Shown one piece after another: positions 1-64,000 of a stretch of 64,000 bases of DNA. The notes under the pieces were generated by a model. That model made no database searches. It was not told where the DNA came from and saw nothing but the letters and a program-made list of their open reading frames with translations. The position numbers and the translations under genes are program-made. The DNA is from an uncultured Clostridia bacterium. Lineage in GTDB: Bacteria; UBA6262; WVXT01. Within the stretch, counting starts at the first letter, position 1; every line of letters begins with the position of its first letter. The DNA lies in NCBI GenBank assembly GCA_964345635.1, contig CAYFRM010000075.1, positions 11,531 to 75,530 on the forward strand. The letters run 5' to 3'.

Positions 1-709
1 GCTGATTTCGGCAATGGTTTATGCTTTCCGGAACTCTTCACACCTGAAACATCTAAGAGAAAAGTTTGTCCTGGAGGGAGAAGAAAATTTGCAGCGGGCT
101 CTGTCGGAGGGGAAAGGGGCAATAGGACTTTGCGCTCACTTTGGCAATTTTACGCTGATGGGAACAGGACTTACCTCCCGCGGGTATCCATATGCATTGA
201 TCGTGAGGCCGGCAGATGAATCAAGAGTGGAAACGTACTTCCAGAAGTGGAGAGACAGGTTAGGATACGATTCCATACCCGCTTATCCCCGGTCTACGGC
301 TGTGCGTAGGTCTCTGGGCGCTTTGCGTCAGAACAAGATACTTGCTCTATTTGCCGATCAGAACAAGGCAAAAGGCGGAGTATTTGTCGAATTTTTTGGC
401 CGTCCCGCAGGAACTGTTGTGGGACCTGCAGTCATGGCCTTAAGGACAGGTGCACCGGTAGTTCCCATATTCAACGTGCGGCAGGGGGTAGATAGACATA
501 AAGTGATCATCGGTCCCCCGGTCGAATTTGAGATAACAGGTAATCAGGATAAGGATATTCTCATCGTTACCGCTAAAATTACCAAGGTGATAGAAGAGTT
601 CGTGCGGCGGTATCCCACGCATTGGTGGTGGTTTCACAACCGGTGGAAAGCCAAGCCTAAGAAGGAAGAGGAAGCAGAGACGGCGGAATCTTCTACTCCC
701 TTTCTTTAA
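1..709 (+). CDS. Lipid A biosynthesis acyltransferase (LpxL/HtrB family), 5'-partial at window edge
   Basis: Open frame from window start; HFGNFT acyltransferase-type motif and LpxL-like C-terminal half; begins an LPS gene cluster. Confidence 0.7.
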   Translation, partial: LISAMVYAFRNSSHLKHLREKFVLEGEENLQRALSEGKGAIGLCAHFGNFTLMGTGLTSRGYPYALIVRPADESRVETYFQKWRDRLGYDSIPAYPRSTAVRRSLGALRQNKILALFADQNKAKGGVFVEFFGRPAGTVVGPAVMALRTGAPVVPIFNVRQGVDRHKVIIGPPVEFEITGNQDKDILIVTAKITKVIEEFVRRYPTHWWWFHNRWKAKPKKEEEAETAESSTPFL

Positions 710-724
710 AAAGATAAGGATTTA

Positions 725-759
725 AAAGATAGTTTGTTCATCTTCACAAACTATCTTTT
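725..759 (+). terminator. Hairpin/terminator-like element after lpxL-type gene
   Basis: 13-bp perfect inverted repeat AAAGATAGTTTGT/ACAAACTATCTTT with 8-nt loop, ends in TTTT. Confidence 0.35.
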
Positions 760-816
760 GAACGTAAGTAATGACAGAGAGAAGTTTTGCTTTAAAGATA
801 GGAAAGGGTTTGGGAA

Positions 817-1839
817 ATGGCCAAAATTTTAGTTAAGGGTGTAAATTGGATTGGAGATTCGCTATTTATGACCCCGGCCTTATCTGCCTTGAGAAAAGGA
901 TTTCCCGATTCTCATATAAGCCTTCTGATTAATCCCTGGGTGAAGGAAATATTTGATGGCAATCCGGATTTTGATGAGACGATTATTTATGATGAAAAAG
1001 GCAAGGAAAAAAGCCTGAAAGGAAAGATTAGATTTATTCGCTCATTAAGGGATAGAAATTTTGACACGGGCATAGTTATGCAGCCACGTTCCTACAAGGC
1101 TGCTTTTTTCGTCTATTTAAGTAGAATTCCCGAGCGAATTGGTTATGGTCATTCACTGAGAAATCTACTCCTGACCAGAATAGTGAAGCCTCCCAAAGTT
1201 TCCCTTCACGCCGTAGATATGTTCCTGAATATTGTCTTTTCTCTGGGAGTGGAACCTGCGAGAAAGGAACCCTACTTGCCGTCAAGCCCGCAAGCAAACG
1301 ATTGGGCCGACAGCTTTTTGGAGAAAAGGGGAGTTAACCTGGGAGAATTATTGATCGGTATCAATCCCGGAGCGTTCAAGCAATCCAAGCGGTGGCCGGA
1401 GTCAAGATACGCCGAGCTATCCGATAAAATGACCGAGGAGTTCAGGGCAAAAGTTATTGTTTTCCAGGGACCGGGAGAAGATAAGATTGTAGGAAAAGTA
1501 GTGAATTTGATGAGAGAAAAAGCGATAATAGCGAATACAGGTATCAAGGAATTGGCTGCGCTCTCCCGCAGGTGCAAGTTATTCGTGGCTAACGATACAG
1601 GTCCTATGCACGTGGCTGCTGCCAGCGGTACTCGGGTAATTGCTCTATTTGGCCCTGCCGACCCGCAACGGAGCCGTCCCTGGGGCAGGGATCATACGGT
1701 AATAAAGAAAGACCTGCCGTGCAGTCCTTGTTCGCGGATAGTCTGCAAAGAACTGAACTGTATGAAAGCGATTACCGTGGAAGAAGTCTTTCGGGCGGTT
1801 CGGGTCCAGCTGGAAAGAATCGAGGAACCGAAGAGCTAA
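817..1839 (+). CDS. ADP-heptose:LPS heptosyltransferase (glycosyltransferase family 9)
   Basis: 340 aa; N-terminal 'ILVKGVNWIGDSLF' and C-terminal 'ANDTGPMHVAAA..GPADP' typical of GT9 (RfaF/RfaC-like). Confidence 0.8.
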   Translation: MAKILVKGVNWIGDSLFMTPALSALRKGFPDSHISLLINPWVKEIFDGNPDFDETIIYDEKGKEKSLKGKIRFIRSLRDRNFDTGIVMQPRSYKAAFFVYLSRIPERIGYGHSLRNLLLTRIVKPPKVSLHAVDMFLNIVFSLGVEPARKEPYLPSSPQANDWADSFLEKRGVNLGELLIGINPGAFKQSKRWPESRYAELSDKMTEEFRAKVIVFQGPGEDKIVGKVVNLMREKAIIANTGIKELAALSRRCKLFVANDTGPMHVAAASGTRVIALFGPADPQRSRPWGRDHTVIKKDLPCSPCSRIVCKELNCMKAITVEEVFRAVRVQLERIEEPKS

Positions 1840-1870
1840 CACTGGCCATCAAAAGAGGTTAAGAAGGAAG

Positions 1871-2725
1871 TTGAACAGGGAGATTCCACCACAGTTTGAG
1901 AAGGTAGTAATAGGCAAGAGTACCATATTCGTAAAAAGTAAATATAAAGACCCGATATTAAGTCAAAAAGCTACTCTCTTGCGAAAAGTAAACGAACGAG
2001 GATTGTCTCCGGGAGTCAGTTTACTCAAAGGCAGAAACGTAATCCCCTGCATTCCCATCAAGGGCTCTGATGAAAGAATGATCATAAAACATTATGAGCA
2101 CGGAGGATTGTTACGCAAGATAACAAGAGACATCTTATGGGGAAGTTCCCGGCCGTTTCGGGAGCTGGTGGTCCTGGAAAAGGCGTCCCCAAGGGGCGTC
2201 CCTGTCCCCGAGGTACTTGCTGCCAGAGTGGATAAGATTTTTGGCCCATTCTATAGGGGAGAGATAGCATATAAAGAGATTCCTGATGGTAGTAATTTGT
2301 TGGAATATTTGAAGGGGCTTAACCGGAGAACGAGAGAGGAAAAGATATCTGCAAAGAGAAAAATAATTCCTTCCCTGGCAGAAGCCATTAAAAAAATGCA
2401 CGCCGCGGGAATATACCACGGGGACTTGAATATTAAGAACATATTGGTGAGGAACGAAGGGAAGAGAATTAAAGTGTACCTTCTGGACTTCGATTGTTCG
2501 AGGATTAGGGAGAATATTTCACTGAGAGCAAGAATCAAGAACCTGGCTCGTCTCAACAGGTCCTGCGAAAAATGGAGAGCCGAGATAACCGATAGGGACA
2601 AACTCAGATTCTTCCTTTCCTATTTTAAGGGAAATAAATTAATAAAAGCTAATACCCAAAAATATATTCGCCAGTGCTCACGTTTCCACTGGGGGCACAG
2701 GATATACTGGAAATTTTTCGGATAA
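1871..2725 (+). CDS. Lipopolysaccharide kinase family protein (Kdo kinase/WaaP/InaA-like)
   Basis: 284 aa; 'IYHGDLNIKNILV' catalytic-loop motif of LPS kinase family; located in LPS cluster. Confidence 0.6.
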   Translation: MNREIPPQFEKVVIGKSTIFVKSKYKDPILSQKATLLRKVNERGLSPGVSLLKGRNVIPCIPIKGSDERMIIKHYEHGGLLRKITRDILWGSSRPFRELVVLEKASPRGVPVPEVLAARVDKIFGPFYRGEIAYKEIPDGSNLLEYLKGLNRRTREEKISAKRKIIPSLAEAIKKMHAAGIYHGDLNIKNILVRNEGKRIKVYLLDFDCSRIRENISLRARIKNLARLNRSCEKWRAEITDRDKLRFFLSYFKGNKLIKANTQKYIRQCSRFHWGHRIYWKFFG

Positions 2726-2740
2726 TTTATCCAGAATCGC

Positions 2741-2895
2741 AGGGCAATCCCGATGAATCGGGATGGTCGCCCAAAAAGAGAGGGACGGCACGGAGTCCGT
2801 CCCCTACGTGGAAGCAAAGCTTGCGCTTTGCGGCTACAATTTGTGGCAGCAGAGCGATAGCTCTGCATTGTAGGGGCGACACTCTGTGGTCGCCC
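2741..2895 (+). repeat. Repeat family A, copy A1 (1.5-copy tandem composite palindromic element)
   Basis: Modules ATCCCGATGAATCGGGAT hairpin, GGGACGGCACGGAGTCCGTCCCCTAC, GCAAAGCTTGCGCTTTGCGGCTACAA, AGAGCGATAGCTCTGCATTGTAGGGGCGACACTCTGTGGTCGCCC; shared with copy A2. Confidence 0.8.
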
Positions 2896-2914
2896 GCCAG
2901 GATCGGAAATAACG

Positions 2915-3673
2915 ATGAACAGACTTTCAGTAATTATCATTACCTACAACGAAGAAGAAAATATTGGAGACTGTCTGGAAAACGTCAAGTGGTCTGACGA
3001 GATTGTAATTGTTGACGCTTTCAGTAGTGATAGGACTGTGGAGATAGCCCGAGAATTCACCCCCCGGGTATTCCGGAACAGATGGACCGACTTTTCTCAG
3101 CAAAAGAACTTAGCCTTGGGAAAAGCAAGCAACGACTGGGTATTAAGTATAGATGCTGACGAACGCGTTACGCCAGAATTGAAGGAAGAAATCATCAACA
3201 TCCTCAATTCCCCGTCTCCACCGTTCAATGGTTACTATATAGCGAGAAGAAGTCACTATCTGGGAAAATGGATCAAGCATTGTGGATGGTATCCCGACTA
3301 TAAGTTACGCCTGTTTCTGAGAGAAAAAGGGAAATTTAACGAAAGGATGGTGCATGAATCTGTACTGGTAGAAGGCAGGAAAGGCCGCCTTAAGTCCTGC
3401 CTGGACCATTATTCATATAAAAACTTATCCGACCATTTAAGCAAAATTGATAAGTTCACTTCCCTCTCTGCCGGGGAAATGTTTACAAAAGGTAAGAAAG
3501 GGACAACATTCGATTTGCTTTTTCGGCCGCCGGTCAAGTTTATCAATATGTACCTGATAAAGAAAGGTTTTCTGGACGGCATATATGGGTTTATTGTTTG
3601 CATTATCGGGAGCTTCTACGTGTTTATGAAATATCTGAAACTCTGGCTGCTGTCGAGGGAGAGAATCGATTGA
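2915..3673 (+). CDS. Glycosyltransferase family 2
   Basis: 252 aa; 'LSVIIITYNEEENI...VIVDAFSSDRT' GT2 N-terminal signature; DAD-like motif 'IDADE'. Confidence 0.75.
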   Translation: MNRLSVIIITYNEEENIGDCLENVKWSDEIVIVDAFSSDRTVEIAREFTPRVFRNRWTDFSQQKNLALGKASNDWVLSIDADERVTPELKEEIINILNSPSPPFNGYYIARRSHYLGKWIKHCGWYPDYKLRLFLREKGKFNERMVHESVLVEGRKGRLKSCLDHYSYKNLSDHLSKIDKFTSLSAGEMFTKGKKGTTFDLLFRPPVKFINMYLIKKGFLDGIYGFIVCIIGSFYVFMKYLKLWLLSRERID

Positions 3674-4647
3674 GAATAGCCGCTATACTTCCCCATGTTG
3701 AGGTTTTTGGTGGGGTGAGAAGGTATATTGAAATAGGCAACAATTTTGTAAAAAGAGGCCACTCTTTCAAGATATACCACACAAACGGAACTCCTCCCGT
3801 CTGGCTGGAGTTTTTCGGCGAGACAAGACCTTTAAGACAGGTAACTTTAGAAGAAAATGACATTGCCATATCCAGCGACTACTCGGTTCTCGATTATTTG
3901 GAAAGAGCCAATGCCCGGAAAAAAATCTTCTATTGCCTGCGCGAGCACAAGAATAATAGAAAAGTATGCAAAACTAAGGAATTTCTCGTTATGGGCAACT
4001 CTACCGGAATATGCGAGATGGTAAGAAGAAAGTATCGAAGGGAATGCATCGAAGGAATTGGCGGGATAAATGCCGAGCTGTTCCGTCCCGAAGAGGAAAA
4101 CAAGGACAGCCGCCAGATAAGAATCCTCTGTTACGGGAGAATATACAAGAAGAGGAAAGGAATCCAGAAGGCAATCAAGGCGACTGAGCTATTGTACGGG
4201 AGATATCCTTCGCTAAGGCTAATGCTATTTGATACTCCCGTAGGCAGTCCCAGACGAGACGCCCGCCAGATGGTTCACAGCAGAGTCCCCGTTACCTTCT
4301 ACACGTCTATCCCTCAGGAGAGAATGGCCCAGCTTTATTCGCAAGCAGATATTTTCGTTAGCGCGGAGAAGAGAGCGGGATGGAGCAATCCTTGTGCGGA
4401 AGCAATGGCTTGTAAAGTTCCCGTTGTCTGCTCGCCTTCCGGGACCAGGGATTTTGCTGTGGACGGGGAGACGGCTCTGGTTTTTCATTTAAGATGTCCC
4501 TTTCTGATTGCCCAGAGGATAAAGAGATTAATCGAAGACAGAGACCTGAGAGAACGGATAAGAGAGAAAGGTTATAGAAAAATTCAAGAATATACATGGT
4601 CGAATCTTGTGGACAGGTTAGAAAAAGAATTCACGAATCTTCTGTGA
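3670..4647 (+). CDS. Glycosyltransferase (GT1/GT4 fold)
   Basis: TTG start overlapping the upstream TGA stop (TTGA); C-terminal 'EAMACKVPVVCSPSGTRDF' GT-B motif; track ORF 3598 start lies inside upstream gene. Confidence 0.6.
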   Translation: MRIAAILPHVEVFGGVRRYIEIGNNFVKRGHSFKIYHTNGTPPVWLEFFGETRPLRQVTLEENDIAISSDYSVLDYLERANARKKIFYCLREHKNNRKVCKTKEFLVMGNSTGICEMVRRKYRRECIEGIGGINAELFRPEEENKDSRQIRILCYGRIYKKRKGIQKAIKATELLYGRYPSLRLMLFDTPVGSPRRDARQMVHSRVPVTFYTSIPQERMAQLYSQADIFVSAEKRAGWSNPCAEAMACKVPVVCSPSGTRDFAVDGETALVFHLRCPFLIAQRIKRLIEDRDLRERIREKGYRKIQEYTWSNLVDRLEKEFTNLL

Positions 4648-4651
4648 TGGG

Positions 4652-4745
4652 AAAAAAGGGGACAGGTACTTTTTTTCCTTTCACCGTGCGGCGCCCAAAA
4701 CTGACGATCCTCTTTTTTAGAAAAAGTAGCCTGTCCCCTTTTTTG
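4652..4745 (+). repeat. Repeat family C, inverted pair C1 (A6-GGGGACAGGTAC-T7 .. 45 nt .. A5-GTAGCCTGTCCCC-T6); potential bidirectional terminator
   Basis: Two reverse-complementary 24-nt motifs; if paired gives 13-bp GC-rich stem followed by U-run. Confidence 0.75.
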
Positions 4746-4755
4746 AGGAAGGACG

Positions 4756-5847
4756 ATGAGAGTCTGCTTTTTTGGAGGTTACAATCCCGGGTATATACGG
4801 AATGTAATTATCAAGGAAGGTCTGATAAAGAACGGCGTGGAAGTGGTAGAATGCCGCACAAAATCGAAATTTAAATTCTGGCTCAGATATCCCATACTTT
4901 TTTTTCGGCAGCTTAGATTTTTTCCTGTAAAATACGATTTTATTTTTGTTCCTGCTTTTCGACACAAAGATGTTCCCCTGGCCAAGCTCATGGGAATCCT
5001 GACCAATAAGCCTGTAGTTTTTGACCCTTTTGTCTCCCGCTACGAAACCAAAGTAGTCGACCAGAAGAAGGTGACGCCATATTCTCTGCAGGCAAAGCAT
5101 AATTTCAGAATAGATAAATGGTCTTTTAGACTTGCAGATATAATTCTCACCGATACTCTGGCTCATGCGGACTATTACGCCAGAGAGTTCGGCATAAAGA
5201 AGGGTAAATTTGAAAGGGTTCCGGTGGGGGTACCCGACCGAATTTTTTCTCCCTCCCGAATGGAGAAGGAAGAGAAGAATAGAAGAAAAAGTTATTTCCT
5301 CGTTCAGTTTTACGGTTCCTTCCTTCCCCTGCAGGGAATAGAGCATATTGTGCAGGCCGCCAGAATAGTGGAGAAGAGAGATACGTCCGTTCGCTTCGAA
5401 TTGATAGGCTCGGGCCAGACTTTTCCCATGATTAGAAGGTTGGTCGAGGAACTGGGATTAAGAAATATGATTCTGCGGGACTGGATTCCTTTCAAGGAGT
5501 TACTGGAAGCAGTCTCCTATGCAGACGTCTGTCTGGGAATATTCGGTGATACGGAGAAAGCGTTCCGCATAGTTCCGAACAAAGTTTTTCAATGTTTATC
5601 TCTGGAAAAACCCGTGATTACCGGAAGAACCCCGGCAATCACAGAGTATTTTGTGGATAAAGAAGATATCTTCCTTTGCGAAGCGGCAAATGCTGAATCC
5701 CTGGCTGAGGCAATTATGCTATTGAAAAATAATGAACGATTACGGGAGAAAATAGCCAGAAACGGATATAGATCAATACAGGAAAACTTCACTTCGGAAA
5801 CAATCGGCAGGCAAATAAGGAAAATCTTAAGTAAAGCTTTGGCGTAA
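4756..5847 (+). CDS. Glycosyltransferase (GT-B fold, GT1/GT4-like)
   Basis: 363 aa; RBS aggaagg upstream of ATG; GT-B C-terminal domain pattern (E-x7-E region, 'KPVITGRTPAITEY'). Confidence 0.55.
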   Translation: MRVCFFGGYNPGYIRNVIIKEGLIKNGVEVVECRTKSKFKFWLRYPILFFRQLRFFPVKYDFIFVPAFRHKDVPLAKLMGILTNKPVVFDPFVSRYETKVVDQKKVTPYSLQAKHNFRIDKWSFRLADIILTDTLAHADYYAREFGIKKGKFERVPVGVPDRIFSPSRMEKEEKNRRKSYFLVQFYGSFLPLQGIEHIVQAARIVEKRDTSVRFELIGSGQTFPMIRRLVEELGLRNMILRDWIPFKELLEAVSYADVCLGIFGDTEKAFRIVPNKVFQCLSLEKPVITGRTPAITEYFVDKEDIFLCEAANAESLAEAIMLLKNNERLREKIARNGYRSIQENFTSETIGRQIRKILSKALA

Positions 5848-5852
5848 AAAGA

Positions 5853-6932
5853 TTGAATACTGTATTACATATCGATTCAGCAAAAACCTGGAGGGGTGGC
5901 CAGCAGCAAGTTCTCTATCTTGCCCAGAAGCTAGGAGACTACCATAACATAATTGCCTGCCCTCCTCAAAGCCCTCTGGCAGAAAGAGCGAAAGATGCAG
6001 GATTAAAAGTCTTCCCCGTCAACATGCGCGGGGAATGGGATCTTGGGGCAGTATGCAAATTAAGAAAGATAATAAGAAAAAACTCTATTAAAATAGTCCA
6101 TCTCCATTCTCCCCACGCCCACGCGTTGGGCCTGCTGGCGGCAAAAAGTGGGGGAAATTGCAAAGTCGTTCTGTCGCGCAGAGTCGATTTTCCCATTAAG
6201 AAGAATCTGCCCAGTCGCCTGAAGTATTCAAAGGTTGACGGGGTAATAGCAATTTCTGAGAGAGTTAAAAGAGTTTTACTTGCCGACGGATTATCGGAAG
6301 AGAAAATCGATGTTGTCTACAGCGGGATAGATATGGACAGATTTCAAGATACAAAGGGAGACTATCTTATTTCTGAATTGGCACTAAATAGAAATAGTTT
6401 ACGCATAGGGAATATTGCTGCTCTTGCCTGGCATAAAGACCACAAAACTCTTATTGCAGCGGCAAGAGTTGTGATAGATGAATTTCCTCAGGCGGTATTT
6501 TTAATAGCAGGAGAAGGCCCTCTTCGCGAAGAGTTAGAGATTTTAGTCAAAAAATTGGATTTACAAGAAAAGGTGAAATTATTGGGATTTCGCCAGGATA
6601 TTCCGGAAATACTCTCTATTTTCGATATTTTCGTGCTATCTTCCAGCTGGGAAGGGTTAGGCACTTCGCTTCTGGATGCTTTTGCTTCGCGAGTACCCGT
6701 AATAGCCACCAACGTGGGAGGAATCCCCGAGATTGTCAGAGACGGGGTAAATGGAATCCTGGTTCCTCCCGGAGATCCGAAAGCCTTATCCAGAGCCATC
6801 ATTTCTCTTCTGAAGAACAAAGACCTTGCGGGTCGAATAGCAAAAGAAGGTTTTCACCTGGCAAAAGAGAAGTTCAGTGTAGAAAGAATGGCCCGGGACA
6901 CAAAAAAGATTTACGACCGCCTGGTAATTTAG
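5853..6932 (+). CDS. Glycosyltransferase family 4 (WaaG/RfaG-like)
   Basis: 359 aa; 'GLGTSLLDAFASRVPVIATNVGGIPEIVRDGVNGILVPPGD' canonical GT4 motif. Confidence 0.8.
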   Translation: MNTVLHIDSAKTWRGGQQQVLYLAQKLGDYHNIIACPPQSPLAERAKDAGLKVFPVNMRGEWDLGAVCKLRKIIRKNSIKIVHLHSPHAHALGLLAAKSGGNCKVVLSRRVDFPIKKNLPSRLKYSKVDGVIAISERVKRVLLADGLSEEKIDVVYSGIDMDRFQDTKGDYLISELALNRNSLRIGNIAALAWHKDHKTLIAAARVVIDEFPQAVFLIAGEGPLREELEILVKKLDLQEKVKLLGFRQDIPEILSIFDIFVLSSSWEGLGTSLLDAFASRVPVIATNVGGIPEIVRDGVNGILVPPGDPKALSRAIISLLKNKDLAGRIAKEGFHLAKEKFSVERMARDTKKIYDRLVI

Positions 6933-7008
6933 GTTTTACCCCGTTAGAAATGGATGTTACAAATTCTCCTGAGGGAATTTCTAACGGGGTTTATGCCCGT
7001 AATGTTTT
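6931..7008 (+). repeat. Repeat family B, copy B1 (hairpin element, loop orientation '+')
   Basis: CCCCGTTAGAAAT-[25-nt loop GGATGTTACAAATTCTCCTGAGGGA]-ATTTCTAACGGGG perfect 13-bp stem, flanks ..TTTACC / GTTTATGCCCGTAAT. Confidence 0.85.
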
Positions 7009-7020
7009 CAGGATATCTCG

Positions 7021-7917
7021 ATGAACATCTTCCATTATTATCCCAAAGTTTTGCCGGTGAAAAAGTATGGGGGAACCCAGAGGATAGCTGTTAATTTAAT
7101 GAAAGAACAGGTAAAGATGGGACATAAGGTGTATCTACTGAGCCTGGTGGGCACGCATCTACCTTCTATAAACGTCAAGACGATAAAGAAGCCGATACAA
7201 AATTTTCAAGATTGTGTTCCCGATAACATAGACATTGTCCAATTATATGCTACACCGCGAGAGATTCCTCATAGACCCTATCTGGTAAGGATCGGAGGGA
7301 ATGGCAAGCCGGGGGAAAAGTTTCTTACCAATACAGTATTTGTGAGTGAGAACCACGGTATGCGTCACGGAAGCAGACATTATATCTACAGCGGAATCAA
7401 CCTGGATGATTTTATTTATAGAGAGAAAAAGGAAGACTACTTTCTCTTTCTGGCAAAGGTCTCATGGAAAGTTAAGAATGTGAAGTTAGCCATAAGATTA
7501 GCAAAGGTGATGGGATTCAGACTGATCGTCGCCGGAGGGTGGAGACTTTCTTTCAGAAGAAACATCAAATTCGTAGGAGAAGTGGATGATAAAGAAAAAG
7601 CAGAGCTTCTGGCAGGAGCAAAAGCCCTCATTTTTCCCACAAACTGGCAGGAGCCCATCGGTAACGTGACGCTGGAGGCGATGGCTTCAGGGACACCCGT
7701 AATTACCACTAACCAAGGAGCGATGCCCGAGATAATTACTTCCGGGGTCGGTTTTCGCTGCGATACTTTTGAACAGTTCAAGGAAGCCGTAAACAGAATC
7801 GACCAAATCAGTCCCCGAAAATGTAGAGAGAGAGTGGAAGAGAATTTTACGGCCGAAATTATGGCCCGCAACTACCTAAAAGCGTATGAAAGAATAATTC
7901 AGACGGGCAACCTGTAG
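7021..7917 (+). CDS. Glycosyltransferase (short GT4-like)
   Basis: 298 aa; C-terminal 'NWQEPIGNVTLEAMASGTPVITTNQGAMPEII' GT-B motif. Confidence 0.6.
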   Translation: MNIFHYYPKVLPVKKYGGTQRIAVNLMKEQVKMGHKVYLLSLVGTHLPSINVKTIKKPIQNFQDCVPDNIDIVQLYATPREIPHRPYLVRIGGNGKPGEKFLTNTVFVSENHGMRHGSRHYIYSGINLDDFIYREKKEDYFLFLAKVSWKVKNVKLAIRLAKVMGFRLIVAGGWRLSFRRNIKFVGEVDDKEKAELLAGAKALIFPTNWQEPIGNVTLEAMASGTPVITTNQGAMPEIITSGVGFRCDTFEQFKEAVNRIDQISPRKCRERVEENFTAEIMARNYLKAYERIIQTGNL

Positions 7918-7944
7918 TCTCTTTTCTTTGCTGCTGCGAAAAGA

Positions 7945-8093
7945 AATGTAGCTTGAGAGCGATAGCTCTGCATTGTAGGGGCGACACTCCGTGGTCGCCC
8001 AAAGGAAGGGACGGCACAGAGTCCGTCCCCTACAGACAGGCAAAGCTTACGCTTTGCTGCTACAAAATTGGTTGGCAGTGTAGGGCTTTACGT
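7945..8093 (+). repeat. Repeat family A, copy A2, fused to a family-B flank fragment (8069-8093)
   Basis: Same modules as A1 in permuted order; ends with GTGTAGGGCTTTACGTCCGTAATGG (family B host motif without hairpin). Confidence 0.8.
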
Positions 8094-8124
8094 CCGTAAT
8101 GGCTTTAAGCAGGGGAGAAGAAAG

Positions 8125-9003
8125 TTGAAGGTAAGTGGATTTACTTTTGTAAAAGACGCCATAAGATTTTCGTTTCCCTTGGCGGAATCGATAAAATCGA
8201 TACTGCCCATCTGTGATGAGTTCATAATAAACGTAGGTAAGTCCGATGACGGAACTCTCAACCTGGTCAGGTCGATTAAGAACGGAAAAATCAAGATAAT
8301 CGAAACGGAATGGGATAAAGACTTCAAATATAAGGGCCGAATTCTGGCGCAGCAAACAAACATTGCCCTGGAAAAATGTACGGGCGATTGGTGTTTCTAT
8401 CTGCAAGCTGACGAGGTGGTTCACGAGAAAGACCTGGAGAAGATATCCCGGCGTATGGAGAAGGAACTTCCCCATGAAAACGTGGAAGGGCTCATATTTA
8501 ACTGGATACATTTTTATGGAGACTACTCGACTTTCATAAGCTCATACCACTGGTATCAACGAGAGGTGAGGATAATCAGGAATTTTCGCGGCATATGCTC
8601 CTGGAGTAGTGCCCAGGGTTTCCGGCTGAAGGGAAGGAAATTGAAAGTAAAAGATACCGGCGCTCACGTTTACCATTATGGTTGGGTACGACCTCCCGAA
8701 GTAATGGCCGCAAAGAAACGGTATCACGACTCTCTGCACCACGGTAACGGGTGGGAGAAGGAATATAAGAAAGAAAAATTTGACTACCTCAACCATATTG
8801 ACCCGGCGATACTCAAGAAATATGAGGGAAGCCATCCCGGAGTAATGGAAAAAAGAATCGGCGAATGGCAGGGAGAATTCGATATTGCAAAAAGTACCCA
8901 CAGATTAACATTTAAAGATATAAGAAACAGGATTTCCGATTCCATTGCCCGCAAGACGGGCTGGAGAATAGGAGAGTACAAAAATTTCATTCTGATAAAA
9001 TAG
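8125..9003 (+). CDS. Glycosyltransferase family 2
   Basis: TTG start after AGGGGAG RBS (track ORF start 8068 lies in a repeat); 'FTFVKDAIRFSFPLAESIKS...GKSDDGT' GT2 signature. Confidence 0.6.
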   Translation: MKVSGFTFVKDAIRFSFPLAESIKSILPICDEFIINVGKSDDGTLNLVRSIKNGKIKIIETEWDKDFKYKGRILAQQTNIALEKCTGDWCFYLQADEVVHEKDLEKISRRMEKELPHENVEGLIFNWIHFYGDYSTFISSYHWYQREVRIIRNFRGICSWSSAQGFRLKGRKLKVKDTGAHVYHYGWVRPPEVMAAKKRYHDSLHHGNGWEKEYKKEKFDYLNHIDPAILKKYEGSHPGVMEKRIGEWQGEFDIAKSTHRLTFKDIRNRISDSIARKTGWRIGEYKNFILIK

Positions 9004-9028
9004 GATTCCTTCTCCTCTAGGGGAGAGG

Positions 9029-9499
9029 GTGGGAGTGAAGGGGAAAAGGAGGTTCAACTTGGCCGAGACACTGGGAAGTCTGGTTGACAAATTGACTATC
9101 AAGAATATCAGGGTTGACAACTTAAGGAAAAAAGGGAAAAAGAGCAGAGAAAAGATAAGTATAGTTCAGTCCCAGCGCAGAAGATTGATTGAAGAAATGG
9201 ATCATTTTTTGGTCCAGGCATTGAAGGGAAAAGTAAAGTTGAAAGACGAAAAGGTGAAGCTATACAGAAAGTCCGGAAGGGGAGAGAAGATTTCCGGAAC
9301 GCTGGGAGCATTGGTAGATTCCTTATGTCAGAAGAACATGGAACTCTGGCATCTGGAAGACGAAGCCCGCAGGTCCGACGTGGGCGACGCCTATATCGGA
9401 AGGGTCAAAAGAAAAATAGATGTCGCCAATCTAAATCGTAATGACCTGATCGACCGCATTGACGAATTGCTGGAGAGAAAAGTCAAGAAAGGAAAATGA
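9029..9499 (+). CDS. Hypothetical basic protein in LPS cluster (possibly DUF4254-like, unverified)
   Basis: 156 aa ORF wedged between GT2 and GT9 genes, ATGA overlap with downstream gene; no motif I can assign. Confidence 0.4.
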   Translation: MGVKGKRRFNLAETLGSLVDKLTIKNIRVDNLRKKGKKSREKISIVQSQRRRLIEEMDHFLVQALKGKVKLKDEKVKLYRKSGRGEKISGTLGALVDSLCQKNMELWHLEDEARRSDVGDAYIGRVKRKIDVANLNRNDLIDRIDELLERKVKKGK

Positions 9500-10566
9500 T
9501 ATCACAGGAATTCCGTAGAATATTGATCGTAAGGCTAAGCGGGATAGGCGACGTGGTACACACCCTTCCCCTCCTGGGAGCTTTGCGCAAGAGGTATCCC
9601 CACGCGTATATTGCCTGGCTGGTGCAGAAAAAAGCAGAGGGAATTTTACTGGGACATCCCTATCTGGATGAAGTCATTACTTTTGACAGGAAGAAGTGGA
9701 TCAGTAGATTATGGCCGCTCATAAAGAGGTTAAGAAACAGAAGATTCGACCTTGTAATAGACGCCCATGGCCAATTCCGCAGCGGACTTTTTGCCTGGAT
9801 AACAGGGGTAAAGACGAGACTGGGCTTTAACGCTAAGGACGGCAAGGAATGCAACTCGCTATTTATTAATTTTAAGGCCCCCCCGTTTCCCGAAGATTGG
9901 CACGCAGTGGACAGGTATCTCGGGCTGGCCAGTCTTTTGGGAGGAGATACAGAAAAGAGAGAATTTCTGATTCAAATCGGAGAACGGGAGAAGGAAAACG
10001 GGGAACGATTTTTGGAAAGAAAAGGGATAGCAAAAGGAGAATTTCTCATTGTTCTAAATCCCGGCTCAAGCTGGAAGAGCAAAATTTGGCCAGGCAAGAA
10101 CTATGCCCGCCTGGCAGATATTCTGATAAAGAAGTTGCAGGCAAAAGTATTGCTCCTCTGGGGTCCCGGGGAAGAGGATCTAATCGAATCCATAACTAAT
10201 GCGATGAAAGAAGAACCTCTAATTGCTCCCAGAACAGATTTAAAGGAATTGGCACATATGATTTCCCGCTCGACACTGTTCATAGGGAGCGACAGTGCGC
10301 CGCTACATATTGCCGCGGCTTTCTCTGTTCCCGCAATCGGACTTTACGGGCCCACCGATCCCCGCAGAAATGGACCTTACGGCCCGGGAAATATTGTTAT
10401 CAAGAAGGACTTAAGAATCTTGTCCTGCCGCAAAAAGGGTTGCCGGAAATGCAAGACCCAGGAGTGCATGGAGCTCATAAGCGTGGAAGAAGTTGTGGAG
10501 CAGGTGGAAAATAAGATGAAAGAATTAGAAGTCGTGGGAACAAGAAATGGATGTAGAAGAGTATAG
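9496..10566 (+). CDS. ADP-heptose:LPS heptosyltransferase (glycosyltransferase family 9)
   Basis: 356 aa; 'ILIVRLSGIGDVVHTLPLL' and 'GSDSAPLHIAAAFSVPAIGLYGPTDP' GT9 motifs. Confidence 0.8.
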   Translation: MISQEFRRILIVRLSGIGDVVHTLPLLGALRKRYPHAYIAWLVQKKAEGILLGHPYLDEVITFDRKKWISRLWPLIKRLRNRRFDLVIDAHGQFRSGLFAWITGVKTRLGFNAKDGKECNSLFINFKAPPFPEDWHAVDRYLGLASLLGGDTEKREFLIQIGEREKENGERFLERKGIAKGEFLIVLNPGSSWKSKIWPGKNYARLADILIKKLQAKVLLLWGPGEEDLIESITNAMKEEPLIAPRTDLKELAHMISRSTLFIGSDSAPLHIAAAFSVPAIGLYGPTDPRRNGPYGPGNIVIKKDLRILSCRKKGCRKCKTQECMELISVEEVVEQVENKMKELEVVGTRNGCRRV

Positions 10567-11161
10567 AAGAACCAGATATAAAGGTGTGGACCAGAAGATA
10601 GTTAACCGGAAGGAAAGGAAGATACTGGAGAAAATTTTCCGGACTACCGGAGGTAATGCTATTTCCATACTGGACGTCCCCTGTGGCTACGGGCGCTTTA
10701 CCGAGTTGCTCCAGGAAAGAAGTCACAAACTGGCCAGCGCAGACGTCTCTTTTCCCATGGTCCTGACTGCGAAAAAATATTCTCCTTCCCCTGATTCCTC
10801 TCACCACTTCCTGGTAGGAGATATAAATCACCTACCCTTAAAAGAAAATTCCTTCGATTGCACCGTGACTGTCAGGTTGTTCCAGCATATCCTTAGTTCC
10901 GACACCCGCCTGCAGATTTTGCGGGAGCTCCATAGAGTGTCAAAAAAAATCGTGATAGTCTCATTTTACCGCTATAATCTATTACACAGTATCGAAAGAT
11001 GGGTGAGATGCCGTATCAAGAATGTTAGCAAAAAGATAAATATGCTGCCCTTTGGTGATTTTGAGAAAGAATTAAGTTCCATTGGATTCAAAGTGTTAAA
11101 TATTTTTCCTGTGATAAAATACTTCCACGCTCACAATATTGTATTGCTACAAAAGCTTTGA
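10547..11161 (+). CDS. Class I SAM-dependent methyltransferase
   Basis: 204 aa; 'ILDVPCGYGRF' motif I (GxGxG-like) and motif post-I 'ADVS'. Confidence 0.65.
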   Translation: MDVEEYRRTRYKGVDQKIVNRKERKILEKIFRTTGGNAISILDVPCGYGRFTELLQERSHKLASADVSFPMVLTAKKYSPSPDSSHHFLVGDINHLPLKENSFDCTVTVRLFQHILSSDTRLQILRELHRVSKKIVIVSFYRYNLLHSIERWVRCRIKNVSKKINMLPFGDFEKELSSIGFKVLNIFPVIKYFHAHNIVLLQKL

Positions 11162-11286
11162 TTGCAGTTTATATTAGCAATTATTTCAATTATATGCTAA
11201 AATAAGGTCTGGTCTTGCGGAGAGTATCTCTTTTCAACGTTTCTCTGTGTCCCCAGGGGAGGGCCGCGGGCTCTTTTTGCGGAAAG

Positions 11287-12030
11287 ATGAAAATTATCGG
11301 TATTATTCCAGCTCGTTACGATTCTAAACGATTTCCCGGCAAAGTATTAGCCGAGGTCGCGGGGAAATCTTTGATTCAGAGAGTCTACGAACAGGCAAGT
11401 AAAGCTAAAGTCCTGGATGGCGTCCTGGTAGCAACGGATAATGAAGAAATTTCCAAAGCAGTCAAAAATTTTAGAGGCAAAGCAATAATGACCTCTTCTA
11501 CTTGCAGAAGTGGTACGGACAGAGTGGCGGAAGTGGCAAAGAAACTGGATGGAGATATCTTCGTAAATATTCAAGGGGATGAACCCCTGATTTCCCCGAA
11601 AGTCGTATCGGAAGTGGCGCGGGTATTGATTGAGGATAAAACCATCAACGTAGCCACGGTTGCCCGCAGGATAATGGCACAAGGGGAACTCAATAATCCC
11701 AATGTAGTTAAAGTGGTAATAGACAAGGACGGATTTGCTCTCTACTTTTCCCGCGCGCAAATCCCTTACGTCAGGGATTCGTTGGAGTTGGAGAGTCTCG
11801 GTTCGGTCTGTTGCAAACACATCGGCCTGTACGCTTACCGGAGAGATTTTCTTCTCGATTTTGTCCGGATGGAGCAGACGCCTCTGGAGAAAGTTGAGGA
11901 TCTGGAACAATTGAGGGTCCTGGAGAATGGCTACAGGATAAAAGTGGTAATTACAGAGCACGACTCTGTTGGCGTGGACACACGGGAAGACCTGGAAAAG
12001 GTTAGAAGAATATTGAGAGAGTGTGGATAA
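11287..12030 (+). CDS. kdsB: 3-deoxy-manno-octulosonate cytidylyltransferase (CMP-Kdo synthetase)
   Basis: Start at internal ATG 'MKIIGIIPARYDSKRFPGKVL' (KdsB N-terminal signature); track ORF extends upstream through non-coding leader. Confidence 0.85.
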   Translation: MKIIGIIPARYDSKRFPGKVLAEVAGKSLIQRVYEQASKAKVLDGVLVATDNEEISKAVKNFRGKAIMTSSTCRSGTDRVAEVAKKLDGDIFVNIQGDEPLISPKVVSEVARVLIEDKTINVATVARRIMAQGELNNPNVVKVVIDKDGFALYFSRAQIPYVRDSLELESLGSVCCKHIGLYAYRRDFLLDFVRMEQTPLEKVEDLEQLRVLENGYRIKVVITEHDSVGVDTREDLEKVRRILRECG

Positions 12031-12039
12031 GGGGGTATT

Positions 12040-12210
12040 ATGGCCATTAACAAAGAGCTATTGGATATCTTAGCCTGCCCCAAATGCAAGGGCGATGTCC
12101 ATTTAAACGAGAAAGAAGACGGGATAATATGTGATAACTGTAAACTGATTTATCCTATTAAAGACGACATTCCCATAATGTTGATCGATGAAGCCATCCC
12201 GTTAAAGTAA
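12040..12210 (+). CDS. Trm112/YcaR-like small zinc-ribbon protein (UPF0434)
   Basis: 56 aa ORF missed by >=60 aa track: MAINKELLDILACPKCKGDVHL..IICDNCKLIYPIKDDIPIML; CPxC..C..C pattern; ycaR-kdsB adjacency is conserved in E. coli. Confidence 0.65.
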   Translation: MAINKELLDILACPKCKGDVHLNEKEDGIICDNCKLIYPIKDDIPIMLIDEAIPLK

Positions 12211-12273
12211 TTTGAAATCTGTAATCTGTAATTTGTGGGTGTTTTTTCCCTTAGTTACTTGTGAGAGAATTAG

Positions 12274-13107
12274 ATGGTAAAAATAGTGAAAATTGGCGAT
12301 ATTGAAATCGGAGGAAACAGACCTCTGGTTCTGATTGCCGGGCCTTGCGTTATCGAATCGGAAGACCAGATCAGAAAGACAGTAAAAGAATTAAAAGATA
12401 TTGCAGAGAAAATTAAGATTCCCTTTATTTTCAAGTCTTCCTATGATAAAGCCAATCGGACCTCCATCAAGTCCTATCGGGGCCCGGGGTTAAAGAAAGG
12501 GCTGGAAATTTTGGAGAAAGTCAAGAGAGAATTCGATATTCCATTGTTAATCGATGTTCACCAAATCGAAGAAGTGAAAGCGGTTAGTGAAGTGGCCGAT
12601 ATTTTGCAGGTGCCGGCATTCTTATGTCGGCAGACTGACCTTGTCACGTCCATAGCCCGGGCGGGAAAACCGGTAAATGTGAAGAAAGGGCAATTCCTTG
12701 CCCCCTGGGATATGAAGAATGTAATAGAAAAGATAGAATCGACCGGAAACAATAATATACTTTTGACCGAAAGAGGAAGCTGCTTTGGTTATAATAATTT
12801 GGTCGTAGACATGAAGTCTTTGCCCGTAATGAGATCCTTTGGTTACCCCGTGGTTTTTGACGCCACCCACAGCGTGCAAAAACCCGGCGGGAAAGGAACC
12901 GCCACCGGCGGGGAAAGAGAATATGTCTCTTCCCTGGCGCAGGCGGCAGTAGCAACGGGCATTGACGGACTTTTTTTGGAGGTTCACCCGCAACCGGAGA
13001 AAGCTCTGAGCGACGGCCCCAATATGGTTAAATTAAATGAAGTAAAAGAGTTATTGGAAAGACTGATAAGAATAGATAATATAGTCAAAAAGACTGGAAA
13101 AATATGA
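12274..13107 (+). CDS. kdsA: 3-deoxy-8-phosphooctulonate synthase (Kdo8P synthase)
   Basis: 277 aa; 'LIAGPCVIES', 'KSSYDKANRTS', 'VVFDATHSVQ' KdsA/DAHP-synthase-like motifs. Confidence 0.9.
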   Translation: MVKIVKIGDIEIGGNRPLVLIAGPCVIESEDQIRKTVKELKDIAEKIKIPFIFKSSYDKANRTSIKSYRGPGLKKGLEILEKVKREFDIPLLIDVHQIEEVKAVSEVADILQVPAFLCRQTDLVTSIARAGKPVNVKKGQFLAPWDMKNVIEKIESTGNNNILLTERGSCFGYNNLVVDMKSLPVMRSFGYPVVFDATHSVQKPGGKGTATGGEREYVSSLAQAAVATGIDGLFLEVHPQPEKALSDGPNMVKLNEVKELLERLIRIDNIVKKTGKI

Positions 13108-13117
13108 GACTCTGGAG

Positions 13118-13309
13118 GTGTGCATGCGTTGTCCAAAATGTGGGTATGATAACAAAGAAGATGCCAAAGTCTGCGTAAAATGTAAGGCGGATCTTAAGTC
13201 AAATCTCATAGAAGAGCCAACCTGGAAATGGCATCTGAAAGTTTTGGCGATCATCTATGCTATCCTGGGTATTGCCTATATTTTATTGCGCATATTTCTA
13301 AAAGATTAA
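13118..13309 (+). CDS. Small zinc-ribbon membrane protein (hypothetical)
   Basis: 63 aa; N-terminal CPKCG..C..C zinc ribbon then one hydrophobic helix. Confidence 0.4.
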   Translation: MCMRCPKCGYDNKEDAKVCVKCKADLKSNLIEEPTWKWHLKVLAIIYAILGIAYILLRIFLKD

Positions 13310-13381
13310 CTTTCCATCCTCTGGGGCTATGATGATAAATTCCCTTCTTCCCGGGAGGGATAATGCGAGGAGGAGTATCTC

Positions 13382-14344
13382 GTGGGAAGTATTGAAGAGG
13401 CAAAGAAGGTCTTGAAAATCGAAGCCAGGACTATAGAGAATCTTATTCCCGCTATCGGCCGCAATTTTGAAAAGGCCGTGGAAATGGTAGCTTCCTGTAA
13501 GGGAAGAGTTGTAGTTATGGGCATGGGAAAATCGGGATTGATCGGGAAAAAGATCGCCGCCACCCTGGCTTCCACGGGCACTCCCGCATTTTTCCTTCAT
13601 CCCGCAGAGGGGATTCTTGGCGACGTGGGAATGATGACCGAAGGAGACCTGGTGTTAGCTCTCTCACATAGCGGGGAAACCGCAGAGATTGAGAAACTCT
13701 TGCCGCTGATAAAGAAAATGAATCTAAAATTAATAGCCATCACCGGGAGAGCGGAATCGAAACTGGCAAAAAAGAGCGATTTGGTCATTAAAGTGAAAGT
13801 GGCAGAGGAAGCCTGCCCTTACAATCTTGTTCCTACAGCAAGCACCACGGCGATGTTAGCCATGGGCGACGCTTTGGCGATTTCCCTGCTGAAAAGAAAG
13901 AAGTTCAAAAAGGAGGACTTTGCCCGTCTTCATCCCGGGGGAATCCTGGGCAAAAGGTTACTGCTCAAGGTTGAAGACATAATGAGAAAAGGTAAAGACA
14001 ATCCCGTAATCAATCAGAGAAAGACGGTTAGAGAAGCGCTGCTGGTAATGACTAAAACCCGCCTCGGCGCAACCAGTGTCGTTGACGGTTCCGGTAGATT
14101 GGTGGGGTTCTTTACCGATGGGGATTTGCGACGCAGATTACAGAAAGACGAGAAGATTCTGGATAAGAAAATTCATGCCATAATGACCAGAAATCCCAAG
14201 ACCATTACCCGTGAGCGGCTGGCTATAGAGGCAGCAAAAATGATGCGGGATAAGAAGTTCGATAATATGCCTGTGGTAGATGGCAAAGGCTATCCCGTGG
14301 GGATCGTGGATGAAAGGGACCTTCTTTCCCAGGGCATCCTTTAA
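13382..14344 (+). CDS. kdsD: Arabinose-5-phosphate isomerase (SIS + tandem CBS domains)
   Basis: 320 aa; '[42 protein letters not shown]' SIS motif, C-terminal CBS pair. Confidence 0.85.
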   Translation: [320 protein letters not shown]

Positions 14345-14428
14345 GTAGTGTAGGGCTTTACCCCGTTAGAAATTCCCTCAGCAGAATTTGTAACAGCCAT
14401 TTCTAACGAGGTTTATGCCCGTAATATT
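14345..14428 (+). repeat. Repeat family B, copy B2 (same flanks as B1, loop reverse-complemented)
   Basis: GTAGTGTAGGGCTTTA-CCCCGTTAGAAAT-[TCCCTCAGCAGAATTTGTAACAGCC]-ATTTCTAACGAGG-TTTATGCCCGTAAT. Confidence 0.85.
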
Positions 14429-14977
14429 TTGAGGTGCGGCAAAATGGAGAAGAAAATCAAGTCAAAAGCCCGGAATATAAAAATGTTAGGAATGGACGTA
14501 GATGGCGTACTAACACCGGGCGATATTGTGATCATGGAGTCGGGAGAGGAGATAAAGAGCTGGAACGTCAAAGACCGCATGGGATTCAATCTTGCCCGGC
14601 GATCGGGAAATTTGAAGTTTGCCTGGATTTCCGGAAGAGGGTGCAAGCAGGTTGAAAAAACGGCAGAAGACCTAAAGATAGAAGCCGTCCGTCTTAAGAG
14701 AATGGATAAGAATGAAGCCCTGCAGGAGATTTTGCAAGAATTTGCACTTAAAAGGGAAAACTTCGCTTATATTGGCGATGACCTTGTGGATATCCCCGTG
14801 CTAAAGAGGGCGGGACTCTCTTTCTGTCCCAAAGATGCGCCGCCAGAAGTAAAGGAAGTAGTGGATTACGTGACCAAAACGGAAGGTGGCCGGGGCGTCT
14901 TGCGGGAAGTGGTGGAACTGATACTGAAATTGCAGGGGAAATGGGAAGAAACTACCAGAGAGTACTGTAACAAATGA
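14429..14977 (+). CDS. kdsC: 3-deoxy-D-manno-octulosonate 8-phosphate phosphatase (HAD family)
   Basis: 182 aa; 'MLGMDVDGVLT' HAD motif I, 'IGDDLVDIPV' motif; alternative start ATG at 14444 possible. Confidence 0.8.
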   Translation: MRCGKMEKKIKSKARNIKMLGMDVDGVLTPGDIVIMESGEEIKSWNVKDRMGFNLARRSGNLKFAWISGRGCKQVEKTAEDLKIEAVRLKRMDKNEALQEILQEFALKRENFAYIGDDLVDIPVLKRAGLSFCPKDAPPEVKEVVDYVTKTEGGRGVLREVVELILKLQGKWEETTREYCNK

Positions 14978-15531
14978 AAAATAAAATTTTGCAGAACAGG
15001 AGTTTTCTATGGCTATTTGCTTTTCTCATTATTCTTGGTTTATCGAGTTGTGGAAAAGAAGAACCGCAAAAAACAAAGATAACCGGAGAAAAATCTTTCC
15101 CTGACCAGGCTATACAAGACTTTACCCTCACTCATACGAATCAGGGAGAAAAGGAGTGGGAGCTGGAGGCAGAGAGAGCAGAAGTTTATGATAAAGAAGG
15201 GAAGACAATTGTACACAAACTTAAACTCAAATTTTATGAGCAGGGAAAGGTTGCTTCCGTTCTGACTGCCAGGCGAGGAGAAATCAGTTCTCCCTCAGGG
15301 GACATCGAGGTGAAGGGAGACGTAGTAGTCACTTCTCAAAAAGAGAAAATGACGTTAAACACAAATAGCCTGAAATGGGATGCCCGGCGAAACAGAATAT
15401 TTACCGATGATTTCGTTCGCCAGGAAAAAGTTGACACAATAGTCACCGGGCAAGGATTGGAATCAGATCCGGAATTGGAAAGGCTGGTAATAAAAAAGGA
15501 CGTAAAAGTAATTCATAAATCGGAAAAATAA
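14974..15531 (+). CDS. lptC: LptC-like LPS export protein (N-terminal anchor/lipobox-like, beta-jellyroll region)
   Basis: 185 aa; position kdsC-lptC-lptA-lptB identical to E. coli yrbI-yrbK-lptA-lptB synteny; hydrophobic N-terminus with LSSCG. Confidence 0.55.
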   Translation: MKNKILQNRSFLWLFAFLIILGLSSCGKEEPQKTKITGEKSFPDQAIQDFTLTHTNQGEKEWELEAERAEVYDKEGKTIVHKLKLKFYEQGKVASVLTARRGEISSPSGDIEVKGDVVVTSQKEKMTLNTNSLKWDARRNRIFTDDFVRQEKVDTIVTGQGLESDPELERLVIKKDVKVIHKSEK

Positions 15532-15532
15532 C

Positions 15533-16192
15533 ATGAAGAAAAGTATTGCACTTTTTTTGCCGTTCGTTTTTGTAAGCGTAGTTCTAGCGGAGAACCCGAA
15601 ACAAACAGTGAACATCGCCGGAGAGAGGATGGAAGTATTGAAAAAAGGGGAAATCACCCGTTTTCTGGGGAATGTAAGATTGGTCAGGCACACAGATACA
15701 ATAACTTCCGATATAATGGAACGTTATGAGAAAAAAAACTACGTGGTAGGAAAAGGAAACGTGCATCTTACGGCCTATCCGAAAAAATCCTTAAGGATGG
15801 AAGCTTTTTCTGACCGATTAACTTATAACGTAGACGGCAAGAAAAGTGTTCTTACCGGCAATCCAAGGCTTATCCGAATCGATGAAGATAATCCCGAAGA
15901 CAGAATAAAAATGGAAGGACAGGTAATAAAGCTGTCGGGTAATGAGAAAAAAATAAATGTGCAGGGCGATACCAGGGTAGAACACGGAAGAATAACTGCT
16001 ACAGGCAAACTTCTCGACTACGATTATGAAATAAAGAAAATTGTTCTTACCGGAGATTCTCCCCGTATTTACCAGGATGACGAACAGGTAAAGGCTGACT
16101 ACGCGGCAGAAACCATTACCATATTCATCGATGAAGAGAGAGTCATTATGGAGGGGAATGTAAAAGCATCTATTTATCCCAAGAAACGGTAG
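15533..16192 (+). CDS. lptA: LPS transport periplasmic protein LptA (OstA-like N-terminal domain)
   Basis: 219 aa; signal peptide, repeated OstA-like beta-strand pattern, synteny before lptB. Confidence 0.7.
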   Translation: MKKSIALFLPFVFVSVVLAENPKQTVNIAGERMEVLKKGEITRFLGNVRLVRHTDTITSDIMERYEKKNYVVGKGNVHLTAYPKKSLRMEAFSDRLTYNVDGKKSVLTGNPRLIRIDEDNPEDRIKMEGQVIKLSGNEKKINVQGDTRVEHGRITATGKLLDYDYEIKKIVLTGDSPRIYQDDEQVKADYAAETITIFIDEERVIMEGNVKASIYPKKR

Positions 16193-16196
16193 TGTG

Positions 16197-16281
16197 ACCC
16201 TTTACGGGCATAAATCTCGTTAGAAATGGATGTTACAAATTCTCCTGAGGGAATTTCTAACGGGGTAAAGCCCTGTACCAC
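16197..16281 (+). repeat. Repeat family B, copy B3 (whole element inverted relative to B2)
   Basis: CCCTTTACGGGCATAAA-TCTCGTTAGAAAT-[GGATGTTACAAATTCTCCTGAGGGA]-ATTTCTAACGGGG-TAAAGCCCTGTACC. Confidence 0.85.
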
Positions 16282-16307
16282 GAAATGTTTATATTGCATG
16301 GTGAAAA

Positions 16308-17027
16308 ATGAGCCTATTGGCAAGAGGTCTGGTCAAAACCTATTCCCGTCGCAAAATTGTCGATGATGTAGGAATAGAGATAAATGCCGGTGAGATTGTG
16401 GGTCTGCTTGGTCCAAACGGGGCTGGTAAGACTACCACCTTTTATATGATTGTGGGTCTGCTTCGTCCGGACCAGGGCAGGATATTTCTGGAAGGAAAGG
16501 ACATAACGGAGCTGCCGATGTATAAACGAGCCAGACTAGGTATCGGCTATTTGTCCCAGGAACCTTCCATATTCAGGCGACTTTCGGTCAGGGAAAACAT
16601 ATGGGCCATTTTGGAAACAACCGCGTTAACGCAGTCCCAGAAGAAACAAAAATTGCAGAGTCTACTAGGAGAATTGGGAGTGGAGCATTTAGCGGAAAAT
16701 AAGGCCTGCTTACTATCCGGCGGGGAAAAAAGAAGAGTGGAAATTTCGCGTGCCCTGGTGACCACTCCTCACTACATTCTCCTGGACGAACCGTTTGTAG
16801 GCATTGATCCCATAACCACCGCGGAAATTCAACAGATTGTTGCCCGGCTCAAGAATAACGGATTGGGAGTGCTGGTTACAGACCACAACGTCAGAGAGAC
16901 ACTGGAAATCATCGATAGGGCCTATATTATGTACGAGGGAAAAATCTTGCTTTCGGGAACTGCGAAGGAGTTACTGGAATCGGAAGAAGCCCGAAAAGTT
17001 TACCTGGGCAAAGAATTCAGGATGTAA
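16308..17027 (+). CDS. lptB: LPS export ABC transporter ATP-binding protein
   Basis: 239 aa; Walker A 'GPNGAGKTT', signature 'LSGGEKRRVEI', Walker B 'ILLDEP'. Confidence 0.9.
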   Translation: MSLLARGLVKTYSRRKIVDDVGIEINAGEIVGLLGPNGAGKTTTFYMIVGLLRPDQGRIFLEGKDITELPMYKRARLGIGYLSQEPSIFRRLSVRENIWAILETTALTQSQKKQKLQSLLGELGVEHLAENKACLLSGGEKRRVEISRALVTTPHYILLDEPFVGIDPITTAEIQQIVARLKNNGLGVLVTDHNVRETLEIIDRAYIMYEGKILLSGTAKELLESEEARKVYLGKEFRM

Positions 17028-17037
17028 AAGCGAGAAA

Positions 17038-17066
17038 TTGACAAAATCATAAAAATATAGTTTAAT
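17038..17066 (+). promoter_or_regulatory. Candidate sigma70-type promoter (TTGACA-17-TTTAAT) upstream of ptsN
   Basis: Consensus -35 hexamer with 17-nt spacer in the 93-nt lptB-ptsN gap. Confidence 0.4.
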
Positions 17067-17120
17067 TGTAAAGCAAAAAAGCGAAAAAAAAGACCATTTT
17101 TCATAGGAGGAGAGAGAAAG

Positions 17121-17573
17121 ATGAAGATTATGGGGTTTCTTTGCAAGGAAGCGATTGAAGTCGATTTGCAGGCAATCAAGAAGAAAGAAGCGTTAAAAGA
17201 ACTAATTGATAAACTGATAGCCGCCAAGAGGATAAAGGAAAATGCAAGAGACAAAATACTGCAGGCTTTATTGGACAGAGAAAAATTAGGCTCCACGGGA
17301 ATTGGACAGGGGGTGGCGATTCCCCACGCAAAAACAGATAGAGTAGCGGATATCGTCTGCGCATTTGGTACGTCCAGCAAGGGAATAGAATTTAATGCAC
17401 TGGACGGAGAAAAGGTATACATAATTTTTCTCCTCATCGCTCCCCAGGAGTCAGCGGGAATGCATCTGAAGGTTCTGGCAAAGATATCCCGGCTTCTTAA
17501 AGATAAGTTCTTTCGCCAGGCACTACGAGAGGCAAAGGCGCCTGGTGAAGTAATTAAGATCATAAAGGAATAA
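17121..17573 (+). CDS. ptsN: PTS EIIA(Ntr)-type regulatory protein
   Basis: 150 aa; 'GIGQGVAIPHAKT' phosphorylation-site histidine motif; follows lptB as in lptB-(rpoN-hpf)-ptsN-rapZ loci. Confidence 0.75.
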   Translation: MKIMGFLCKEAIEVDLQAIKKKEALKELIDKLIAAKRIKENARDKILQALLDREKLGSTGIGQGVAIPHAKTDRVADIVCAFGTSSKGIEFNALDGEKVYIIFLLIAPQESAGMHLKVLAKISRLLKDKFFRQALREAKAPGEVIKIIKE

Positions 17574-17615
17574 GATACTTACTAGTTACGGGACGGCAAA
17601 AAGATTAATGGGTAA

Positions 17616-18566
17616 TTGACAATGGCAAGACTTCTGGTCAAAGAACTATTTGCAGAGAAAGGTGCGGATTTGGACTTGCATCTTGTGGCGGGGAAAGAAG
17701 GTTTAGACCGGAAAATAACCAGCTGGGAAATTCATAGTCTGGGACTTGCGCTATCCGGGAAGATGGGTGTTTTACCTCCCGGTCAACTTCAGATTTTAGA
17801 CCGGGAAGAACTCGATTATTTAAGAAAGTTAAATGTGCGGGAGAAGAGTATCGCGCTACGGGGAATCTTTTCCGGGGACGTTCCTTGTTTTATCGTTACC
17901 AGCAATTTTGTTCCTCCTCAAGGATTTGTAAAAATGGCCCGGAAAGCGAAAATACCGATCTTTAAGAGTCGCATATCTTTTTCTACATTTGTGAATCGCC
18001 TTTTGCCTTTTCTGGAAGATAAACTTACAGTCACTGAATCTGTTCCGGGAGTGATGGTCGAAGTTTATGGCCTGGGGATTCTGATATTGGGAGTAACCGG
18101 CATCGGCAAAAGCGAGTGCGCCCTGGAACTTGTCAATAGAGGACATCGATTAATTGCCGGGGAAGTGGTGGGAATTAAACAGCGCCGGAGGAATATTCTC
18201 ATCGGCTTTGCCCGGGAACCGATTCGTTACTATTTGGAAGTTCAGGGACTGGGAATAATAGACGTGGAAAGATTATTTGGAGCAAGCGCGGTAAGGAATT
18301 CAGCAAAGATTGACCTGGTAATTAGACTTGAGGAATGGGACAAAGCCAGGGACTACGAACTGCTCGGTTTCGATGAGAAGCATACGGCGATTCTGCAAGT
18401 CAGTGTTCCGGAACTGGTAATTCCTATTCGGCCGGGGAGAAACATAGCCAGCATCGTTGAAGTGGCAGCGATGAATCAGCGGCTAAGAAGAGAGGGATAT
18501 TCCGCAATTAGTAAACTGGATAGGGAAATAATAAAAATCACGCGGCAAAAAAGAAAAAACAAGTAG
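17616..18566 (+). CDS. hprK: HPr kinase/phosphorylase
   Basis: 316 aa; P-loop 'GVTGIGKSECALELV' and HprK C-terminal motifs. Confidence 0.85.
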   Translation: MTMARLLVKELFAEKGADLDLHLVAGKEGLDRKITSWEIHSLGLALSGKMGVLPPGQLQILDREELDYLRKLNVREKSIALRGIFSGDVPCFIVTSNFVPPQGFVKMARKAKIPIFKSRISFSTFVNRLLPFLEDKLTVTESVPGVMVEVYGLGILILGVTGIGKSECALELVNRGHRLIAGEVVGIKQRRRNILIGFAREPIRYYLEVQGLGIIDVERLFGASAVRNSAKIDLVIRLEEWDKARDYELLGFDEKHTAILQVSVPELVIPIRPGRNIASIVEVAAMNQRLRREGYSAISKLDREIIKITRQKRKNK

Positions 18567-18634
18567 CTCGGGATTTTCTTCGCTCGCTGCACCACAAAGC
18601 TTTGCGTTGGGGAAAGGAAGGGAAATAGAAATAT

Positions 18635-19507
18635 ATGGCCAAGGGTAACTTTGTCATAGTAACCGGGCTTTCGGGAGCAGGGAGAAGTACGGCCCTGAAG
18701 AATCTCGAGGATTTGGGATATTTCTGCGTGGATAATCTACCCACTACGCTGATACCTAAATTTGCCGAAATTTGTTTACAGTTAAAATATAAGATAAAGA
18801 AAGTCGCTTTGGGCATTGACATCAGGGAAGGGGATTTTTTGGACGACCTCTTTGGTTCCTTGGAGGAGCTGGGGAAAATGGGGTTCGTTTATCAGATTCT
18901 TTTCCTGGAAGCCAGTAATTCCGTCCTGGTTAGAAGATATAGTGAAACCCGCAGGAAACATCCTCTGGATACGGAAGGCAGAAGCATGCTGGAAGTTATC
19001 GTCAAGGAGAGGAAGCGACTTATGGGCATAAAAGAACGGGCTGATAAGATTATTGATACTACGGCCCTCACGCCTCAGGAATTCAAACAAGTAATCTTCT
19101 CCAGTTTCAAAGAGGCAGCGAAACCGGATACGATGAGTGTTAGCTTAGTCTCTTTTGGCTATAAGTACGGTATCCCGGTGGACGCCGATCTGGTAATCGA
19201 CACTCGCTTTCTGCCCAATCCCCATTATGTGGAAAGACTGAGACCGTCAACGGGGAACGACCCGGAAGTTACTCGTTTCGTCTTGAAGTCGACCGTTACC
19301 CAGAAGTTTTTGAGAAAATATTTTGGATTATTGAAATTTTTGATACCTTACTATATCAGGGAAGGAAAGTCTTATTTGACCATAGCTGTGGGGTGCACGG
19401 GAGGCCGCCATCGTTCAGTAATTATTGTTAACGAATTAAAGAAATTTCTAAAGAAGAAATATCCCGTTAAGACTCAGTACCGCGATATAGAGAAAGGAAC
19501 AGCTTAA
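18635..19507 (+). CDS. rapZ: RNase adapter protein RapZ (YhbJ)
   Basis: 290 aa; Walker A 'VTGLSGAGRSTAL', C-terminal 'GCTGGRHRSV' RapZ signature. Confidence 0.85.
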   Translation: MAKGNFVIVTGLSGAGRSTALKNLEDLGYFCVDNLPTTLIPKFAEICLQLKYKIKKVALGIDIREGDFLDDLFGSLEELGKMGFVYQILFLEASNSVLVRRYSETRRKHPLDTEGRSMLEVIVKERKRLMGIKERADKIIDTTALTPQEFKQVIFSSFKEAAKPDTMSVSLVSFGYKYGIPVDADLVIDTRFLPNPHYVERLRPSTGNDPEVTRFVLKSTVTQKFLRKYFGLLKFLIPYYIREGKSYLTIAVGCTGGRHRSVIIVNELKKFLKKKYPVKTQYRDIEKGTA

Positions 19508-19521
19508 GAACGGATTGACAG

Positions 19522-19947
19522 ATGATTGGATTCATAATCATGACACACGGCGATTTTGGCCGGCAATTGGTTAAAGCAGCGGAAATTATTTTGGGGGAGC
19601 AAAAGGAAGTATGGGCAATATCGTTGCATGAAAATGACGGGTTGGGTACATTAACCGAAAAAATAGAGAAGATACTGAAGGAGGAAAACAGACGGTCGGA
19701 GGGTAAAATCATTTTCGTAGATATGTTCGGAGGTACGCCAGCAAACGCCAGCCTAAAGTTTGTTAAAGAGGAAAAGATGGAAATCATTAGTGGCGTTAAC
19801 CTGCCGATGTTAATTGCGGGCATAAACTATCGGCAGTCTCTGCCCATTAAAGAATTGGCCGAGCGCATCCGCCAGAAGGGTAAAGAGAGCATTCTCGACG
19901 TAAAACAAAAGTTTGTTAATAAAATTTCAAAGGAGAAAAATAAGTAA
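19522..19947 (+). CDS. PTS mannose/sorbose-family EIIA component
   Basis: 141 aa; 'IIMTHGDFG' with phospho-His of EIIA-Man. Confidence 0.75.
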   Translation: MIGFIIMTHGDFGRQLVKAAEIILGEQKEVWAISLHENDGLGTLTEKIEKILKEENRRSEGKIIFVDMFGGTPANASLKFVKEEKMEIISGVNLPMLIAGINYRQSLPIKELAERIRQKGKESILDVKQKFVNKISKEKNK

Positions 19948-20435
19948 TGGGCGTGGTGCTGGTACGAATTGATGACCGATTGATTCACGGTCAAGTAGTT
20001 GAGAACTGGATGAAATTCCTCAAAATCGATCACGTGGTTGTAGTTAACGATTTTGTTGCCAGTGACCGAATGCAAAGAACTCTGTTTTCAATGGCAGTTC
20101 CAGACCACATTAGGATATCTATTTTGGCTATAGCCGAGGCAAGAAAAGCAATACGGAATGGCCGATTCCAAGAACAGAGGGCGATGCTTCTCCTCGTCTC
20201 ACCCGAGGATGTCCTGAATTTGATCAAGGGAGGAGTTAGAATAAGAGAGGTAAATGTGGGAGGAATGCACTATTCGCCTGAAAAGAAACAGATCCTCAAA
20301 GCCGTATCAGTCGGCAAAAAAGACGTTCGCGCCTTTCAGGAACTGGACAAACTGGGAGTCCGTTTAGAGGCAAGAATGGTTCCCGATGATGAGAAAATTG
20401 ACATAATGAAAATCATCAACAGAGAGAGATGGTAA
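19947..20435 (+). CDS. PTS mannose/sorbose-family EIIB component
   Basis: 162 aa; 'RIDDRLIHGQVV' EIIB-Man active-site His motif. Confidence 0.8.
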   Translation: MGVVLVRIDDRLIHGQVVENWMKFLKIDHVVVVNDFVASDRMQRTLFSMAVPDHIRISILAIAEARKAIRNGRFQEQRAMLLLVSPEDVLNLIKGGVRIREVNVGGMHYSPEKKQILKAVSVGKKDVRAFQELDKLGVRLEARMVPDDEKIDIMKIINRERW

Positions 20436-20472
20436 TTGTGCAAGGCATAGTTTTCGGAAAGGTCTCAGGAAT

Positions 20473-22650
20473 ATGAAGAAAATAAACTTCGTGTTGGGTA
20501 TTCATAACCATCAGCCGGTCGGTAATTTTGCAAACATTTTCGAGGAGGCTTACCAGAAGGCGTACCTTCCCTTTGTGGAAATTTTGACAAAACATCCCGG
20601 CGTAAAAGTCACATTCCATTTTAGCGGGGTCCTTCTGGAGTGGATTGTTAAACATCATCCAGAATTTATTTCCATAATAAAAAACCTCTTACAAACGGAG
20701 CAGATTGAACTTATGACCGGTGGCTACTACGAGCCAATTCTGGCTATGTTATACGATCGTGATGGAATCGGTCAAATATTGAAATTGAACAAATACATCA
20801 AAGATTTATTTGATTACAAACCAAGAGGGATGTGGCTGGCGGAACGTGTCTGGGAGCCGCACCTGGCAAAGTCAATTTCCCAGGCAGGTGTAGAATATAC
20901 TGTCATTGACGACTTGCCTTTCCAGTCCGCCGGGCTTTTTGAGGAAGAACTTTTCGGGTACTACCTCACCGAGGAACAAGGTTATCCGCTGAAAGTTTTT
21001 CCCATTAGTGAAAGGCTGCGATTTCTCATACCTTTCCAACCCGTGGAAGAAGTTATTAAGTATTTTAAATCCCAGGCTACGGAGAAGGAAGAGAGACTGG
21101 CAGTAATGGCTGATGACGGGGAGAAATTTGGCATCTGGCCCGGAACCCATGAGCTGTCGTACGAACAGAATTGGCTGGAACAGTTCTTCAGCGAGCTGGA
21201 GAAAAATAGAAAATGGATTAAAATGTTTACGTTTTCCGAATATATTTCACAGTTTGAACCTAAAGGAAGAATATATCTTCCTACGGGTTCCTATTCCCAG
21301 ATGATGGAATGGGTCTTGCCCACCAAGGCGAGAAAGGAATTCAATGATATCCAGAGAGAAGTGGAAAAATTGCCTCAGAGCGAACGCTATGCAAGGTTTT
21401 TGAAAGGAGGCTTCTGGAGAAACTTCTTTGTGAAGTATGCTGAAAGCAACTTGATGCAGAAGAAGATGCTTCTGGTCAGTAACAAGATTTTTAAGGCAAT
21501 GCAAAACTTGCAAACGTCGCCGGCCGGATCCGGTAAGGAAAATACGAAACTTCCCGATTGGTTGGAAGAAGCGAGGAATGAACTGTGGAAAGGGCAGTGC
21601 AACTGCGCTTACTGGCACGGCGTTTTCGGAGGACTATACTTTCCCCACCTCAGAAGAGCGGCTTATGAACATCTTATTAATGCGGAAAAAGCTGTTGACG
21701 GCAAAGGCCAATCAGGTTCCCAATCTGTGGAAGCGCAAGAGTTAGATTTTGATTTGGATGGAAATCCGGAGCTTTTGGTCAGTACTCCCTTACTCAATGC
21801 TTATTTCAGGCCGTCTGCGGGAGCGTCTCTTTTCGAATTGGATTATAAACCCCGGAACCTGAATCTTTTGACTACTCTGACTCGCAGGAAAGAAGCCTAC
21901 CACGAAGAAATTATTCGTGCCAGTCTTTTTGATTCCCGGGCTAGCGAGGAGAAAAAAGGCGTAAAATCAATTCACAATATGGAAAAAGTAAAGGACAGGA
22001 ACTTGGCAAAATATCTTCACTATGATTGGTACGAGAGGGTATCTTTGGTGGACCATTTCCTGCATCCCGATACGGAGATTTTTGATTTCTCCACTTGCCA
22101 GTACGGGGAACAGGGAGATTTCGTCGACCAACCTTATATGTACAGGATTGAAGCAGGCGGGATAAACTTTGTCAGGGAAGGATTCGTGTGGGTAGGAGAT
22201 TTCCAGCAACCCGTGAAAGTGGAGAAAAAAATAACAGTGTCGGCAGACGCGGGGGAGATTCTCGCTATTTATAAAATTGTCAATAAAGGCGAGAACTCCG
22301 CAGAATTATGGTTTGGCTCTGAATTTAATTTCTCTTTTTCCTCGCCAGAGGATAAAGAATGTTATTACTCGGTCCCCGATAGAAAAGAGAGGAAATATTT
22401 CTCTTCATTTGGAGAAATTTCTGACTTGAAGGAAATCAGTATGCACGATGGGCATTACGGAGTAAACGTGATTTTGCAATTCAACCCCGATTGTCGCTTG
22501 TGGCATTTTCCCATAGAGACAATTTCGGAGGGGGATGCGGCCTACGAGCGTATGTATCAGCAATCGGTTGTATTTCCTCACTGGAAATTGAATTTAAGAT
22601 CAAAAGAAGAACGGACTATAACGTGTAAACTAAAAATCGCAAGTATATAA
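20473..22650 (+). CDS. Glycoside hydrolase family 57 protein (alpha-glucan-active; amylase/4-alpha-glucanotransferase-like)
   Basis: 725 aa; N-terminal 'GIHNHQPVGNF' and 'WLAERVWEP' GH57 signatures. Confidence 0.8.
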   Translation: MKKINFVLGIHNHQPVGNFANIFEEAYQKAYLPFVEILTKHPGVKVTFHFSGVLLEWIVKHHPEFISIIKNLLQTEQIELMTGGYYEPILAMLYDRDGIGQILKLNKYIKDLFDYKPRGMWLAERVWEPHLAKSISQAGVEYTVIDDLPFQSAGLFEEELFGYYLTEEQGYPLKVFPISERLRFLIPFQPVEEVIKYFKSQATEKEERLAVMADDGEKFGIWPGTHELSYEQNWLEQFFSELEKNRKWIKMFTFSEYISQFEPKGRIYLPTGSYSQMMEWVLPTKARKEFNDIQREVEKLPQSERYARFLKGGFWRNFFVKYAESNLMQKKMLLVSNKIFKAMQNLQTSPAGSGKENTKLPDWLEEARNELWKGQCNCAYWHGVFGGLYFPHLRRAAYEHLINAEKAVDGKGQSGSQSVEAQELDFDLDGNPELLVSTPLLNAYFRPSAGASLFELDYKPRNLNLLTTLTRRKEAYHEEIIRASLFDSRASEEKKGVKSIHNMEKVKDRNLAKYLHYDWYERVSLVDHFLHPDTEIFDFSTCQYGEQGDFVDQPYMYRIEAGGINFVREGFVWVGDFQQPVKVEKKITVSADAGEILAIYKIVNKGENSAELWFGSEFNFSFSSPEDKECYYSVPDRKERKYFSSFGEISDLKEISMHDGHYGVNVILQFNPDCRLWHFPIETISEGDAAYERMYQQSVVFPHWKLNLRSKEERTITCKLKIASI

Positions 22651-22699
22651 TTGAGTTTGAGGTGTTTATCCCGATCGATATCGCCTCTGGATCGTCGTA

Positions 22700-23338
22700 A
22701 TGATTGCTGAAATCCTTTTGGTTAGTTTCCTGGGAGGACTGTTAAGTTTGGATGTGAGTGCCTGGGGACAGATAATGGTCTCCCGACCTGTTATTTCAGG
22801 GGCGATCATAGGTTTATTGTTAGGGGATCTCAAGACAGGATTAATAATCGGTGTTCTTTTAGAACTGGTGTGGATCAATGTGATATCGGTGGGCGCAGCC
22901 ATTCCGCCTAATGCGACAATAGTAGCTGTCGCTTGCGCGGCTCTGGTAATCTTAACTGAGAGAACGCTCCCTGTGGGTAATAACTTTCAGGGTTCTTACA
23001 GAATGGTCGTCCTGACCCTGACGATGCCCCTGGGAGAAATTTTTAGAAGAATAGACGTTAAGCAGAGAAAACTGAATGCAAGTTTCGGGCACTATTTGGA
23101 TAGAGAAATCATTAAGGGTAATTTTAGGGCCGTGGAAAAAGTCAACTATTTAAGCTTATTTCTGTTTTTTCTTAAAGGATTAGTTTTCTCTCTGGTCGCA
23201 ATTAGCTTGGGTTTATATATTCTACCTAAACTATTTTCTTGTTTACCGTTTGCCATATTAATAGGTTTGAACTTTGCGTACAGGCTGTTACCGGCTCTGG
23301 GTTTGGCAATAGCTTTCAACACATTCAGGGGTTTGTAG
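22700..23338 (+). CDS. PTS mannose/sorbose-family EIIC component
   Basis: 212 aa polytopic membrane protein with EIIC-Man N-terminal pattern. Confidence 0.7.
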   Translation: MIAEILLVSFLGGLLSLDVSAWGQIMVSRPVISGAIIGLLLGDLKTGLIIGVLLELVWINVISVGAAIPPNATIVAVACAALVILTERTLPVGNNFQGSYRMVVLTLTMPLGEIFRRIDVKQRKLNASFGHYLDREIIKGNFRAVEKVNYLSLFLFFLKGLVFSLVAISLGLYILPKLFSCLPFAILIGLNFAYRLLPALGLAIAFNTFRGL

Positions 23339-23359
23339 ACACTGATTTTGGGATTGTGA

Positions 23360-24139
23360 ATGGGGATGCATAAGCGCATGAGGAATAGAATAATCAACAA
23401 GCTCGACTTATGGCGTCTGTTCTGGCGGTCCTTCTGTCTGCAAGCCGTATGGAATTTCGAGCGGATGCAAAATCTGGGATTTCTTTACATATTGGCACCG
23501 GTTTTGAATAAACTATATCCTGAAAGAGAGAAAAGGATTCAGTCTTACCGGCGACATTTGGAGTTCTTCAATACCCACCCATATTTTGCAAATGTTCTGG
23601 CCGGGATAGTCGCGCGTATGGAGGAAGAGATGGCGGAAGGAGGAGAAGTCAATCCGGAAGAGATTAGCGCAGTAAAAATGAGCATGGGCGGAGCATTGGG
23701 AGGCATTGGCGATTCGCTGTTTTGGGGGGCGTGGCGACCCTTTACTGCACTGATAGCCTGCGTTCTGGTGATTGTATATTTGAGAAGGTGGGAAGGAGCC
23801 TGGCTGGCGCCGGTATTTTTTCTTTTTCTCTATAATTTTTTGCACTTTCATACGCGCATTAAGGGAGTGATGGAAGGTTACGAGAGAAAGACCAAAGTAG
23901 TAAGACTTCTGAAGAAGATGTATTATCTTCGCACAATATGGAGTAGCCATATTATTGGTTTGGCTCTCGTTTTACTTACTGTTTTGGTATTAACGTTTCG
24001 GGACTGGCAAGCGATAGAAAGACTGTACTTTTTGGCATTCTTTCTCTCTATTGTGTTACTGAATCGCTGGCGAATTTCTTCCGCAAAGCTTCTGTATTTG
24101 CTCGTCGGAATTTCCTGTGCGGGAGCTTATATATTTTGA
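23360..24139 (+). CDS. PTS mannose/sorbose-family EIID component
   Basis: 259 aa; 'FWRSFCLQAVWNFERMQNLGFLY' EIID signature. Confidence 0.75.
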   Translation: MGMHKRMRNRIINKLDLWRLFWRSFCLQAVWNFERMQNLGFLYILAPVLNKLYPEREKRIQSYRRHLEFFNTHPYFANVLAGIVARMEEEMAEGGEVNPEEISAVKMSMGGALGGIGDSLFWGAWRPFTALIACVLVIVYLRRWEGAWLAPVFFLFLYNFLHFHTRIKGVMEGYERKTKVVRLLKKMYYLRTIWSSHIIGLALVLLTVLVLTFRDWQAIERLYFLAFFLSIVLLNRWRISSAKLLYLLVGISCAGAYIF

Positions 24140-24154
24140 TATCGGGAAACATAA

Positions 24155-24421
24155 ATGATACAAAAAAATTTTAAGGTCAAGAATAAGTTAGGAATGCACG
24201 CAAGACCTGCGGCACTTCTCGCCCAGACTGTTGCTAAATTCCAATCAAAAGTATCCATAATTAAAAATGGCCAGGAAGTCGAGGGAGATAGTATTTTGGG
24301 AATCATGATGTTAGCGGCAGAGTTCGGCTCCGAGATAACGGTAATTGTTAATGGAAGCGACGAAAAGGAAGCAATAGAAAAAATCGAAGATTTATTTAAG
24401 AAGAAATTTGATGAGGAGTAG
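24155..24421 (+). CDS. ptsH: Phosphocarrier protein HPr
   Basis: 88 aa; 'GMHARPAALL' His15 motif and Ser46 region 'GDSILGIM'. Confidence 0.85.
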   Translation: MIQKNFKVKNKLGMHARPAALLAQTVAKFQSKVSIIKNGQEVEGDSILGIMMLAAEFGSEITVIVNGSDEKEAIEKIEDLFKKKFDEE

Positions 24422-24426
24422 AAATT

Positions 24427-26145
24427 ATGTTAAAGGGAATTGCTGCTTCGCCGGGTATTGTCATCGGGCGAGCTTTCCTTCTGGAAGAAGAGGAATTCTA
24501 TATTTCCAAGAGATCAATTGACCCTGCGGACATAAAACAGGAGATTATTCGCTTTCGCAAAGCAGTTGCCGAGACAAGAGAGGAAATGGACGGAATAAGG
24601 CAGAAGGTTTTGAAACAACTGGGCAAGAGACACGTACGCCTCTTTGATGCCTATCTTCTGATTTTGCAGGATCCTATGCTCCGCAATGACGTGACGAAGA
24701 TGGTTACGGAACAAGGAGTAAATGCCGAATATGCTCTGCAGATGGTAATTGATAAGATAACAAAGACGTTTAATATAATAGACGACGGGTACCTGCGAGA
24801 CCGCGGCCGCGACATTCTGGATGTGGGGAAAAGAGTGCTGAAGCGCCTACTGGGCAGAGAAAGGGAAGAACTGGCCACTCTGGCCTCACCTGTAATTGTA
24901 ATCGCTCATAATCTTACTCCTGCAGACACGATCGCTATGCGCAAAGAGAACGTGATAGGGTTTGCCACGGATATTGGAGGAAGGACTTCGCACACTGCGA
25001 TTATGGCGCAGTCTTTGGAAATTCCTGCTGTGGTCGGTTTGAAAAATGTAACCAAGAAAGTAAAGCCAGGTGACACAATAATCGTAGACGGAATAGAAGG
25101 GATTGTGGTTATCGACCCGGATTCGGTGACGGTGGAAAATTATGAACGGCAAAAGCTAAAATATTCCAATGTGGAAGAAGCGTTGAAAAAGCTGACAGAT
25201 CTTCCCGCAGTTACGTCCGATGAGCACGCGATTGAATTGCAGGCAAACATCGAAGTTCCGGAAGAGATTCCCTCGGTTCACGCTCATGGAGCAACAGGAA
25301 TCGGGTTATTCCGCACCGAGTATATCTATTTAAATCGAGTCGACCTGCCTCCGGAAGAAGAGCAATATCAACAATATGTCTCTGTCGCGCAAAAAATGAT
25401 GCCCTATCCGGTAATAATCAGAACGATGGATCTGGGAGCAGATAGATTTGTGGGCGAATTTGGCATTTCTCCCGAGCGAAATCCGTTTATGGGTTTGCGG
25501 GCAATTCGGCTCTGCTTCCGATATCCCCATGTGTTTAAGACTCAATTGAGAGCCATTCTTCGCGCCTCAGCGGAAGGGAATTTGAAGATAATGTATCCTA
25601 TGATATGTTGCGTGGAAGAATTGAGACACGCCAATGAGCTGCTGAAAGAAGTGAAGAATGAGCTAAGAGAAGAAAAAATATCTTTCGACGAAAATATAGA
25701 AGTAGGGGTAATGATTGAGACTCCTTCTTCTGCCTTGATTGCGGATATTTTGGCCCAGGAAGCAGATTTCCTGAGCATTGGAACAAACGATTTAATACAA
25801 TATACCCTGGCCGTAGACCGCGTTAACGAAAATGTCACTCACCTTTATAGACCGTTGCATTTATCCATTTTGCGCCTGGTCAAAAGAATAATAGATGCCG
25901 GACATCAAGCCGGCAAGCGCGTGGGAATGTGCGGGGAAATGGCTGCCGACCCTTCTTTCACCAAGATTCTCCTGGGCATGGGTCTTGATGAATTCAGTAT
26001 GTCTCCGTTATCCATCCCCAAAATTAAGAAAATCGTGCGCGCCACGAACCTGACCGCAGCCCGGGAACTAGCCAATCAGGTTTTAGCTGCTTCAAAACAG
26101 GAAGAAATAGACAAAATCATAGGGAAATTCCAAACCCTACCATAA
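24427..26145 (+). CDS. ptsI: Phosphoenolpyruvate-protein phosphotransferase (PTS enzyme I)
   Basis: 572 aa; 'GGRTSHTAIMA' phospho-His motif, PEP-utilizing domain 'GLFRTEY'. Confidence 0.9.
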   Translation: MLKGIAASPGIVIGRAFLLEEEEFYISKRSIDPADIKQEIIRFRKAVAETREEMDGIRQKVLKQLGKRHVRLFDAYLLILQDPMLRNDVTKMVTEQGVNAEYALQMVIDKITKTFNIIDDGYLRDRGRDILDVGKRVLKRLLGREREELATLASPVIVIAHNLTPADTIAMRKENVIGFATDIGGRTSHTAIMAQSLEIPAVVGLKNVTKKVKPGDTIIVDGIEGIVVIDPDSVTVENYERQKLKYSNVEEALKKLTDLPAVTSDEHAIELQANIEVPEEIPSVHAHGATGIGLFRTEYIYLNRVDLPPEEEQYQQYVSVAQKMMPYPVIIRTMDLGADRFVGEFGISPERNPFMGLRAIRLCFRYPHVFKTQLRAILRASAEGNLKIMYPMICCVEELRHANELLKEVKNELREEKISFDENIEVGVMIETPSSALIADILAQEADFLSIGTNDLIQYTLAVDRVNENVTHLYRPLHLSILRLVKRIIDAGHQAGKRVGMCGEMAADPSFTKILLGMGLDEFSMSPLSIPKIKKIVRATNLTAARELANQVLAASKQEEIDKIIGKFQTLP

Positions 26146-26212
26146 TTTCTCCAATGTAGGGGTTTGATTTATCGAACCCGACTGCAGCGAGCAGTAAGGA
26201 ATTAATGCCGAG

Positions 26213-27229
26213 ATGAGCGAAATGTTTAGATATCTGGAAGATTTTCCAGTTCAATGCGAACAGGCAGTCCAAATTGCCAGGAAATTTCCCGTTGATGTAA
26301 AAAGATACGATTCCATCCAACAGGTAGTGGTCTGTGGAATGGGAGGCTCGGCGGCAGGTGGCGACCTGTTGAAGTCCTATCTAGAGGGAGAAGCAGCTAT
26401 TCCCATTGAAGTTAACAGGGATTATCTCCTTCCGCAGTATGCGGGAAAGAGAACCTTGGTATTCGCCATCAGCTATTCCGGTAATACGGAAGAGACCCTA
26501 TCCGCCTATCAGGATGCTCTTTCTCGCTCGGCAAAGATTATAGCTATTACCAGCGGGGGAAAGTTAAAAGAACTGTGTGAGAAGGACGGCATTGATGTAA
26601 TCGAAATCGTAAAAGGCATGCCGCCACGGGCAACTTTTGGGTATCTATTTTTTCCCATGGTTACCCTGCTGGAAAGATTGGGATTGATTGACTCTAAAGA
26701 AAAAGAGATTAAAGAGACAATTCAGAATTTGAGAATGCTGTGTAAGCAATATAACCCTGAGAGTAAAACCAATTTAGCAAAGGATATATCAGAGACAATA
26801 AAAGGGCATCTTCTTCTCATATATGCTCCCCGGCATCTGGCTGCCTGTGCTGTTCGCTGGAAGAACCAATTAAATGAGAATAGCAAGGTTATGGCTTTCT
26901 TCAGCCTCTTGCCGGAAATGAACCATAATGAGATTGAAGTCTGGGCCAGTAGTAGCGAATTTACTAAGAAATTCTACTTGATTTTTTTGAGAGATAATGC
27001 GGAAAACGAAAGAATTAAAAGTAGAATATTGATTACAGAAGGTATTCTTAAAGACAAAGTAGCAGGCATCCAGCACGTGAGTTCCAGCGGGGAATCTCTC
27101 CTATCTCGTTTGCATTCTTTGATATATCTTGGTGATTGGGTGAGCACCTATTTAGCTTTAACCAACTCCATAGACCCCATTCCCACCCCCATGATTAACT
27201 TACTGAAAAAACAGCTCTCCCAGGCGTAA
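26213..27229 (+). CDS. Bifunctional phosphoglucose/phosphomannose isomerase (archaeal-type SIS-domain PGI/PMI)
   Basis: 338 aa; 'VVVCGMGGSAAGGDLL' and 'AISYSGNTEET' SIS motifs. Confidence 0.7.
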   Translation: MSEMFRYLEDFPVQCEQAVQIARKFPVDVKRYDSIQQVVVCGMGGSAAGGDLLKSYLEGEAAIPIEVNRDYLLPQYAGKRTLVFAISYSGNTEETLSAYQDALSRSAKIIAITSGGKLKELCEKDGIDVIEIVKGMPPRATFGYLFFPMVTLLERLGLIDSKEKEIKETIQNLRMLCKQYNPESKTNLAKDISETIKGHLLLIYAPRHLAACAVRWKNQLNENSKVMAFFSLLPEMNHNEIEVWASSSEFTKKFYLIFLRDNAENERIKSRILITEGILKDKVAGIQHVSSSGESLLSRLHSLIYLGDWVSTYLALTNSIDPIPTPMINLLKKQLSQA

Positions 27230-27248
27230 TATTCAGCCACATTTTTCC

Positions 27249-27277
27249 CTTGACAATTATCAATTTTTATGATATCT
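27249..27277 (+). promoter_or_regulatory. Candidate promoter (TTGACA-17-TATCTT) upstream of HIT/rpsU/mpg
   Basis: Consensus -35 with 17-nt spacer in 114-nt gap; followed by a perfect 18-nt palindrome at 27305-27322. Confidence 0.35.
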
Positions 27278-27343
27278 TAAAAGTTTGATATTTAGACTAT
27301 GTTCTGCCTTAATTTTAAGGCAAAACAAAGGTCCGGGAGAGAA

Positions 27344-27688
27344 ATGGAAGGGTGTCTTTTTTGTGACATCGTAAGCAAGAAAATCCCGGCAAGTGTCGTT
27401 TATGAGAATGACCGGGTAATAGCCTTCAGGGACATTAATCCCCAGGCCCCGGTGCACCTTTTGATCGTGCCTAAAAAGCACATTCCCACAATCCTAGACT
27501 TAAAGTCAGAAGATAAGGATCTAATAGGAGAAATCTACCTGGTTGCCCAAGAATTGGCTTCCCGGGAGAGTATCGCGCAATGTGGCTTCCGTATTATAGC
27601 AAACTGCAACGCCGATGCCGGCCAGGCAGTGTTCCACGTACATTTCCACTTGCTGGGGGGTCGAAAATTGGGCTGGCCTCCGGGCTGA
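27344..27688 (+). CDS. HIT-family hydrolase (Hint-like)
   Basis: Start at 'MEGCLFCDIV'; histidine triad 'HVHFHLL'. Confidence 0.75.
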   Translation: MEGCLFCDIVSKKIPASVVYENDRVIAFRDINPQAPVHLLIVPKKHIPTILDLKSEDKDLIGEIYLVAQELASRESIAQCGFRIIANCNADAGQAVFHVHFHLLGGRKLGWPPG

Positions 27689-27726
27689 AACCTAACGAGA
27701 CCGATTCACGTAAGGGGTGAAAACAT

Positions 27727-27942
27727 GTGACCGAAGTAAAAGTCAGAGAAGATGAATCTATAGACGCGGCTTTACGGCGATTTAAGCGCGAATGCGAAAG
27801 AGCGGGGCTTATGACGGAAATAAAAAGAAGGGAATATTATGAAAGTCCCAGCGTTCGCAGAAAGAGAAAAGCCGCCGAGGCAAAAAGGAAACAGAGGAGA
27901 AGGCAGCTAAAGCTTTTGAATCGTTTAAAAAGAAAAAGATAA
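27727..27942 (+). CDS. rpsU: 30S ribosomal protein S21
   Basis: GTG start; 71 aa '[30 protein letters not shown]' bS21 signature. Confidence 0.85.
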
Positions 27943-28587
27943 TTGCTGAGTAGACTATCACGAAAATTCTATTCCCGCAACACGGGAATCGTAGCCAAAG
28001 AATTATTGGGTAAGACCCTTGTCCACAAAACGGATGAGGGCATAATTTCGGGTAAAATTGTCGAAACAGAAGCCTATCTTGGCCAGAAGGACCCGGGAAG
28101 CCATGCTTACAGGGGAGTGACCAAGCGCAACCGGATAATGTTTGGTCCGGCAGGAAAAGCGTATGTCTATCTGGTATACGGGAACCACTATTGCTTTAAC
28201 GTGGTCACGGAAAAGGATGGTGAAGCCGGCGCGGTTCTAATCAGGGCCTTAGAACCCCGGGAAGGCATAAGACTAATGAAAAAACACAGAAGAATAGACG
28301 GCCCCCTGACTTGCCTCACCAATGGCCCGGGCAAGTTGACCAAGGCTTTAGGCATTACGGGGTCGATGAACGGGATTGACTTAACGGGAAACAGACTGTT
28401 TGTCTCTCAAATTGCTTCCCCAAAGAATAAAAGCGCCTCAAAAGACTCTAACGTCATCGCTACGGGTCGTGTGGGCATAAGAAGAGGAAAGAATTTTCCC
28501 TATCGGTATTATATTGAAGGAAGTAAGTTCGTATCCCGCACCATCGTCATTCGCAAAAAACCACTCACCCGGGATAGTCGTGAATAG
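27943..28587 (+). CDS. DNA-3-methyladenine glycosylase (Mpg/AAG family)
   Basis: 214 aa; 'GKIVETEAYLG..DPGSHAY..GPAGKAYVYLVYGNHYCFNVV' AAG-family motifs. Confidence 0.8.
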   Translation: MLSRLSRKFYSRNTGIVAKELLGKTLVHKTDEGIISGKIVETEAYLGQKDPGSHAYRGVTKRNRIMFGPAGKAYVYLVYGNHYCFNVVTEKDGEAGAVLIRALEPREGIRLMKKHRRIDGPLTCLTNGPGKLTKALGITGSMNGIDLTGNRLFVSQIASPKNKSASKDSNVIATGRVGIRRGKNFPYRYYIEGSKFVSRTIVIRKKPLTRDSRE

Positions 28588-28619
28588 CCTGAGGGGGAGA
28601 TTAGAAAGGAAACGATAAT

Positions 28620-29573
28620 TTGAACCTTACAGAATTTTACAAATTTGTTGTAGAAGAAGGAATTTCTCAGGACCCTCGCGGGGTGGAGAGAGTTAAACTC
28701 GATATGAAGAGGAGAAAAGAAGAGTTTGAAAAAATGGAAGGAGCGAAAAAGAGAGGGTTTGACCAGGAAACCCTTACCAATCCTTACAGCGATACCAGAA
28801 TATTAAACGATACCAAAAAAGAAGTAAAAAACATTCTCGTAGGAATCGATATCGAAACCCCGGAACTACTACTGGCCGATCGCCTGAAGTCGCAAGGGAA
28901 AAAGATCGATTTAGTCCTCGCTCACCATCCCGAGGGCCGCGCCTATGCCAATTTCTATGAAGTTATGGGCATGCAAGCAGACATTCTTAACAAGTATGGT
29001 GTTCCTATAAACATAGCGGAGGACCTTCTGGCAAAGAGAATGAAGGATGTCAGCCGCAAGGTAATGCCGGTAAACCACTTCCGGGCAGTGGATGCGGCAG
29101 AGTTACTCGATATTTCCTTTATTTGTGTGCATACTCCCGCAGATAATTTTGTAACTTCGTATTTACAGGAGTTAATGGATAAGAAAGAACCGGAAAGAGT
29201 AGAAGATACTATTGGGCTGTTGCAGGACGTACCGGAATATGAACAGGCCACCGCGAGAGGCAGTGGACCTAAGGTCACGGTTGGTTCTGAAAAGAGGCGG
29301 GCAGGAAAGATATTCGTGGATATGACCGGTGGCACCGAAGGGTCGGAAGAAGCTTTGGAAAAACTGAGTGATTCGGGAGTGGGAACCATAGTGGGAATGC
29401 ATATGAGCGAGAAACATTATCATAACGCAGAAAAATTCCACATAAATGTAGTAATTGCCGGTCATATGGCCTCCGATACTCTGGGGCTTAATCTACTGTT
29501 AGACCGGGCTATAAAGAAGTTCGGCCCTCTGAACGTCATTTCCTGCTCAGGTTTTTACCGCGTCGATAGATAG
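28620..29573 (+). CDS. Nif3-family dinuclear metal-centre protein (YbgI/YqfO-like)
   Basis: 317 aa; 'DLVLAHHPEG' and C-terminal 'IAGHMASDTLGLN' resemble Nif3 metal-binding motifs. Confidence 0.55.
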   Translation: MNLTEFYKFVVEEGISQDPRGVERVKLDMKRRKEEFEKMEGAKKRGFDQETLTNPYSDTRILNDTKKEVKNILVGIDIETPELLLADRLKSQGKKIDLVLAHHPEGRAYANFYEVMGMQADILNKYGVPINIAEDLLAKRMKDVSRKVMPVNHFRAVDAAELLDISFICVHTPADNFVTSYLQELMDKKEPERVEDTIGLLQDVPEYEQATARGSGPKVTVGSEKRRAGKIFVDMTGGTEGSEEALEKLSDSGVGTIVGMHMSEKHYHNAEKFHINVVIAGHMASDTLGLNLLLDRAIKKFGPLNVISCSGFYRVDR

Positions 29574-29647
29574 ACTTTCCAGGATAAAAAAGAAAAGCTT
29601 CCTTTCCCCGCGGGGGAGAGGCTTGGAATGAGGGGGTAGCGGTTACT

Positions 29648-31474
29648 TTGGCTATTCCGGGTTATTTAATAGACCAGATACGGCAAAGCAATAATATCGT
29701 AGAGATCATTTCTGGATATCTACCGCTAAGGAAGACAGGAAGCAATTTTAAAGCGCTCTGTCCGTTTCATCAGGAAAAGACGCCTTCTTTCATCGTTTCG
29801 CCGCAAAAAGAGATATTCCATTGCTTCGGTTGCGGAGAAGGAGGGAACGTCTTCAATTTCCTGATGAAGCACGAGAAGATAAGTTTTATGGAGGCTGTGG
29901 AAAGATTGGCTGAGCGGGCAGGGATTACTCTTCCCCAAGATAGAGCCAGCTCGGAGCAAGCTTCCAGGATTTCTCAGGAGAGAAAGAGTCTTTTTGAAAT
30001 CAATTATAATGCCGCCGACTTTTTTCATCGCTGTTTAAAGAGTTCCCCATCCGCTCAAAAGGCGCGGGAATATCTCAAAAAGAGAGGATTGAAAGAAGAG
30101 ACTATTAATAAATTCAGGATGGGCTATGCCCCTGGGAGAGGAGGTCTCCTGGCGGCGGCTGTAAAAAAAGGCTATTCCCGGGAGCTCTTGAAGAAGGCCG
30201 GGTTAGTCACTTTTTCCGAAAAAGTAAACGATTATCGCGACCTGTTTTTCGAGCGGATTATTTTTCCCATTTCCGACGTTCAGTCCAGGATAATTGCCTT
30301 TGGCGGCAGGACTTTGGGAGAACGACAACCCAAATACCTGAATTCTCCCGAAACCACGGTCTTTTATAAAGGAAAGACTCTTTACGCGCTCAATCTCGCC
30401 AGGGAGTCTATTCAGAAAAAGAATCAGATTGTGGTTCTTGAGGGATATACAGATGTTCTCTCTTGCCACCAGTTTGGAGTAGAGAACAGCGTGGCCACTC
30501 TGGGAACCGCTTTGACCGGAGACCATGTTTCCATAATATCACGCTACGCCGAAGAGGTAGTAATAGTCTACGATGCCGATACCGCGGGGGTTAAGGCCGC
30601 GTTAAGAGGGCTGGACCTATTGATAGGGAGTGGACTGAAAGTGAAAGTAGTAGCCCTCCCGCAAGGCACCGACCCTGACGATTTCCTCCGCTCTCAAGGG
30701 GCAGCAAGATTTCAAAGAGAAATTTCCCGGGCACTCTCTCTAGTCGATTATCGCATTAAGTTGGTTTCCCAGGATACCGATATGAATAGTTCCGAAGGAA
30801 GGGTTGCCGTGGTGGAAGAGGTGTTGCCCACCATTGCCAGAATAAAGAATCTGGTGGAGCAGAAAGAAGAAGTTAAGAAGTTATCCCGCTTAATTTCCGT
30901 GGATGAAGAGACGTTACTGTTGGAACTGGGGAGGATAAACAAGAAGACGTACCGCTGGGAAGAGCCTTCTTATAAAAAGGAACTGGCCAGAGATTTTTCC
31001 GGCACCACTTCCGAACAAGGCATCCTCAAGGCGGAAAAAGGGTTGGTACAGGTAATGCTTAATTATCCTGAAGAAATTGAGACGATCAAAGCGGAAATCG
31101 CAGCCGAAGACTTTTTTATCGACGAGCTTTGCAAAATTGTGAAGGTTATATACGAATTATATGACAAGAGAAAATCTGTAAACCCGGCGATAATTATGGA
31201 TAGAATTTACAGCCGGGACCTGCAATTTTCAGCCAGGATCAATCAGGTTATCGCCTCCCTGGCTATGGAAGAGAAAAAAGCAGAATACTCGCCGGAGACG
31301 GTTAACGCATTGATCTGTAGGGTAAAGATGCACAAGCCGGAAGAGGAATACAGAAGAATAGGAGAAGAGGTTGCAACTTTGATAGATAAAGGATTACCGG
31401 TAGGACGAAAAAAAATAGAAAAGCTTCAAAAACTAACAAAGCAACTCAAGGGAAGCAAAAATGAAAGAATATAA
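29648..31474 (+). CDS. dnaG: DNA primase
   Basis: 608 aa; zinc-binding '[16 protein letters not shown]', TOPRIM 'VVLEGYTDV'. Confidence 0.9.
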
Positions 31475-33185
31475 AGAAAAAATTTCCGAGTTGATCGAAC
31501 AGGGAAAAGAGACGGGAAAACTAACCTATCAGGAGATAAACGAGCAACTTCCCGAAAGTATAGTCGATTCTGACGAAATAGACGATATTCTCAGTAAACT
31601 TGACGAGCTGGGAATCGATGTCGTAGATAAAATTGCCCTGATTGAAAGGCCGGAGAAAGCAGAGGAGGAAAAGGGAGGTTTAGTCCCCATAACTCCCGCT
31701 ACCGAAATAGAGACGAGCGATTCCATAAAGATGTACCTGAACGAGATGGGCAAGGTTTCTCTGCTCAGTCGCGCTCAGGAGATGCATTTAGCCAAGAGCA
31801 TAAAGGACAATGAAAAAAAGCTGAAACAAGTAGCGTTAGAATCACCTATAGCTTTAAGGGAGATAAAGCTAATGGGTAAGATGTTAGAGAAACGCGAAAT
31901 TACTCCCAAGGAGTTGATGCCGCGGGGTCGAAAGACCGGCGCGGCTTTGGCCAGAATGAGGCAGAAGATGAAAAGGGTCGTTCGGGAAATCACCAAAGGC
32001 GAGAGAAAAATCCTGGCCTACGAGAAGAGATTGAAAGCGAAGAGAATTACTCCTAAGTCAAGAGAGAAAGTGGAGAAATTATTGTCCCAGGAAAAGAAGA
32101 AAATTCTGCAGCAAATTCTGGATTTGAACTTGAAAGCAGATAAGATTAAGAAAATAATTATAAAAATCAAACACACGGGTCTAAGATTGAGACAGATAGA
32201 AAAAGAAAGCGCTTACTATCAACGAAAGCTTAAACTTTCCTTTCCTGAGGCTAGGAAACTATGGCGCAGAGCCAGGGCGAGGAAAATGTCCCGGGTGGAA
32301 TTCAAGAAGAAAACGGGAGTAACCATAAAAGAGATCAAGGGAATACACAAGAATTTGAGGAACGTGTCTCAGCGTCTCCTGCAGCTGCAGCGAGCGGTGG
32401 GAATGGACTTCTTGGCGATAAAGGAGCTGCACAAGCAGGTTATGCAACTGGAGTCAGAAATTCTCGACGGTAAACTGAAACTGGTTAAGGCAAACTTGAG
32501 GCTGGTGGTCAGTATTGCCAAGAAACATATCAATCCCAACCTTTCTTTGTTAGATTTGATTCAGGAGGGCAGTATCGGGCTGATGAAAGCGGTTGACAAA
32601 TTCGAATATAAGAGGGGGTTTAAGTTTTCCACGTATGCAACCTGGTGGATCAGGCAGTCTATAAATCGGGCAATAGCCGACCAGGCCCGCACTATTAGAA
32701 TTCCTGTACATATGAAAGAGATTATTAGCAAATTGACCAAAATTGCCCGGCGCTATCGTCAGAAATACGGGCGCGATCCTCTAATTGAAGAATATGCCAA
32801 GGAAATGAAGATGGCGCCGGAAAGAATACGCGCCGTGCTGAAGATAATGCAAGAGCCGATATCCCTGGCTACTCCCATCGGCGAGGAAGAAGAAAGCCAC
32901 CTGGAAGATTTCATCGAAGACCGCGATAACCTGTCCCCGGTGAATATTGCCCTGGATGTTCTACGCCAGAAGGAGATAGAGAAAGTATTGTCTACTTTGA
33001 CCGAACGGGAGGCAAAGATTATCAAATTGAGATTTGGTATCGGAGTGGGATATCCCCGCACTTTAGAAGAGGTAGGCCATATATTTAATGTAACCAGAGA
33101 AAGAGTGAGACAGATCGAGGCAAAAGCGATAAGAAAACTGCGACATCCTTCACGTAGCAAGTATTTGAGAGAATACGTTGAATAA
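31461..33185 (+). CDS. rpoD: RNA polymerase sigma factor RpoD (sigma-70)
   Basis: 574 aa; region 2.4 '[11 protein letters not shown]', region 4.2 '[16 protein letters not shown]'; dnaG-rpoD synteny. Confidence 0.9.
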
Positions 33186-33208
33186 AAAAAGGGGACAGGC
33201 TACTTTTT
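33184..33208 (+). repeat. Repeat family C, solo copy C2 (A7-GGGGACAGGCTAC-T5) immediately after rpoD stop
   Basis: Exact reverse complement of C1b/C5b core. Confidence 0.7.
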
Positions 33209-33254
33209 GACCCAGCAGAGCGAAGCTGTGGCGTGCCATGTGCCAATATATATA

Positions 33255-33303
33255 AAATCCCTGAGTTTTGGAAGGTTATCTTTTTTGACTCAGGGATTTT
33301 TTT
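33255..33303 (+). terminator. Rho-independent terminator after rpoD
   Basis: AAATCCCTGAGT..ACTCAGGGATTT inverted repeat followed by T7 run. Confidence 0.6.
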
Positions 33304-33351
33304 GTTGATTATTCTTTGCAAAAAAGTTAGATTAAAGAAGCAGGAGGCAGA

Positions 33352-35457
33352 ATGGCAAGAAAAATTCGCAAGAGAGATGGCAGGATAGTAAGTTTTGACC
33401 GAAATAAGATCACCAGGGCTATTGAAAAATCCATCCTCTCGGTAAAGGCAAAAGACGGGACGCTGGCAGAAGCTCTATCCCGCCAGGTTATGAAGATAAT
33501 CAAGCGAAAATTCGTGGGGAAAATTCCCGGGGTTGAGGATATACAGGATATTGTGGAGAATGTTCTGATTAAGAACGGACTCACGGGAGTGGCCAAAGCA
33601 TACATCCTCTACCGCCAGAAGCGAAAGGAACTTCGTGAAGCCAAGGGAATTTTCGGCTTACAGGATGATTTGAAATTGCCGGTAAACGCCGTAAGAATTC
33701 TGGAGAAGAGATACTTACTGAGAGACGAATCCGGTAACCTAATCGAAACTCCCAAAAAAATGTTCCGCAGGGTAGCGAAAGAAGTAGCCAGCGCCGACAA
33801 TCTCTATGGAAAAAAATTTAACAGAGAAGAGACGGAAAGAAAATTCTATAGGGTAATGGCAAATCTGGAATTCATTCCCAATAGCCCTACCCTGATTAAT
33901 GCGGGGACCAGAATGGGTCAATTGTCCGCTTGTTTTGTTTTACCTGTGGAAGATTCGATGAAATCGATTTTTGCAGCAGTAAAAGATATGGCTCTAATTC
34001 ATCAATCGGGTGGAGGGACGGGATTCTCGTTTTCCAGACTAAGGCCAAAAGGAGATTTAGTGAAGTCGACCAAAGGAATTGCTTCCGGTCCTGTTTCGTT
34101 CATGCGCGTATTTGACATGGCAACGGATATAATCAAACAGGGAGGCAGGAGAAGAGGAGCAAATATGGGAATCTTGAGAATAGACCACCCCGATATCCTG
34201 GAGTTCGTTACCGCCAAAACCAGGGAAGGAGCCTTTGCCAATTTCAATCTCTCGGTTGCCATTACGGATAAGTTTATGAAATTGCTGGAGGCAAACAAGG
34301 AGTACGAGCTGGTAAATCCCAGAACGAGAAAACCTATCAGCAAATTAAGAGCCAGAGACGTATTTAATTTGATAGTGGCAATGGCGTGGAAGACAGGAGA
34401 CCCCGGTCTTGTGTTTATTGACCAGATAAATAGAAAAAATCCTACCGTCCATACGGGAATAATAGAAAGCACTAACCCTTGTGGTGAACAGCCCTTATTG
34501 CCGTATGAGTCCTGCGTTTTGGGTTCAATAAATCTATCGAGGATGATAGACAGGGACAAGATAGACTGGGAAAAATTAAGAGGTGTAGTGAGAACAGCCG
34601 TCCATTTTCTGGATAACGTTATCGATGTCAACAGGTACCCACTCCCCCGGATAGAGAGAATGACAAAAAGTAACAGGAAGATTGGCCTGGGCGTTATGGG
34701 ATTTGCCGAAATGTTGATCAAACTGGGCATTTCTTATAATTCCCGGGAAGGAGTTAGTATTGCCGAAAATATTATGAAATTTATAACCAGAGAAGCGAGA
34801 GAAAAATCGAAGAAGCTGGCAAAGCTGAGGGGAGTCTTTCCCAACTTCAAGGGAAGCATCTGGGATAAGAGAAAAATAAGGATGCGAAATGCCTGTTTAA
34901 CCACAATAGCACCTACGGGCACGATAAGCACGATTGCCGGTTGTTCCAGTGGCATAGAGCCTTTGTTTGCCATATCTTACGTCCGCAGGATACTGGAAGG
35001 CACGCAATTTCTGGAGACCAACGGTCTGTTCGAAGAGATAGCGAAGGAGAAAGGATTTTACGATAAAAAACTGCTAATGGAGATAGCAAAGAAGGGCTCC
35101 ATACGACACATGAAGAAGATTCCTCCGTCCGTAAGGAAAATATTTGTGACCGCTTTTGACATCTCTCCCGAATGGCATGTGAAGATGCAGGCGCCTTTTC
35201 AGAAACATACGCATAATGCGGTATCAAAGACGGTAAATCTTCCGTACGAAGCTACAGTGGAAGAAGTAGAAAAAGTCTACAAACTCGCGTTTAAACTCGG
35301 ATGCAAAGGAGTTACCGTCTATCGGTATGGAAGCAAACCTCAACAGGTACTTTATCTCGGGCCCGCCCCTAAACGGGTGGGAGAAGAAGAGGCTGGTTAC
35401 GTTAGCGTTGATTCGGAGTATGCCGGAGGTTGCCCGGCTCCCTACTGTCTCTTCTGA
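33352..35457 (+). CDS. nrdJ: Class II (adenosylcobalamin-dependent) ribonucleotide reductase with N-terminal ATP-cone
   Basis: 701 aa; ATP-cone 'KRDGRIVSFDRNKITRAI'; 'NPCGEQPL' active-site Cys motif; no separate beta subunit nearby. Confidence 0.85.
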   Translation: MARKIRKRDGRIVSFDRNKITRAIEKSILSVKAKDGTLAEALSRQVMKIIKRKFVGKIPGVEDIQDIVENVLIKNGLTGVAKAYILYRQKRKELREAKGIFGLQDDLKLPVNAVRILEKRYLLRDESGNLIETPKKMFRRVAKEVASADNLYGKKFNREETERKFYRVMANLEFIPNSPTLINAGTRMGQLSACFVLPVEDSMKSIFAAVKDMALIHQSGGGTGFSFSRLRPKGDLVKSTKGIASGPVSFMRVFDMATDIIKQGGRRRGANMGILRIDHPDILEFVTAKTREGAFANFNLSVAITDKFMKLLEANKEYELVNPRTRKPISKLRARDVFNLIVAMAWKTGDPGLVFIDQINRKNPTVHTGIIESTNPCGEQPLLPYESCVLGSINLSRMIDRDKIDWEKLRGVVRTAVHFLDNVIDVNRYPLPRIERMTKSNRKIGLGVMGFAEMLIKLGISYNSREGVSIAENIMKFITREAREKSKKLAKLRGVFPNFKGSIWDKRKIRMRNACLTTIAPTGTISTIAGCSSGIEPLFAISYVRRILEGTQFLETNGLFEEIAKEKGFYDKKLLMEIAKKGSIRHMKKIPPSVRKIFVTAFDISPEWHVKMQAPFQKHTHNAVSKTVNLPYEATVEEVEKVYKLAFKLGCKGVTVYRYGSKPQQVLYLGPAPKRVGEEEAGYVSVDSEYAGGCPAPYCLF

Positions 35458-35460
35458 ACA

Positions 35461-35485
35461 AAAAAGGGGACAGGTACTTTTTTGC
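35461..35485 (+). repeat. Repeat family C, solo copy C3 after nrdJ stop
   Basis: AAAAAAGGGGACAGGTACTTTTTTG. Confidence 0.7.
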
Positions 35486-35530
35486 ATTTTTGACGATCCC
35501 GGAGAGTCCAAGTAAAATTCCAGGCACAAT

Positions 35531-35770
35531 TTGGAATATCTATTGAAAGTAAATGTAAGATTATTTGCCAGCGTTCGTAAGTTTTCCCGGAAAGACAATC
35601 TGGAGGTAAACATCAAGGAAGATTCCCGCGTGAGCGATTTACTTTCCCAGATAGGAATCCCCGAGGATGAGCCTCTTCTGGTCGTTGTCAACGAGTGCAC
35701 AGGGGGGAAGGAGACCCTGCTTCAGGATGGGGACACTCTTTGCCTCTTCCCGATAATTGCGGGAGGATAA
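35531..35770 (+). CDS. MoaD/ThiS-family sulfur-carrier-like small protein
   Basis: 79 aa ending in Gly-Gly ('LFPIIAGG'), beta-grasp length. Confidence 0.55.
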   Translation: MEYLLKVNVRLFASVRKFSRKDNLEVNIKEDSRVSDLLSQIGIPEDEPLLVVVNECTGGKETLLQDGDTLCLFPIIAGG

Positions 35771-35771
35771 G

Positions 35772-37508
35772 ATGTTTGGATGGAACGGGAAGATAGCAAA
35801 TGTTTACTTGACCGAAAAGAGAACAGAAATCGTTTCCCTGGGCGAAAAATTCCTCAGCAACTACCTGGGAGGGCGTGGTCTAGGAGTAAAATTCGTCTAC
35901 GATTTGGTGAAGCCTGATATCGACCCGCTCTCTTCGGAAAATATCCTCGTGTTTGCTGCCGGACCCCTCACTGGCACCACTTGCCCTACTTCCGGACGAT
36001 ATGCCGCTGTTTCCAAATCTCCCCTAACCGGCTCCATATTCGATTCTAACAGTGGCGGGAGCTTTGGCCCGGAGTTAAAGTTCGCCGGAATTGACGGGTT
36101 AGTAATATATGGAAGGGCAGAACAACCTGTATACATAGAGATTCATAATGACAAAATCTCCATAAAAGATGCAAAACATCTCTGGGGCAGAAATACGCGG
36201 GAAGTCACCCGGGAATTATCGAAATTGGGAAGAGTTGCCTGTATAGGGAAAGCGGGAGAGAAAGGAGTAAGGTTTGCCAACATAATGAACGACTATGCCC
36301 ATACTTGCGGTCGTGGCGGATTGGGAGCTGTGATGGGCAGCAAGAATCTAAAAGCAATCGTGGTGAAAGGAGACGGGAAAGTATCCATCTCCGACAGGGA
36401 AAGATATAAGAAGTATTTTCAAGATATAACCAGGCTTCTCGTAGCCAGCCCGGTGTCTTCGAAAGGTCTTAGCGAGTACGGAACGGCAGTTCTTGTTAAC
36501 CTGACAAATTATATGAGGATTCTTCCTACGGGTAATTTCAGGTTTTCCCGGTTCGATTTTGCTGAGGAGATTTCCGGCGAGAAGATAAATTCGGTTTTTT
36601 CCGTGAAAAAGACGCCTTGTTATGCTTGTCCCATAGCCTGCAAGCGTGAAGTCAAAGACACGGAAATGGAAGTACCGGAATACGAAACCATAAGTATGTT
36701 CGGTTCTTCCTGCAGGATTTCCGACATTCGAACTATAATGAAGGCAAATAGACTATGCAATGAGTACGGTATGGATACCATTACTGCAGGCAGCACTATC
36801 GCCTGCCATTCGGAACTGAACGGAGAAGAGCTAACAGACAAGAAATTATTGGAGTTAGTTGAATCAATCGGTGAAAAGAAGGGTATCGGTGAAGAATTGT
36901 CCCAGGGTTCAATGAGATTTGCCAGAGCCAATAAGCAACCCGATAAAAGCATGCAAGTAAAAGGGCTGGAGTTACCCGGTTATGACCCCAGAGGAGTTCT
37001 GGGATTGGCTTTGGGATATGCCACTTCCAATAGAGGGGGATGCCACCTGAGAGCGTATATGATTGGTCCCGAAATTTTTGGCAAGCCGAAACTGGTAAAC
37101 AGGCTTACTTTCTCCGGAAAGTCCGGTCTTGTACAGGTCATCCAGAATCTGTTCACCGCAGTCGATTCTCTGGTAGTCTGTAAATTTGCCCTGTTCAGCG
37201 CGGGAGAAGAAGAGTGGGCAAATATTCTAAGTGCGGTAACGGGAATAGAATTTGTCTCGGAAAGTCTGCTGGAGATAGGAGAAAGAATCTGGAATATAGA
37301 AAGATTGTTCAATCTGAAAGAGAAATTCGGTAATAAGGACGACACTCTTCCGGAAAGATTTTTTCAAGAAGACGGAGGAGTGGAGGGCAGAAATATTAAG
37401 AAAGGAGAGTTTCTGGCATCTCTTCTGGAATACTATCGATTCCGGGGATGGAATAGAAAAGGCATACCCACTAAAGAGAAGCTGACACAACTTAATATTC
37501 AAGTGTAG
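35772..37508 (+). CDS. Aldehyde:ferredoxin oxidoreductase (tungstopterin AOR family)
   Basis: Start at 'MFGWNGKIANVYL' 1 nt after MoaD-like stop; AOR N-terminal and 'CYACPIAC' 4Fe-4S ligand region. Confidence 0.85.
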   Translation: MFGWNGKIANVYLTEKRTEIVSLGEKFLSNYLGGRGLGVKFVYDLVKPDIDPLSSENILVFAAGPLTGTTCPTSGRYAAVSKSPLTGSIFDSNSGGSFGPELKFAGIDGLVIYGRAEQPVYIEIHNDKISIKDAKHLWGRNTREVTRELSKLGRVACIGKAGEKGVRFANIMNDYAHTCGRGGLGAVMGSKNLKAIVVKGDGKVSISDRERYKKYFQDITRLLVASPVSSKGLSEYGTAVLVNLTNYMRILPTGNFRFSRFDFAEEISGEKINSVFSVKKTPCYACPIACKREVKDTEMEVPEYETISMFGSSCRISDIRTIMKANRLCNEYGMDTITAGSTIACHSELNGEELTDKKLLELVESIGEKKGIGEELSQGSMRFARANKQPDKSMQVKGLELPGYDPRGVLGLALGYATSNRGGCHLRAYMIGPEIFGKPKLVNRLTFSGKSGLVQVIQNLFTAVDSLVVCKFALFSAGEEEWANILSAVTGIEFVSESLLEIGERIWNIERLFNLKEKFGNKDDTLPERFFQEDGGVEGRNIKKGEFLASLLEYYRFRGWNRKGIPTKEKLTQLNIQV

Positions 37509-37596
37509 GGGCTCGATTGATTGCACCCTTATTACGGGATTCCTTCCCCAAGGGGGGTAAGTATCGGGTGACAATAATTCTTCTAAAGGAGTCACA

Positions 37597-38157
37597 ATGT
37601 GGAGAGAAATTAGCAAATTCGGCAAGAAGATGGTCCAATGCGGATTAACCCATTCCCATTTCGGCAATATCAGCCTGAGAGTAGGAAACAGACTAATAAT
37701 AACCAGAAGTGGTAGCATGCTCGACGAGATTGATGAAAGTATGGTCGTGGAGTTAGACCTGGATAAGCCCAGTAGTTTCGACACCATAGCTTCTTCCGAA
37801 GCAATAGTACACAGGCATATTTATAAAGAGACTTCTGCTTTGGCCATAATCCACGCCCATTCTCCATTTGCCATAGTGCAATCGATGATTTCCTCCACGA
37901 ACCTACTAATCCCTACGGACTGCGAAAGCAAGTATTTCCTGCACGAGATTCCAATCATAACGGGAGGGGTAGGGTCAAAAGAACTTGCCCGGAACGCGGC
38001 GAATGCACTCAAAGATCACAAAGGCGCGATAATAAAAGAACACGGACCCATCACCATGGGAAAGATCGTGGAGGACGCGTTCGTAACGATATGTTCTATA
38101 GAGCATGCTTGCCAGGTAAAGTATTTTACCGACCTTTTGCTCAAGCGGAAGGGATAG
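37597..38157 (+). CDS. Class II aldolase/adducin-domain protein
   Basis: 186 aa; 'HSHFGNISLR' and 'IIHAHSP' metal-binding His motifs. Confidence 0.7.
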   Translation: MWREISKFGKKMVQCGLTHSHFGNISLRVGNRLIITRSGSMLDEIDESMVVELDLDKPSSFDTIASSEAIVHRHIYKETSALAIIHAHSPFAIVQSMISSTNLLIPTDCESKYFLHEIPIITGGVGSKELARNAANALKDHKGAIIKEHGPITMGKIVEDAFVTICSIEHACQVKYFTDLLLKRKG

Positions 38158-38238
38158 AAGTAAAAGTAGGCATCACATATTTGATGAGATCGCCCCCGAA
38201 GTCCTCCCGAAAAAGAGGGTTGATAGAAGGAGAAGAGA

Positions 38239-38493
38239 ATGATTTCCGGGCTGGTCTTTGTGCGTCTATTATCGGGACACGAAGAAGCTGTTATGGAAGC
38301 ATTAAGGCAAGTTAGCGGCGTGCAGAATGTTGTTGCTGTTTTTGGCCGGTGGGACCTGGTAGTTACCGTGCAGGTAGAAAACATAGATGAACTTGCCTTC
38401 CTTGTGATTAATAAGATAAGGGCAATTCCAGGCACCACCGCAACAGAGACACTAATTGCCGTAAGGGTCGAAAAACCAAAGATTTTGATTTAA
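38239..38493 (+). CDS. Lrp/AsnC ligand-binding (RAM) domain protein, standalone
   Basis: 84 aa; 'GRWDLVVTVQVENIDELAFLV' RAM-domain pattern, no HTH. Confidence 0.55.
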   Translation: MISGLVFVRLLSGHEEAVMEALRQVSGVQNVVAVFGRWDLVVTVQVENIDELAFLVINKIRAIPGTTATETLIAVRVEKPKILI

Positions 38494-38568
38494 CTACCGT
38501 AAGATTATCTTTTCCCGATTCCGTGTTTATTCAGGACGGGCGCGTCGGTGAAAGAAAAGAAAATGTTC

Positions 38569-38597
38569 TTGACGTTTCACTTCTTTACTAATATAAT
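38569..38597 (+). promoter_or_regulatory. Near-consensus sigma70 promoter (TTGACG-17-TATAAT) driving tRNA(CAT)
   Basis: Perfect -10, 17-nt spacer, about 30 nt upstream of tRNA 5' end. Confidence 0.5.
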
Positions 38598-38626
38598 AAG
38601 ACTACTCAAAAAAAAAGAACGCAAGT

Positions 38627-38700
38627 GGGCCCATAGCTCAGCTGGTTAGAGCACCTGACTCATAATCAGGGAGTCCTAGGTTCGAATCCTAGTGGGCCCA
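38627..38700 (+). tRNA. tRNA with CAT anticodon (elongator Met or Ile2/lysidine type; 1:72 base-paired so not initiator)
   Basis: Cloverleaf: acceptor GGGCCCA/TGGGCCC, D-arm GCTCAGCTGGTTAGAGC, anticodon loop CTCATAA, T-arm GGTTCGAATCC; CCA not encoded. Confidence 0.8.
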
Positions 38701-38736
38701 TTGTTTGTTTTGAGCCCCATAAAAAAGGAGATTATT

Positions 38737-39888
38737 GTGGAAACATTCGAATATTATTTTCCCACCCGCATAGTTTGTGGCCCGGGCTGCGTCGGCAAGG
38801 TGGCAGAAGAAATCAAAAAGGCGAGAGTGGTGAAACCTCTTTTGATTACCGACCCGGGAATAATTCGCGCCGGTCTTGTCGCGGAAACAAGGAAGAGATT
38901 CAAGAAGGAACACATAGATTTTGCCGTTTTCCAGGACGTAAGAGCTAACCCATCAATTTCAGTAGTGGAAAAATGTCACAATCTATTCCGGAAAGAGTCG
39001 TGTGACTCTCTGCTTGCTCTGGGAGGGGGCAGTTCCATCGATACTGCCAAGGCTGTGGGAATATTGGAGAATAACGGTGGCAGGATTATGGATTATGAAG
39101 GGGTAGGCAAAGTGGAAAAGCGTATTCCCTGGATGGTGGCCGTACCCACGACCTATGGGTCAGGCAGTGAAGTGACCTCCTTTGCTGTAATCACTGACGA
39201 AGCGCGGAAATTTAAGGCCGCTATCGGAAGCCCGATGATCATACCCCACCTCGCTCTGGTAGACCCCGAACTTATGGTGGCACTTCCTTATGACGTTGCT
39301 GCCAGCGTCGGTCTGGACGCGCTCTGTCATGCCGTGGAGTCGTATTGTTCAAAAATGGCAACTCCTTTCTCGGAAATGCTCGCCCTCAAGGCGATTCGAT
39401 TAATTTCAGAGAACATAAGAAGAGCGGTAGAGAGTGACAAGGACATTGAAGCCACCTTCAATATGGCGATAGCGAGCACTATGGCCGGTATGGCGTTCAG
39501 CCTTTCCCGTCTGGGGCTGGTCCACGCTATGAGTCACCCTCTCGGCGGGATGTACGGTATTGCGCACGGCGTGGCCAATACGCTTCTTCTTCCTTATATA
39601 ATGGAATATAATGCGCAGGCTGTGCCTGATAAGTACGCGGACATCGCTCGGGTTATGGGCATTGACACCGGGAGTATGAGTGATATAGAAGCAGCGACCA
39701 GGGCAGTAGAGCGAGTGGCTGCTTTGCGAGATTCTTTGGGAGTACCTGCCAGACTTGGTCCCCTGGGCGTAGGGAAAAAAGATATTCCGCAGATGGCAAG
39801 AGATGCCATGAAAAGCGGAAACGTAAAAGTTAACCCGCGAGAAACAACCCTGGAAGATGCCATTGCCCTATACAATAGAGCACTTTAG
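38737..39888 (+). CDS. Iron-containing alcohol dehydrogenase
   Basis: GTG start after AAGGAG RBS (track ORF start overlaps tRNA); 'GGGSSIDTAK' NAD-binding and His-rich Fe site 'HAMSHPLG'. Confidence 0.85.
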   Translation: METFEYYFPTRIVCGPGCVGKVAEEIKKARVVKPLLITDPGIIRAGLVAETRKRFKKEHIDFAVFQDVRANPSISVVEKCHNLFRKESCDSLLALGGGSSIDTAKAVGILENNGGRIMDYEGVGKVEKRIPWMVAVPTTYGSGSEVTSFAVITDEARKFKAAIGSPMIIPHLALVDPELMVALPYDVAASVGLDALCHAVESYCSKMATPFSEMLALKAIRLISENIRRAVESDKDIEATFNMAIASTMAGMAFSLSRLGLVHAMSHPLGGMYGIAHGVANTLLLPYIMEYNAQAVPDKYADIARVMGIDTGSMSDIEAATRAVERVAALRDSLGVPARLGPLGVGKKDIPQMARDAMKSGNVKVNPRETTLEDAIALYNRAL

Positions 39889-40015
39889 TTTTCAAAATCC
39901 ATCATCAGCCAAAAGCCGGCTATGGGAGCAAATCAGAGCGCGGCGTAGGATTTAAAGTATTATCTTAATATTTTTGTAATTAGTTAAGTTTCTCAGATAG
40001 TTCTGGAGGTAAAAA

Positions 40016-41470
40016 ATGAACCCAGTAAATAAGAATTATATCAAGGGCAAATGGCAAGAATCAAGGGGTGGCGCCAGGTTACAAAGCATTAATCCCGCAG
40101 ATACCACTGACGTGATAGGTACATATCAGCGTTCAACAGTGGAGGATGTGAATTTAGCTTTTGGTGCCGCAGAGAGCGCCCGGAAGTCCTGGTCGGCGAT
40201 ACCAGCCACTCAAAGGGGGGACCTGCTGTTCAAGGCAGCGAATATTCTGGAAGAACGACAGGAGAAAGTGGCGGCAATGGTAACCCGGGAAATGGGTAAG
40301 ACATTACCGGAAGCAAAAGGCGAGGTGTTGAGAGGCCTCCAGCTGCTCCGCTTTTATGGAGGAGAGGGATGGAGAATGACCGGGACTACTTTTCCCTCAG
40401 GCAAACAGGGCAGACTTCTCTTCACCATGCGTGAACCTCTGGGAGTAGTCTGTATACTCACTCCCTGGAATTTTCCTTTCGTGATACCTTTGTGGAAAAT
40501 CGCGCCGGCGCTGGTTTATGGTAACGCTGTGGTTTTTAAGCCGGCTAATCTCACTCCGCACTGCGGTCTGGAACTGACCCGCATTATCGACGAAGCCGGT
40601 TTTCCCCATGGTGTCTTCAATTTTATTACGGGAACGAGCAGCGAATTGGGCGATGCCCTGGTCACCCACCCGGCAGTGAACGGAATTTCGTTTACCGGCT
40701 CCTGCGCCACAGGGGCGAAGATTGCCCTCAAGGCAGCCGGGCGACGTCTTAAATTACAGCTGGAGATGGGCGGGCAGAACCCTTTAATTGTTATGGAGGA
40801 CGCTGATCTCGACCAGGCTACGGATATTGCAATCAACGGCTCTTTCTGGTCAACCGGGCAGAAATGTACGGCGACAGGTAGAATAATAGTTCAGGAAAAG
40901 GTGCACAAGGAGTTTAGCGAACTTTTGGTCAGGAAGACCAAGAATCTCAGGGTAGGAAACGGCATGGATGCGGAAACGCAAGTTGGGCCGATGGTCAGCG
41001 AGGAACAACTGGAGATGGTGCTGGATTATGTAGAGGTGGGAAAAAAAGAGGGAGCCAGGCTTCTATGCGGCGGAGGGCGGCTTAAGGGAAAAAAATACGA
41101 CAAAGGGTACTTTATTGAACCAACCATATTCGGGGAAGTCAAACCCAAGATGAGAATCGCGCAGGAAGAGGTATTCGGTCCTTTTGTTTGTATACTAAAA
41201 GCCAGAGACCTCCCGGAAGCGCTGGACATTGCCAATGATTCCCGCTACGGATTAAGCGGGTCCATCTGTACCGGAGAGACCAGGAACGTGCTCAAGTTCG
41301 TACGCGAGATTGGCGTGGGCTTAGTGCATGTGAACAATTCGACTGCCGGCGCAGAGCCTCATGTCCCCTTCGGAGGAATGAAAGATTCCACTTCTTACTT
41401 TCGGGAAATGGGCAGAACTGCCATCGAATTCTTCACTCAATACAAGACCGTTTATATGGACGCTACGTAA
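40016..41470 (+). CDS. NAD(P)-dependent aldehyde dehydrogenase
   Basis: 484 aa; 'LEMGGQNP' catalytic Glu and 'GQKCTATGR' catalytic Cys motifs. Confidence 0.9.
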   Translation: MNPVNKNYIKGKWQESRGGARLQSINPADTTDVIGTYQRSTVEDVNLAFGAAESARKSWSAIPATQRGDLLFKAANILEERQEKVAAMVTREMGKTLPEAKGEVLRGLQLLRFYGGEGWRMTGTTFPSGKQGRLLFTMREPLGVVCILTPWNFPFVIPLWKIAPALVYGNAVVFKPANLTPHCGLELTRIIDEAGFPHGVFNFITGTSSELGDALVTHPAVNGISFTGSCATGAKIALKAAGRRLKLQLEMGGQNPLIVMEDADLDQATDIAINGSFWSTGQKCTATGRIIVQEKVHKEFSELLVRKTKNLRVGNGMDAETQVGPMVSEEQLEMVLDYVEVGKKEGARLLCGGGRLKGKKYDKGYFIEPTIFGEVKPKMRIAQEEVFGPFVCILKARDLPEALDIANDSRYGLSGSICTGETRNVLKFVREIGVGLVHVNNSTAGAEPHVPFGGMKDSTSYFREMGRTAIEFFTQYKTVYMDAT

Positions 41471-41542
41471 GAAAGAGGCGAGTACATTTTAGGCCTTGCA
41501 TTATGAGCATAGACTGTTTAGAAGATTCTTCTATTTAATAAT

Positions 41543-41767
41543 ATGATTTTAAACGTTAAAGTAATTCCCCGTGCCAGAAAGAACCAGATCAAGAAAGAAG
41601 AAAATTGCTGGAAAGTTCACCTCACGGCACCGGCGGAAAAAGGAAAGGCAAATAGACTTCTGATTAAGTTATTGTCTCAGGAATTCAAAGTGAAAAAGAA
41701 CCAGGTGAGAATAGTCCAGGGGGAGAAATCGAGGTATAAAATTGTACAGATAGAATTTTTGGCTTGA
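41543..41767 (+). CDS. DUF167 (YggU-like) small protein
   Basis: 74 aa; 'LNVKVIPRARKNQI..GKANRLLIKLLS' pattern. Confidence 0.6.
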   Translation: MILNVKVIPRARKNQIKKEENCWKVHLTAPAEKGKANRLLIKLLSQEFKVKKNQVRIVQGEKSRYKIVQIEFLA

Positions 41768-41792
41768 TTTTTTTCTATGGAAATAGTATAAT
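41764..41792 (+). promoter_or_regulatory. Candidate promoter TTGATT-17-TATAAT for response-regulator gene
   Basis: Perfect -10 hexamer 7 nt upstream region of ATG 41799, 17-nt spacer. Confidence 0.45.
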
Positions 41793-41798
41793 CTTAAC

Positions 41799-42239
41799 AT
41801 GGAGAAAAGGGTACTGCGGATATTGGTAATAGACGATGAAGAAGGCGTCCTGAGACTGCTTCAGTTCAGACTGGGAAAGTTTGGACACGAAGTGATTACC
41901 GCTAATAATGGACCGGAAGGAATCAGAAAAGCCAGGATGTTTGAGCCGGACCTTATCCTTCTGGACCTGGTTATGCCCGGGATGAGTGGTTTCAGGGTTT
42001 GTGAGCTATTGAAATCCTATAAGAAAACAAAAGATATTCCCGTTTTCATATTTACGGCTCTGGACCGAATGGAAGACGTTGAGCGCGCTTTTGAGAAGGG
42101 CGCGGATGATTATATCGTGAAGCCGTTTGAAGTTGTAACCATCAATAATACCATTGAGAATAAATTCAATATGTTTGTGGAAAAAATCGAATATAAGTCA
42201 GACTTCCGGGAAAAGCACAAAGAAATTTCCGAAGAATAA
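41799..42239 (+). CDS. Standalone response-regulator receiver domain protein (CheY-like)
   Basis: 146 aa; 'ILVIDDEE', phospho-acceptor 'LILLDLVMPGMSG', 'KPF'. Confidence 0.8.
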   Translation: MEKRVLRILVIDDEEGVLRLLQFRLGKFGHEVITANNGPEGIRKARMFEPDLILLDLVMPGMSGFRVCELLKSYKKTKDIPVFIFTALDRMEDVERAFEKGADDYIVKPFEVVTINNTIENKFNMFVEKIEYKSDFREKHKEISEE

Positions 42240-42276
42240 CTTTTAAGAATATTCTTGATTTTCATTATTGGAATTA

Positions 42277-42303
42277 ATCTTCCCAGACGGGAAGATTTTT
42301 TTA
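42277..42303 (+). terminator. Rho-independent terminator
   Basis: ATCTTCCC-agac-GGGAAGAT perfect 8-bp stem followed by T7. Confidence 0.75.
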
Positions 42304-42304
42304 T

Positions 42305-42334
42305 TTGATTCTTGGTTGAAAAATCTACTATAAT
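42305..42334 (+). promoter_or_regulatory. Candidate promoter TTGATT-18-TATAAT
   Basis: Immediately downstream of terminator, upstream of membrane-protein gene. Confidence 0.4.
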
Positions 42335-42362
42335 TACACCATCCTTGCGGGAGTCAGTTACT

Positions 42363-43568
42363 ATGCACGACCTGATAATTTTAATTGCTGCTCTGGGAAT
42401 TATTCTGATTCTTTTCAAATGGAGACTGAATCTCACTCTGACTATGATAGTAGCGGCACTCTTTCTGGGTATCGCGTACAGGTTTAATTCGACAGAGATT
42501 TCGAAAACTTTTTATTCTGCTTGCGTCTCCAGGGAGACCCTGGAGATTGCCGCCACACTCTTTTTCGTGATCATATTCAACCTTTGTATGACCGCGGCCT
42601 ATACTTTCAAGAAAATAATTAGCAATATGAAAAATATACTGTCGGACATAAGGTGGATTATCGCCGTTGTTCCCGCGGTAATCGGTTTTCTTCCCATGTT
42701 TGGTGGTGCTCTCGTTTCCGCTCCCGTGGTAAAAAAAGTCACCCAGGAAATGGGCATATCAAACGAGCGAAAAACCTTTCTCAATTTTTGGTTTAGACAT
42801 ATCTGGGAGTATACCCTGCCGCTCTACCCGGGAATCCTGGTGGCTGCGGGTATTCTGGGCGTGCCCGTCTACAGGATAATCGCCAGCAATAGCATCCTGA
42901 CTGTGAGTGCAATTGTTATAGGGATAATTTGGGGTACCGGGAGATTGAAACGGAGAACCGAACATTCTCCGGAAGTTTTTTCCGGAAAAGGTCAGGCAAT
43001 TCTCAATTTTCTCTTCAACCTATCGCCAATTATCCTGGTGATGGTTCTGGTTCTCGTTTTCAGGTTAAAAGTTTTATACGCTCTCATTGCGGCAATAATG
43101 TTCACGATCATCGCCAATAAGATTCCCCTTAGAAAAATTTTGCGCACTGTGAAAGAAGAGAAGTACGGGATGATTCTTATGGTCTTTGCCATTATGATTT
43201 TCAAGGGAATGTTGACAGCCACAGGGATAATAGAGCGCCTGCCTCTTTTCTTTAAGAGTGCGGGCATTCCCCGGTACCTGGTTATTTCTTTTCTTCCTTT
43301 CATTGCGGGTTTTTTAACGGGAATGACCATGGCCGCAGTGGGCATCACTTTCCCGGTTATTCTGCCCCTTTTTGATGGTAAGTTATCACTTATGACTTTT
43401 TCCTTTATGTGTGGATTTGCCGGGGTCTTGTTGACACCCGTCCACTTTTGCCTGGCGTTAACCAGAGAATATTTCCGGGCTGACTGGCTGAAACTTTATC
43501 GCAAAGAATTGATTCTTCCGGTATTCCTGATGATAGTAATCGGACTTATTTATACTGTGATAGTGTAG
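42363..43568 (+). CDS. Polytopic integral membrane protein (DUF401-like, putative transporter)
   Basis: About 400 aa, 10 or more hydrophobic segments; start chosen at 'MHDLIIL' after terminator/promoter. Confidence 0.45.
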   Translation: MHDLIILIAALGIILILFKWRLNLTLTMIVAALFLGIAYRFNSTEISKTFYSACVSRETLEIAATLFFVIIFNLCMTAAYTFKKIISNMKNILSDIRWIIAVVPAVIGFLPMFGGALVSAPVVKKVTQEMGISNERKTFLNFWFRHIWEYTLPLYPGILVAAGILGVPVYRIIASNSILTVSAIVIGIIWGTGRLKRRTEHSPEVFSGKGQAILNFLFNLSPIILVMVLVLVFRLKVLYALIAAIMFTIIANKIPLRKILRTVKEEKYGMILMVFAIMIFKGMLTATGIIERLPLFFKSAGIPRYLVISFLPFIAGFLTGMTMAAVGITFPVILPLFDGKLSLMTFSFMCGFAGVLLTPVHFCLALTREYFRADWLKLYRKELILPVFLMIVIGLIYTVIV

Positions 43569-43630
43569 GTGTAGGGGCGGCACTCCGTGGCCGCCCAGGG
43601 AAGGGACGGCACAGAGTCCGCCCCCTGCAG
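43564..43630 (+). repeat. Repeat family A, compact copy A3
   Basis: GTAGGGGCGGCACTCCGTGGCCGCCC..GGGACGGCACAGAGTCCGCCCCCTGCAG; two internal 7-bp-stem hairpins inside an outer GTAG/CTAC-type closing stem. Confidence 0.8.
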
Positions 43631-43649
43631 AAATGAAAAGGAGACAATA

Positions 43650-44747
43650 ATGATGAGGAAAAAGCAGGTCATATTGAAAAAACAACCGCTGCAGGATTTT
43701 GTGGCGGAAGTTTTCAAAAAATTGGGCGTTAGCAGCTCGGATGCCAGAATAGCTGCTGATATTATTGTTGCTGCTGACTTAAAAGGATTTGGTTCACACG
43801 GCGTTTCTCGCCTGAAGAGGTACGTGGAAGGGATAAAGACAGGCAGCATTGAACCAGTCGCCAGGATAAAGGTAGTCAAAGAAACAGCGGTTAGTGCTTT
43901 AATCGACGGCGGAAACGGCCTGGGCCAGGTGGTGGCATACAGAGCTATGCAGAAGTGCATGGAGATTGCGGAAAAGACGGGAGTGGGCTTTGTCGGTGCG
44001 AGAAATAGCAACCACTTTGGAATCGCCGGTTATTACTCCGCGATGGCTTTAGCAAAAAATATGGTTGGTATTTCTGTCACCAACGCTCGTTCTTCGGTCG
44101 CTCCCACCTTCGGAGTGGAACCGGTTCTGGGGACAAATCCCGTAAGTGTGGCTGTGCCCACGGGGGGACCGTTTCCCTTCGTCCTGGATATGGCCACGAG
44201 TATAATCCAGAGGGGAAAACTGGAAGTGCTGGAGAGGGAAAACAAAAAGATGCTTTCCGGTTGGGCGATAGATGAAAAAGGCAAGACCCTCACCAGTCCC
44301 CGAAAGGTCACGCGAGGTATATTTGCCGGAAAAGCAGCGCTTCTTCCCCTGGGAGGAATAGGAGAAGATTTTAGCGGACACAAGGGATACGGGCTGGGTC
44401 TACTCGTAGATATTCTGTGTGCCGGCCTCACGGGTGCCAATTATGGTCTCAACCTTTCGCGCTCCCGAAAAGGAGGGTATAATCTCGGGCATTTCTTGGG
44501 AGCAATTAAGATAGAGCTTTTCCGCCCCGTTGATGAATTCAAGAATACGATAGATTCCATGTTTAAAGAAATAAGAAATTCCAGGAAATTTCCCGGGGAA
44601 AAGAGAATCTATGTCGCCGGGGAGAAGGAATTTGAGATGGAAAATCGGAGAAAAAAAGAAGGGATTCCCGTACATCCCGAGGTATTTAAATATATGAAAT
44701 CTTTGCAAGGAACGCTTAAAATAAAAGGACTGGAAATAGAAAAGTAA
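43650..44747 (+). CDS. Ldh_2-family malate/L-lactate/sulfolactate dehydrogenase
   Basis: Start 'MMRKKQVIL' (track ORF start lies in repeat A3); 'GSHGVSRL', 'NSNHFGIAGYY', 'GHKGYGLGLLVD' family motifs. Confidence 0.75.
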   Translation: MMRKKQVILKKQPLQDFVAEVFKKLGVSSSDARIAADIIVAADLKGFGSHGVSRLKRYVEGIKTGSIEPVARIKVVKETAVSALIDGGNGLGQVVAYRAMQKCMEIAEKTGVGFVGARNSNHFGIAGYYSAMALAKNMVGISVTNARSSVAPTFGVEPVLGTNPVSVAVPTGGPFPFVLDMATSIIQRGKLEVLERENKKMLSGWAIDEKGKTLTSPRKVTRGIFAGKAALLPLGGIGEDFSGHKGYGLGLLVDILCAGLTGANYGLNLSRSRKGGYNLGHFLGAIKIELFRPVDEFKNTIDSMFKEIRNSRKFPGEKRIYVAGEKEFEMENRRKKEGIPVHPEVFKYMKSLQGTLKIKGLEIEK

Positions 44748-44792
44748 ATTTTTTGGTTGATTATTTAGGAAAAAGAGTATAATATAATATAA

Positions 44793-46190
44793 ATGTTCAA
44801 CAACACCAAAATAAAACAAAAATTTAAGTCCGCGCTTTTTATGACTATTTTTTTGTCCCTTCCGTTATTCTTCCAATCCGTAAGTAGTTCTCCTTCGCCC
44901 ATGCAGGAAAAAATAGAATCTTTAAAACAGGTAATTAAAGAAGCGGAAAATTTCTATAATCAGGCAGTGATAGCTTACGAAGAGGGAAATGTAAATCTCG
45001 CGGAGAATCTGTATGAGCGTGCTTTGAAAAGATTGGCCAAGTCGAATCTGGATGCCGTTATGAACTATCAATTGAAGGAGGAATACGATAATCTCTTCGG
45101 CAAATTGGACGTTCTTCTGGAAGAGATGGACAGAAATTCCAGGTCGATTCTCGACGTTTCTAAAGAAGAGCTGAAAAGAACAGAAAATCTGGAAGCAGAG
45201 GAGATAAAAGGGAATTATATCATTCCCATAGATATTGAAAATAGTATAGTAAAAAGATACATAAAACTTTATACTAAGGGAGAAAGAAAAAAAGCTATTG
45301 CCCAGGCACTGGAAAGGTCGGGAAGATACCGGGAGATGATCCTGGGAGTTCTGAAAGAATACGACCTTCCTCGAGAGCTAATCTATTTGCCCGTAGTGGA
45401 AAGTCTCTATAAGGTTAATGCTTATTCCCGGGCCCGCGCACTCGGGCTATGGCAGTTAATGGAGACTCCTGCCAGAAATTTGGGATTAGTCATCAATTAC
45501 TGGATAGACGAGAGGAGAAATCCGGAAAAGTCTACCCGTGCTGCCCTTAAATTTCTTAAGGATCTCTACACCTGGTTCAATGACTGGCATTTAGCTCTGG
45601 CCGCCTATAATCGGGGACAAAAAGGAATTGGAAGTGATTTGAAATTTTCCAAGTCTGTCAACTTTAACCAGTTAGTAGAAAGAGAAGCTTTGCCCAAGGA
45701 AACGGAGAACTTTGTTCCCAAATTTATGGCGTGCGTAATTATCGGTGAGAATTATCAGGACTACGGATTCTCTCTGAATTTTGAACAGCCTCTAAAGTAC
45801 GACGAAGTAGTTCTGGATAAGGTGATTGACCTGGAAGTTATTGCCAGGTGCGTGGGCACAAAAGAGACCGAGATAAAAAAATTGAATCCGGATTTACGAG
45901 CCTGGTGCACTCCCAGAAATTATCCTGATTTTAAGTTAAGACTTCCCCCGGGAACGAAGGATAAGTTCCTCATCAATATCGCCAAGGTAAAAGATTTAAC
46001 TCCGGGGAGGGGATTTATTCGTTATAGAGTGAAGAAGGGAGATTTTTTGGGAAGAATTGCCCGCAAATACTTCACTACGGTATATGCAATAAAAAGAGAC
46101 AATAAGATAAGAAATATCAATATAATCAGGGCAGGACGGGTGTTGATCATAAGGCCCGGAAGAAAGTACTTCCTTAACAAGAAGGGGTAA
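44793..46190 (+). CDS. Lytic transglycosylase (SLT domain) with C-terminal LysM domain
   Basis: 465 aa; signal peptide; 'ESLYKVNAYSRARALGLWQLM' SLT catalytic Glu region; C-terminal 'YRVKKGDFLGRIARKY' LysM. Confidence 0.75.
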   Translation: MFNNTKIKQKFKSALFMTIFLSLPLFFQSVSSSPSPMQEKIESLKQVIKEAENFYNQAVIAYEEGNVNLAENLYERALKRLAKSNLDAVMNYQLKEEYDNLFGKLDVLLEEMDRNSRSILDVSKEELKRTENLEAEEIKGNYIIPIDIENSIVKRYIKLYTKGERKKAIAQALERSGRYREMILGVLKEYDLPRELIYLPVVESLYKVNAYSRARALGLWQLMETPARNLGLVINYWIDERRNPEKSTRAALKFLKDLYTWFNDWHLALAAYNRGQKGIGSDLKFSKSVNFNQLVEREALPKETENFVPKFMACVIIGENYQDYGFSLNFEQPLKYDEVVLDKVIDLEVIARCVGTKETEIKKLNPDLRAWCTPRNYPDFKLRLPPGTKDKFLINIAKVKDLTPGRGFIRYRVKKGDFLGRIARKYFTTVYAIKRDNKIRNINIIRAGRVLIIRPGRKYFLNKKG

Positions 46191-46228
46191 ACTCCTCTTA
46201 AGAAATCGGATTGTTCAATAATTGAATT

Positions 46229-46990
46229 ATGACTCAGCATGCTCAAAACGAAGGGATGAAGCCGGTATATATCGAGGCCTTCGACCTCGATGACGCCTGG
46301 TTTCAGTGTCTGTCGGCAATACTGGAAAGGGGACAGGTTTACACCATTACCAGAGGTAGCTATCAGGGACAGAAGCGGCTCGAATTTGACTTTGTTACTC
46401 TCAGGGTCAGGAAACCTTCGCATCAGATAATTCCCCTCATTCCCGAAGGTTCGGGCATTCCTGCCCCCACTACCATGGAGTACGTCCAGGGATACCTGGA
46501 ATACCTTTTGACCGGAGCTAAGACAGAGACCGAAGACTATACCTACGGTGAGAGGCTGGTTGACCCCAAGGTGAGAATAGAGGAAAATCTTGAGGGAAAA
46601 AGGATGATGAGAGAAATCCCTCTTAATGTCAACCAGATAGAGGAAGTCGTAAAAATGTACAGGACAGAGGGATACGGGACAAATCAGGCGATAATGGAAA
46701 TCGGAATGCCTTCCGACGTTAGTTTGAAAGACCCTCCCTGTTTGAGATTGATAGATACCAGAATCAGGTATGGCAAGCTCCATTTCATACCTTATTTCCG
46801 GTCGTGGGATTTATGGGGAGGGTTTCCTTCAAACCTTGGCGGACTGCAACTGGTAAAGCAATACATGGCAGAAGAAATTGGAGTTGAGGACGGGGAAATA
46901 ATAGCAATAAGTAAAGGGCTCCACCTTTATGATTATACCTGGGAATGGGCAAAGCAGAGAACCACAAAATATGATAAGAAAATAGAATAA
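46229..46990 (+). CDS. Thymidylate synthase, archaeal-like short ThyA form
   Basis: 253 aa; 'PPCLRLIDTR' (catalytic Cys) and 'RSWDLWGGFPSNLGG' resembling ThyA 'RSCDVFLGLPFNIAS'. Confidence 0.55.
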   Translation: MTQHAQNEGMKPVYIEAFDLDDAWFQCLSAILERGQVYTITRGSYQGQKRLEFDFVTLRVRKPSHQIIPLIPEGSGIPAPTTMEYVQGYLEYLLTGAKTETEDYTYGERLVDPKVRIEENLEGKRMMREIPLNVNQIEEVVKMYRTEGYGTNQAIMEIGMPSDVSLKDPPCLRLIDTRIRYGKLHFIPYFRSWDLWGGFPSNLGGLQLVKQYMAEEIGVEDGEIIAISKGLHLYDYTWEWAKQRTTKYDKKIE

Positions 46991-47015
46991 TTTGTTCACA
47001 CATTTCTCTGCTTAA

Positions 47016-49133
47016 ATGGAATTCCAACTCAAAATAGTGCTGGAAAAACTTTTTTATCCCAAATCAATAGCAGTTATCGGCGCCTCCCGCGAAGAAGGAA
47101 AAGTTGGCCACAGCATTTTGAAAAATCTCCTCCGCTACGGTTACCCGGGAAAGATTTATCCCATCAATCCCAAAACAGACGAAATTTTGAGAACAAGAGC
47201 ATATTCCACAATCTTTGCCGTGGAAGGGCAGATAGACCTCGCTGTAGTGGCTATTCCTGCCAAATCAGTTCCTTCCATACTTGAAGATTGCGCAAAGAAA
47301 GAAATAGGTGCGGTGATTATTATTTCGGCTGGCTTCAAAGAATCCGGCAAACAGGGTTCCCAGCTGGAAAGAGACCTGGTGGAAATTATCAAAAATTCAA
47401 GTATGAGGGTACTCGGACCGAATTGTCTGGGAATCATCGATACTGCCTCAAGCCTTAACGCCTCTTTTGCCGCGGGTATGCCTTCCCGAGGAAACATTGC
47501 CTTCTTTTCTCAATCCGGTGCTCTATGTACCGCCGTGTTGGATTGGGCACTTGAGGAAGATGTGGGATTCTCAAAATTCATTAGTCTGGGAAATAAGGCA
47601 GACATAGATGAAGTGGACCTGTTGCTTGCCCTGGCTGAGGATTCGGAAACCAGGGTTATCCTCGGCTATCTGGAAGGAATAGAGGATGGCGTCAGATTTA
47701 TGGAAGTAGCCAGAGAGGTCTCACGAAAAAAACCTGTCATTATCACCAAATCTGCACGCACGCAAGCCGGCGCAAAAGCCGCCTCTTCGCATACGGGAAC
47801 GCTGGCAGGCCTGGACACGGCCTACGAAGCGGCTTTCAGACAGAGCGGAATAATCAGAGCCGAGACCGTGCAAACTCTTTTCGATTACGCTATTGCCTTT
47901 GCCCAGCAACCCATTCCCCGGGGACCAAATCTTGCTATTCTGACCAATGCCGGCGGTCCGGCAATTATCGCCGCGGATGCAGTGGAGAACTCCCTTCTCC
48001 AGATGGCTTCTTTCAGGGAGGATACGGTTAGTAAACTGCGAAAGGAGCTCCCCTCTAATGCTTCCGTATATAATCCGGTTGACGTGATTGGCGACGCGGG
48101 AGCGGATCGTTATGAGAAGGCAATGAAAATTATCGTTGCTGACCCGGGAGTCGATAGCCTTACGGTAATTTTGGCGCCCCAGGCAATGACTGATATAAAA
48201 GAAACGGCGGAAGTCATAAACAATATCTCTTCCACAGTCTCCGACAAACCTATCGTCGCTTCATTTATGGGACAGCTAGAAGTTAAGGAGGGTAGAAAGA
48301 TTTTGCGCGCGGGGAAGATACCCAATTATCCTTACCCGGAGCGCACTATTTCTGCTCTGGAGGCTATGGTTAAGTACGAGAAGTTGAAAAAGAGACGTCC
48401 TGGCAAGATTCACCTTTTGGAAGTGAATAAGAAAAAGGCAGAAGAAATTCTGGCAAAAGCGAAAGCGAAAAGCAAAGCTAATCTGTCTGCTGAGGAAACC
48501 AGAGAAGTGCTTTCAGCTTATGGTTTTTCTCTTCCCCGGAGAATCGTTGCCGAAACTTCGCGGGAAGCAATTTCTGCGGCAAACTCTCTGGGTTATCCCG
48601 TGGTAATGAAGATTGTTTCTCCCGATATTTTGCACAAATCCGACGTGGGGGGAGTTAAAATGGGAGTGACCAACAGGTCTCAGGTTGCCAGTAGCTTTGA
48701 AGATCTCGTTTCCCATGCAAAAAGATTTATGCCGGAAGCATTAATCCTGGGAGTAAGCGTGGAGGAGATGGTGGAACAGGGGAAAGAGGTAATACTGGGC
48801 TCCTCCCGAGATCCTTCTTTCGGGCCCCTTCTTATGTTCGGGCTGGGCGGAATCTATATAGAAATTCTCAAAGATATATCTTTCAGGATTGCACCGTTAA
48901 CTTTAGATGAGGCAGAGTCAATGATAAAGGAAGTCCGCTCCTACCCCATCCTTAAGGGAGTGCGCGGAGAAAAACCTTCCGACTTACTCGCAGTCAGAGA
49001 TGGTCTGTTAAGATTGTCTCAACTGGTTACGGAGTTCCCGGAAATTTTGGAGATTGATATAAATCCATTAATGGTCTTACCGGTGGGTAAAGGAGCTGTA
49101 GCCATAGATTCACGATTGGCAATAAAAATATGA
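47016..49133 (+). CDS. Acetyl-CoA synthetase (ADP-forming), fused alpha/beta NDP-forming acyl-CoA synthetase
   Basis: 705 aa; CoA-binding 'IAVIGASREEGKVGH', phospho-His loop 'SSHTGTLAG', C-terminal ATP-grasp. Confidence 0.85.
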   Translation: MEFQLKIVLEKLFYPKSIAVIGASREEGKVGHSILKNLLRYGYPGKIYPINPKTDEILRTRAYSTIFAVEGQIDLAVVAIPAKSVPSILEDCAKKEIGAVIIISAGFKESGKQGSQLERDLVEIIKNSSMRVLGPNCLGIIDTASSLNASFAAGMPSRGNIAFFSQSGALCTAVLDWALEEDVGFSKFISLGNKADIDEVDLLLALAEDSETRVILGYLEGIEDGVRFMEVAREVSRKKPVIITKSARTQAGAKAASSHTGTLAGLDTAYEAAFRQSGIIRAETVQTLFDYAIAFAQQPIPRGPNLAILTNAGGPAIIAADAVENSLLQMASFREDTVSKLRKELPSNASVYNPVDVIGDAGADRYEKAMKIIVADPGVDSLTVILAPQAMTDIKETAEVINNISSTVSDKPIVASFMGQLEVKEGRKILRAGKIPNYPYPERTISALEAMVKYEKLKKRRPGKIHLLEVNKKKAEEILAKAKAKSKANLSAEETREVLSAYGFSLPRRIVAETSREAISAANSLGYPVVMKIVSPDILHKSDVGGVKMGVTNRSQVASSFEDLVSHAKRFMPEALILGVSVEEMVEQGKEVILGSSRDPSFGPLLMFGLGGIYIEILKDISFRIAPLTLDEAESMIKEVRSYPILKGVRGEKPSDLLAVRDGLLRLSQLVTEFPEILEIDINPLMVLPVGKGAVAIDSRLAIKI

Positions 49134-49141
49134 TCTAAATT

Positions 49142-49245
49142 TGTAGTGTAGGGGCGGCGCTCCGTGGCCGCCCAGAGTAAGGGACGGCACAGAGTCCGTC
49201 CCCTACACATAGACAAAATTGACACACTTTGCTGTTACATTCTTG
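49142..49245 (+). repeat. Repeat family A, compact copy A4 plus degenerate CTTTGCTG(T/C)TACA module
   Basis: TGTAGTGTAGGGGCGGCGCTCCGTGGCCGCCC..GGGACGGCACAGAGTCCGTCCCCTACA; downstream CACTTTGCTGTTACAT resembles A1/A2 tail. Confidence 0.8.
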
Positions 49246-49264
49246 AACGGAGGAGGATAAAAAA

Positions 49265-50335
49265 ATGGTCTCTCTATATGTGGGTTCTACCTGCGAATAT
49301 TCGGGAAAGACGCTGGTTTGTATAGGTTTGGGAAAAAGGTTTCAAAACGATGGTATATCTATTGCCTATTTTAAACCTCTGGGAAAACTTCCTGTGAGAG
49401 TAGGAAAGCTACTGGTTGACGAGGACGGAGTTTCCATGCAGGAAATTTTGGGACTGCAGGACCCGCTCGATTTAGTCTGTCCCGTCGTTCTGACCCAGGA
49501 CCTCACTATCCAGGCCTATACGAAAAAAATAAAAAGTTTAGAAAACAAAGTAATTGAAGCTTATGATAAGATTTCCCGGGGCAGGGATCTGGTTTTGATA
49601 GGAGGAGGAAGTAATTTTGACGAAGGTTCTTTTTTGGGTATCCCCGCGAGAAGACTAATCAGAGAAATGAAGGCCAGAGCCATATTAATTGATAAATGCG
49701 AAACGGATATTTTAGTAGATCCTATTCTCGCTGCCAGGGAGTTTCTGGGAGAGAGTCTCATAGGTGTAGTTCTGAATCGCATCGCTCTGGACAAGATCGA
49801 ATATTTCAAAAGGAGAATAGTGCCTTTTTTGAAAAGAGAGGGAATAGAAGTTTTAGGAATGATTCCTCAGGACACTTTGTTAAATGCTATCAGCATTGGC
49901 GAACTCTCTGACAGCCTGGGAGGAGAAATTCTTTGTTGTGATGATAAGGTAGACGAGCTGGTGGAACATTTCATGATCGGGGCGATGAATGTGGAAGGGG
50001 CTTTAAGATATTTCCGAAAAGTTCAAAACAAAGCGGTCATTACCGGAGGCGACCGCGCCGACGTCCAGCTCGCCGCCCTGGAAACCTCAACCAGATGCAT
50101 TATTTTGACCGGCAACCTTTTCCCCAGCCATATTATAATTTCCCGGGCAGAAGAACGGCAAGTGCCGATAGTACTGGTTAAAGAAGACACACTGACGACG
50201 GTAGAAAAAATAGAAAGTCTACTCAGACGCTTGAGAGTCAGTGGCAAGAAGAAAGTGGCCCGAGCCGTAGAACTGGTAAATCGAGAGGTAAACTTTCGGT
50301 CCTTGTATGATAAGTTAGGTATCAGGGTAAGATAA
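49265..50335 (+). CDS. Standalone phosphotransacetylase N-terminal-like regulatory protein (AAA_26 + DRTGG domains), no PTA catalytic domain
   Basis: 356 aa; N-terminus 'VGSTCEYSGKTLVCIGLG..FKPLG' like Pta N-term; 'VITGGDRAD' DRTGG motif. Confidence 0.6.
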   Translation: MVSLYVGSTCEYSGKTLVCIGLGKRFQNDGISIAYFKPLGKLPVRVGKLLVDEDGVSMQEILGLQDPLDLVCPVVLTQDLTIQAYTKKIKSLENKVIEAYDKISRGRDLVLIGGGSNFDEGSFLGIPARRLIREMKARAILIDKCETDILVDPILAAREFLGESLIGVVLNRIALDKIEYFKRRIVPFLKREGIEVLGMIPQDTLLNAISIGELSDSLGGEILCCDDKVDELVEHFMIGAMNVEGALRYFRKVQNKAVITGGDRADVQLAALETSTRCIILTGNLFPSHIIISRAEERQVPIVLVKEDTLTTVEKIESLLRRLRVSGKKKVARAVELVNREVNFRSLYDKLGIRVR

Positions 50336-50395
50336 AACGCCAATGCAGAGCGACAGTTCCGCGTTATGATGTAGCTGCAGAGCGAAGCTCTGCTT

Positions 50396-50465
50396 CGATG
50401 TAGGTAGTGTAGGGCTTTATGCCCGTCCCCATTAATCGGGACGCCCATAAAGGGCTACACTACTC
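50396..50465 (+). repeat. Family B host-motif copy without hairpin insert (B4), flanked by GCAGAGCGAAGCTCTGC hairpin
   Basis: GTAGGTAGTGTAGGGCTTTATGCCCGTCCCC..GGGACGCCCATAAAGGGCTACACTAC imperfect long inverted repeat; upstream 50369-50385 GCAGAGC-gaa-GCTCTGC. Confidence 0.7.
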
Positions 50466-50491
50466 GCAAGTTTTGGAAGAGAGCCTGTGTA

Positions 50492-51181
50492 ATGATTCCG
50501 CTTAAAGACACCGTACCGTCGGAAAGGTATCCCATTGCCACCGTATTTTTAATCGTGGCGAACATTTCCGTATTCTTTTATGAGATTAGCCTGGGCGGAA
50601 AATTGCCGGAACTGGTCAAATTTGCCGGTGTGGTACCGGCGCGCTTTTTTGATTCTCAATTGTATACGTATCAAGGACTCCTCCGGCGTTACTTTCCCAT
50701 ATTTACTTCTCTTTTCCTGCACGGAGGATGGTTTCACGTTCTGGGCAATATGTTGTATCTCTGGATTTTTGCCGACAATATCGAAGACAGGCTGGGACAC
50801 TTTAAGTTTCTGGTTTTCTATTTTCTCTGCGGATTGGGAGCAGGCCTGGCTCATATCTTTGCCAATCCTACTTCCTCCGTGCCTTCGATTGGTGCCAGCG
50901 GCGCTATTGCCGGGATTTTGGGTGCATACTTTATTCTCTATCCTAAATCCCGGGTAATTACTCTGGTGCCAATCTTTTTCTTTTTTCAGATCATTGAGCT
51001 TCCAGCGTTTATATTTTTGGGAATCTGGTTCTTTATGCAGTTTTTCAACGGGGTGTTAACCCTGGGTCCCGGGACTGCCCAGGCAGGGGGAATTGCCTGG
51101 TGGGCACATATCGGGGGATTTTTAAGCGGAATATTTTTTATTCTTCTTTTGAAAGGAAAAAAATATCAGAGAAGAGGGTGA
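50492..51181 (+). CDS. Rhomboid-family intramembrane serine protease
   Basis: 229 aa; 'GASGAIAGILG' GxSG and downstream 'AHIGGF' His helix. Confidence 0.8.
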   Translation: MIPLKDTVPSERYPIATVFLIVANISVFFYEISLGGKLPELVKFAGVVPARFFDSQLYTYQGLLRRYFPIFTSLFLHGGWFHVLGNMLYLWIFADNIEDRLGHFKFLVFYFLCGLGAGLAHIFANPTSSVPSIGASGAIAGILGAYFILYPKSRVITLVPIFFFFQIIELPAFIFLGIWFFMQFFNGVLTLGPGTAQAGGIAWWAHIGGFLSGIFFILLLKGKKYQRRG

Positions 51182-51195
51182 ATAGAACTTTTCGT

Positions 51196-52461
51196 ATGTA
51201 TAAAAAATATGTACTGGATAACGGTTTGAAGGTCATAATAGCCCCCATGAAAGGAACACGAGCGGTCACTGTTTTGATTTTGGTGGGAACAGGATCTCGC
51301 TACGAATCCGAACAATTGAACGGCATCACTCATTTTTTGGAGCATATGTTGTTCAGGGGAACGAACAAGCGACCAAGCGCCAAAGTCATTTCCGAAAGTA
51401 TTGATAGAGTAGGAGGAGAGCTGAACGCTTATACCAGCGAAGAGAGCACCGGCTTTTTTGTTCACTTAGCAAGTACTCATTTGGAGCTCGCCCTGGATGT
51501 TCTTTCGGATATGCTGCTTAATTCAAAATTTGAAAAAGAGGAGATCGAAAAGGAGAAAGGGGTAATCCTGGAAGAGATTAATATGCATCAGGATAAACCC
51601 GATGTGCAGGTTGCAAATATCTACAAATCCTTGCTTTACGGCAACCAACCTCTGGGATGGGAAGTAATCGGGAAAAAAGAGGTAATCAAAAATATGGACC
51701 GGGGAAAATTATTGGCTTATCGAGAAGAAAATTTTTCCCCCAATAATACAGTAATCTCCATTGCCGGCGATGTCCAGCCCGGAAAGACTTGTGCATTGAT
51801 TAAAGAGTATTTGGGTAGATGGGAAAATAGAAAAAGGCCTTCCTGTCTGTTCCTGCAGGAAAAACAGACAGTTCCTGCTATTGCCCTGCAACATAGAAAG
51901 ACCGACCAGTCCTATATATGCCTGGGGGTAAGGACTTTTGCTTACGAACATCCCGATTATTATGTTCTGAGAATTTTGAATACCATTCTGGGAGGGATGG
52001 TAAGTTCCCGCCTTTTTGTGCGACTTCGGGAAGAAGAAGGGATAGCTTATTCAGTCGATTCTTTGAGAGAATCTTATCGGGATGGAGGGAACTTGCGTGT
52101 TAATGCAGGAGTGGAAATAAAAAAGACAAAAGCTGCCATCGGGGCCGTTTTAGAAGAATTTAGGAGACTGTGTCAAGAAATTCTTGGCGAGGAAGAATTA
52201 AGAAAAGGTAAGGAATACCTGAAAGGCAGATTAGCCCTGGAACTGGAGCTTTCTTCCGGAGTAGCCGGGTTTCTGGGTCATCAGGAACTCCTTCTGGAAA
52301 AAATCAAATTGCCGGAAGAACAGATAAGAGAAATCGAAAAAGTTTCTGCACGAGACATAAATAGAGTGGCCAAAACAATTTTTGTCGACAAACACCTCAA
52401 TCTGGCAGTGGTTGGTCCCTTTACGGATAAAAATATATTTGTAAAATTATTAAAATTTTAA
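51196..52461 (+). CDS. M16-family zinc peptidase (pitrilysin-like)
   Basis: Start 'MYKKYVLDNGLKVI'; inverted zinc motif 'HFLEHMLFRG' (HxxEH). Confidence 0.8.
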   Translation: MYKKYVLDNGLKVIIAPMKGTRAVTVLILVGTGSRYESEQLNGITHFLEHMLFRGTNKRPSAKVISESIDRVGGELNAYTSEESTGFFVHLASTHLELALDVLSDMLLNSKFEKEEIEKEKGVILEEINMHQDKPDVQVANIYKSLLYGNQPLGWEVIGKKEVIKNMDRGKLLAYREENFSPNNTVISIAGDVQPGKTCALIKEYLGRWENRKRPSCLFLQEKQTVPAIALQHRKTDQSYICLGVRTFAYEHPDYYVLRILNTILGGMVSSRLFVRLREEEGIAYSVDSLRESYRDGGNLRVNAGVEIKKTKAAIGAVLEEFRRLCQEILGEEELRKGKEYLKGRLALELELSSGVAGFLGHQELLLEKIKLPEEQIREIEKVSARDINRVAKTIFVDKHLNLAVVGPFTDKNIFVKLLKF

Positions 52462-52500
52462 TTTTTCGCTTGATGAATAGGATAATTTTGTATATAATTT

Positions 52501-53082
52501 GTGATGAAAGGAGAAACGATGGCTACAATAAAGAAACCCCTTCCCGTAAAATTAATAATGGGGATGATATCTACGGACGTAGAGCTTTTCGACCAGGTGA
52601 CGCAAGTTTTAGTGGGGAAATTTGGTCCGGTGGATTTTAAAAGTGACGTATTCAAGTTTGACAAGACGGATTATTACGAGGAAGAAATCGGCAGGAATTT
52701 AAAAAGACAGTTTTTAAGTTTTTCCGAGTTGGTGGAAGCAAAGGGGATGGTAGAAATCAAATTATTTACTAACAACCTGGAGGAAAAGTTCTCTCTTTCC
52801 AAGGAGGAACCAAGCCGTCTTGTTAATCTCGACCCGGGGTATGTCGATTGTACAAAGTTGGTTTTGGCCAGCACCAAGGATTCACCGAACAGAATCTATT
52901 TGAGAGATATGATTTATGCAGAGATAGTTTTGTATTTCAGCCAGGGAACTTTTAAGTCCCGGCCCTGGACTTTTCCCGACTACAAATCCCGGGAGTATAT
53001 CGAAACGTTTAACCAGATTAGGAGACTTTATATTAGCCAGAGGCGTGATATCATTGGCAGGAAAGCAGACAAAACGTTGTAA
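52501..53082 (+). CDS. Hypothetical cytoplasmic protein (possibly DUF4416-like, unverified)
   Basis: 193 aa ORF; alternative start MATIKK at 52519; no motif I can place. Confidence 0.4.
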   Translation: MMKGETMATIKKPLPVKLIMGMISTDVELFDQVTQVLVGKFGPVDFKSDVFKFDKTDYYEEEIGRNLKRQFLSFSELVEAKGMVEIKLFTNNLEEKFSLSKEEPSRLVNLDPGYVDCTKLVLASTKDSPNRIYLRDMIYAEIVLYFSQGTFKSRPWTFPDYKSREYIETFNQIRRLYISQRRDIIGRKADKTL

Positions 53083-53145
53083 ATTTCTTGACAAAATTTC
53101 ATTATCTCAATATAATTATTTAGAGAATGCAATAACTATTTCAAA

Positions 53146-53217
53146 GGGCAATTAGCTCAGCGGGAGAGCGCTGCTTTCACAAGGCAGAGGTCGCTGGTTC
53201 AACCCCAGCATTGCCCA
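53146..53217 (+). tRNA. tRNA-Val (CAC)
   Basis: Acceptor GGGCAAT/ATTGCCC, D-arm GCTCAGCGGGAGAGC, anticodon stem-loop CTGCT-TTCACAA-GGCAG, T-arm GCTGGTTCAACCCCAGC. Confidence 0.8.
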
Positions 53218-53228
53218 GGTCAAAGATT

Positions 53229-53250
53229 GGAATCTTATTCCTAATTTTTT
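53229..53250 (+). terminator. Weak terminator-like hairpin after tRNA-Val
   Basis: GGAAT-ctt-ATTCC then TAATTTTTT. Confidence 0.3.
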
Positions 53251-53274
53251 ATTAAAAGGGGGGAGGTGAATTCG

Positions 53275-53355
53275 ATGGCGGCTAAGAAGAGAAAGAAAGC
53301 CAAGAAGAAGAAAAAGGCTAAGAAGAAGAAAAAGAGGAAAAAAAGAGTGTGTTAA
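53275..53355 (+). CDS. Lysine-rich micro-ORF (26 aa, MAAKKRKKAKKKKKAKKKKKRKKRVC)
   Basis: Strong SD GGGGGGAGGTG 7 nt upstream of ATG; A-rich so could be chance; see findings. Confidence 0.3.
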   Translation: MAAKKRKKAKKKKKAKKKKKRKKRVC

Positions 53356-53459
53356 GAAGGAACAACATTCTTAAAGGATTTTAAAAAGAAAGGAGCGGCT
53401 CCCTCCAGAGTCGCTCTTTTCTTTATGGTTAGTGTTAAGGATCAACCAGGAGGAACAAA

Positions 53460-54137
53460 TTGAAAAATAATTTCTGGAAAATTATGATGTTAAGCTTTGC
53501 TATCGGGATTGGGTGGTTTGCGATCTCTTGCGGTTTTGCAGAAGAAATATCAGAGCCCGGGCAAGAAGAGTGGAAATTACCTCAGCCCAGGAAACGGAGC
53601 AGAGTCAGTCTTGAGCGGGCGTTAGACCTGCGCCGGTCAAGCAAGGGAGGCTTTTCGGAAAGGGAGTTGGATGAAAAACAGCTTGGTCAAATCCTGTGGG
53701 CAGCAAGAGGAGTAAACCGTGCCGACGGAAAGCTTACTTCTCCTTCGGCGATGGCTCGGTATTCGGTCTCGGTCTATGTTGCCACAAGTAAAGGGACTTT
53801 CCTTTACGTTTCGGAAAACCATGCTCTCTTACCCATTGATGATAAAGATATAAGAAAAGGCATAGGGACGCAGGATTATGTGAAAACTGCTCCTGTTATT
53901 TTGGTATTTGCTGCCGATTTTTCGAAATTGCCCGAAACTATTTCTATGAACAGGAAGATTCTTTTTGTCAGCGCAGAGGCGGGAGCTATCGGGGAGAATG
54001 TTTACTTGCAATGTGCGGCGCTAAAATTGGGAACTTCGTTCATAGGTTCTATAGACAAAGGTTTCATAAAGGGAGCTTTAGATTTCGGAAAGGACGTGGA
54101 GCCTTTATTTGGTATGCCCGTAGGTTACGTCAAGTGA
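53460..54137 (+). CDS. Nitroreductase-family protein, SagB/ThcOx-type, with N-terminal signal/lipoprotein-like peptide
   Basis: 225 aa; hydrophobic N-terminus 'IMMLSFAIGIGWFAISCG'; 'RRSSKGGFSERELDEKQLGQILWAARGVN' nitroreductase core. Confidence 0.65.
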   Translation: MKNNFWKIMMLSFAIGIGWFAISCGFAEEISEPGQEEWKLPQPRKRSRVSLERALDLRRSSKGGFSERELDEKQLGQILWAARGVNRADGKLTSPSAMARYSVSVYVATSKGTFLYVSENHALLPIDDKDIRKGIGTQDYVKTAPVILVFAADFSKLPETISMNRKILFVSAEAGAIGENVYLQCAALKLGTSFIGSIDKGFIKGALDFGKDVEPLFGMPVGYVK

Positions 54138-54226
54138 GACGGAAGAACTTTCCGAGGAACTTTCGAGTTGACTTTCCCCAAAAAATTTAGTATAAGTAGG
54201 CTAGATTTACTTTTGGGGTAATAGGC

Positions 54227-54946
54227 GTGAATGAACAATTGAATAAATTAATTGCGTTACAGGAAGTGGATTTAGTCCTTGACCGCATTCAAAACGAAAT
54301 GGACGAGATTCCCAAAGAAATTGACAGATTGAACAGGGATTTAGAAGGAAGCGTAGCGTCGCTTGACGAAATGAAAAAGAAGATGACGGAGCTGCAACTG
54401 GACAGGAAAGACAAAGAACTGGAACTCAAGAACAAAGAGGAAGAACTTAAGAAACATCAGACCGAACTGTTTTCAATAAAGACAAACGAAGCCTATACCG
54501 CCTTACTTAAGGAAATCGAGGAAGGCAAGAAAGAAAAAGACGGTATTGAAGATAAAGTCCTTGCGGCACTGGAGCAAGAGGATGCTCTACTTGCTGAAGG
54601 GAAGATAAAAAAGGAAGAACTGGCCAGGAAGAAAGAAGCAGTTGCTAAACAGCAAAAGGAACTGGAGGACAAATTGCAGCGTTTGGGACAGAATCTGCAG
54701 GAAATCCAATCGGAACAGAAACAGAAAATAGCTGACATTAAACCGGAGATATTTGAGCGGTACAAGAGAATAAGAGAAAAAAAAGACGGCGTGGCAATTG
54801 TTCCGGTAGCTCATGGATTTTGCGGAGGTTGTAACATTGCCTTGCCGCCGCAGCTCATAAATGATGTTTTGAAAGGGGAAGATCTGGTAGCTTGTAGAAA
54901 TTGTTTGAGAATACTATATCTGAAAGAAAAAAATGAAGAGAGCTGA
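54227..54946 (+). CDS. COG1579/DUF164-type coiled-coil protein with C-terminal C4 zinc ribbon
   Basis: 239 aa; long heptad-rich region then 'CGGCNIALPPQ...CRNC'. Confidence 0.65.
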   Translation: MNEQLNKLIALQEVDLVLDRIQNEMDEIPKEIDRLNRDLEGSVASLDEMKKKMTELQLDRKDKELELKNKEEELKKHQTELFSIKTNEAYTALLKEIEEGKKEKDGIEDKVLAALEQEDALLAEGKIKKEELARKKEAVAKQQKELEDKLQRLGQNLQEIQSEQKQKIADIKPEIFERYKRIREKKDGVAIVPVAHGFCGGCNIALPPQLINDVLKGEDLVACRNCLRILYLKEKNEES

Positions 54947-55505
54947 GTTAGAAAAGGAAACGTGCAGGATATTGAACATTCTTGCTGAGGAAAAATCTTT
55001 TCGTGCCGTGAAGGAGAGACTTCCTGGGCTTACTGACAGAGAAATATGGCAAGTTATCTCCATTGCAGCTTCTAGGTTAAAGCGATTACCGGTAGAGCGG
55101 AGATACGGAAGTCTCTGGGTATACATTGACGGAGCTGCAGAGCCCAATCCGGGACCCTCCGGTATCGGGATAGTTATTTATGATGAGAAAAGAAAAAAAA
55201 TTAAGGAAGTAAGAAAATATATTGGCCTGGCAACGAACAACGTGGCTGAGTACAAGGCCCTGGTTCAGGGATTGCAGGAGAGTAAAAAGCTTTCGGCGCA
55301 AAATGTTAGTATATTGAGCGATTCTCAATTGTTGATCAACCAGATGAACGGAAGGTTTCGCATAAACAATAAACACCTGCTGAGACTATTTCAACAGGCA
55401 AAGAATCTTGAAAGTAAGTTTGATAAGGTCATTTATCGCGCGATAAGCAGAAATAATAACAAGCTAGCTGACCAACTTGCAAATTTGGCAATAAAAAAAG
55501 CGTAG
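54933..55505 (+). CDS. rnhA: Ribonuclease HI (RNase H type 1) with about 60-aa N-terminal extension
   Basis: 'VYIDGAAEPNPGPSGIGIVI', 'NNVAEYKALVQGL', 'SDSQLLINQM' RNase HI catalytic D/E/D motifs. Confidence 0.75.
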   Translation: MKRAELEKETCRILNILAEEKSFRAVKERLPGLTDREIWQVISIAASRLKRLPVERRYGSLWVYIDGAAEPNPGPSGIGIVIYDEKRKKIKEVRKYIGLATNNVAEYKALVQGLQESKKLSAQNVSILSDSQLLINQMNGRFRINNKHLLRLFQQAKNLESKFDKVIYRAISRNNNKLADQLANLAIKKA

Positions 55506-55564
55506 CTTTCATTTATGGGGTCGTTTGAATTGTAGTCGCTCCCATTCAAGGGAGCGCATATATA

Positions 55565-55860
55565 GGCTTGAAGTGAACCGGATGGTTGCTCCGATGTTTA
55601 TCGGAGAGGAAAGTCCGAACTCCACAGGGCGGAGTGTTCCGTGTAAACGGAAGGGGAGTAATCCTACGGAAAGTGGCACAGAAACCAGGTACAGGTAATG
55701 CTGTAGTGAAAAGGCTAAACCCCACTCGGAGCAAGACCGAATAGCAGAGAAGAGACGGCCCGTCTCGTTACTACTCTACGGGTTGGTCGCTCAGATAAAT
55801 AACCATCGTTCCGATTTATAGTCGGAATACAGGATTCGGCTTACAGGTTCATTTCAAGCC
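55565..55860 (+). ncRNA. rnpB: RNase P RNA (bacterial type A), compact (about 296 nt)
   Basis: P1 pairing GGCTTGAAGTGAACC/GGTTCATTTCAAGCC; P4 'GAGGAAAGTCCGAACTCCACAGGGC'; 'GTGAAAAGGCTAAACCCCAC', 'AATAG', 3' 'ACAGGATTCGGCTTACAG' match universally conserved regions; followed by T-run. Confidence 0.8.
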
Positions 55861-55954
55861 TTTTTTATTATTTACCAATATTGACTTTTTTTTCAAAAAG
55901 ATATAAGATAAAAAACGACAAATCAAAAAAGTTTTGTTTGATAAGGAAGTGAAT

Positions 55955-56446
55955 ATGGAAGCGATTAAAGTATTGAAGTCAAGAAGGAGTAAGAGAAAAT
56001 TTTTATCCAGACCTGTTGCCCAAAAAGTAGTGGAGGATATCATCGATTGTGGTCGGCTGGCTCCCAGCGCAAACAACATACAGCCGGTAGAGTTCATTGT
56101 GGTCACCAGCAAGGAAATCAGAAAGCAAATAGCAGAAACGACCGATTATGGCAGGTTTATTGCCGAGGCGCCTGTGTGCATCGCTGTTTTCTCTCGCCAG
56201 ACGAAATACTACCTGGAAGATGGCTCGGCAGCCTCGGAGAATATACTTCTGGCTGCTCACGCGCATGGATTGGGAGCCTGCTGGGTGGCGGGGGACAAAA
56301 AATCCTATGCCGAGAAAGTTCGCGAATTACTGGGAGTACCTCGAGATTTTAAACTGATTACTCTCATTCCCCTGGGCTATAGCGAGCAGAATCCGAAGCC
56401 TGCGAAGAAAAAACTGAAAGATGTTCTCCACTGGGAGAAATATTGA
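55955..56446 (+). CDS. Nitroreductase-family protein (FMN-dependent)
   Basis: Start 'MEAIKVLKSRRSKRKF'; 'PSANNIQPVEFIVV' and C-terminal motifs. Confidence 0.8.
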   Translation: MEAIKVLKSRRSKRKFLSRPVAQKVVEDIIDCGRLAPSANNIQPVEFIVVTSKEIRKQIAETTDYGRFIAEAPVCIAVFSRQTKYYLEDGSAASENILLAAHAHGLGACWVAGDKKSYAEKVRELLGVPRDFKLITLIPLGYSEQNPKPAKKKLKDVLHWEKY

Positions 56447-56462
56447 GTTTCGAGATTAAGAA

Positions 56463-57470
56463 ATGCTCATTGTAGGAATTGATGAGAACGGATTAGGTTT
56501 TCGGAATCAAAGAATGCTGGGGCCTCTGGTAGTCACCGCCTCTGCTTTCAGAATAGATAGAGGTTATGACTGCAAAAGAGATTTTTTCTGGAACGAGCTT
56601 AAACAAGTAGTTTCCAGAGAAAAAACCGATAAGCAAAGCCTTATTGTCTGTGATAGTAAAGAGCTTTTCCAGAGCAACCACCGGAAGACTTATGAATTAG
56701 CAGAGTCCACGGTACTTGCTTTCTATTCTCTTTTGAATAGAAGGATGCCCCGGGATTTCGACGAAGATTTTTTCCCGGAAATAATTCTTCCCGGCCATTC
56801 TGTTTTCAGGGAGTGCCCTGTAGATTGGGAAGGTTCCCTCTGTGGAATGGGAACTCCTTATAGTCTTCCCGCCTGGAAAGCAGAAATTCATTCTGTAGAA
56901 GATGTCTCGGAAAAACTCAGGAAGGAATTAAGGAAAAAGAGAATTGAATTTATTTTTTGGAAAAGCAGAATATTTTGTCCTTCCACTCTCAATAAGGCGG
57001 GAGGAAAAAATCTGGACAAGTACTGGCTGGAGGTCGAAGCGATAGCTGATTTTATTACTATATTTCTGGAAAATTACAGAGAAGAAGAAGTTTCCTTTTT
57101 CTCAGGGAAGATAGATAGCTGGGGAGAGAAGAAAATTCTAAGTTGCCTGGCGAGCAGGTTTGCAGTTCAGCCTTGCCCCGGGGAGGCGGGAATCGATATT
57201 TTTGCCGTTTCCCATAAAGGAAAGAAAGTTAAACTCCATTTTATCAGGTCTGGCGATAAGTTCATCTTTCCCATTTCTCTTTCCTCAATTTTTGGCAAGT
57301 ACATCAGAGAAATATTTGTCAAACGGATAAATGAATTCTTTCAGAAGTTCGATAGTTCCTTGGATTGGTGTGGAGGATACAGGCAAGGTGGGAAATTCGA
57401 TGGCTTCCTGAAAAGAGCCATTGAAATAGCTACTATGGAAAAGATTCCCCGAGAATGCTTATTAAGGTAG
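56463..57470 (+). CDS. RNase HII-like protein with large internal insertion and C-terminal extension
   Basis: 'VGIDENGLG..GPLVV' (RNase HII DE motif), 'CDSKELF' (DSK motif), distal 'KIDSWGEKKILSCLAS' (like GDS..SAAS motif); about 150 aa inserted between catalytic segments. Confidence 0.5.
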   Translation: MLIVGIDENGLGFRNQRMLGPLVVTASAFRIDRGYDCKRDFFWNELKQVVSREKTDKQSLIVCDSKELFQSNHRKTYELAESTVLAFYSLLNRRMPRDFDEDFFPEIILPGHSVFRECPVDWEGSLCGMGTPYSLPAWKAEIHSVEDVSEKLRKELRKKRIEFIFWKSRIFCPSTLNKAGGKNLDKYWLEVEAIADFITIFLENYREEEVSFFSGKIDSWGEKKILSCLASRFAVQPCPGEAGIDIFAVSHKGKKVKLHFIRSGDKFIFPISLSSIFGKYIREIFVKRINEFFQKFDSSLDWCGGYRQGGKFDGFLKRAIEIATMEKIPRECLLR

Positions 57471-57481
57471 AAAGGCGAATT

Positions 57482-57955
57482 ATGAGAGCTTTTCTGGACA
57501 TTGAGACATCATTTGAAGGAGAGATAACCGTTCTGGGAATATATCGTGGGGACGGCACGATAATTCAGTTAGTGGGAAAAGAGATTACCAGGTCGAACTT
57601 GCTTAAGAGCCTCACGGGAACAACTACCATTTACACTTACAACGGGAGCAGGTTCGATCTCCCCATCATAAAAGAGAAACTGAACGTAGATCTGGATGAC
57701 TTTTTTATAACCTATGACCTGATGTACGACTGCTGGGAAAGGAATCTTTACGGCGGACTGAAGAAAGTGGAACAGATGCTGGGAATCAAAAGGCGCCTGA
57801 AAGAAGTAAACGGCTGGGTGGCTATGGAACTATGGTACCAATACGAAGAAGAAAATAACAAGAAAGCACTACAGGTGTTACTGGAATATAATAAAGAAGA
57901 CATTGTTAATCTTCCTGTGTTAATGGAAAAACTCGGGAAAAGGGGTGGTGACTAA
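57482..57955 (+). CDS. RNase H-fold 3'-5' exonuclease-like protein (YprB / RNase_H_2-like)
   Basis: 'FLDIETS' ExoI-like motif, 'YNGSRFDLPII' ExoII-like, 'YNKEDIVNL' ExoIII-like; alternative upstream ATG 57455. Confidence 0.5.
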   Translation: MRAFLDIETSFEGEITVLGIYRGDGTIIQLVGKEITRSNLLKSLTGTTTIYTYNGSRFDLPIIKEKLNVDLDDFFITYDLMYDCWERNLYGGLKKVEQMLGIKRRLKEVNGWVAMELWYQYEEENNKKALQVLLEYNKEDIVNLPVLMEKLGKRGGD

Positions 57956-57956
57956 T

Positions 57957-58016
57957 ATGCCAGGGAAAGTGCCGGCCAAGAGGGAAAAAAAGAAGCCAAA
58001 AAAGAAGAAAAAGTAA
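57957..58016 (+). CDS. Lysine-rich micro-ORF (19 aa, MPGKVPAKREKKKPKKKKK)
   Basis: SD GGTGGTGA upstream; wedged with 1-nt and 0-nt spacing between exonuclease stop and radical SAM start. Confidence 0.3.
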   Translation: MPGKVPAKREKKKPKKKKK

Positions 58017-59180
58017 ATGAACATCTCCATCGGTGGGAAAGCCTATGAGGTTATTACACAACCACAGAAGCATGTACTTTTGCCCACCAGGAAAGAACTT
58101 CACGGATGGTGGCCCGGAAAGAGAGAATGCACTTCTGAGAGAATGCTCATCAATCCCTACAATGGCTGCGGGATAGGATGCTTTTTCTGTTACTCATTGG
58201 CATTTCCCGGCCACTTTCAGACCTTCCGAAAAGAAAATGTAATTATTGTTGCCAGAGACTTCGACAAAGTCGTTTCCGACCAACTCGATTCCATAGGCGT
58301 TGCTTCCTGCGGTTATCTCTCCCCGGTAACGGACCCATTTCAGCCAATAAATAACCTTTACCATCTTTCGGAAAAAATAATCAGAGTATTTGTAGAAAGA
58401 AATATTCCCATAGAATTTATTACCAAGGCTGAGATTCCTGAAGAAGCGCTCCAGTTAATAAAAAAGCAAAAACATTCATTTGGTCAGGTATCTTTTCTAA
58501 CCATAAATGAGAATTTAAGAAAAGTTTTGGTAACCCGAGGGGCTTCCAATAGCGTGCTATTTGGGAACTTGGAAAGAATGGGAAAGAAAGCAATTCATGC
58601 CGTATGTCGGATAGACCCCATATTCCCTTATCTTACGGATAAAAAAGAAAATTTTCGACAACTGATTAAGAGGGCAAGAGATTCGGGAGCTAAACACGTG
58701 ATTGCCAGTGTGCTTGACATTCCTCTTAAGATTCACAAGGAAATTCTCCGGGTGCTAAATTCTTATTTCGGGCCGGGAATAGAGTTTGACTACAGAAAAT
58801 TATACGGGGAAAATATTGATGGATATCTAAACGCAAAGGTCGATTATCGCAAGAAAATATTCGACATTTTACGAAACATCTGCGAGAATCTTGATATGAC
58901 CTTTGCTTTATGCATGGAATACGAGCTAATTGACGGCGAACCCAGGGGGCTAAATCGAGAGTTCACCAATGCAACGAATTGTGAAGGCATTGACATACCT
59001 GTTTACAGGAGAGAAAAAGGGAAGTTTGTTCCCGCGGCAGATTGTCAGGGAGACTGCCTCAATTGCGCCGAAGGAAAATGTGGAGTAAAGGATTTGGCCA
59101 TGAAAAGAAAAGGGTCAAAAAAGGATTGGCGGCTCAAAGATTATCGGCGCTGGTCAAAAGAACTCAAAAGAGCGGGGTGA
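58017..59180 (+). CDS. Radical SAM protein, SPL/'DNA repair photolyase' (COG1533) type
   Basis: 387 aa; 'CGIGCFFC' CxxxCxxC cluster motif near N-terminus; no SPASM tail. Confidence 0.7.
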   Translation: MNISIGGKAYEVITQPQKHVLLPTRKELHGWWPGKRECTSERMLINPYNGCGIGCFFCYSLAFPGHFQTFRKENVIIVARDFDKVVSDQLDSIGVASCGYLSPVTDPFQPINNLYHLSEKIIRVFVERNIPIEFITKAEIPEEALQLIKKQKHSFGQVSFLTINENLRKVLVTRGASNSVLFGNLERMGKKAIHAVCRIDPIFPYLTDKKENFRQLIKRARDSGAKHVIASVLDIPLKIHKEILRVLNSYFGPGIEFDYRKLYGENIDGYLNAKVDYRKKIFDILRNICENLDMTFALCMEYELIDGEPRGLNREFTNATNCEGIDIPVYRREKGKFVPAADCQGDCLNCAEGKCGVKDLAMKRKGSKKDWRLKDYRRWSKELKRAG

Positions 59181-59200
59181 GTGCGTAAAAGGAGGCGTTA

Positions 59201-59506
59201 TTGGAAATAAGAGAATTTCAGAATTTAATGCACAAGATTTACTATTCCCGGGATGCGAAAAGAGGGCTGGGCAGGACTTTCGTGTGGTTTATTGAAGAAG
59301 TGGGAGAGTTAGCCAAGCTGATTCGTGAAGGCAAAAGAGACAATTTTAAGGAAGAAGTCGGCGACGTATTTGCCTGGTTCCTGAGTTTAGCAAACCTCCT
59401 AAACGTAGATGTGGAAAAAGAAATCGAAAAGTATAAACGGGGCTGTCCCAAGTGCAAAAAAACTCCCTGCCAGTGTACTTATGACTACCCCAGCTTCCAA
59501 TTCTAG
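59201..59506 (+). CDS. MazG-like nucleotide pyrophosphohydrolase domain protein with C-terminal Cys4 zinc ribbon
   Basis: 101 aa; 'EEVGELAKLIRE' and 'EEVGDVFAWFLSLANLL' MazG EExxE/D motifs; 'GCPKCKKTPCQC'. Confidence 0.65.
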   Translation: MEIREFQNLMHKIYYSRDAKRGLGRTFVWFIEEVGELAKLIREGKRDNFKEEVGDVFAWFLSLANLLNVDVEKEIEKYKRGCPKCKKTPCQCTYDYPSFQF

Positions 59507-59690
59507 TACTGCGAAGCAGGCAGTAGCAGGCCAGTAGTCGCAGGCTCAAGCCTGCGTAGCTTCCCGGAAAAGCAGGATCCCTCCCTTCAACGCCCACAAA
59601 ATATTGCCGAAAATACTCAAGTAGACAGTTTTAATTGACAAATTTTGGTTCTTTTGCTATTCTATGTTATAGCGACGATAGGAGGAACGA

Positions 59691-60377
59691 ATGGAAGAAA
59701 AAGAAAGGGCTATCCGGCCGGTAGAAAAGGCTTATATTCTTTTGATAGCCATTTTTGTCGGCGGGCTGGTCATTGCCGGTGTACTGGCGAGCAAGATCGT
59801 AAATGTGGCGGGCCTCATAGTTCCGGGAGGAGTTCTCGCCTACTCCATAACTTTCCCTATTACTGATGTAATTTGTGAAGTTTGGGGCAAAAAGCGAGGA
59901 AAATACGTGGTTTTTAGCGGGTTCATTAGTCTCCTGGTAGCCCTGGGACTGATTAGACTTACTCTTATCGTTCCCCAAGCTCCTTTCTGGACCGGGGAAG
60001 AAGCTTTTGCCACTATTTTGGGTAGCACTTCGCGCATTATCGTTGCCAGTTTCATCGCCTATCTGGTAAGCCAGTATCACGACGTCTGGGCATTCCATTT
60101 CTGGCGCAAGGTTACAAAAGGGAAATATCTCTGGCTAAGAAACAATGCTTCCACCTTTGTCTCTCAGTTCATCGATACGGCTGTTTTCATTACCATTGCT
60201 TTTTACGGCGTAATGCCGGTTTTTACGTTAATCAAAGGTCAATATGTCGTCAAACTCCTGATTGCACTACTGGATACGCCCCTTGTCTACTTTGGCGTAT
60301 GGCTGGTAAGAAGGGGAGAAAGAAATGAAGATAGGTATAGTGGGAGTTCCTCCCCAGGAAATTTTGGACAAATATAA
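59691..60377 (+). CDS. Queuosine-precursor transporter (YhhQ/DUF165 family)
   Basis: 228 aa; 'ASFIAYLVSQYHDVWAFHFWRK' and 'NNASTFVSQFIDTAVFITIAFYG' match YhhQ conserved blocks. Confidence 0.75.
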   Translation: MEEKERAIRPVEKAYILLIAIFVGGLVIAGVLASKIVNVAGLIVPGGVLAYSITFPITDVICEVWGKKRGKYVVFSGFISLLVALGLIRLTLIVPQAPFWTGEEAFATILGSTSRIIVASFIAYLVSQYHDVWAFHFWRKVTKGKYLWLRNNASTFVSQFIDTAVFITIAFYGVMPVFTLIKGQYVVKLLIALLDTPLVYFGVWLVRRGERNEDRYSGSSSPGNFGQI

Positions 60378-61059
60378 GGGAAATGATTTCATAGATTTAG
60401 ACACTCTTTTCGATTTTACCGATAACAGTAAAGCCGAAATCTATCTACCGAAGATATACTGCTCCACGATTAAAAGTATCGTAGCCAATGCTTTAACCAT
60501 AAAATTGGACCTTATCATTTTTGATAACGGCTATAGCAAGTGTGACAATGGCAGATTTGTTAGTGAAATTCTCAAGCGTGAGCTTGATGTGCCTATAATT
60601 ACCACTCAAAATAACGCTACTCGCAGGCACCCTCAACCGATATGCGAAAGTGGTCTGGCACTGAGAAAGAAATTTGACTTGATAGTGGACAGTGTCGTCA
60701 AGGACGTTGATAAGTCAAAATTGAAACGCGCCGAGCCGGATTATGGCTTCTGGGGAGTTCCTCCCAATGATTTCAGCATACTTGATCTGTTTCCTGAGAA
60801 AACCCACGTTTTCGGGTGGGCAAGGTGTATGGAGGCAAAAGTTCCCGCGGACCTGGAATTGGAAATGTTGGTAAGGGAGGACCTGCCCACGGTATTCTAC
60901 GCCCAGGCTTTCTGCAGCAAGAACTCCTTAGCCAGGTATCTGGCAAAGAAACATAACGGACTCTATGTTGAGGTTGATGACGTTCTTGATAATTCCGTAA
61001 AACGCAAAATCGAAGCTTACCTCTTACTAAACAGGAAAAAGGGACAGGTACTTTTTTGA
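60325..61059 (+). CDS. Hypothetical protein (possibly partner/DUF2229-like component of the downstream ATPase)
   Basis: 244 aa; GGGGAG RBS; overlaps yhhQ end by 53 nt; C-terminus encodes repeat-C motif. Confidence 0.4.
   Translation: MKIGIVGVPPQEILDKYKGNDFIDLDTLFDFTDNSKAEIYLPKIYCSTIKSIVANALTIKLDLIIFDNGYSKCDNGRFVSEILKRELDVPIITTQNNATRRHPQPICESGLALRKKFDLIVDSVVKDVDKSKLKRAEPDYGFWGVPPNDFSILDLFPEKTHVFGWARCMEAKVPADLELEMLVREDLPTVFYAQAFCSKNSLARYLAKKHNGLYVEVDDVLDNSVKRKIEAYLLLNRKKGQVLF
61036..61057 (+). repeat. Repeat family C, solo copy C4 forming the last 7 codons and stop of CDS 60325-61059
   Basis: AAAAAGGGACAGGTACTTTTTTGA encodes ..KKGQVLF*. Confidence 0.65.
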
Positions 61060-61073
61060 CGGAGTGAGGCGAT

Positions 61074-61709
61074 ATGCTTTTAGGCGACGTAGGAACCAGT
61101 TATAGCAAGATATTGGATGTAGAGAAAGGAGAATATAAAGTCATTAACACCCTGGACTTGCTCAAAAACGACATCAGGTTCGATATAGCCTGCGGGCATA
61201 ACGCGAAATTGAAAGCGGACAGGGTAGTTAACGAGCTGGTCGCTCTGGAAAAAGGCAGCAGGAAATTGATCGGAGACGGGAATTTTCTGGTGGTGGATGT
61301 GGGAAGTAGAGACATCAAATATGTAAAAATGAAAGATAATAAATATGAAGAGATGGATTGGAACGCTCTCTGTGGGGCGACTTTGGGATTTTCCATCGAA
61401 CTTCTGGAGAACCATTTTAACGTAAAGACATCAGAGCTAAAGAAAACATCCGAATCTCTGGGGGTCACTTGCGGAGTTCTGGGTATGGCCAAGATTTTTG
61501 ATAAGATTTCACAGGGGTGCGAGATAAGTAATGTTCTGGCAAGCTTTGTCAAAGGGATAGCGGATAACGTCTATAGATTCATAAACAAACCCGAATTTTT
61601 CTATTTGAGTGGTGGGTTGTGTAACAATATTCTATTTATGAATAGTTTTCCCTGTAAGATTGAGCCCTTAGGAAGGTTTGTTCTTTTGGAAGGACTGAGA
61701 AAGCTTTAA
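61074..61709 (+). CDS. ASKHA-superfamily ATPase (BadF/BadG/BcrA/BcrD 'CoA-enzyme activase'-like or CoaX-like)
   Basis: 211 aa; N-terminal 'LLGDVGTSYSKI' phosphate-1 motif, 'LVVDVGSRDIKY' second D-x-G motif. Confidence 0.45.
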   Translation: MLLGDVGTSYSKILDVEKGEYKVINTLDLLKNDIRFDIACGHNAKLKADRVVNELVALEKGSRKLIGDGNFLVVDVGSRDIKYVKMKDNKYEEMDWNALCGATLGFSIELLENHFNVKTSELKKTSESLGVTCGVLGMAKIFDKISQGCEISNVLASFVKGIADNVYRFINKPEFFYLSGGLCNNILFMNSFPCKIEPLGRFVLLEGLRKL

Positions 61710-61728
61710 GACAGCGGAGTCAGATGTT

Positions 61729-62634
61729 ATGCGTTTTGGATTTCACATCTGGATCAGTGAAGGATTCTCCAGAGTTCCTGAACTGGCCCGAAGGAGGAGA
61801 GCCAGGACAATCCAGTTTTTTTCTCGCAACCCCAGAGCATGGGTTTTTTCTCCTGTCGGTGAAGAGGAAGTAAGAAAATTCCGTACCGGAGTAAAAACGC
61901 TGGGAATTAGGCCCTTGTTCGTCCATATGCCCTATCTTCCAAACTTATCGTCTTCCCGGCAGGACTTTTATATCAAATCAATCGATGCACTGAGGAGAGA
62001 ACTGGAAAGAGCAGAAATACTGGGCGCGCCTTTTCTAATTACCCATATGGGAAGCCGTGGGGAAGCAAGTGAAGCAGAGTCTATAGAGAAATTGATTGCA
62101 GCAATAAACTATTCCCTGGAGAAAATCCGGAATAGAGTATCTATAGTTGTGGAGAATACTGCAGGACAGGGGAGTCAGATCGGATATAAATTTTCACAGA
62201 TTAAGACCGTCATTGATGGAGTGGCAGATAAAGAAAGAATCGGGGTCTGCCTGGACACAGCGCATGCGTTTCAGGCGGGATACGACCTTTCCCGGAGAGA
62301 CGGACTGGAAAGAACGCTGGAAGAATTCGAACGATTAATTGGATTTGACAAGTTGAAACTTCTTCATCTCAACGATTCCAAGACTCCTGTTGGCTCCCGG
62401 GTAGACAGGCATTGGCACATTGGTGAAGGATTCATAGGTAGAGAAGGGTTCAGAAATATCGTAAACCACCCGACATTATCCCGTTTTCCGGGAATTATGG
62501 AGACACCCCATAAGAAAGAAGAGGACGACGTTAGAAATATGTCTGAAATAGAAAGTCTTGTAATCCCTCGCCTCAGGCCTTCGGAAAAGCGCGAGGAAGA
62601 AAAAATGAGTGACTGTTTGTCACAAGGAGAATGA
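61729..62634 (+). CDS. nfo: Endonuclease IV (AP endonuclease family 2)
   Basis: 301 aa; 'FLITHMGS', 'VENTAGQGSQIG', 'GVCLDTAHAF', 'LHLNDSK' Nfo metal-binding motifs. Confidence 0.85.
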   Translation: MRFGFHIWISEGFSRVPELARRRRARTIQFFSRNPRAWVFSPVGEEEVRKFRTGVKTLGIRPLFVHMPYLPNLSSSRQDFYIKSIDALRRELERAEILGAPFLITHMGSRGEASEAESIEKLIAAINYSLEKIRNRVSIVVENTAGQGSQIGYKFSQIKTVIDGVADKERIGVCLDTAHAFQAGYDLSRRDGLERTLEEFERLIGFDKLKLLHLNDSKTPVGSRVDRHWHIGEGFIGREGFRNIVNHPTLSRFPGIMETPHKKEEDDVRNMSEIESLVIPRLRPSEKREEEKMSDCLSQGE

Positions 62635-62635
62635 G

Positions 62636-63409
62636 ATGGCCAAAAAAGGAAAGATTGCAATTGTTCCAATTAAGGGAATGGTGGTTTCTGAGGAGACCCC
62701 TTCTTCGCCTTTTCCTATCTTCGCTATGGCCAGGGTAGTCTCGTCGGCCGAAATAATTCCTTTAATTGAAAGCGTAAAAAAGAATCGCCGCATTAGAGGG
62801 TTGATTCTGGAAATAAATTCTCCCGGGGGAAGACCTTTCCCCTGCAAAGAAATTGCAGAATGTATCAAGGACCTGGGAAAGCCCACGGTAGCCTGGATAA
62901 AAGAATATGCCACTTCCGGTGGCTACTGGATCGCCTCGTCCTGCGATAGTATCGTAGCCGACCGTTTGAGTACCCTGGGAAGCATCGGCGTGGCGTCTAT
63001 CCGCCCTGACTTCTCGGAACTGATGAAGAAATTCGGGATAGACGTGGAGACAATGGCTTCGGGTATCTATAAAACGTTCGGCATCCCTTATAAGAAGTCT
63101 ACTCCCGAGGAGAAGGAATTGCTGAAAGAAGAGATGGACACCATTTACAAGAATTTCATAGAAGAGGTCACCAAGAACAGGAAGCTAAACGAGGAAGTGG
63201 TAAAAGAAATATCGACGGGAAAGATTTATTTGGGGGAAGAGGCAAAAAAGTTCGGCTTAATAGACTTTCTGGGAGGAAAGAATAGAGCCATAGAAATAAT
63301 TAAGGAAAAGACAGGAATTCGAGTATACAAAATTGTGGATTACGCCAAAAAGATGAGAAGACCATTGGGATTCTTGAGAAGAATGTTCGGCAGTTTTTCA
63401 AAAAAGTGA
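62636..63409 (+). CDS. sppA: Signal peptide peptidase SppA (36K type, ClpP/crotonase fold)
   Basis: Start MAKKGKIAIVPIKG right after nfo stop; 'ATSGGYWIAS' catalytic Ser region, 'DFLGG' motif. Confidence 0.8.
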   Translation: MAKKGKIAIVPIKGMVVSEETPSSPFPIFAMARVVSSAEIIPLIESVKKNRRIRGLILEINSPGGRPFPCKEIAECIKDLGKPTVAWIKEYATSGGYWIASSCDSIVADRLSTLGSIGVASIRPDFSELMKKFGIDVETMASGIYKTFGIPYKKSTPEEKELLKEEMDTIYKNFIEEVTKNRKLNEEVVKEISTGKIYLGEEAKKFGLIDFLGGKNRAIEIIKEKTGIRVYKIVDYAKKMRRPLGFLRRMFGSFSKK

Positions 63410-63462
63410 CAGGTACAATTTTTAGAAATAGAAATGTAAAAAAGTAGCCTGTCCCCTTTTTT
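63400..63462 (+). repeat. Repeat family C, inverted pair C5 (AAAAAGTGACAGGTAC..12 nt..GTAGCCTGTCCCC-T6) overlapping sppA stop; potential terminator
   Basis: Same architecture as C1 with shorter spacer. Confidence 0.7.
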
Positions 63463-63465
63463 ACA

Positions 63466-64000
63466 ATGAAAGGTTTAATTCTGGCTGGTGGTATTGGTAA
63501 GAGACTTCGCCCGTTGACCAACTCGCTTCCCAAAGCCTTAATCCCCGTCGCAGGAAGGCCGATGATAGAGTACAGCATTAGGGGTTTGGGAAGGGCAGGA
63601 ATTGGCCGGGTGGGTATCGTTGTTTCACCTGGCGATCAGGAAACCATTTCGGAAAGATTGGGCGACGGCGGCCAATGGAACACGCAGCTTACATATATAG
63701 AACAGGAGAAACCTTTAGGCACGGGAGATGCAGTAGCAAAGGCCAAAGGATTTGTCGGCGAAGATAACTTCTTGTTGGCTTATTGTGACCAGGTCTCTTT
63801 TTATGACTTCACAAAACTGATCGAGTCTCATCTGAAATTTCGTCCCCTGGCGACTCTCCTTATTAATAGAGAAGATAGTCCTGAGATAACAGGCCAGGTT
63901 GTCTGGGAAGGAGATTTGATTAAAAAGATAGTGGAGAAGCCAGAGGAAAAGATTTCCGATTATGGAGCAAGCGGGCTATCGATTATTGAGCCCGATATCT
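63466..64000 (+). CDS. Sugar-phosphate nucleotidyltransferase (G1P thymidylyl/M1P guanylyl-transferase-like), 3'-partial
   Basis: 'MKGLILAGGIGKRLRPLTNSLPKALIPVAGRPMIEY' canonical N-terminal signature; runs to window end. Confidence 0.8.
   Translation, partial: MKGLILAGGIGKRLRPLTNSLPKALIPVAGRPMIEYSIRGLGRAGIGRVGIVVSPGDQETISERLGDGGQWNTQLTYIEQEKPLGTGDAVAKAKGFVGEDNFLLAYCDQVSFYDFTKLIESHLKFRPLATLLINREDSPEITGQVVWEGDLIKKIVEKPEEKISDYGASGLSIIEPDI

Follow-up and report, generated by a model that had tools for sequence, protein, structure and literature searches.

In the 64-kb stretch of DNA analyzed here (the window), the gene for a GH57 alpha-glucan enzyme lies inside an LPS-transport and PTS gene cluster. 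The cluster has intact active sites, is under purifying selection and carries operon signals, and the linkage of GH57 to it recurs across phyla. Its backbone (lpt, rpoN, hpf, ptsN, hprK, rapZ, Man-EII, and ptsHI) is already known, also without GH57. It is the rpoN-neighborhood super-cluster of diderm bacteria, with kdsCD, lptCAB, rpoN, hpf, ptsN, yhbJ/rapZ, and npr, which outside the enterobacteria includes hprK and a mannose-type PTS (Francke et al. 2011, PMC3162934; Comas et al. 2008, PMC2405797). New is that about ten labelled phyla, mostly uncultured and only distantly related to each other, have GH57 within this cluster. We found no description of it in the literature; the papers that we found on the cluster do not mention alpha-glucan enzymes, and the word "glycogen" does not occur in PMC3162934 or PMC2405797. 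We lean toward reading the window as an "envelope plus carbon-status" variant of the super-cluster, with a PGI/PMI and a GH57 of the Thermococcus litoralis 4-alpha-glucanotransferase (TLGT) type, in which glucan turnover is co-expressed with the phosphorelay and perhaps controlled by it.

Gene order and operon signals

Positions 17121 to 27229 hold 11 genes, all on the + strand: ptsN, hprK, rapZ, EIIA-Man, EIIB-Man, GH57, EIIC, EIID, ptsH, ptsI, and PGI/PMI. ORF calling and Pfam and NCBIfam profiles bore out all coordinates, the strand, and the domain assignments, and with them the architecture proposed in a first-pass annotation, a Man-family EII split by GH57 and closed by ptsH-ptsI-PGI/PMI. 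Immediately 5' of ptsN, also on the + strand (13382 to 17027; Pfam), the conserved super-cluster has its genes for LPS precursors and LPS transport, kdsD (SIS+CBS)-kdsC-lptC-lptA-lptB, in an order identical in L001, L085, L086, and L082; lptB (16308 to 17027) ends just beyond the 5' edge of the block. The window order kdsD-kdsC-lptC-lptA-lptB-ptsN-hprK-rapZ-IIA-IIB-...-IIC-IID-ptsH-ptsI is that of the super-cluster. The window differs from it by the absence of rpoN and hpf, by the GH57 gene between IIB and IIC, and by PGI/PMI after ptsI. As annotated, lptB-ptsN-rapZ is the E. coli rpoN-operon neighborhood in variant form, with hprK and minus rpoN and hpf, neither of which was matched anywhere in the window by tblastn with queries from related loci. 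The annotated gain of hprK, in contrast, does not stand, because hprK is the usual state at this position outside the enterobacteria: a Geoalkalibacter contig has the order lptB-rpoN-hpf-ptsN-hprK-rapZ-IIABCD-ptsHI, with a short IIC and IID and without GH57.

The intergenic gaps among the eleven genes range from -1 to 68 bp, and a scan found no terminator-like sites in the spacers. The lptB-ptsN spacer contains a candidate sigma-70-type promoter on the + strand (TTGACA-17 nt-TTTAAT; 17038 to 17066), as suggested earlier. It is missing from the output of a consensus scan, where its -10 hexamer failed for lack of an A at position 2, yet both hexamers and the surrounding block are invariant in the window, L001, L085, and L086, between which synonymous sites are saturated and the rest of the spacer is variable. 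The top + strand site of the scan, a promoter-like motif with a TG (TTGACA-17-TATCTT; 27250 to 27278), is conserved in the same four sequences and starts a unit of HIT, rpsU, mpg, NIF3-like, dnaG, and rpoD genes. Conserved promoter motifs occur solely 5' of ptsN and 3' of PGI/PMI, and the ptsI-PGI spacer is unconserved. Judged from these signals, ptsN through PGI/PMI are probably co-transcribed.

Phosphorelay and permease proteins

The active-site residues of the phosphorelay are all present. The PtsN-like EIIA (PTS_EIIA_2, 17121 to 17573; PF00359, E-value of 2.8e-39) has its active-site His69 in GVAIPHAK and scores under the NCBIfam PtsN equivalog cut-off (99.8 versus 138.7). The HPr(Ser) kinase/phosphorylase HprK (17616 to 18566; TIGR00679, 313 bits versus a cut-off of 240; Pfam) is full length, with N and C domains and the P-loop GVTGIGKSE, and is followed by RapZ of the YhbJ/YvcJ family with its Walker A motif (18635 to 19507; PF03668, PF22740; NF003828, 355 versus 244). 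EIIA-Man (19522 to 19947; PF03610) carries its phosphorylatable histidine in MTHGDFG, and its stop codon overlaps by one base the start of EIIB-Man/sorbose (19947 to 20435; PF03830, E-value of 1.6e-51; TIGR00854, 164 versus 163.6), which has a phosphorylatable histidine within RIDDRLIHGQV. HPr (24155 to 24421; PF00381, TIGR01003 over cut-off) contains both His15 (GMHARPA) and Ser46 (GDSILGIM). Enzyme I (24427 to 26145; PF05524, PF00391, PF02896) is of the sugar type, without a GAF domain. The final gene of the block encodes, as annotated, a bifunctional PGI/PMI of the archaeal type (26213 to 27229; PF10432 plus SIS; TIGR02128, 282 versus 214; NF006426 over cut-off).

The permease proteins are divergent but under purifying selection, as is EIIB. 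EIID (23360 to 24139, 259 residues; PF03613; ManZ match with an E-value of 1.5e-37; dN/dS 0.085) retains the whole ManZ fold and all family-invariant residues, its sole change being a shortened periplasmic loop; the model (pLDDT 87.8) reaches a TM score of 0.72 to 6k1h_C over 276 columns. EIIC (22700 to 23338; dN/dS 0.13) is short, with 212 residues that cover positions 3 to 195 of the 233 in the PF03609 profile. Alignments place the sugar-binding core and the core motifs in it and leave out the last scaffold (V-motif) helices, which form the ManYZ trimer scaffold in the Man-family IIC layout (PMC11403280); the model has a pLDDT of 85 and a TM score of 0.72 to ManY in 6k1h. Since part of the trimer scaffold is missing, transport competence is uncertain. 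Both proteins score far under the NCBIfam cut-offs for Man-family permeases; nevertheless, with such dN/dS values and confident ManY/ManZ-like models, they are not the degenerate proteins that would have spoken against the annotation. Its "complete" Man-family PTS stands as far as IIA, IIB, IIC, and IID are all present and carries a caveat due to the C-terminal truncation of IIC. Like E. coli ManXYZ and the Man-PTS of lactic acid bacteria (6K1H, 7VLX, 8HFS), the window has IIA to IID with phosphorylatable histidines, and its IID and IIC models superpose on ManZ over the full length and on ManY over the first ~200 residues. In contrast to these systems, IIC ends 55 to 65 residues sooner than canonical IICs, the periplasmic loop of IID is shortened, IIA and IIB are separate proteins, and the genes are grouped with hprK, ptsH, and ptsI instead of forming a stand-alone man operon.

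The GH57 enzyme and its linkage to PTS genes

The GH57 protein (20473 to 22650, + strand; 725 residues) has three domains (PF03065, PF09094, PF09095), with Glu124 as the nucleophile and Asp215 as the proton donor, both invariant in the alignment of relatives, and is under purifying selection (dN/dS 0.06). It is full length. With a catalytic motif that begins as early as residue 11 and no predicted hydrophobic segment, the protein is cytoplasmic, in line with the intracellular alpha-glucan enzyme annotated. Residues 1 to 699 align to TLGT (PDB 1K1W) at an E-value of 1e-157, end to end and with the same three-domain architecture. The motifs HNHQP, WLxERVW (WLAERVW in the window), DDGEKFG, and QCNxAYWHG are conserved as in TLGT and the other characterized GH57 4-alpha-glucanotransferases compared (Pyrococcus, T. 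kodakarensis, Archaeoglobus, and Dictyoglomus), and the enzyme is a predicted relative of TLGT, probably with a similar specificity. Unlike TLGT (659 residues), it has three insertions, belongs to a bacterial genome of mesophilic appearance (44% G+C), and is encoded within a PTS operon. Thermococcus is not known to have a PTS. Alignment comparison found no residue or insertion that separates PTS-linked from unlinked GH57 proteins, so the sequence indicates no docking or phosphorylation site.

The pairing of GH57 with the PTS holds up in other genomes. Every one of the six contigs from the window's own lineage (L001, L085, L086, L089, L090, and L091) has GH57 linked to the PTS cluster. Among the informative GH57 loci of other phyla (46, from GTDB species genomes), 15 are linked to PTS genes; the remaining 31, flanked by 5 kb or more of sequence on either side, lack a PTS neighbor. 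Submitters' labels of the linked loci include Elusimicrobiota, Firestonebacteria, Krumholzibacteriota, Ignavibacteria, Bacteroidota, Zixiibacteriota, NC10, Omnitrophota, and Hydrogenedentes. With the same order in the own lineage and in many other phyla, the linkage is not due to chance. The usual position of GH57 is exactly between IIB and IIC (at least 6 lineages), and PGI/PMI lies 3' of ptsI in at least 5 lineages (L051, L066, L075, L087, L088, and L098 among the loci). The whole IIA-IIB-GH57-IIC-IID-ptsH-ptsI-PGI/PMI block occurs in two more lineages, with a GH57 identity of just 48%. GH57 overlaps or adjoins its neighbors in lineages other than that of the window, a further operon signal: in L087 the GH57 end and the IIC start overlap by 8 bases, and in L022 the IIB ORF, called from its first start codon, ends 4 bases beyond the GH57 start. 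Of 46 canonical manXYZ loci without ptsHI, none contains GH57, and IIB directly adjoins IIC in ten cluster-type Man-PTS loci, including those of Geoalkalibacter and a Gemmatimonadota-type contig.

Other clusters have no IIB, IIC, or IID and still retain GH57: hprK-rapZ-IIA-GH57-ptsH in NC10, hprK-GH57-ptsH-ptsI in Hydrogenedentes, and ptsN-yvcK-GH57-ptsH-ptsI-PGI/PMI in Omnitrophota. Hence, the permease cannot be the obligatory partner of GH57. L017 (Elusimicrobiota) carries, within the same cluster, a DUF4912 gene and genes for two GH57 branching enzymes. Star-like trees of both GH57 and IID make a single ancient insertion with subsequent inheritance and loss look the same as repeated recruitment; clusters with and without GH57 are interleaved in the IID tree, which suggests that GH57 is easily lost.

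Possible working of the cluster

What could the alpha-glucan enzyme do in this company? We hypothesize that the promoter at 17038 to 17066 drives ptsN to PGI/PMI as one unit. Phosphate from PEP would pass via EI to His15 of HPr, and from HPr either to PtsN or through EIIA-Man and EIIB-Man to a hexose bound by IIC/IID, while HprK/P would throttle the relay by phosphorylating Ser46 of HPr according to the energy or glycolytic state. GH57, made from the same transcript, would disproportionate or cleave an alpha-1,4-glucan (glycogen or maltodextrin), and PGI/PMI would interconvert the resulting hexose-6-phosphates and fructose-6-phosphate. GH57 would be tied chiefly to the HPr/HprK core by co-expression, possibly with direct control by HPr or EIIA, and less to the permease. 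We infer that the EI/HPr/HprK relay may control alpha-glucan metabolism at the protein level, an idea strengthened by the permease-free clusters, where GH57 remains a neighbor of hprK or ptsH. A mechanism of this kind is documented only in E. coli, whose HPr binds and phosphorylates glycogen phosphorylase (Di Domenico et al. 2026, PMC13324651; PMC11046441). There, too, a PTS phosphocarrier acts on an alpha-glucan breakdown enzyme; however, that enzyme is a phosphorylase of family GT35 rather than GH57, and the E. coli genes are unlinked to ptsH.

The block could instead be a plain catabolic operon, which we regard as possible but doubtful: a MalQ/TLGT-like GH57 frees glucose intracellularly from glycogen or maltodextrin, Man-EII phosphorylates it with PEP, either from the inside or once it has leaked out and been recaptured, along with imported glucose or mannose, and PGI/PMI turns glucose-6-P and mannose-6-P into fructose-6-P. 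TLGT-type enzymes do free glucose during maltooligosaccharide disproportionation (PMC9582752; bioRxiv 10.1101/2023.08.25.554913). The recurrent positions of GH57 and PGI/PMI, the complete set of relay histidines, and the conserved sugar-binding cores of IIC and IID agree with such a channel, and the AOR, Fe-ADH, ALDH, and ADP-forming acyl-CoA synthetase genes downstream in the window fit a fermenter. The retention of GH57 without IIB, IIC, and IID speaks against it, as does the incomplete trimer scaffold of IIC. That same scaffold loss, the low permease scores, and the cluster relative in Geoalkalibacter could point to the opposite extreme, in which the EII transports nothing, IIC and IID are left over as sensors or scaffolds, and the relay is wholly regulatory. 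This we consider very improbable. The annotation had favored a regulatory over a transport role, but such systems are documented with EIIA-Man alone, as in the incomplete PTS of the alpha-proteobacterium Brucella (EI-Ntr, NPr, PtsN, EIIA-Man, and an HprK that is short; PMC2937029), and not with a complete IIABCD. The window likewise joins PtsN, EIIA-Man, HprK, and an HPr-type carrier in a Gram-negative cell; unlike Brucella, it has IIB, IIC, and IID, an EI without a GAF domain, and a full-length HprK. A regulatory-only system would have no use for IIB, IIC, and IID, which are kept under purifying selection with the IID fold, its invariant residues, and the IIC core motifs preserved, and the loss of IIC C-terminal helices varies between lineages irrespective of GH57.

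Gene order from a common ancestor can be maintained in the absence of direct functional coupling, and GH57 might have entered an ancient and very stable super-operon a single time and been carried along, with the shared promoter as its only PTS link. Across diderm phyla, the super-cluster shows exceptional stability (PMC3162934 and the loci compared), and it holds functionally mixed genes, with hpf, yvcK, mlaD, and lepA in or near it; the missing PTS-specific signature in GH57 and the interleaving in the IID tree are consistent with such a history. We find it unlikely, because the linkage has outlasted extensive rearrangement and the loss of IIB, IIC, IID, rapZ, rpoN, and hpf in clusters whose GH57 is 39 to 48% identical to that of the window, and because extra alpha-glucan genes joined the cluster in L017. 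Neither observation is easily accounted for unless co-regulation was selected for.

Co-expression of glucan turnover with the relay, perhaps under its control, is the reading we prefer. The recurrence of this arrangement across phyla suggests a yet-unstudied tie between the carbon-status phosphate relay and storage-sugar metabolism.

Organization of the probable GH57-containing PTS operon and its surroundings

ORF calling placed all sizeable ORFs between 13382 and 31474 on the + strand, and Pfam and NCBIfam matches identified their products. The genes kdsD, kdsC, lptC, lptA, and lptB (ending at 17027) are followed by those for an EIIA-2 protein in the position of PtsN (17121-17573), a full-length HPr kinase/phosphorylase (HprK; 17616-18566), RapZ (18635-19507), EIIA-Man (19522-19947), EIIB-Man (19947-20435), a GH57 protein of 725 amino acids with AmyA middle and C-terminal domains (20473-22650), EIIC (212 amino acids; 22700-23338), EIID (23360-24139), HPr (24155-24421), Enzyme I (24427-26145), and an archaeal-type PGI/PMI (26213-27229). 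The first-pass annotation had described the eleven genes from ptsN to PGI/PMI from the sequence alone, and its description and coordinates proved correct. It had also reported the absence of rpoN and hpf, which is real for the 64-kb stretch: tblastn searches of the whole window with queries from related loci returned no match to rpoN, hpf, yvcK, or mlaD. The location of kdsCD and lptCAB directly 5' of ptsN and rapZ is that of the rpoN neighborhood, or PTS-Ntr super-cluster; the spacer between lptB and ptsN is 93 bp long and has no rpoN or hpf in this slot, and both genes are also missing there in three contigs of the same lineage (L001, L085, and L086).

The conserved diderm context of kdsCD, lptABC, rpoN, hpf, the PTS-Ntr genes, and yhbJ was described by Francke et al. 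(PMC3162934), and a proposal cited there makes the mannose PTS part of the ancestral association. The genome context of the relay was analyzed by Comas et al. (PMC2405797). Neither paper mentions glycogen or a glycoside hydrolase, and we found no description of a linkage between GH57 and the PTS (including HPr, hprK, rapZ, and Elusimicrobium) in the open-access literature. The backbone of the super-cluster is already known; the presence of GH57 in the cluster is a new variant.

The intergenic gaps from ptsN to PGI/PMI range from -1 to 68 bp, every terminator-like match on the + strand is intragenic, and an Rfam scan found no RNA elements inside the operon. The promoter previously proposed at 17038-17066 (TTGACA-17-TTTAAT) gained support from an alignment of the window with L001, L085, and L086, because this block is invariant in an otherwise variable lptB-ptsN spacer. 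A second conserved motif, TTGACA-17-TATCTT, is present upstream of HIT at 27250-27278, and the ptsI-PGI spacer is not conserved. A scan for consensus promoters and terminators gave counts no higher than the shuffle level and missed the conserved promoter. Judging by these sequence features, the transcription unit likely extends from ptsN through PGI/PMI. The ptsI-PGI spacer is far longer in L001 (15790-15960) and L085 (13695-13905) than in the window; that of L001 contains the near-repeat GGGGACAGG-TA-CTTT twice, perhaps as a small repeat element or as a hairpin.

Downstream of PGI/PMI (27250-33185), the conserved promoter precedes HIT, rpsU (27727-27942; below the 80-amino-acid ORF threshold), a methylpurine glycosylase gene (mpg), a NIF3-like gene, dnaG, and rpoD. 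The arrangement is that of the classical rpsU-dnaG-rpoD operon, into which extra genes have been inserted. The probable start of HIT is the ATG near 27344 (MEGCLFC...), since the longer ORF, from 27299, has its start just 21 bases past the promoter motif and the protein of the relatives has 114 amino acids. The region from 33352 to 49133 encodes a class-II-type ribonucleotide reductase, an aldehyde:ferredoxin oxidoreductase, an Fe-alcohol dehydrogenase, an aldehyde dehydrogenase, a DUF401 membrane protein, an Ldh_2-family dehydrogenase, and an ADP-forming acyl-CoA synthetase, a predicted gene content that points to an anaerobic fermenter. The LPS-core block 5' of kdsD (1-13107) comprises genes for two GT9 heptosyltransferases, a Kdo/WaaP-type kinase, several GT4 and GT2 transferases, and kdsA; all of it is on the + strand, as are nearly all genes of the window. 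Rfam matches in the whole window were RNase P RNA (bacterial class A, 168 bits; 55570-55859) and tRNA genes at 38627-38700 and 53146-53217, with no others.

Predicted functions of GH57 and the PTS proteins

The GH57 protein and the 4-alpha-glucanotransferase of Thermococcus litoralis (TLGT, PDB 1k1w; E 1e-157) align over their full lengths. The hallmarks of the family are a nucleophile Glu in conserved region 3 and a proton donor Asp in region 4, among five conserved sequence regions (PMC6037648). Glu124 (WLAERVW) and Asp215 (ADDGEKFG) align with Glu123 and Asp214 of TLGT and are invariant among 19 homologues, and the HNHQP and QCNCAYWHG motifs are present. [quoted passage not shown] When the criteria set out by Martinovicova and Janecek (PMC6037648) are applied, the protein classifies as a true enzyme and not as a "-like" protein devoid of catalytic residues. 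It is predicted to be cytoplasmic, because the catalytic motif starts at residue 11 and no hydrophobic segment was predicted. Its sequence places it in the 4-alpha-glucanotransferase group, with a putative preference for disproportionation (EC 2.4.1.25) over plain hydrolysis; close archaeal relatives perform both reactions (bioRxiv 10.1101/2023.08.25.554913). Comparison of PTS-linked with unlinked GH57 sequences revealed no residue or insertion that separates the two groups, and no histidine or other residue specific to the linked proteins as a possible HPr target. The sole enrichment, His392 (94% versus 42%), was rejected as a signature because archaeal TLGT also has it.

The relay proteins retain their functional residues. 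HPr has both His15 and Ser46 and scores above the TIGR01003 cutoff, and HprK has the P-loop GVTGIGKSE and scores above that of TIGR00679. All four mannose-family components were matched (PF03610, PF03830, PF03609, and PF03613), with the phosphorylatable histidines of EIIA-Man and EIIB-Man in MTHGDFG and RIDDRLIHGQV, respectively. RapZ contains a Walker A motif. The PtsN-like protein scores 99.8 against a PtsN equivalog cutoff of 138.7 and 109.5 against a cutoff of 103.5 for the fructose-IIA domain model (NCBIfam); its position and the presence of the active-site histidine agree with PtsN. PGI/PMI contains a SIS domain and bact-PGI_C (PF10432, E 1e-50) and exceeds two equivalog cutoffs (TIGR02128, 282.5 versus 213.9; NF006426, 401.9 versus 295), and its enzyme activity is predicted. 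The full form of HprK, with 314 to 316 amino acids, is encoded in the window, L085 (4985-5929), and L086 (4995-5939). HprK of L001 (7627-8166) has 179 amino acids and consists of the catalytic domain only, with no space for an N-terminal domain, and a short HprK also occurs in NC10 loci.

IIC and IID pass the Pfam thresholds and score far below the NCBIfam cutoffs (IIC, 73.9 versus 339.85 for TIGR00822; IID, 151 versus 292.75 for TIGR00828), so by sequence they form a divergent mannose-PTS subfamily. Canonical IIC and IID each have two hairpins, an amphipathic helix, and five transmembrane helices, arranged in a Core and a V-motif; the N-terminal hairpins, TH1, and TH2 make up the sugar-binding Core, and TH3 to TH5 the trimer scaffold (PMC11403280). 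In an alignment, IID has all family-invariant residues, and its one difference from canonical ManZ is a shorter periplasmic loop. The IID model (pLDDT 87.8) and ManZ (PDB 6k1h) superpose over the full length (276 columns, TM 0.72). IIC aligns with residues 22 to 202 of ManY, and its model (pLDDT 85) has the same fold (TM 0.72). Its C terminus is 55 to 65 residues shorter than in canonical IICs, and the final V-motif scaffold helices are absent. The missing part would thus belong to the scaffold and not to the sugar-binding site, given that TH3 to TH5 form the trimer scaffold (PMC11403280); the integrity of the sites was judged by family-invariant residues and domain layout.

In a comparison with a relative whose GH57 is 76% identical, for which synonymous sites are saturated, dN/dS was 0.06 for GH57, 0.13 for IIC, and 0.085 for IID. 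Degeneration of IIC and IID, which would have spoken against the initial reading of the operon, was not seen, and these ratios together with conservation across phyla rule out that the two genes are pseudogenes. A connection between the truncation of IIC and GH57 was likewise ruled out, as a short IIC occurs without GH57 (L137 and L140) and a long IIC with GH57 (L098 and L101). These proteins define a short, divergent IIC/IID subfamily within the mannose PTS; it is found widely among uncultured diderm phyla and has a putative transport function.

Linkage of GH57 to the PTS cluster across lineages

The gene order is identical in all six contigs from the window's lineage (L001, L085, L086, L089, L090, and L091; 72 to 85% GH57 identity), so that GH57 unlinked from the PTS genes, the outcome that would have contradicted the first-pass annotation, was not seen in these relatives. 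An IIC 91% identical to that of the window is labeled Elusimicrobiota at NCBI. The contig index had no entry for the GH57 protein of the window itself. A GH57 profile scan of GTDB species genomes yielded 80 loci with 38 to 48% identity, whose neighbors were identified by tblastn with the window proteins. Of the 80 loci, 15 have PTS genes no more than 6 kb away from GH57; 31 have none despite 5 kb or more of sequence on either side, and 34 are too short to judge. We infer that, in a genome of 2 to 4 Mb, the chance for a gene to lie no more than 6 kb from any of a few given single-copy genes is well under 1%, and on this figure the association is far above chance expectation.

The arrangement varies with the lineage, named here by the submitters' labels. 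The order IIA-IIB-GH57-IIC-IID-ptsH-ptsI is found in Elusimicrobiota/Endomicrobiales, Firestonebacteria, and Krumholzibacteriota, hprK-IIA-IIB-mlaD-GH57 in Ignavibacteria, hprK-mlaD-GH57 in a Bacteroidota-labeled bin and Zixiibacteriota, hprK-rapZ-IIA-GH57-ptsH in NC10, ptsN-yvcK-GH57-ptsH-ptsI-PGI/PMI in Omnitrophota, and hpf-hprK-GH57-ptsH-ptsI in Hydrogenedentes. Two further lineages (48% GH57 identity) have the full block lptB-hpf-ptsN-hprK-(rapZ)-IIA-IIB-GH57-IIC-IID-ptsH-ptsI-PGI/PMI, and in L087 the end of GH57 overlaps the start of IIC.

Starting from the PTS side, we sorted the loci of an IID-profile metagenome scan by tblastn. Among loci outside the window's lineage in which IID is followed by ptsH and ptsI, GH57 lies between IIB and IIC in six (L092, L096, L098, and L101 from the scan; L087 and L088 from direct look-ups), and IIB adjoins IIC in ten (eight from the scan, a Geoalkalibacter contig, and a Gemmatimonadota-type contig). 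The 46 canonical manXYZ loci that lack ptsHI contain no GH57. Neighbor-joining trees of GH57 and IID are star-like and fit one ancient insertion as well as repeated gain or loss.

Several of these loci carry additional genes. One relay operon labeled Elusimicrobiota (L017:4754-12127) has three GH57 genes, with DUF4912, a GH57 branching enzyme, IIA, IIB, a second GH57 branching enzyme, and the TLGT-type GH57. A protein of about 300 amino acids with an MlaD domain is encoded directly 5' of GH57 and 3' of hprK or IIB in the Ignavibacteria, Bacteroidota-labeled, and Zixiibacteriota loci (L002:8904-9800, L019:9108-10004, and L055:9084-9998). YvcK/CofD-like proteins of 407 to 421 amino acids in Firestonebacteria and Omnitrophota clusters (L007:7823-9046, L059:961-2211, L051:637-1902, and L075:5362-6618) have a hydrophobic N-terminal extension of about 100 residues and may be membrane-anchored forms of YvcK; the Endomicrobiales protein (L022:8111-9085) has 324 amino acids and no such extension. 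In a Deltaproteobacteria-labeled locus (L060:2114-14202), GH57 lies directly 5' of kdsC, followed farther on by lptCAB, rpoN, hpf, ptsN, hprK, and rapZ. This is the same neighborhood with a different slot, and the locus was left out of the linked count.

Possible roles of GH57 in the phosphorelay

Why is a glucan enzyme encoded within a PTS relay operon? We favor, as somewhat probable, co-regulation of GH57 with the HPr/HprK core, mainly because GH57 stays beside hprK/ptsH where the cluster lacks IIB, IIC, and IID. A single transcript would combine the relay with a cytoplasmic alpha-1,4-glucan-remodeling enzyme and a hexose-phosphate isomerase, and therefore the use of storage glucan or maltodextrin would follow the same promoter and perhaps the same phosphorylation state. 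The permease-less clusters are left unexplained by the main rival, a metabolic channel in which GH57 releases glucose, the Man-type EII phosphorylates it, and PGI/PMI passes it on; this possible though not probable scheme matches the exact position of GH57 between IIB and IIC and the recurrence of PGI/PMI. A merely historical linkage, which would agree with the star-like GH57 and IID trees and with the lack of a residue separating linked from unlinked GH57, appears doubtful. The architecture given in the first-pass annotation and the conserved linkage stand, and the mechanism it suggested, control of alpha-glucan metabolism through the phosphorelay, is putative. A purely regulatory, non-transporting EII is most unlikely, as IIB, IIC, and IID are under purifying selection.

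Beyond co-regulation, we tentatively consider, as a rather unlikely case, that GH57 is a direct partner of the phosphorelay. HPr, EIIA-Man, or EIIB-Man might bind or phosphorylate it, or a complex of the truncated IIC with IID might act as a membrane-bound PEP-dependent hexokinase for internal glucose released by GH57. In E. coli, HPr binds glycogen phosphorylase and phosphorylates it (PMC13324651; also cited in PMC11046441), which is the closest functional precedent; compared with this HPr-regulated GlgP type, HPr binding or histidine phosphorylation of the window GH57 is putative. If the binding or phosphorylation variant were true, PEP/pyruvate and the state of HprK would switch storage-glucan breakdown, and either variant would provide the long-sought physiological output of HprK, HPr, and EIIA-Man in Gram-negative phyla without CcpA.

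If the coupling is only transcriptional, the result is an annotation rule and not a new mechanism: a TLGT-type "DUF1926" GH57 beside hprK/ptsH is a member of a housekeeping carbon-status operon. Among Gram-negative bacteria, the roles of HprK, HPr(Ser-P), and mannose-type EIIA are poorly defined beyond a few proteobacteria. An alpha-glucan enzyme lies within this cluster in about ten phyla and is kept even in clusters without permease genes. The finding matters because it offers the Gram-negative HprK/HPr system a candidate output, storage-glucan or maltodextrin turnover, that is testable with recombinant proteins.

Follow-up and report, generated by a model that had tools for sequence, protein, structure and literature searches.

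GTAG-tagged REPs, HH dimers and REPtrons, in which the gene for a REP-associated tyrosine transposase (RAYT) is flanked by the same REPs, have been described previously (PMC3733652 and PMC3333891). REP doublets are a known kind of miniature mobile repeat that is spread by a dedicated RAYT transposase. The survey of GTAG-superfamily REPs by Di Nocera et al. (2013; PMC3733652), which covers the Stenotrophomonas SMAGs, reports GTAG repeats in Proteobacteria, Cyanobacteria, Chloroflexi and the PVC group. Its text never mentions Firmicutes or Clostridia, and it names Acidobacteria only for transposases flanked by long terminal inverted repeats. The window analyzed here, a 64,000-nt stretch of DNA, comes from an uncultured marine-sediment bacterium in which this REP class has not been described. 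The element at positions 43571-43628 of the window is very probably a head-to-head dimer of GTAG-class REPs, a BIME/REPIN-like non-autonomous mobile element. A text search of the literature, which does not reach into figures, found no paper that prints its consensus sequence.

The 58-base element consists of two 26-nt units placed head-to-head, an L type on the + strand and an R type on the - strand. Each unit is a short GC-rich palindrome that reads as a stem-loop, in which a 5' GTAG tag precedes a 7-bp GC-rich stem closed by a conserved 8-nt loop. The earlier note had reported a repeated unit of this kind at 43564-43630, a span that takes in 7 nt of flank, and had described two GC-rich 7-bp hairpins with 8-nt loops; the ~58-nt repeat is real, and both hairpins are present. 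The window holds eight 26-nt units at four intergenic loci, where 0 are expected by chance. The pattern GTAGGGG-N16-CCC has 7 matches in the window versus 0.05 expected, and the pattern that includes the loop, with one mismatch allowed, has 8 matches versus 0.00 expected. All intact units in the window carry GTAG, and inverted REPs joined by a short linker with GTAG on the outside are found in the copies A2, A3 and A4. The features are as follows.

43571..43596, + strand: left unit of A3, an L-type REP; GTAG, then GGGCGGC, loop ACTCCGTG and GCCGCCC (44 bits, E 5e-14)
43597..43602: spacer of A3, AGGGAA, 6 nt (family mode 7 nt)
43603..43628, - strand: right unit of A3, a decayed R-type REP; GCAG GGGGCGG ACTCTGTG CCGTCCC
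49148..49206, + strand: A4 doublet; L-type at 49148-49173 (+), spacer AGAGTAA, R-type at 49181-49206 (-)
7948..8063, + strand: A2, a full composite of four GTAG-headed hairpins nested head-to-head; outer REP-B at 7948-7971 (+), L-type at 7975-8000 (+), then a spacer, R-type at 8008-8033 (-), outer REP-B' at 8040-8063 (-)
2739..2895, + strand: A1, a rearranged cluster; degenerate long-loop L variant at 2739-2772, R-type at 2782-2807 (-), REP-B' at 2814-2837 (-), REP-B at 2843-2866 (+, head GTGG), L-type at 2870-2895 (+)
26156..26179, + strand: second GTAGGGG-headed REP class, GTAGGGGTTTGATTTATCGAACCC (E 0.004), the class that flanks the RAYT of locus L175

The A4 doublet, whose left loop is GCTCCGTG, is followed by a degenerate outer hairpin that reaches ~49239. 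In A2 the family-A doublet spans 7975-8033, and the A2-like architecture of ~116 nt is found again in dozens of unrelated contigs. The GTAG tags of the family-A units at 2782-2807 and 2870-2895 in A1 face inward. As the earlier note had pointed out, GCGAC/GTCGC in A1 and A2 versus GCGGC/GCCGC in A3 and A4 is a true compensatory pair.

A3 starts 2 nt past a stop codon and ends 21 nt ahead of the next start codon, and its 3' end lies 11 nt ahead of the GGAG ribosome-binding site of the downstream gene. Its right half had been misquoted as CCGTCCC-CTAC. The sequence reads CCGCCCC-CTGC, which leaves an A.C mismatch in the second hairpin and a mutated GTAG head. On the - strand the head of this unit has changed from GTAG to GCAG, one stem pair is G.T (A.C on the + strand), and the unit scores 25.5 bits versus ~41 bits for intact copies. 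Because of the mutated tag and the broken stem pair in its right half, A3 is probably a decaying relic that has lost its mobility. Repeats of this kind mislead gene callers: in L121 the start of the gene after A3 is called within the repeat, ~65 nt ahead of the likely ATG. L121 carries the DNA of the window itself, with N-scaffolding artefacts, and is of no use as a strain comparison. The contigs that match the window by exact proteins (1.3-8.4 kb) are all the same DNA as well. Short contigs of this DNA end in or beside repeats, and the repeats appear to coincide with assembly breaks.

The same hairpins flank RAYT genes in related contigs, which supports the suggestion of the earlier note that they form a recognition structure for a transposase or nuclease. 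The RAYT of L138/L241 matches NCBIfam NF047646 at 99.3 bits (cut-off 80) and also PF01797, and its sole PDB match is E. coli TnpA-REP (4ER8, E 4e-7), with which the HUH, WQ and Y motifs align. Three family-A REPs lie upstream of this gene and a doublet follows immediately after its stop codon, while the RAYT of L243 is preceded by one L/R doublet and followed by three in tandem. A RAYT flanked by the same REPs, the arrangement of a REPtron, is found in L138/L241, L243 and L244. The RAYT-bearing contigs carry REP-B as well and resemble the window in both GC content and tetranucleotide signature (r 0.82-0.92), and an identical RAYT gene is present in JABAOH010006001.1, from the window's own metagenome assembly; the tie to the window's genome consists of this shared assembly and the similar composition only. 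The RAYT occupies one syntenic locus, upstream of a GH94 gene, and 418 RAYT homologs were collected. Within the 64-kb window, phmmer and tblastn searches with five RAYTs and an approximate E. coli YafM query gave nothing below E 0.1. A 26-mer identical to the A3 left unit flanks the RAYT genes both in L138/L241 and in Pyrinomonadaceae loci, where the RAYTs are likewise flanked by the GTAGGGG...ACTCCGTG...CCC REP class. The RAYTs that share this identical 26-mer, one from the Clostridia-labelled sediment lineage and the other from Pyrinomonadaceae, two phyla-level lineages, are only 26% identical to each other, which would imply either horizontal spread of REP/RAYT systems or an unusually deep conservation of the REP recognition code.

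The window and dozens of contigs have the repeats in common and do not share their flanks. Repeat scans listed at least 118-120 contigs, and related contigs carry as many as 15 units per 12 kb. The 76 doublets in these loci have spacers of 2-11 nt (mode 7), and the left-stem type is linked to spacer length (Fisher p 0.001). Given this linkage and the tandem arrays of whole doublets, it may be the doublet that propagates and not the single REP. Doublets are not the sole arrangement: lone units, R-only tandem arrays and variants of the left hairpin are frequent too, and the hairpin units occur singly, in tandem arrays and with GTAG tags inward. In L215, a 79%-identical ortholog of the window locus, A4 is absent; its next intergenic spacer, occupied by other REP classes in the window, carries a family-A doublet. 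Neither a transposition event nor a clean insertion junction was observed. L215 is diverged at this site and does not offer a precise empty site, and inspection by eye of the four window loci and of the L215 comparison revealed no target-site duplication.

Pairing was evaluated on 56 distinct doublets from at least about 120 unrelated contigs, a set of related copies rather than independent lineages that is partly pattern-picked, with the right-unit head, loop and outer stem and the left-unit loop fixed. The results show that both hairpins keep pairing under substitution: as two separate hairpins, 97.9% of cells are paired, 5 pairs have double changes and 46 cells are compensated, and this covariation is equalled in 0 of 500 shuffles. 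GTAG is kept in 50 of the 56 left units, which were not selected on head or stems. With stem positions left free in a genome scan, the majority of the at least 146 matches listed show full complementarity, and their stems comprise at least 13 different sequences. The selection on structure suggested by the earlier note is supported for the two independent hairpins and not for the outer GTAG/CTAC helix, which has 0 pairs with double changes among the 56 doublets and consists of invariant sequence tags. The interpretation offered in that note, a compact three-way-junction RNA (an sRNA or cis-regulatory motif) with an outer stem and two 7-bp hairpins, is very improbable. Its two hairpins are real and covary, the unit is nearly always co-oriented with the flanking genes and so would be transcribed in one sense, and the fold energy z-scores are -4 to -7. 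However, the proposed GTAGGGG/CCCCTAC stem counts GGG/CCC twice, as these bases are already part of the hairpin stems, and the outer stem compatible with both hairpins has 4 bp only. The RNA minimum-energy fold of A2, A3 and A4 is a single long imperfect hairpin, and in A3 the junction lies 9.3 kcal/mol above it and makes up ~3e-7 of the ensemble as RNA and 2e-6 as DNA; over the copies, the fraction ranges from 3e-7 to at most 0.18. The reverse strand folds equally well or better, and G.T versus A.C intermediates number 11 versus 6, with neither an RNA-specific wobble signature nor a sense-strand wobble excess. The occurrence of the same hairpins alone, in tandem, with tags inward and beside RAYT genes also argues against a junction RNA. 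Rfam searches at gathering and permissive thresholds gave best matches of at most 20 bits, versus gathering scores of at least 41 bits, and no promoter-like or terminator-like sites were found bracketing the unit, where a U-tract is absent. The sub-threshold Rfam matches (miRNA precursors, Xanthomonas sX7/sX14) are regarded as noise. A strict REPIN, in which the two halves pair into one long hairpin or cruciform as the selected and mobilised structure, is improbable too, even though every copy takes that long-hairpin form in its minimum-energy fold as RNA and the doublet, with stem type linked to spacer length, may behave as a unit. Inter-unit pairing covers 72.5% of cells, the same as in shuffles (400-500 of 500 trials reach the observed values), each of six inter-unit positions lacks pairing in >90% of the 56 doublets, and there is no covariation between the halves, which disfavors the long hairpin as a conserved structure formed by both REPs. 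L and R are also consistently different subtypes, and with DNA parameters the minimum-energy fold of A2 and A4 is two separate hairpins.

The element shares its inverted-repeat architecture and intergenic dispersal with ordinary MITEs, whose terminal inverted repeats are acted on by a DDE transposase, but such an identity, like that of a chance palindrome, is scarcely credible. The element ends in the GTAG tags of self-contained hairpins, which are found alone as well, the associated gene encodes a Y1/HUH transposase, the inspection by eye noted no target-site duplication, and the number of pattern matches in the window excludes chance. A weightier alternative, although we consider it unlikely, is that the element is REP-derived and kept mainly for an RNA-level role in operons, mobility being its origin only. 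As part of this alternative, the two stable hairpins, intercistronic or in a 3' UTR, would block 3'-to-5' exonucleases or attenuate transcription or translation. Such RNA-level effects have been shown for some E. coli REP/BIMEs. The units mostly lie 12-40 nt past stop codons with co-directional genes on both sides, A3 begins 2 nt past a stop codon and ends 11 nt ahead of a GGAG site, and the orientation of the doublets relative to the upstream gene is 53:5 (p 3.5e-11). An RNA-level role has been proposed for GTAG REPs as well by Di Nocera et al. (PMC3733652). Against it, orientation follows GC skew (71:8) equally well, the U-tract and any excess of sense-strand wobble pairs are lacking, and the element is missing from the orthologous operon spacer in L215, showing that it is not required there. 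A mobile REP doublet is the reading that we prefer.

The strong orientation bias is an unexpected feature of the REP doublets here. The 5'-GTAG-L...R-CTAC-3' reading falls almost always on the G-rich, sense strand, and only two loci discordant between gene and skew orientation were found, at which replication and transcription bias are not separable. Because orientation tracks GC skew equally well, replication-strand-specific insertion explains the bias too; the bias relative to the upstream gene could equally reflect selection on the transcript instead. By analogy with E. coli TnpA-REP and the IS200/IS605 paradigm, the hairpins of the mobile doublet would form on transiently single-stranded DNA, where the RAYT would bind the GTAG-plus-hairpin unit, cut its inverted partner, located on the same strand, at the CC|TAC side, and move or copy the doublet as one unit. 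If the GTAG-L...R-CTAC strand is the lagging-strand template, its orientation would fit strand-specific activity at replication forks. A3 would also be transcribed, given its position between a stop codon 2 nt upstream and a start codon 21 nt downstream, and stable RNA hairpins formed by its transcript would probably be a side effect or a secondary role. We tentatively put forward, as a possibility on the less likely side, a joint reading that combines a polarised L/R heterodimer, a bias of insertion or retention toward the sense, G-rich strand, and the 26-mer shared across diverged RAYTs. In this reading the L unit has a GGGYGRC stem and loop ACTCCGTG, the R unit has a GGGACGG stem and loop ACTCTGTG, and the two may differ in role, e.g., as the RAYT-binding REP versus the cleaved inverted REP. 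If true, the heterodimer would be either a clear example, outside Proteobacteria, of REP dynamics specific to the replication strand or an mRNA element that has been domesticated and depends on its orientation. The strong strand and orientation polarity of the L/R pair makes a tractable system that could aid in separating replication-linked from transcription-linked constraints on REPs.

What appeared to be a novel structured RNA is thus very probably a member of a recognizable class, that of REP/BIME elements and their RAYTs. Systems of GTAG-tagged REPs and RAYTs abound in uncultured Clostridia-labelled sediment bacteria and in Acidobacteriota (Pyrinomonadaceae), neither of which is among the GTAG-REP hosts in the text of the 2013 survey.

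Compared with the E. coli REP/BIME and TnpA-REP system (Ton-Hoang et al. 2012; PMC3333891; 4ER8), the element likewise has a 5' GTAG at the foot of a short GC-rich hairpin, inverted pairs of two subtypes (y/z there, L/R here) with a short linker in both, and a location that is extragenic and mostly downstream of genes. As in the E. coli REPtron, tandem pair arrays adjoin and flank a single Y1/HUH transposase gene, and the sequence CC|TAC at the inverted unit is the cleavage consensus of E. coli TnpA-REP. Here 7 perfect base pairs close a conserved 8-nt loop, whereas the E. coli REP stem is longer and imperfect with an essential mismatch; the host lineage differs, and the RAYT is remote, matching 4ER8 at E 4e-7. 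The element also agrees with the definition of the GTAG superfamily (Di Nocera et al., 2013; PMC3733652), namely GTAG stem-loops with stems of 6-13 bp, subfamilies set apart by complementary changes in the stem, dimers whose GTAG termini lie on the outside, several REP families per genome, and sites between unidirectional or convergent ORFs. Most loops in that survey are 2-4 nt, in contrast to the conserved 8-nt loop here. Like the REPINs of P. fluorescens (Bertels & Rainey 2011; Bertels et al. 2017, PMC5581495), the inverted REP doublets here may propagate as a unit, and the syntenic RAYT locus upstream of GH94 parallels the single-copy, vertically inherited RAYT of those systems. REPINs, however, are defined by one long hairpin, whereas here, with a spacer of 2-11 nt, the pairing between halves is systematically interrupted and not conserved. 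The subterminal hairpins of IS200/IS605 elements (IS608, ISDra2) are recognized by a Y1 HUH transposase on single-stranded DNA, as we propose here by analogy, and in both cases the orientation bias is consistent with activity on the lagging-strand template. In contrast to IS200/IS605, the element here is 58 nt long, probably high-copy and without a transposase gene, and its hairpin foot is GTAG, whereas in IS200/IS605 this place is taken by a short guide that base-pairs with the cleavage site.

The repeat flagged at 43564-43630 is genuine, with a true extent of 43571-43628 (copy A3). Both of its hairpins are one 26-nt module in opposite orientations, GTAG GGGCGRC ACTCCGTG GYCGCCC on the + strand (L type) and GTAG GGGACGG ACTCTGTG CCGTCCC on the - strand (R type). 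A covariance model of this half-unit matches the window strongly at exactly eight places, four on each strand, with scores of 41-44 bits for seven of them and 25.5 bits for the right half of A3, and simple sequence patterns give 7-8 window matches versus 0.00-0.05 in shuffles.

Family-A repeats and RNA genes in the window
43571-43628, L on + and R on -, flagged copy A3: GTAG-GGGCGGC-ACTCCGTG-GCCGCCC, spacer AGGGAA, GGGACGG-CACAGAGT-CCGCCCC-CTGC
7975-8033, sister copy A2
49148-49206, sister copy A4
2782-2807 and 2870-2895, A1, a rearranged pair
55570-55859, +, RNase P RNA, bacterial class A, 167.7 bits
38626-38701, +, tRNA-Met
53146-53217, +, tRNA-Val

The sequence quoted in the earlier note is correct for A4 except for one loop base but does not hold for A3, whose right half (CCGCCCC-CTGC) has a mutated tag and an A.C mismatch in hairpin 2. 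Upstream of A3 is the stop codon of ORF 42312-43568, and downstream is the ATG (43650) of the next + strand gene, which is served by a GGAG ribosome-binding site at 43640. All four loci are intergenic with + strand genes on both sides; essentially all long ORFs of the window are on the + strand, and GC skew is strongly positive throughout.

The GTAGGGG and CCCCTAC ends, read earlier as the outer stem of a three-way-junction RNA, are simply two outward-facing GTAG heads. Because their GGG/CCC already belong to the hairpin stems, at most 4 bp could close the junction. The RNAfold minimum-energy fold of three of three copies, on either strand, is a single long imperfect hairpin; for A3 it reaches -37.5 kcal/mol with RNA parameters, compared to -28.2 kcal/mol for the three-way junction, which has an ensemble fraction of about 3e-7. 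With DNA parameters, the optimum for A2 and A4 is two separate hairpins. We scored the alternative pairings on 56 distinct doublets, with left stems and heads left free by the search; the copies are related, not independent, and the search pattern fixed part of each sequence. The two hairpins and the GTAG/CTAC outer helix, scored jointly, pair in 97.9% of cells, with five pairs changed on both sides and 46 compensated cells (for example, C-G 37 and U-A 16 at one pair, G-C 34 and A-U 21 at another). None of 500 shuffles reaches the cells paired, the compensated cells or the covariation score, and nine have at least as many pairs changed on both sides; slid controls of this model drop to 39-56% paired. 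The long hairpin between the halves pairs in 72.5% of cells without covariation, is reached by 400-500 of 500 shuffles, and leaves six positions unpaired in >90% of the doublets. The GTAG/CTAC helix itself shows zero compensatory changes among the 56 doublets, and the GTAG tag is invariant, being present in 50 of 56 left units not selected on head or stems. There is no sign of RNA-specific wobble tolerance (11 G.T and 6 A.C intermediates). The structure-preserving substitutions that the earlier note proposed to test for are found in both hairpins, and a three-way-junction RNA is not supported, given an outer helix without covariation and the negligible junction fraction of A3.

A genome scan with the pattern GTAGGGG-N4-ACTCNGTG-N4-CCC, inner stem positions left free, hit at least 120 contigs. 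The matches listed are mostly Pyrinomonadaceae/Blastocatellia MAGs with 51-58% GC, together with a few 42-46% GC MAGs titled "Clostridia bacterium" that carry the window's stem variants. The free stem positions are fully complementary in the great majority of 146 listed matches, with at least 13 stem sequences. Scanning metagenomes for the R type, with three free pairs, hit at least 118 contigs; among the matches listed, median GC is 44%. The window and the scan contigs have the repeats in common and not the flanks, except for a few same-DNA or orthologous contigs. Many contigs carry a canonical composite in which four GTAG-headed hairpins are nested head-to-head (A2 spans about 116 nt), in the order GTAGCTGCAGAGC-GATA-GCTCTGC, L, spacer, R, GCAAAGC-TTAC-GCTTTGC-TGCTAC. 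A2 is a full composite (7948-8063); A3 and A4 consist of the compact inner pair alone. Family-A units elsewhere occur as singletons, R-only tandem arrays and variant left hairpins with long or short loops. The outer hairpins, REP-B, bracket family-A doublets, and the resulting composite is found in dozens of unrelated metagenome contigs.

Other repeats in the window
7948-7971, 8040-8063, 2814-2837, 2843-2866 and 50372-50394, REP-B, second GTAG-headed class, GTAGC.GCAGAGC-GATA-GCTCTGC, inverted partner GCAAAGC-TTAC-GCTTTGC-TGCTAC
26156-26179 and 37505-37528 (also L215 1205-1228), third REP class, GTAGGGG head, 6-nt AT-rich loop (GTAGGGGCTCAATTTATTGAGCCC / GTAGGGGTTCGATTTATCGAACCC)
6938-6990, 14345-14424, 16202-16281, 8080-8097 and 50404-50460, separate palindrome family, about 53 nt (ACCCCGTTAGAAAT...ATTTCTAACGGGGT)
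4652-4681, 4721-4745, 33185-33214, 35460-35489, 61034-61063 and 63436-63462, motif AAAAAAGGGGACAGG(C)TACTTTTT

The palindrome has a 25-nt centre in both orientations and is preceded by an GTAGTGTAGGGCTTTA tag, and three ORFs (14429-16192) lie between two 80-nt copies in inverted orientation. The AAAAAAGGGGACAGG(C)TACTTTTT motif recurs, also inverted, around + strand gene stop codons and could be a terminator part or a further repeat. Short-read assemblies of the window DNA (L121, L122, L174, L240, L246) appear broken at or beside family-A repeats; L122 begins at window 49180, between the A4 halves, and in L121 the gene after A3 is called about 65 nt upstream of its likely ATG (L121 870), with its start inside the repeat. 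In L130 (4378-4433, Ga0315312_1000337), a family-A doublet lies within a - strand frame that is stop-free across the whole 5.5-kb locus; either an intragenic REP insertion or a read-through artefact could account for this.

Contig L215 carries an ortholog of window 49058-51353 (79% identical) in which A4 is absent between the same two genes; the following spacer has a family-A doublet in place of the window's REP-B and GTAGTGTAG-type palindrome. This site has diverged, giving presence/absence evidence and no clean junction. The left-stem subtype is linked to spacer length (Fisher p 0.001), which suggests that whole doublets may be copied as units.

The suggestion that the element is a transposase recognition structure gains support, since the same L/R hairpins flank RAYT (REP-associated tyrosine transposase) genes, whose proteins would be the putative partners. 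E. coli YafM (approximate sequence) served as the first query against six-frame ORFs of the retrieved loci, and its matches were then used as queries themselves. In three Pyrinomonadaceae loci, Y1_Tnp (PF01797) genes are bracketed by the family-A REP class. Among the sediment contigs (44-47% GC), the gene of L138/L241 reaches 99.3 bits against the NCBIfam model NF047646 ("REP-associated tyrosine transposase", cut-off 80), and its sole PDB match is E. coli TnpA-REP (4ER8), aligned at the HUH motif (HLH), at WQ and at the catalytic-tyrosine motif Y-I-x-x-N-P. Three family-A REPs lie upstream, one being the exact A3/A4 left-unit 26-mer, and a REP doublet lies directly 3' of the stop codon. The homologous RAYT of L243 (77% identical) is preceded by one L/R doublet and followed by three in tandem, with stems and loops identical to those of A3. 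The RAYT-bearing sediment contigs match the window in GC content and tetranucleotide usage (r 0.82-0.92 versus -0.2 to 0.1 for Pyrinomonadaceae) and also carry REP-B hairpins; their RAYT is always upstream of a GH94 gene, indicating a single syntenic locus. An identical RAYT gene is on JABAOH010006001.1, in assembly GCA_012974985.1, which also contains window DNA; no RAYT gene was found within the 64-kb window. The identical 26-mer GTAGGGGCGGCACTCCGTGGCCGCCC flanks the RAYTs of L138/L241 and of the Pyrinomonadaceae loci L024, L030 and L076, although the proteins are only 26% identical and those of Pyrinomonadaceae contain about 60 inserted aa. The L175 RAYT is closer to that of L138/L241 (35% identical) yet pairs with a different REP. 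The third REP class flanks this different RAYT (L175 3221-3880; 57.5 bits on NF047646, under the cut-off), so several REP/RAYT pairs seem to coexist in the lineage. On L233, which also carries a family-A composite, tandem hairpins without GTAG (2285-2445 and 2980-3100; GTCAAAC-TTTC-GTTTGAC-ACTCC) flank a RAYT scoring 95.7 bits on NF047646.

L/R typing places the L unit closer than the R unit to the upstream gene's 3' end in 53 of 58 cases (p 3.5e-11); of 79 loci, 71 have positive GC skew on the strand that reads L to R. Because gene direction and GC skew are confounded (window genes all on +, skew +0.10 to +0.22), the orientation has two explanations. It may come from strand-specific action on the lagging-strand template, by analogy with IS200/IS605 elements, for which such action is described (background cited in PMC3333891), or it may come from selection on the transcript.

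The element is of an ordinary kind, a REP doublet most likely served by a RAYT, but its lineage and sequence class are undescribed. The 2013 survey text names Proteobacteria, Cyanobacteria, Chloroflexi and the PVC group as hosts of GTAG repeats and nowhere mentions Firmicutes or Clostridia (PMC3733652), and the family-A sequence is not printed in any searchable paper (figures lie outside text search). Two features go beyond the routine, namely the strong L/R heterodimer polarity and the identical 26-mer beside RAYTs just 26% identical in two distant lineages. A REPIN was rejected as the identity of the doublet, in which the defining conserved long hairpin between the halves is missing. The conserved 8-nt loop and the hosts also set family A apart from most catalogued GTAG families. 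The organization of the element agrees with GTAG-tagged REPs and "HH dimers" as defined in the literature (PMC3733652), and the arrangement is the same as in the E. coli REPtron, including the CC|TAC site at the inverted unit (PMC3333891).

Follow-up and report, generated by a model that had tools for sequence, protein, structure and literature searches.

A probable lineage-specific run of stand-alone genome-maintenance genes in an uncultured Clostridia bacterium

We find that five closely packed genes in a 64,000-nt stretch of DNA from an uncultured Clostridia bacterium (GCA_964345635.1 CAYFRM010000075.1:11531-75530; hereafter the window) are probably a lineage-specific, co-transcribed run of stand-alone genome-maintenance genes and not a dedicated multi-component system. 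The five ORFs, at 56463-59506, encode an RNase HII-like protein, a YprB-like exonuclease, a lysine-rich micro-protein, a COG1533-type radical SAM enzyme and a small MazG-like protein. The family of each gene is widespread and is found on its own elsewhere, and the five genes occur together in one lineage alone, a picture that fits separate genome-maintenance genes in an ordinary local run. The four protein family assignments of the original prediction (RNase HII fold, YprB/RNase_H_2, COG1533/SPL-like, and MazG with a Cys4 motif) all hold; its proposal of a conserved repair or nucleotide-modification pathway does not, since the five genes co-occur in a single lineage whose flanking genes are equally well kept. 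A repair theme remains, in that the radical SAM gene adjoins repair-type genes in other phyla. Being local synteny of known kinds of genes, the run is of little import as a five-gene system.

The original prediction described tightly packed and partly overlapping ORFs. Five ORFs are indeed present, with spacings of 11, 1, 0 and 20 nt; the overlap at the exonuclease gene falls away, since its start is more likely ATG 57482, which leaves an 11-nt gap. A nitroreductase-family gene (55934..56446, + strand; 170 aa; PF00881, E 5.5e-27) ends 16 nt before the RNase HII-like gene starts; judged by spacing, it lies in the same tight run, as it does in all lineage relatives (loci L004-L007, L009, L010, L092, L093, L097, L098 and others). 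In the interval from the RNase P RNA to the nitroreductase gene, a consensus scan identified a promoter-like site TTGACT-17-TAAGAT (55881..55909, + strand) whose 9/12 matches weakly suggest a possible start of the transcription unit. A second such site, TTGACA-17-TATTCT with a TG (59635..59663, + strand; 10/12 matches in the consensus scan), sits in the 184-nt gap preceding yhhQ and probably marks the downstream boundary of the unit. The genes from the nitroreductase through MazG (~55.9-59.5 kb) are probably one transcript. The common orientation of the five ORFs, named in the original description of the module, carries no weight: across 51-64 kb every family-assigned ORF lies close to the next and on the + strand, and 63 of the 64 one-kb bins show positive GC skew. 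The surroundings are housekeeping-like, as had been noted: RNase HI, RNase P RNA, the nitroreductase and YhhQ are nearby, with RNase HI 1 kb upstream and an AP endonuclease 2 kb downstream of the five genes. A check for a genomic island was negative, as GC content (0.41-0.46) equals that of the rest of the window and no tRNA was found at the boundaries.

All five genes are found together only in the window's lineage (orthologues at >= 57% identity), where their order is held in ~20 loci, down to 57% identity. However, the lineage flanks (DUF4416, nitroreductases, CdsZ-like, RNase HI, HGD-D-like, activase-like and AP_endonuc_2) are equally syntenic, so within-lineage synteny is not specific to the five. 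Gene content between the exonuclease and MazG genes also varies inside the lineage. In most relatives, a gene with HhH motifs lies between the COG1533 radical SAM and MazG genes and scores 337 bits against the TIGR03916 cutoff of 343.5. This second radical SAM gene resembles TIGR03916/COG4277, the putative DNA repair "rSAM linked to UDG", and differs from that system in falling just under the cutoff and in having no TIGR03915 or UDG partner beside it in these loci. Both radical SAM genes are present in L098, L101-L107, L109, L121 and L133, the COG1533 gene alone in L091, L092, L097 and the window (the TIGR03916-like gene being absent from all 64 kb), and the TIGR03916-like gene alone in L093 and L095. 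Outside the lineage, we sampled the neighbourhoods of ~75 radical SAM, 59 MazG, 6 RNase HII-like and 3 exonuclease loci, the last two samples being small. No RNase HII-like or YprB neighbour was detected at the ~75 radical SAM loci by tblastn, an A2 profile or jackhmmer, and none of the partners occurs at the 59 MazG-Zn loci. Likewise, unrelated genes surround five RNase HII-like homologues (6 loci) and the YprB homologues of 3 loci. From all four sides, then, the gene-neighbourhood search proposed with the original prediction speaks against it: the partners are not adjacent in the independent genomes sampled. A partial order of radical SAM, radical SAM-HhH and MazG-Zn genes is also found in two unrelated genomes (L033, a member of the Latescibacterota, and L034).

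The first of the five genes (56463..57470, + strand) encodes a 335-aa protein with an RNase H fold of type-2 topology, and belongs to a Cys4 family of at least 1,042 clusters. It falls below the cutoffs of PF01351 (19.5 vs 25.8 bits) and of the NCBIfam models NF000595 (15 vs 167) and TIGR00729 (14 vs 123). The conserved residues are D7, E8, D64-S65-K66, E81, D265, K279, R282, E283, G305-Y306 and R335, together with four family-specific cysteines (C118, C127, C172 and C332). Like RNase HII and RNase HIII (1io2 from T. kodakarensis, 1i39 from A. fulgidus and 2d0a, Bst-RNase HIII), the protein has GIDE (D7, E8), DSK(K)L and a "kaD...AASIxAK..RE/D" segment with D265 at the fourth catalytic Asp, and Y306 corresponds to the Tyr of GSGY. 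The original prediction read the motifs of this protein partly wrongly: DE and DSK stand, and the distal "DS..SCLAS" is not conserved; the conserved distal motif reads D265...SLSSIFGKYIRE...GGY306. G305-Y306, which aligns to the GSGY of Af RNase HII, is invariant in sets of 61 and 46 sequences. The DSK at 64-66 is the ordinary N-proximal DSK(K)L motif, which canonical enzymes also carry ~40 residues past DE.

The canonical RNase HII active site consists of four carboxylates (DEDD/DEDE), and the central Arg of its GRG motif serves in junction sensing (PMC13492167). In the alignment, D7, E8 and D265 occupy the positions of carboxylates one, two and four, the D265 position being D/E in 61/61 sequences. 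At the expected site of the third catalytic Asp no conserved acidic residue was found, the candidate strand ends being C172 (100% Cys) or G215. When the family profile was compared with E. coli RnhB by hhalign, both in default and in forced global mode, the N-terminal third alone was aligned, so this Asp is not mappable by sequence. In place of GRG the window protein has G10-L11-G12, with G10 and G12 invariant and the central residue L, F or Y, never Arg, among the sequences listed. The protein thus differs from RNase HII in its length (335 aa vs ~200, with extra segments at ~108-141 and ~173-253 suggested by secondary structure), its four family-specific cysteines, its G-L/F/Y-G motif and the want of a recognisable third catalytic Asp, and from RNase HIII in having no N-terminal domain of that type. 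A canonical rnhB was not found in the window or in any of the sampled loci, and literature searches for a Cys or Fe-S variant of RNase HII found nothing. By analogy with its family, the protein may incise the backbone at an RNA/DNA junction or at some related feature, and its two insertions and C-terminus could form a Cys4 metal site (Zn or Fe-S). This RNase HII-fold family is large and unannotated, carries four conserved cysteines, and shows neither the GRG Arg nor a recognisable third catalytic Asp; type-2 RNases H could have in it a new functional class.

The second gene (57482..57955, + strand) encodes a 157-aa exonuclease. An alternative upstream ATG at 57455 would give 166 aa, and ATG 57482 is the more likely start because database entry P0199 starts there and homologues begin MKAYLDIETS. 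The assignment to the YprB RNase_H_2 family, with DEDD-like ExoI/II/III motifs, is borne out by PF13482 (E 9.5e-34; 117 bits vs a cutoff of 22; profile positions 1-164 of 165) and by a weak, significant match of residues 32-149 to the nearest solved structure, MrfB/YprB (8un9, E 1.2e-4). The motifs DIE (6-8), NGSRFD (54-59) and YNKED (136-140) are kept in homologues, which are found at 55-60% identity in Dehalococcoidia, Bathyarchaeia and Deltaproteobacteria. In Bacillus subtilis, MrfB (YprB) is a DEDDh exonuclease of mitomycin-C repair (PDB 8un9; PMC11194089). The window protein shares with it the PF13482 DnaQ-like exonuclease core and ExoI/II/III-type motifs; unlike MrfB, it is a stand-alone protein of ~157 aa without an additional domain, and its ExoIII motif, YNKED, has Tyr where the MrfB alignment shows His, which suggests a DEDDy-like enzyme. 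Such a minimal DEDDy exonuclease would trim 3' ends. For the MrfA/YprA helicase, no helicase ORF was found at 52-64 kb or beside the homologues in L087-L089. A radical SAM gene convergent with the Deltaproteobacterial YprB homologue (L088) is not homologous to that of the window. A further difference from MrfB is the coupled polylysine micro-ORF downstream of the window exonuclease gene, for which no counterpart was seen after the homologues in other phyla.

This micro-ORF (57957..58016, + strand) encodes the 19-aa polybasic protein MPGKVPAKREKKKPKKKKK. Its ATG starts one nt past the exonuclease stop codon, its TAA stop abuts ATG 58017 of the radical SAM gene, and an SD-like GGTGGTGA is located within the 3' end of the exonuclease gene. 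The micro-ORF is present in every lineage locus that fits the search pattern (23 loci and the window), and 17 nucleotide versions of it occur among them. Variable sites number 5/2/13 at the three codon positions, and pairwise codon differences comprise 566 synonymous vs 191 non-synonymous, a pattern that clearly points to coding selection on a micro-protein of 17-21 residues. The poly-Lys ORF described as abutting the radical SAM start is thus real and conserved, and its partner is the exonuclease gene and not the radical SAM gene. The distance to the next gene ranges from -4 to ~310 nt across lineage loci (in the relatives closest to the window, 0 or -4 nt from the radical SAM gene), and the ORF is kept where the COG1533 gene is missing (L093, L095); we therefore rejected a role as leader peptide for the radical SAM gene. 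We likewise rejected an origin as a C-terminal tail split off from YprB, as other YprB homologues lack a K-rich tail and no K-rich ORF follows them (L087-L089). The micro-protein, probably translationally coupled to the exonuclease gene, may act as a nucleic-acid-binding polycation, and it adds to the poorly charted bacterial micro-proteome.

The radical SAM gene (58017..59180, + strand) encodes a 387-aa COG1533-type, SPL-like enzyme with the sequence CGIGCFFC. Its CX3CX2C motif (C51/C55/C58), its SPL-like fold and partial matches to the PA0069 and Rv2578c models agree with the COG1533/SPL-type assignment made originally. As these matches lie far below the NCBIfam cutoffs (75.8 vs 360 bits for PA0069; 51.7 vs 430 bits for Rv2578c), the enzyme is, judged by its sequence, a separate COG1533 subfamily from both. 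A C-terminal set of cysteines (C322, C343, C347, C350 and C355) is invariant; SPL is not known to have such a cluster. The CX3CX2C motif is shared with SplB (PDB 4fhc), PA0069 and Rv2578c. Structural alignment to SPL gave 10% identity and a score only 1.2 Z units higher than for generic radical SAM enzymes, and the family profile has no sequence-level match to any solved structure in the PDB. Orthology to SplB, including the catalytic Cys/Tyr H-atom relay, is not seen at the sequence level and, unlike SplB, the enzyme comes from organisms that are not known spore formers. Members of the subfamily from at least ten phylum-level groups share 50-70% identity. Outside the lineage, its neighbours include endonuclease V (10 loci), MPG (7), DUF763 with HhH (5), NUDIX (5), RmuC (5) and a TIGR03916-like radical SAM gene (4), for a repair-type total of ~35/75. 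SOS regulation of COG1533 members is documented in several phyla (PMC4951493), as is control by LexA of COG1533 and COG4277 genes (PMC4951493, PMC8565304). As an SPL-like member of its family, the enzyme would direct a 5'-deoxyadenosyl radical at a DNA lesion, and the endonuclease V and MPG neighbours make the question of what non-SPL COG1533 enzymes repair more testable.

The last gene (59201..59506, + strand; TTG start) begins 20 nt past the radical SAM gene and encodes a 101-aa protein predicted to combine a MazG-like NTP pyrophosphohydrolase with a Cys4 ribbon. Matches to PF03819 (E 7e-11; 42.6 bits vs a cutoff of 22) and to SSO3215 (1vmg, E 2.5e-19, residues 1-77), with four invariant cysteines, confirm that description. 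The EExxE...ExxD motif (E32, E33, E36, E52, D55) and the C-terminal CxxC-x4-CxC knuckle (C82, C85, C90, C92) do not vary among the 8 sequences compared, the most distant at 60% identity. The acidic motif is that of small SSO3215-type MazG proteins (1vmg; MazG/MazZ all-alpha NTP pyrophosphohydrolases); the difference is the knuckle, which lies past residue 77, where the aligned region of 1vmg stops. Its family suggests hydrolysis of non-canonical (d)NTPs. An identity as HisE was not adopted, as PRA-PH reaches an E of just 0.022 and hisF is adjacent in 4 loci alone.

Could the five genes nonetheless form a true lineage-specific repair pathway? From one operon, nicking at a lesion by the RNase HII-fold protein would be followed by resection, with the exonuclease helped by the polylysine peptide, by radical SAM reversal or processing of a radical-type or purine lesion, and by MazG pool cleaning. 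The 0-20 nt spacing with promoter-like sites at the two ends only, the nucleic-acid or nucleotide enzymes encoded throughout, the order held in ~20 lineage loci down to 57% identity, the BER enzymes beside the radical SAM gene in other phyla and the partial order in L033 and L034 would all fit. However, unrelated flanking genes are conserved equally well, one or other radical SAM gene is lost while the remainder is kept, and from four vantage points the partners are not retained in any other phylum, and we consider such a pathway unlikely. The same lack of retention elsewhere would suit chance adjacency in a compact one-strand genome with tight packing everywhere, as would the close + strand ORFs of 51-64 kb and the positive GC skew in 63/64 bins. 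Chance adjacency of this kind, with no functional meaning and a coincidental nucleic-acid theme, seems improbable to us: five consecutive such enzymes with an AP endonuclease and RNase HI nearby would be an odd coincidence, and the same radical SAM family lies beside other repair genes in ~35/75 independent loci.

MazG-like and exonuclease components occur in some defence systems, and the original prediction kept open an anti-phage locus acting by MazG-like nucleotide depletion and nucleases. The YprA-family context (10.1101/2025.09.15.676423) and phrog matches for three proteins agree with this, but all four proteins match 0 PADLOC-DB families at E<=0.1, relatives of the radical SAM family were not found in IMG/VR, no YprA/MrfA helicase, integrase or toxin gene was found nearby, and GC is native with stable synteny to housekeeping flanks; we regard defence as very improbable. 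Least probable of all is a queuosine/7-deazaguanine-linked nucleotide or DNA modification via the YhhQ transporter. Deazapurine synthesis makes use of radical SAM chemistry, and YhhQ (TIGR00697, E 3e-55) is encoded 184 nt downstream. However, yhhQ has its own promoter-like site in the consensus scan, is absent in relatives that keep the other genes (L098, L102-L104, L106, L109, L121), and outside the lineage adjoins 1 of ~75 radical SAM loci (L012; ~5.5 kb away in L029). Homologues of QueC/D/E, Tgt and Dpd were not found.

We thus favour a run of separate genome-maintenance genes. The 0-20 nt spacing and the micro-ORF coupling (0 or -4 nt) fit coordinated expression, and functional cooperation within the lineage is possible. 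The most ambitious version, which we hold to be doubtful at best, is an oxygen-independent lesion repair route in an anaerobe-like lineage. Here the nick would be made by an RNase HII-fold nuclease whose active site is remodelled and whose Cys4 site may hold Fe-S; the minimal DEDDy exonuclease, tethered to DNA by the trans-acting polylysine micro-protein, would resect, and processing of the lesion would fall to the SPL-like enzyme. The lesion might, for instance, be a radical-derived or a deaminated or alkylated purine lesion, an idea prompted by the recurrence of endonuclease V and MPG beside the radical SAM gene elsewhere. Separately, and just as doubtfully, the Cys4 family might constitute a third, unrecognised class of type-2 RNase H, which would then have a different substrate. 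As an observation in its own right, and one that runs against the view of separate genes, each of the five products works on nucleic acids or nucleotides, a more thematic set than random adjacency would give.

The five open reading frames lie on the plus strand exactly where the original prediction had placed them: an RNase HII-like ORF of 335 aa (56463-57470), an exonuclease ORF first described as 166 aa (57455-57955), a 19-aa micro-ORF, MPGKVPAKREKKKPKKKKK (57957-58016) with a TAA stop directly followed by the next ATG, a 387-aa radical SAM ORF with the motif CGIGCFFC (58017-59180), and a 101-aa MazG-like ORF with a TTG start (59201-59506). The packing is tight as described, but the reported overlap of the exonuclease ORF becomes an 11-nt gap after the RNase HII-like gene if translation starts at the ATG at 57482; this start, giving 157 aa, is more probable because the protein-database form has 157 aa and homologues begin with MKAYLDIETS. 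A nitroreductase gene (55934-56446, plus strand) also belongs to the tight run, as it ends only 16 nt upstream of the RNase HII-like ORF. Shared orientation, part of the original description of a module, is uninformative because the family-assigned ORFs between 51 and 64 kb all lie on the plus strand and 63 of the window's 64 one-kb bins have a positive GC skew. The run is probably co-transcribed; tentatively, its limits would be a promoter-like site at 55881 and the gap that precedes yhhQ. A GC-rich hairpin, CGCAGGC-TCAA-GCCTGCG (59539-59556, plus strand), lies 33 nt past the MazG stop and, having no T tract, was not flagged by the terminator scan. Directly upstream (54227-55859, plus strand) are a CdsZ/CT398-like zinc-ribbon coiled-coil gene, an RVT_3-type RNase HI with an N-terminal extension of about 60 aa, and RNase P RNA (RF00010, 167.7 bits); the CdsZ-like and RNase HI pair recurs in one fetched homologous locus (L051). 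Downstream, 60325-61709 encodes a 244-aa protein with a weak resemblance to HGD-D and a 211-aa protein resembling acyl-CoA-dehydratase activases; next comes an endonuclease IV-like AP_endonuc_2 gene at 61729-62634. All three genes are on the plus strand and syntenic in the lineage.

We examined co-conservation from the RNase HII-like, radical SAM, MazG-like and YprB (exonuclease) genes, using homologous loci fetched from other genomes and metagenomes (L numbers). In close relatives of the RNase HII-like gene (L004-L006, 57-67% identity) gene order is kept, and so are unrelated flanks (DUF4416, two nitroreductases, RNase HI and AP endonuclease), while five distant homologues have unrelated neighbours. 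We searched 80 genome loci of the radical SAM gene by tblastn, by jackhmmer and with an RNase HII-like profile. Genes of the RNase HII-like and YprB types adjoin it only in L007-L011, which belong to the window's own lineage, and unbiased ORF clustering of these 80 loci found no universal neighbour. Of 80 metagenome loci with the MazG-like gene, the 59 outside the lineage have no partner gene and no dominant neighbour; three distant YprB homologues adjoin MurJ, unrelated radical SAM genes or SbcCD. Even inside the lineage the content varies. In most of its loci a further gene, for a TIGR03916-like radical SAM/HhH protein (337 bits; cutoff 343.5), lies between the COG1533 radical SAM gene and MazG (L007:9172-10341 and equivalents). 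This gene is missing from that position in the window (59180/59201) and its closest relatives L091, L092 and L097, and is absent throughout the 64-kb window; L093 and L095 carry it and lack the COG1533 gene, so that the two radical SAM genes show reciprocal presence and absence within one lineage. Because co-conservation is confined to close relatives, the five-gene arrangement is lineage synteny rather than a conserved system. The original prediction of a module therefore stands for the ORFs, their families and the proposed fold of the 335-aa protein, but not for co-conservation beyond the lineage.

As a system, then, the run is ordinary. On the reading that we consider probable, several mutually independent genome-maintenance genes have come together in this lineage as a single run, probably transcribed as one unit. 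It would combine a nuclease with the RNase HII fold, a 3'-5' exonuclease, a radical SAM enzyme of the SPL-like type and a house-cleaning MazG, with RNase HI on its upstream side and AP endonuclease on its downstream side. That these genes form a truly cooperative, lineage-specific pathway we regard as improbable. A role in anti-phage defence, which had been left possible, is unlikely: none of the four proteins has a match among the PADLOC models, no relatives of the radical SAM family were found in IMG/VR, the GC content of the region is native, and the locus has neither an integrase nor a helicase, nor a tRNA at its boundaries. Also unlikely is a modification pathway linked to yhhQ, since yhhQ is set off from the MazG-like gene by 184 nt holding the best promoter-like site of the region, and many relatives without yhhQ keep the remaining genes. 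In addition to gathered maintenance genes, the locus yields three by-products of value: a Cys4 RNase HII-fold family, a COG1533 subfamily and a polylysine micro-protein.

For the 335-aa protein, RNase HII matches are all sub-threshold when it is searched alone, while a profile built from 61 homologues finds archaeal RNase HII with E 8e-12. Its confident AlphaFold model (pLDDT 91.2, pTM 0.92) superposes on several type-2 RNase H structures, and the RNase HII-fold call was thus right. The motif reading needs correction: the DSK at 64-66 is not a distal catalytic motif but the DSK(K)L motif usual near the N-terminus. Towards the C-terminus the conserved block is D265...SLSSIFGKYIRE283...GGY306, which aligns to 'kaD...AASIIAKVERE...GSGY' of RNase HII. 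Scoring conservation in 61 close-to-distant and 46 very diverse members, we find D7, E8, D64/S65/K66, E81, D265 (D/E), K279, R282, E283, G305, Y306 and R335 to be invariant or nearly so, and C118, C127, C172 and C332 also conserved. Canonical RNase HII lacks these four cysteines. Of two defining RNase HII features, the GRG junction-sensing motif and the Tyr of GSGY (PMC13492167), the first is replaced by G-L/F/Y-G and the second is retained. Searching the 61 + 46 members for the third catalytic carboxylate gave no conserved acidic residue, and hhalign aligned the N-terminal third only of the family profile. In the model, the strand after the long helix (161-171) terminates at invariant C172 and a second candidate strand (210-215) at G215, which is part of a conserved CGK(I/V)GG motif, and we infer that the third-carboxylate position may lie at one of these two strand ends. 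The family is large, with at least 1,042 clusters at 50% identity that an exhaustive profile search (E<=1e-30) matched over their full length.

The COG1533/SPL-like assignment of the radical SAM protein was correct. It matches phrog_9252 'DNA repair photolyase', the COG1533 models PA0069 and Rv2578c match it only partially, and no relative was found among solved structures at the sequence level. This subfamily is of interest for its high conservation and its repair-gene neighbours. Its C-terminal Cys set is invariant, and homologues of 50-70% identity occur in Aerophobetes, Elusimicrobia, Omnitrophota, Zixibacteria, Gemmatimonadota, Eisenbacteria, Latescibacterota, Caldisericota and an archaeon. 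In other phyla its neighbours are enriched for repair genes, in about 35 of 75 loci that are not phylogenetically independent. Endonuclease V is directly downstream in 10 loci (L050, L054, L058, L060, L061, L066-L068, L070, L073) and MPG (AAG; 3-methyladenine/hypoxanthine glycosylase) is adjacent in 7 (L017, L019, L020, L027, L035, L044, L056). Hypoxanthine or damaged purines are the targets of both enzymes, which may hint at what the radical SAM enzyme acts on. DUF763 with HhH, NUDIX and RmuC genes each occur in 5 loci, and a TIGR03916-like radical SAM gene in 4 loci outside the window's lineage. COG1533 'splB' and, separately, the COG4277-UDG operon have been reported as LexA/SOS-regulated in several phyla (PMC4951493, PMC8565304).

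The 101-aa protein is, as proposed, MazG-like with a Cys4 knuckle: it is an SSO3215-type MazG (1vmg, E 2.5e-19), and its EExxE...ExxD residues and CxxC-x4-CxC knuckle are invariant. Directly upstream of distant homologues (~52-55% identity) in L131, L136, L143 and L145 lies a gene whose product we take, from its sequence, to be HisF. The protein from the window reaches the PRA-PH (HisE) model only marginally (E 0.022), and a HisE-like role for some family members is conceivable.

The exonuclease was correctly assigned to the YprB family, matching PF13482 over its full length (E 9.5e-34). Among solved structures, B. subtilis MrfB/YprB (8un9; PMC11194089) is the closest to it. The protein is a minimal form (~157 aa), and homologues at 55-60% identity are widespread (Dehalococcoidia, Bathyarchaeia, Deltaproteobacteria). 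Searching every fetched locus for its pattern, we located the polylysine micro-ORF in 23 loci besides the window, all of the same lineage, as 17 distinct nucleotide versions encoding 17-21 residues; exonuclease homologues outside the lineage have neither a K-rich tail nor such a micro-ORF. An SD-like GGTGGTGA closely precedes it, codon positions 1/2/3 hold 5/2/13 variable sites, and pairwise codon differences are 566 synonymous versus 191 non-synonymous. These differences and the lineage conservation show that the ORF did not arise by chance in an A-rich stretch between genes. Nor does it encode a leader peptide of the radical SAM gene, because L093 and L095 retain the micro-ORF without the COG1533 gene and the next gene starts anywhere from -4 to ~310 nt after it. 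Since one nucleotide always separates the exonuclease stop codon from its ATG, we conclude that the micro-ORF travels with the exonuclease gene; it is a real ORF, as predicted, and a conserved one, but its partner is not the radical SAM gene it abuts. Our guess is that the micro-protein acts in trans as a nucleic-acid-binding polycation. A second lysine-rich micro-ORF, MAAKKRKKAKKKKKAKKKKKRKKRVC (26 aa; 53275-53355, plus strand), with a strong SD, GGGGGGAGGTGAA, sits between tRNA-Val and a nitroreductase-like gene and is kept in L004, L005, L007, L009 and L010 (16-26 aa, always Cys-terminated), which suggests that the lineage encodes several polybasic micro-peptides. The spacer between the first micro-ORF and the radical SAM gene is a variable hotspot of 0 to ~310 nt, zero in the window; in L011 (1375-1685) it holds GTAGTGTAGGGCTTTATGCCCGT twice in the same orientation, a repeat that might mark a small inserted element.
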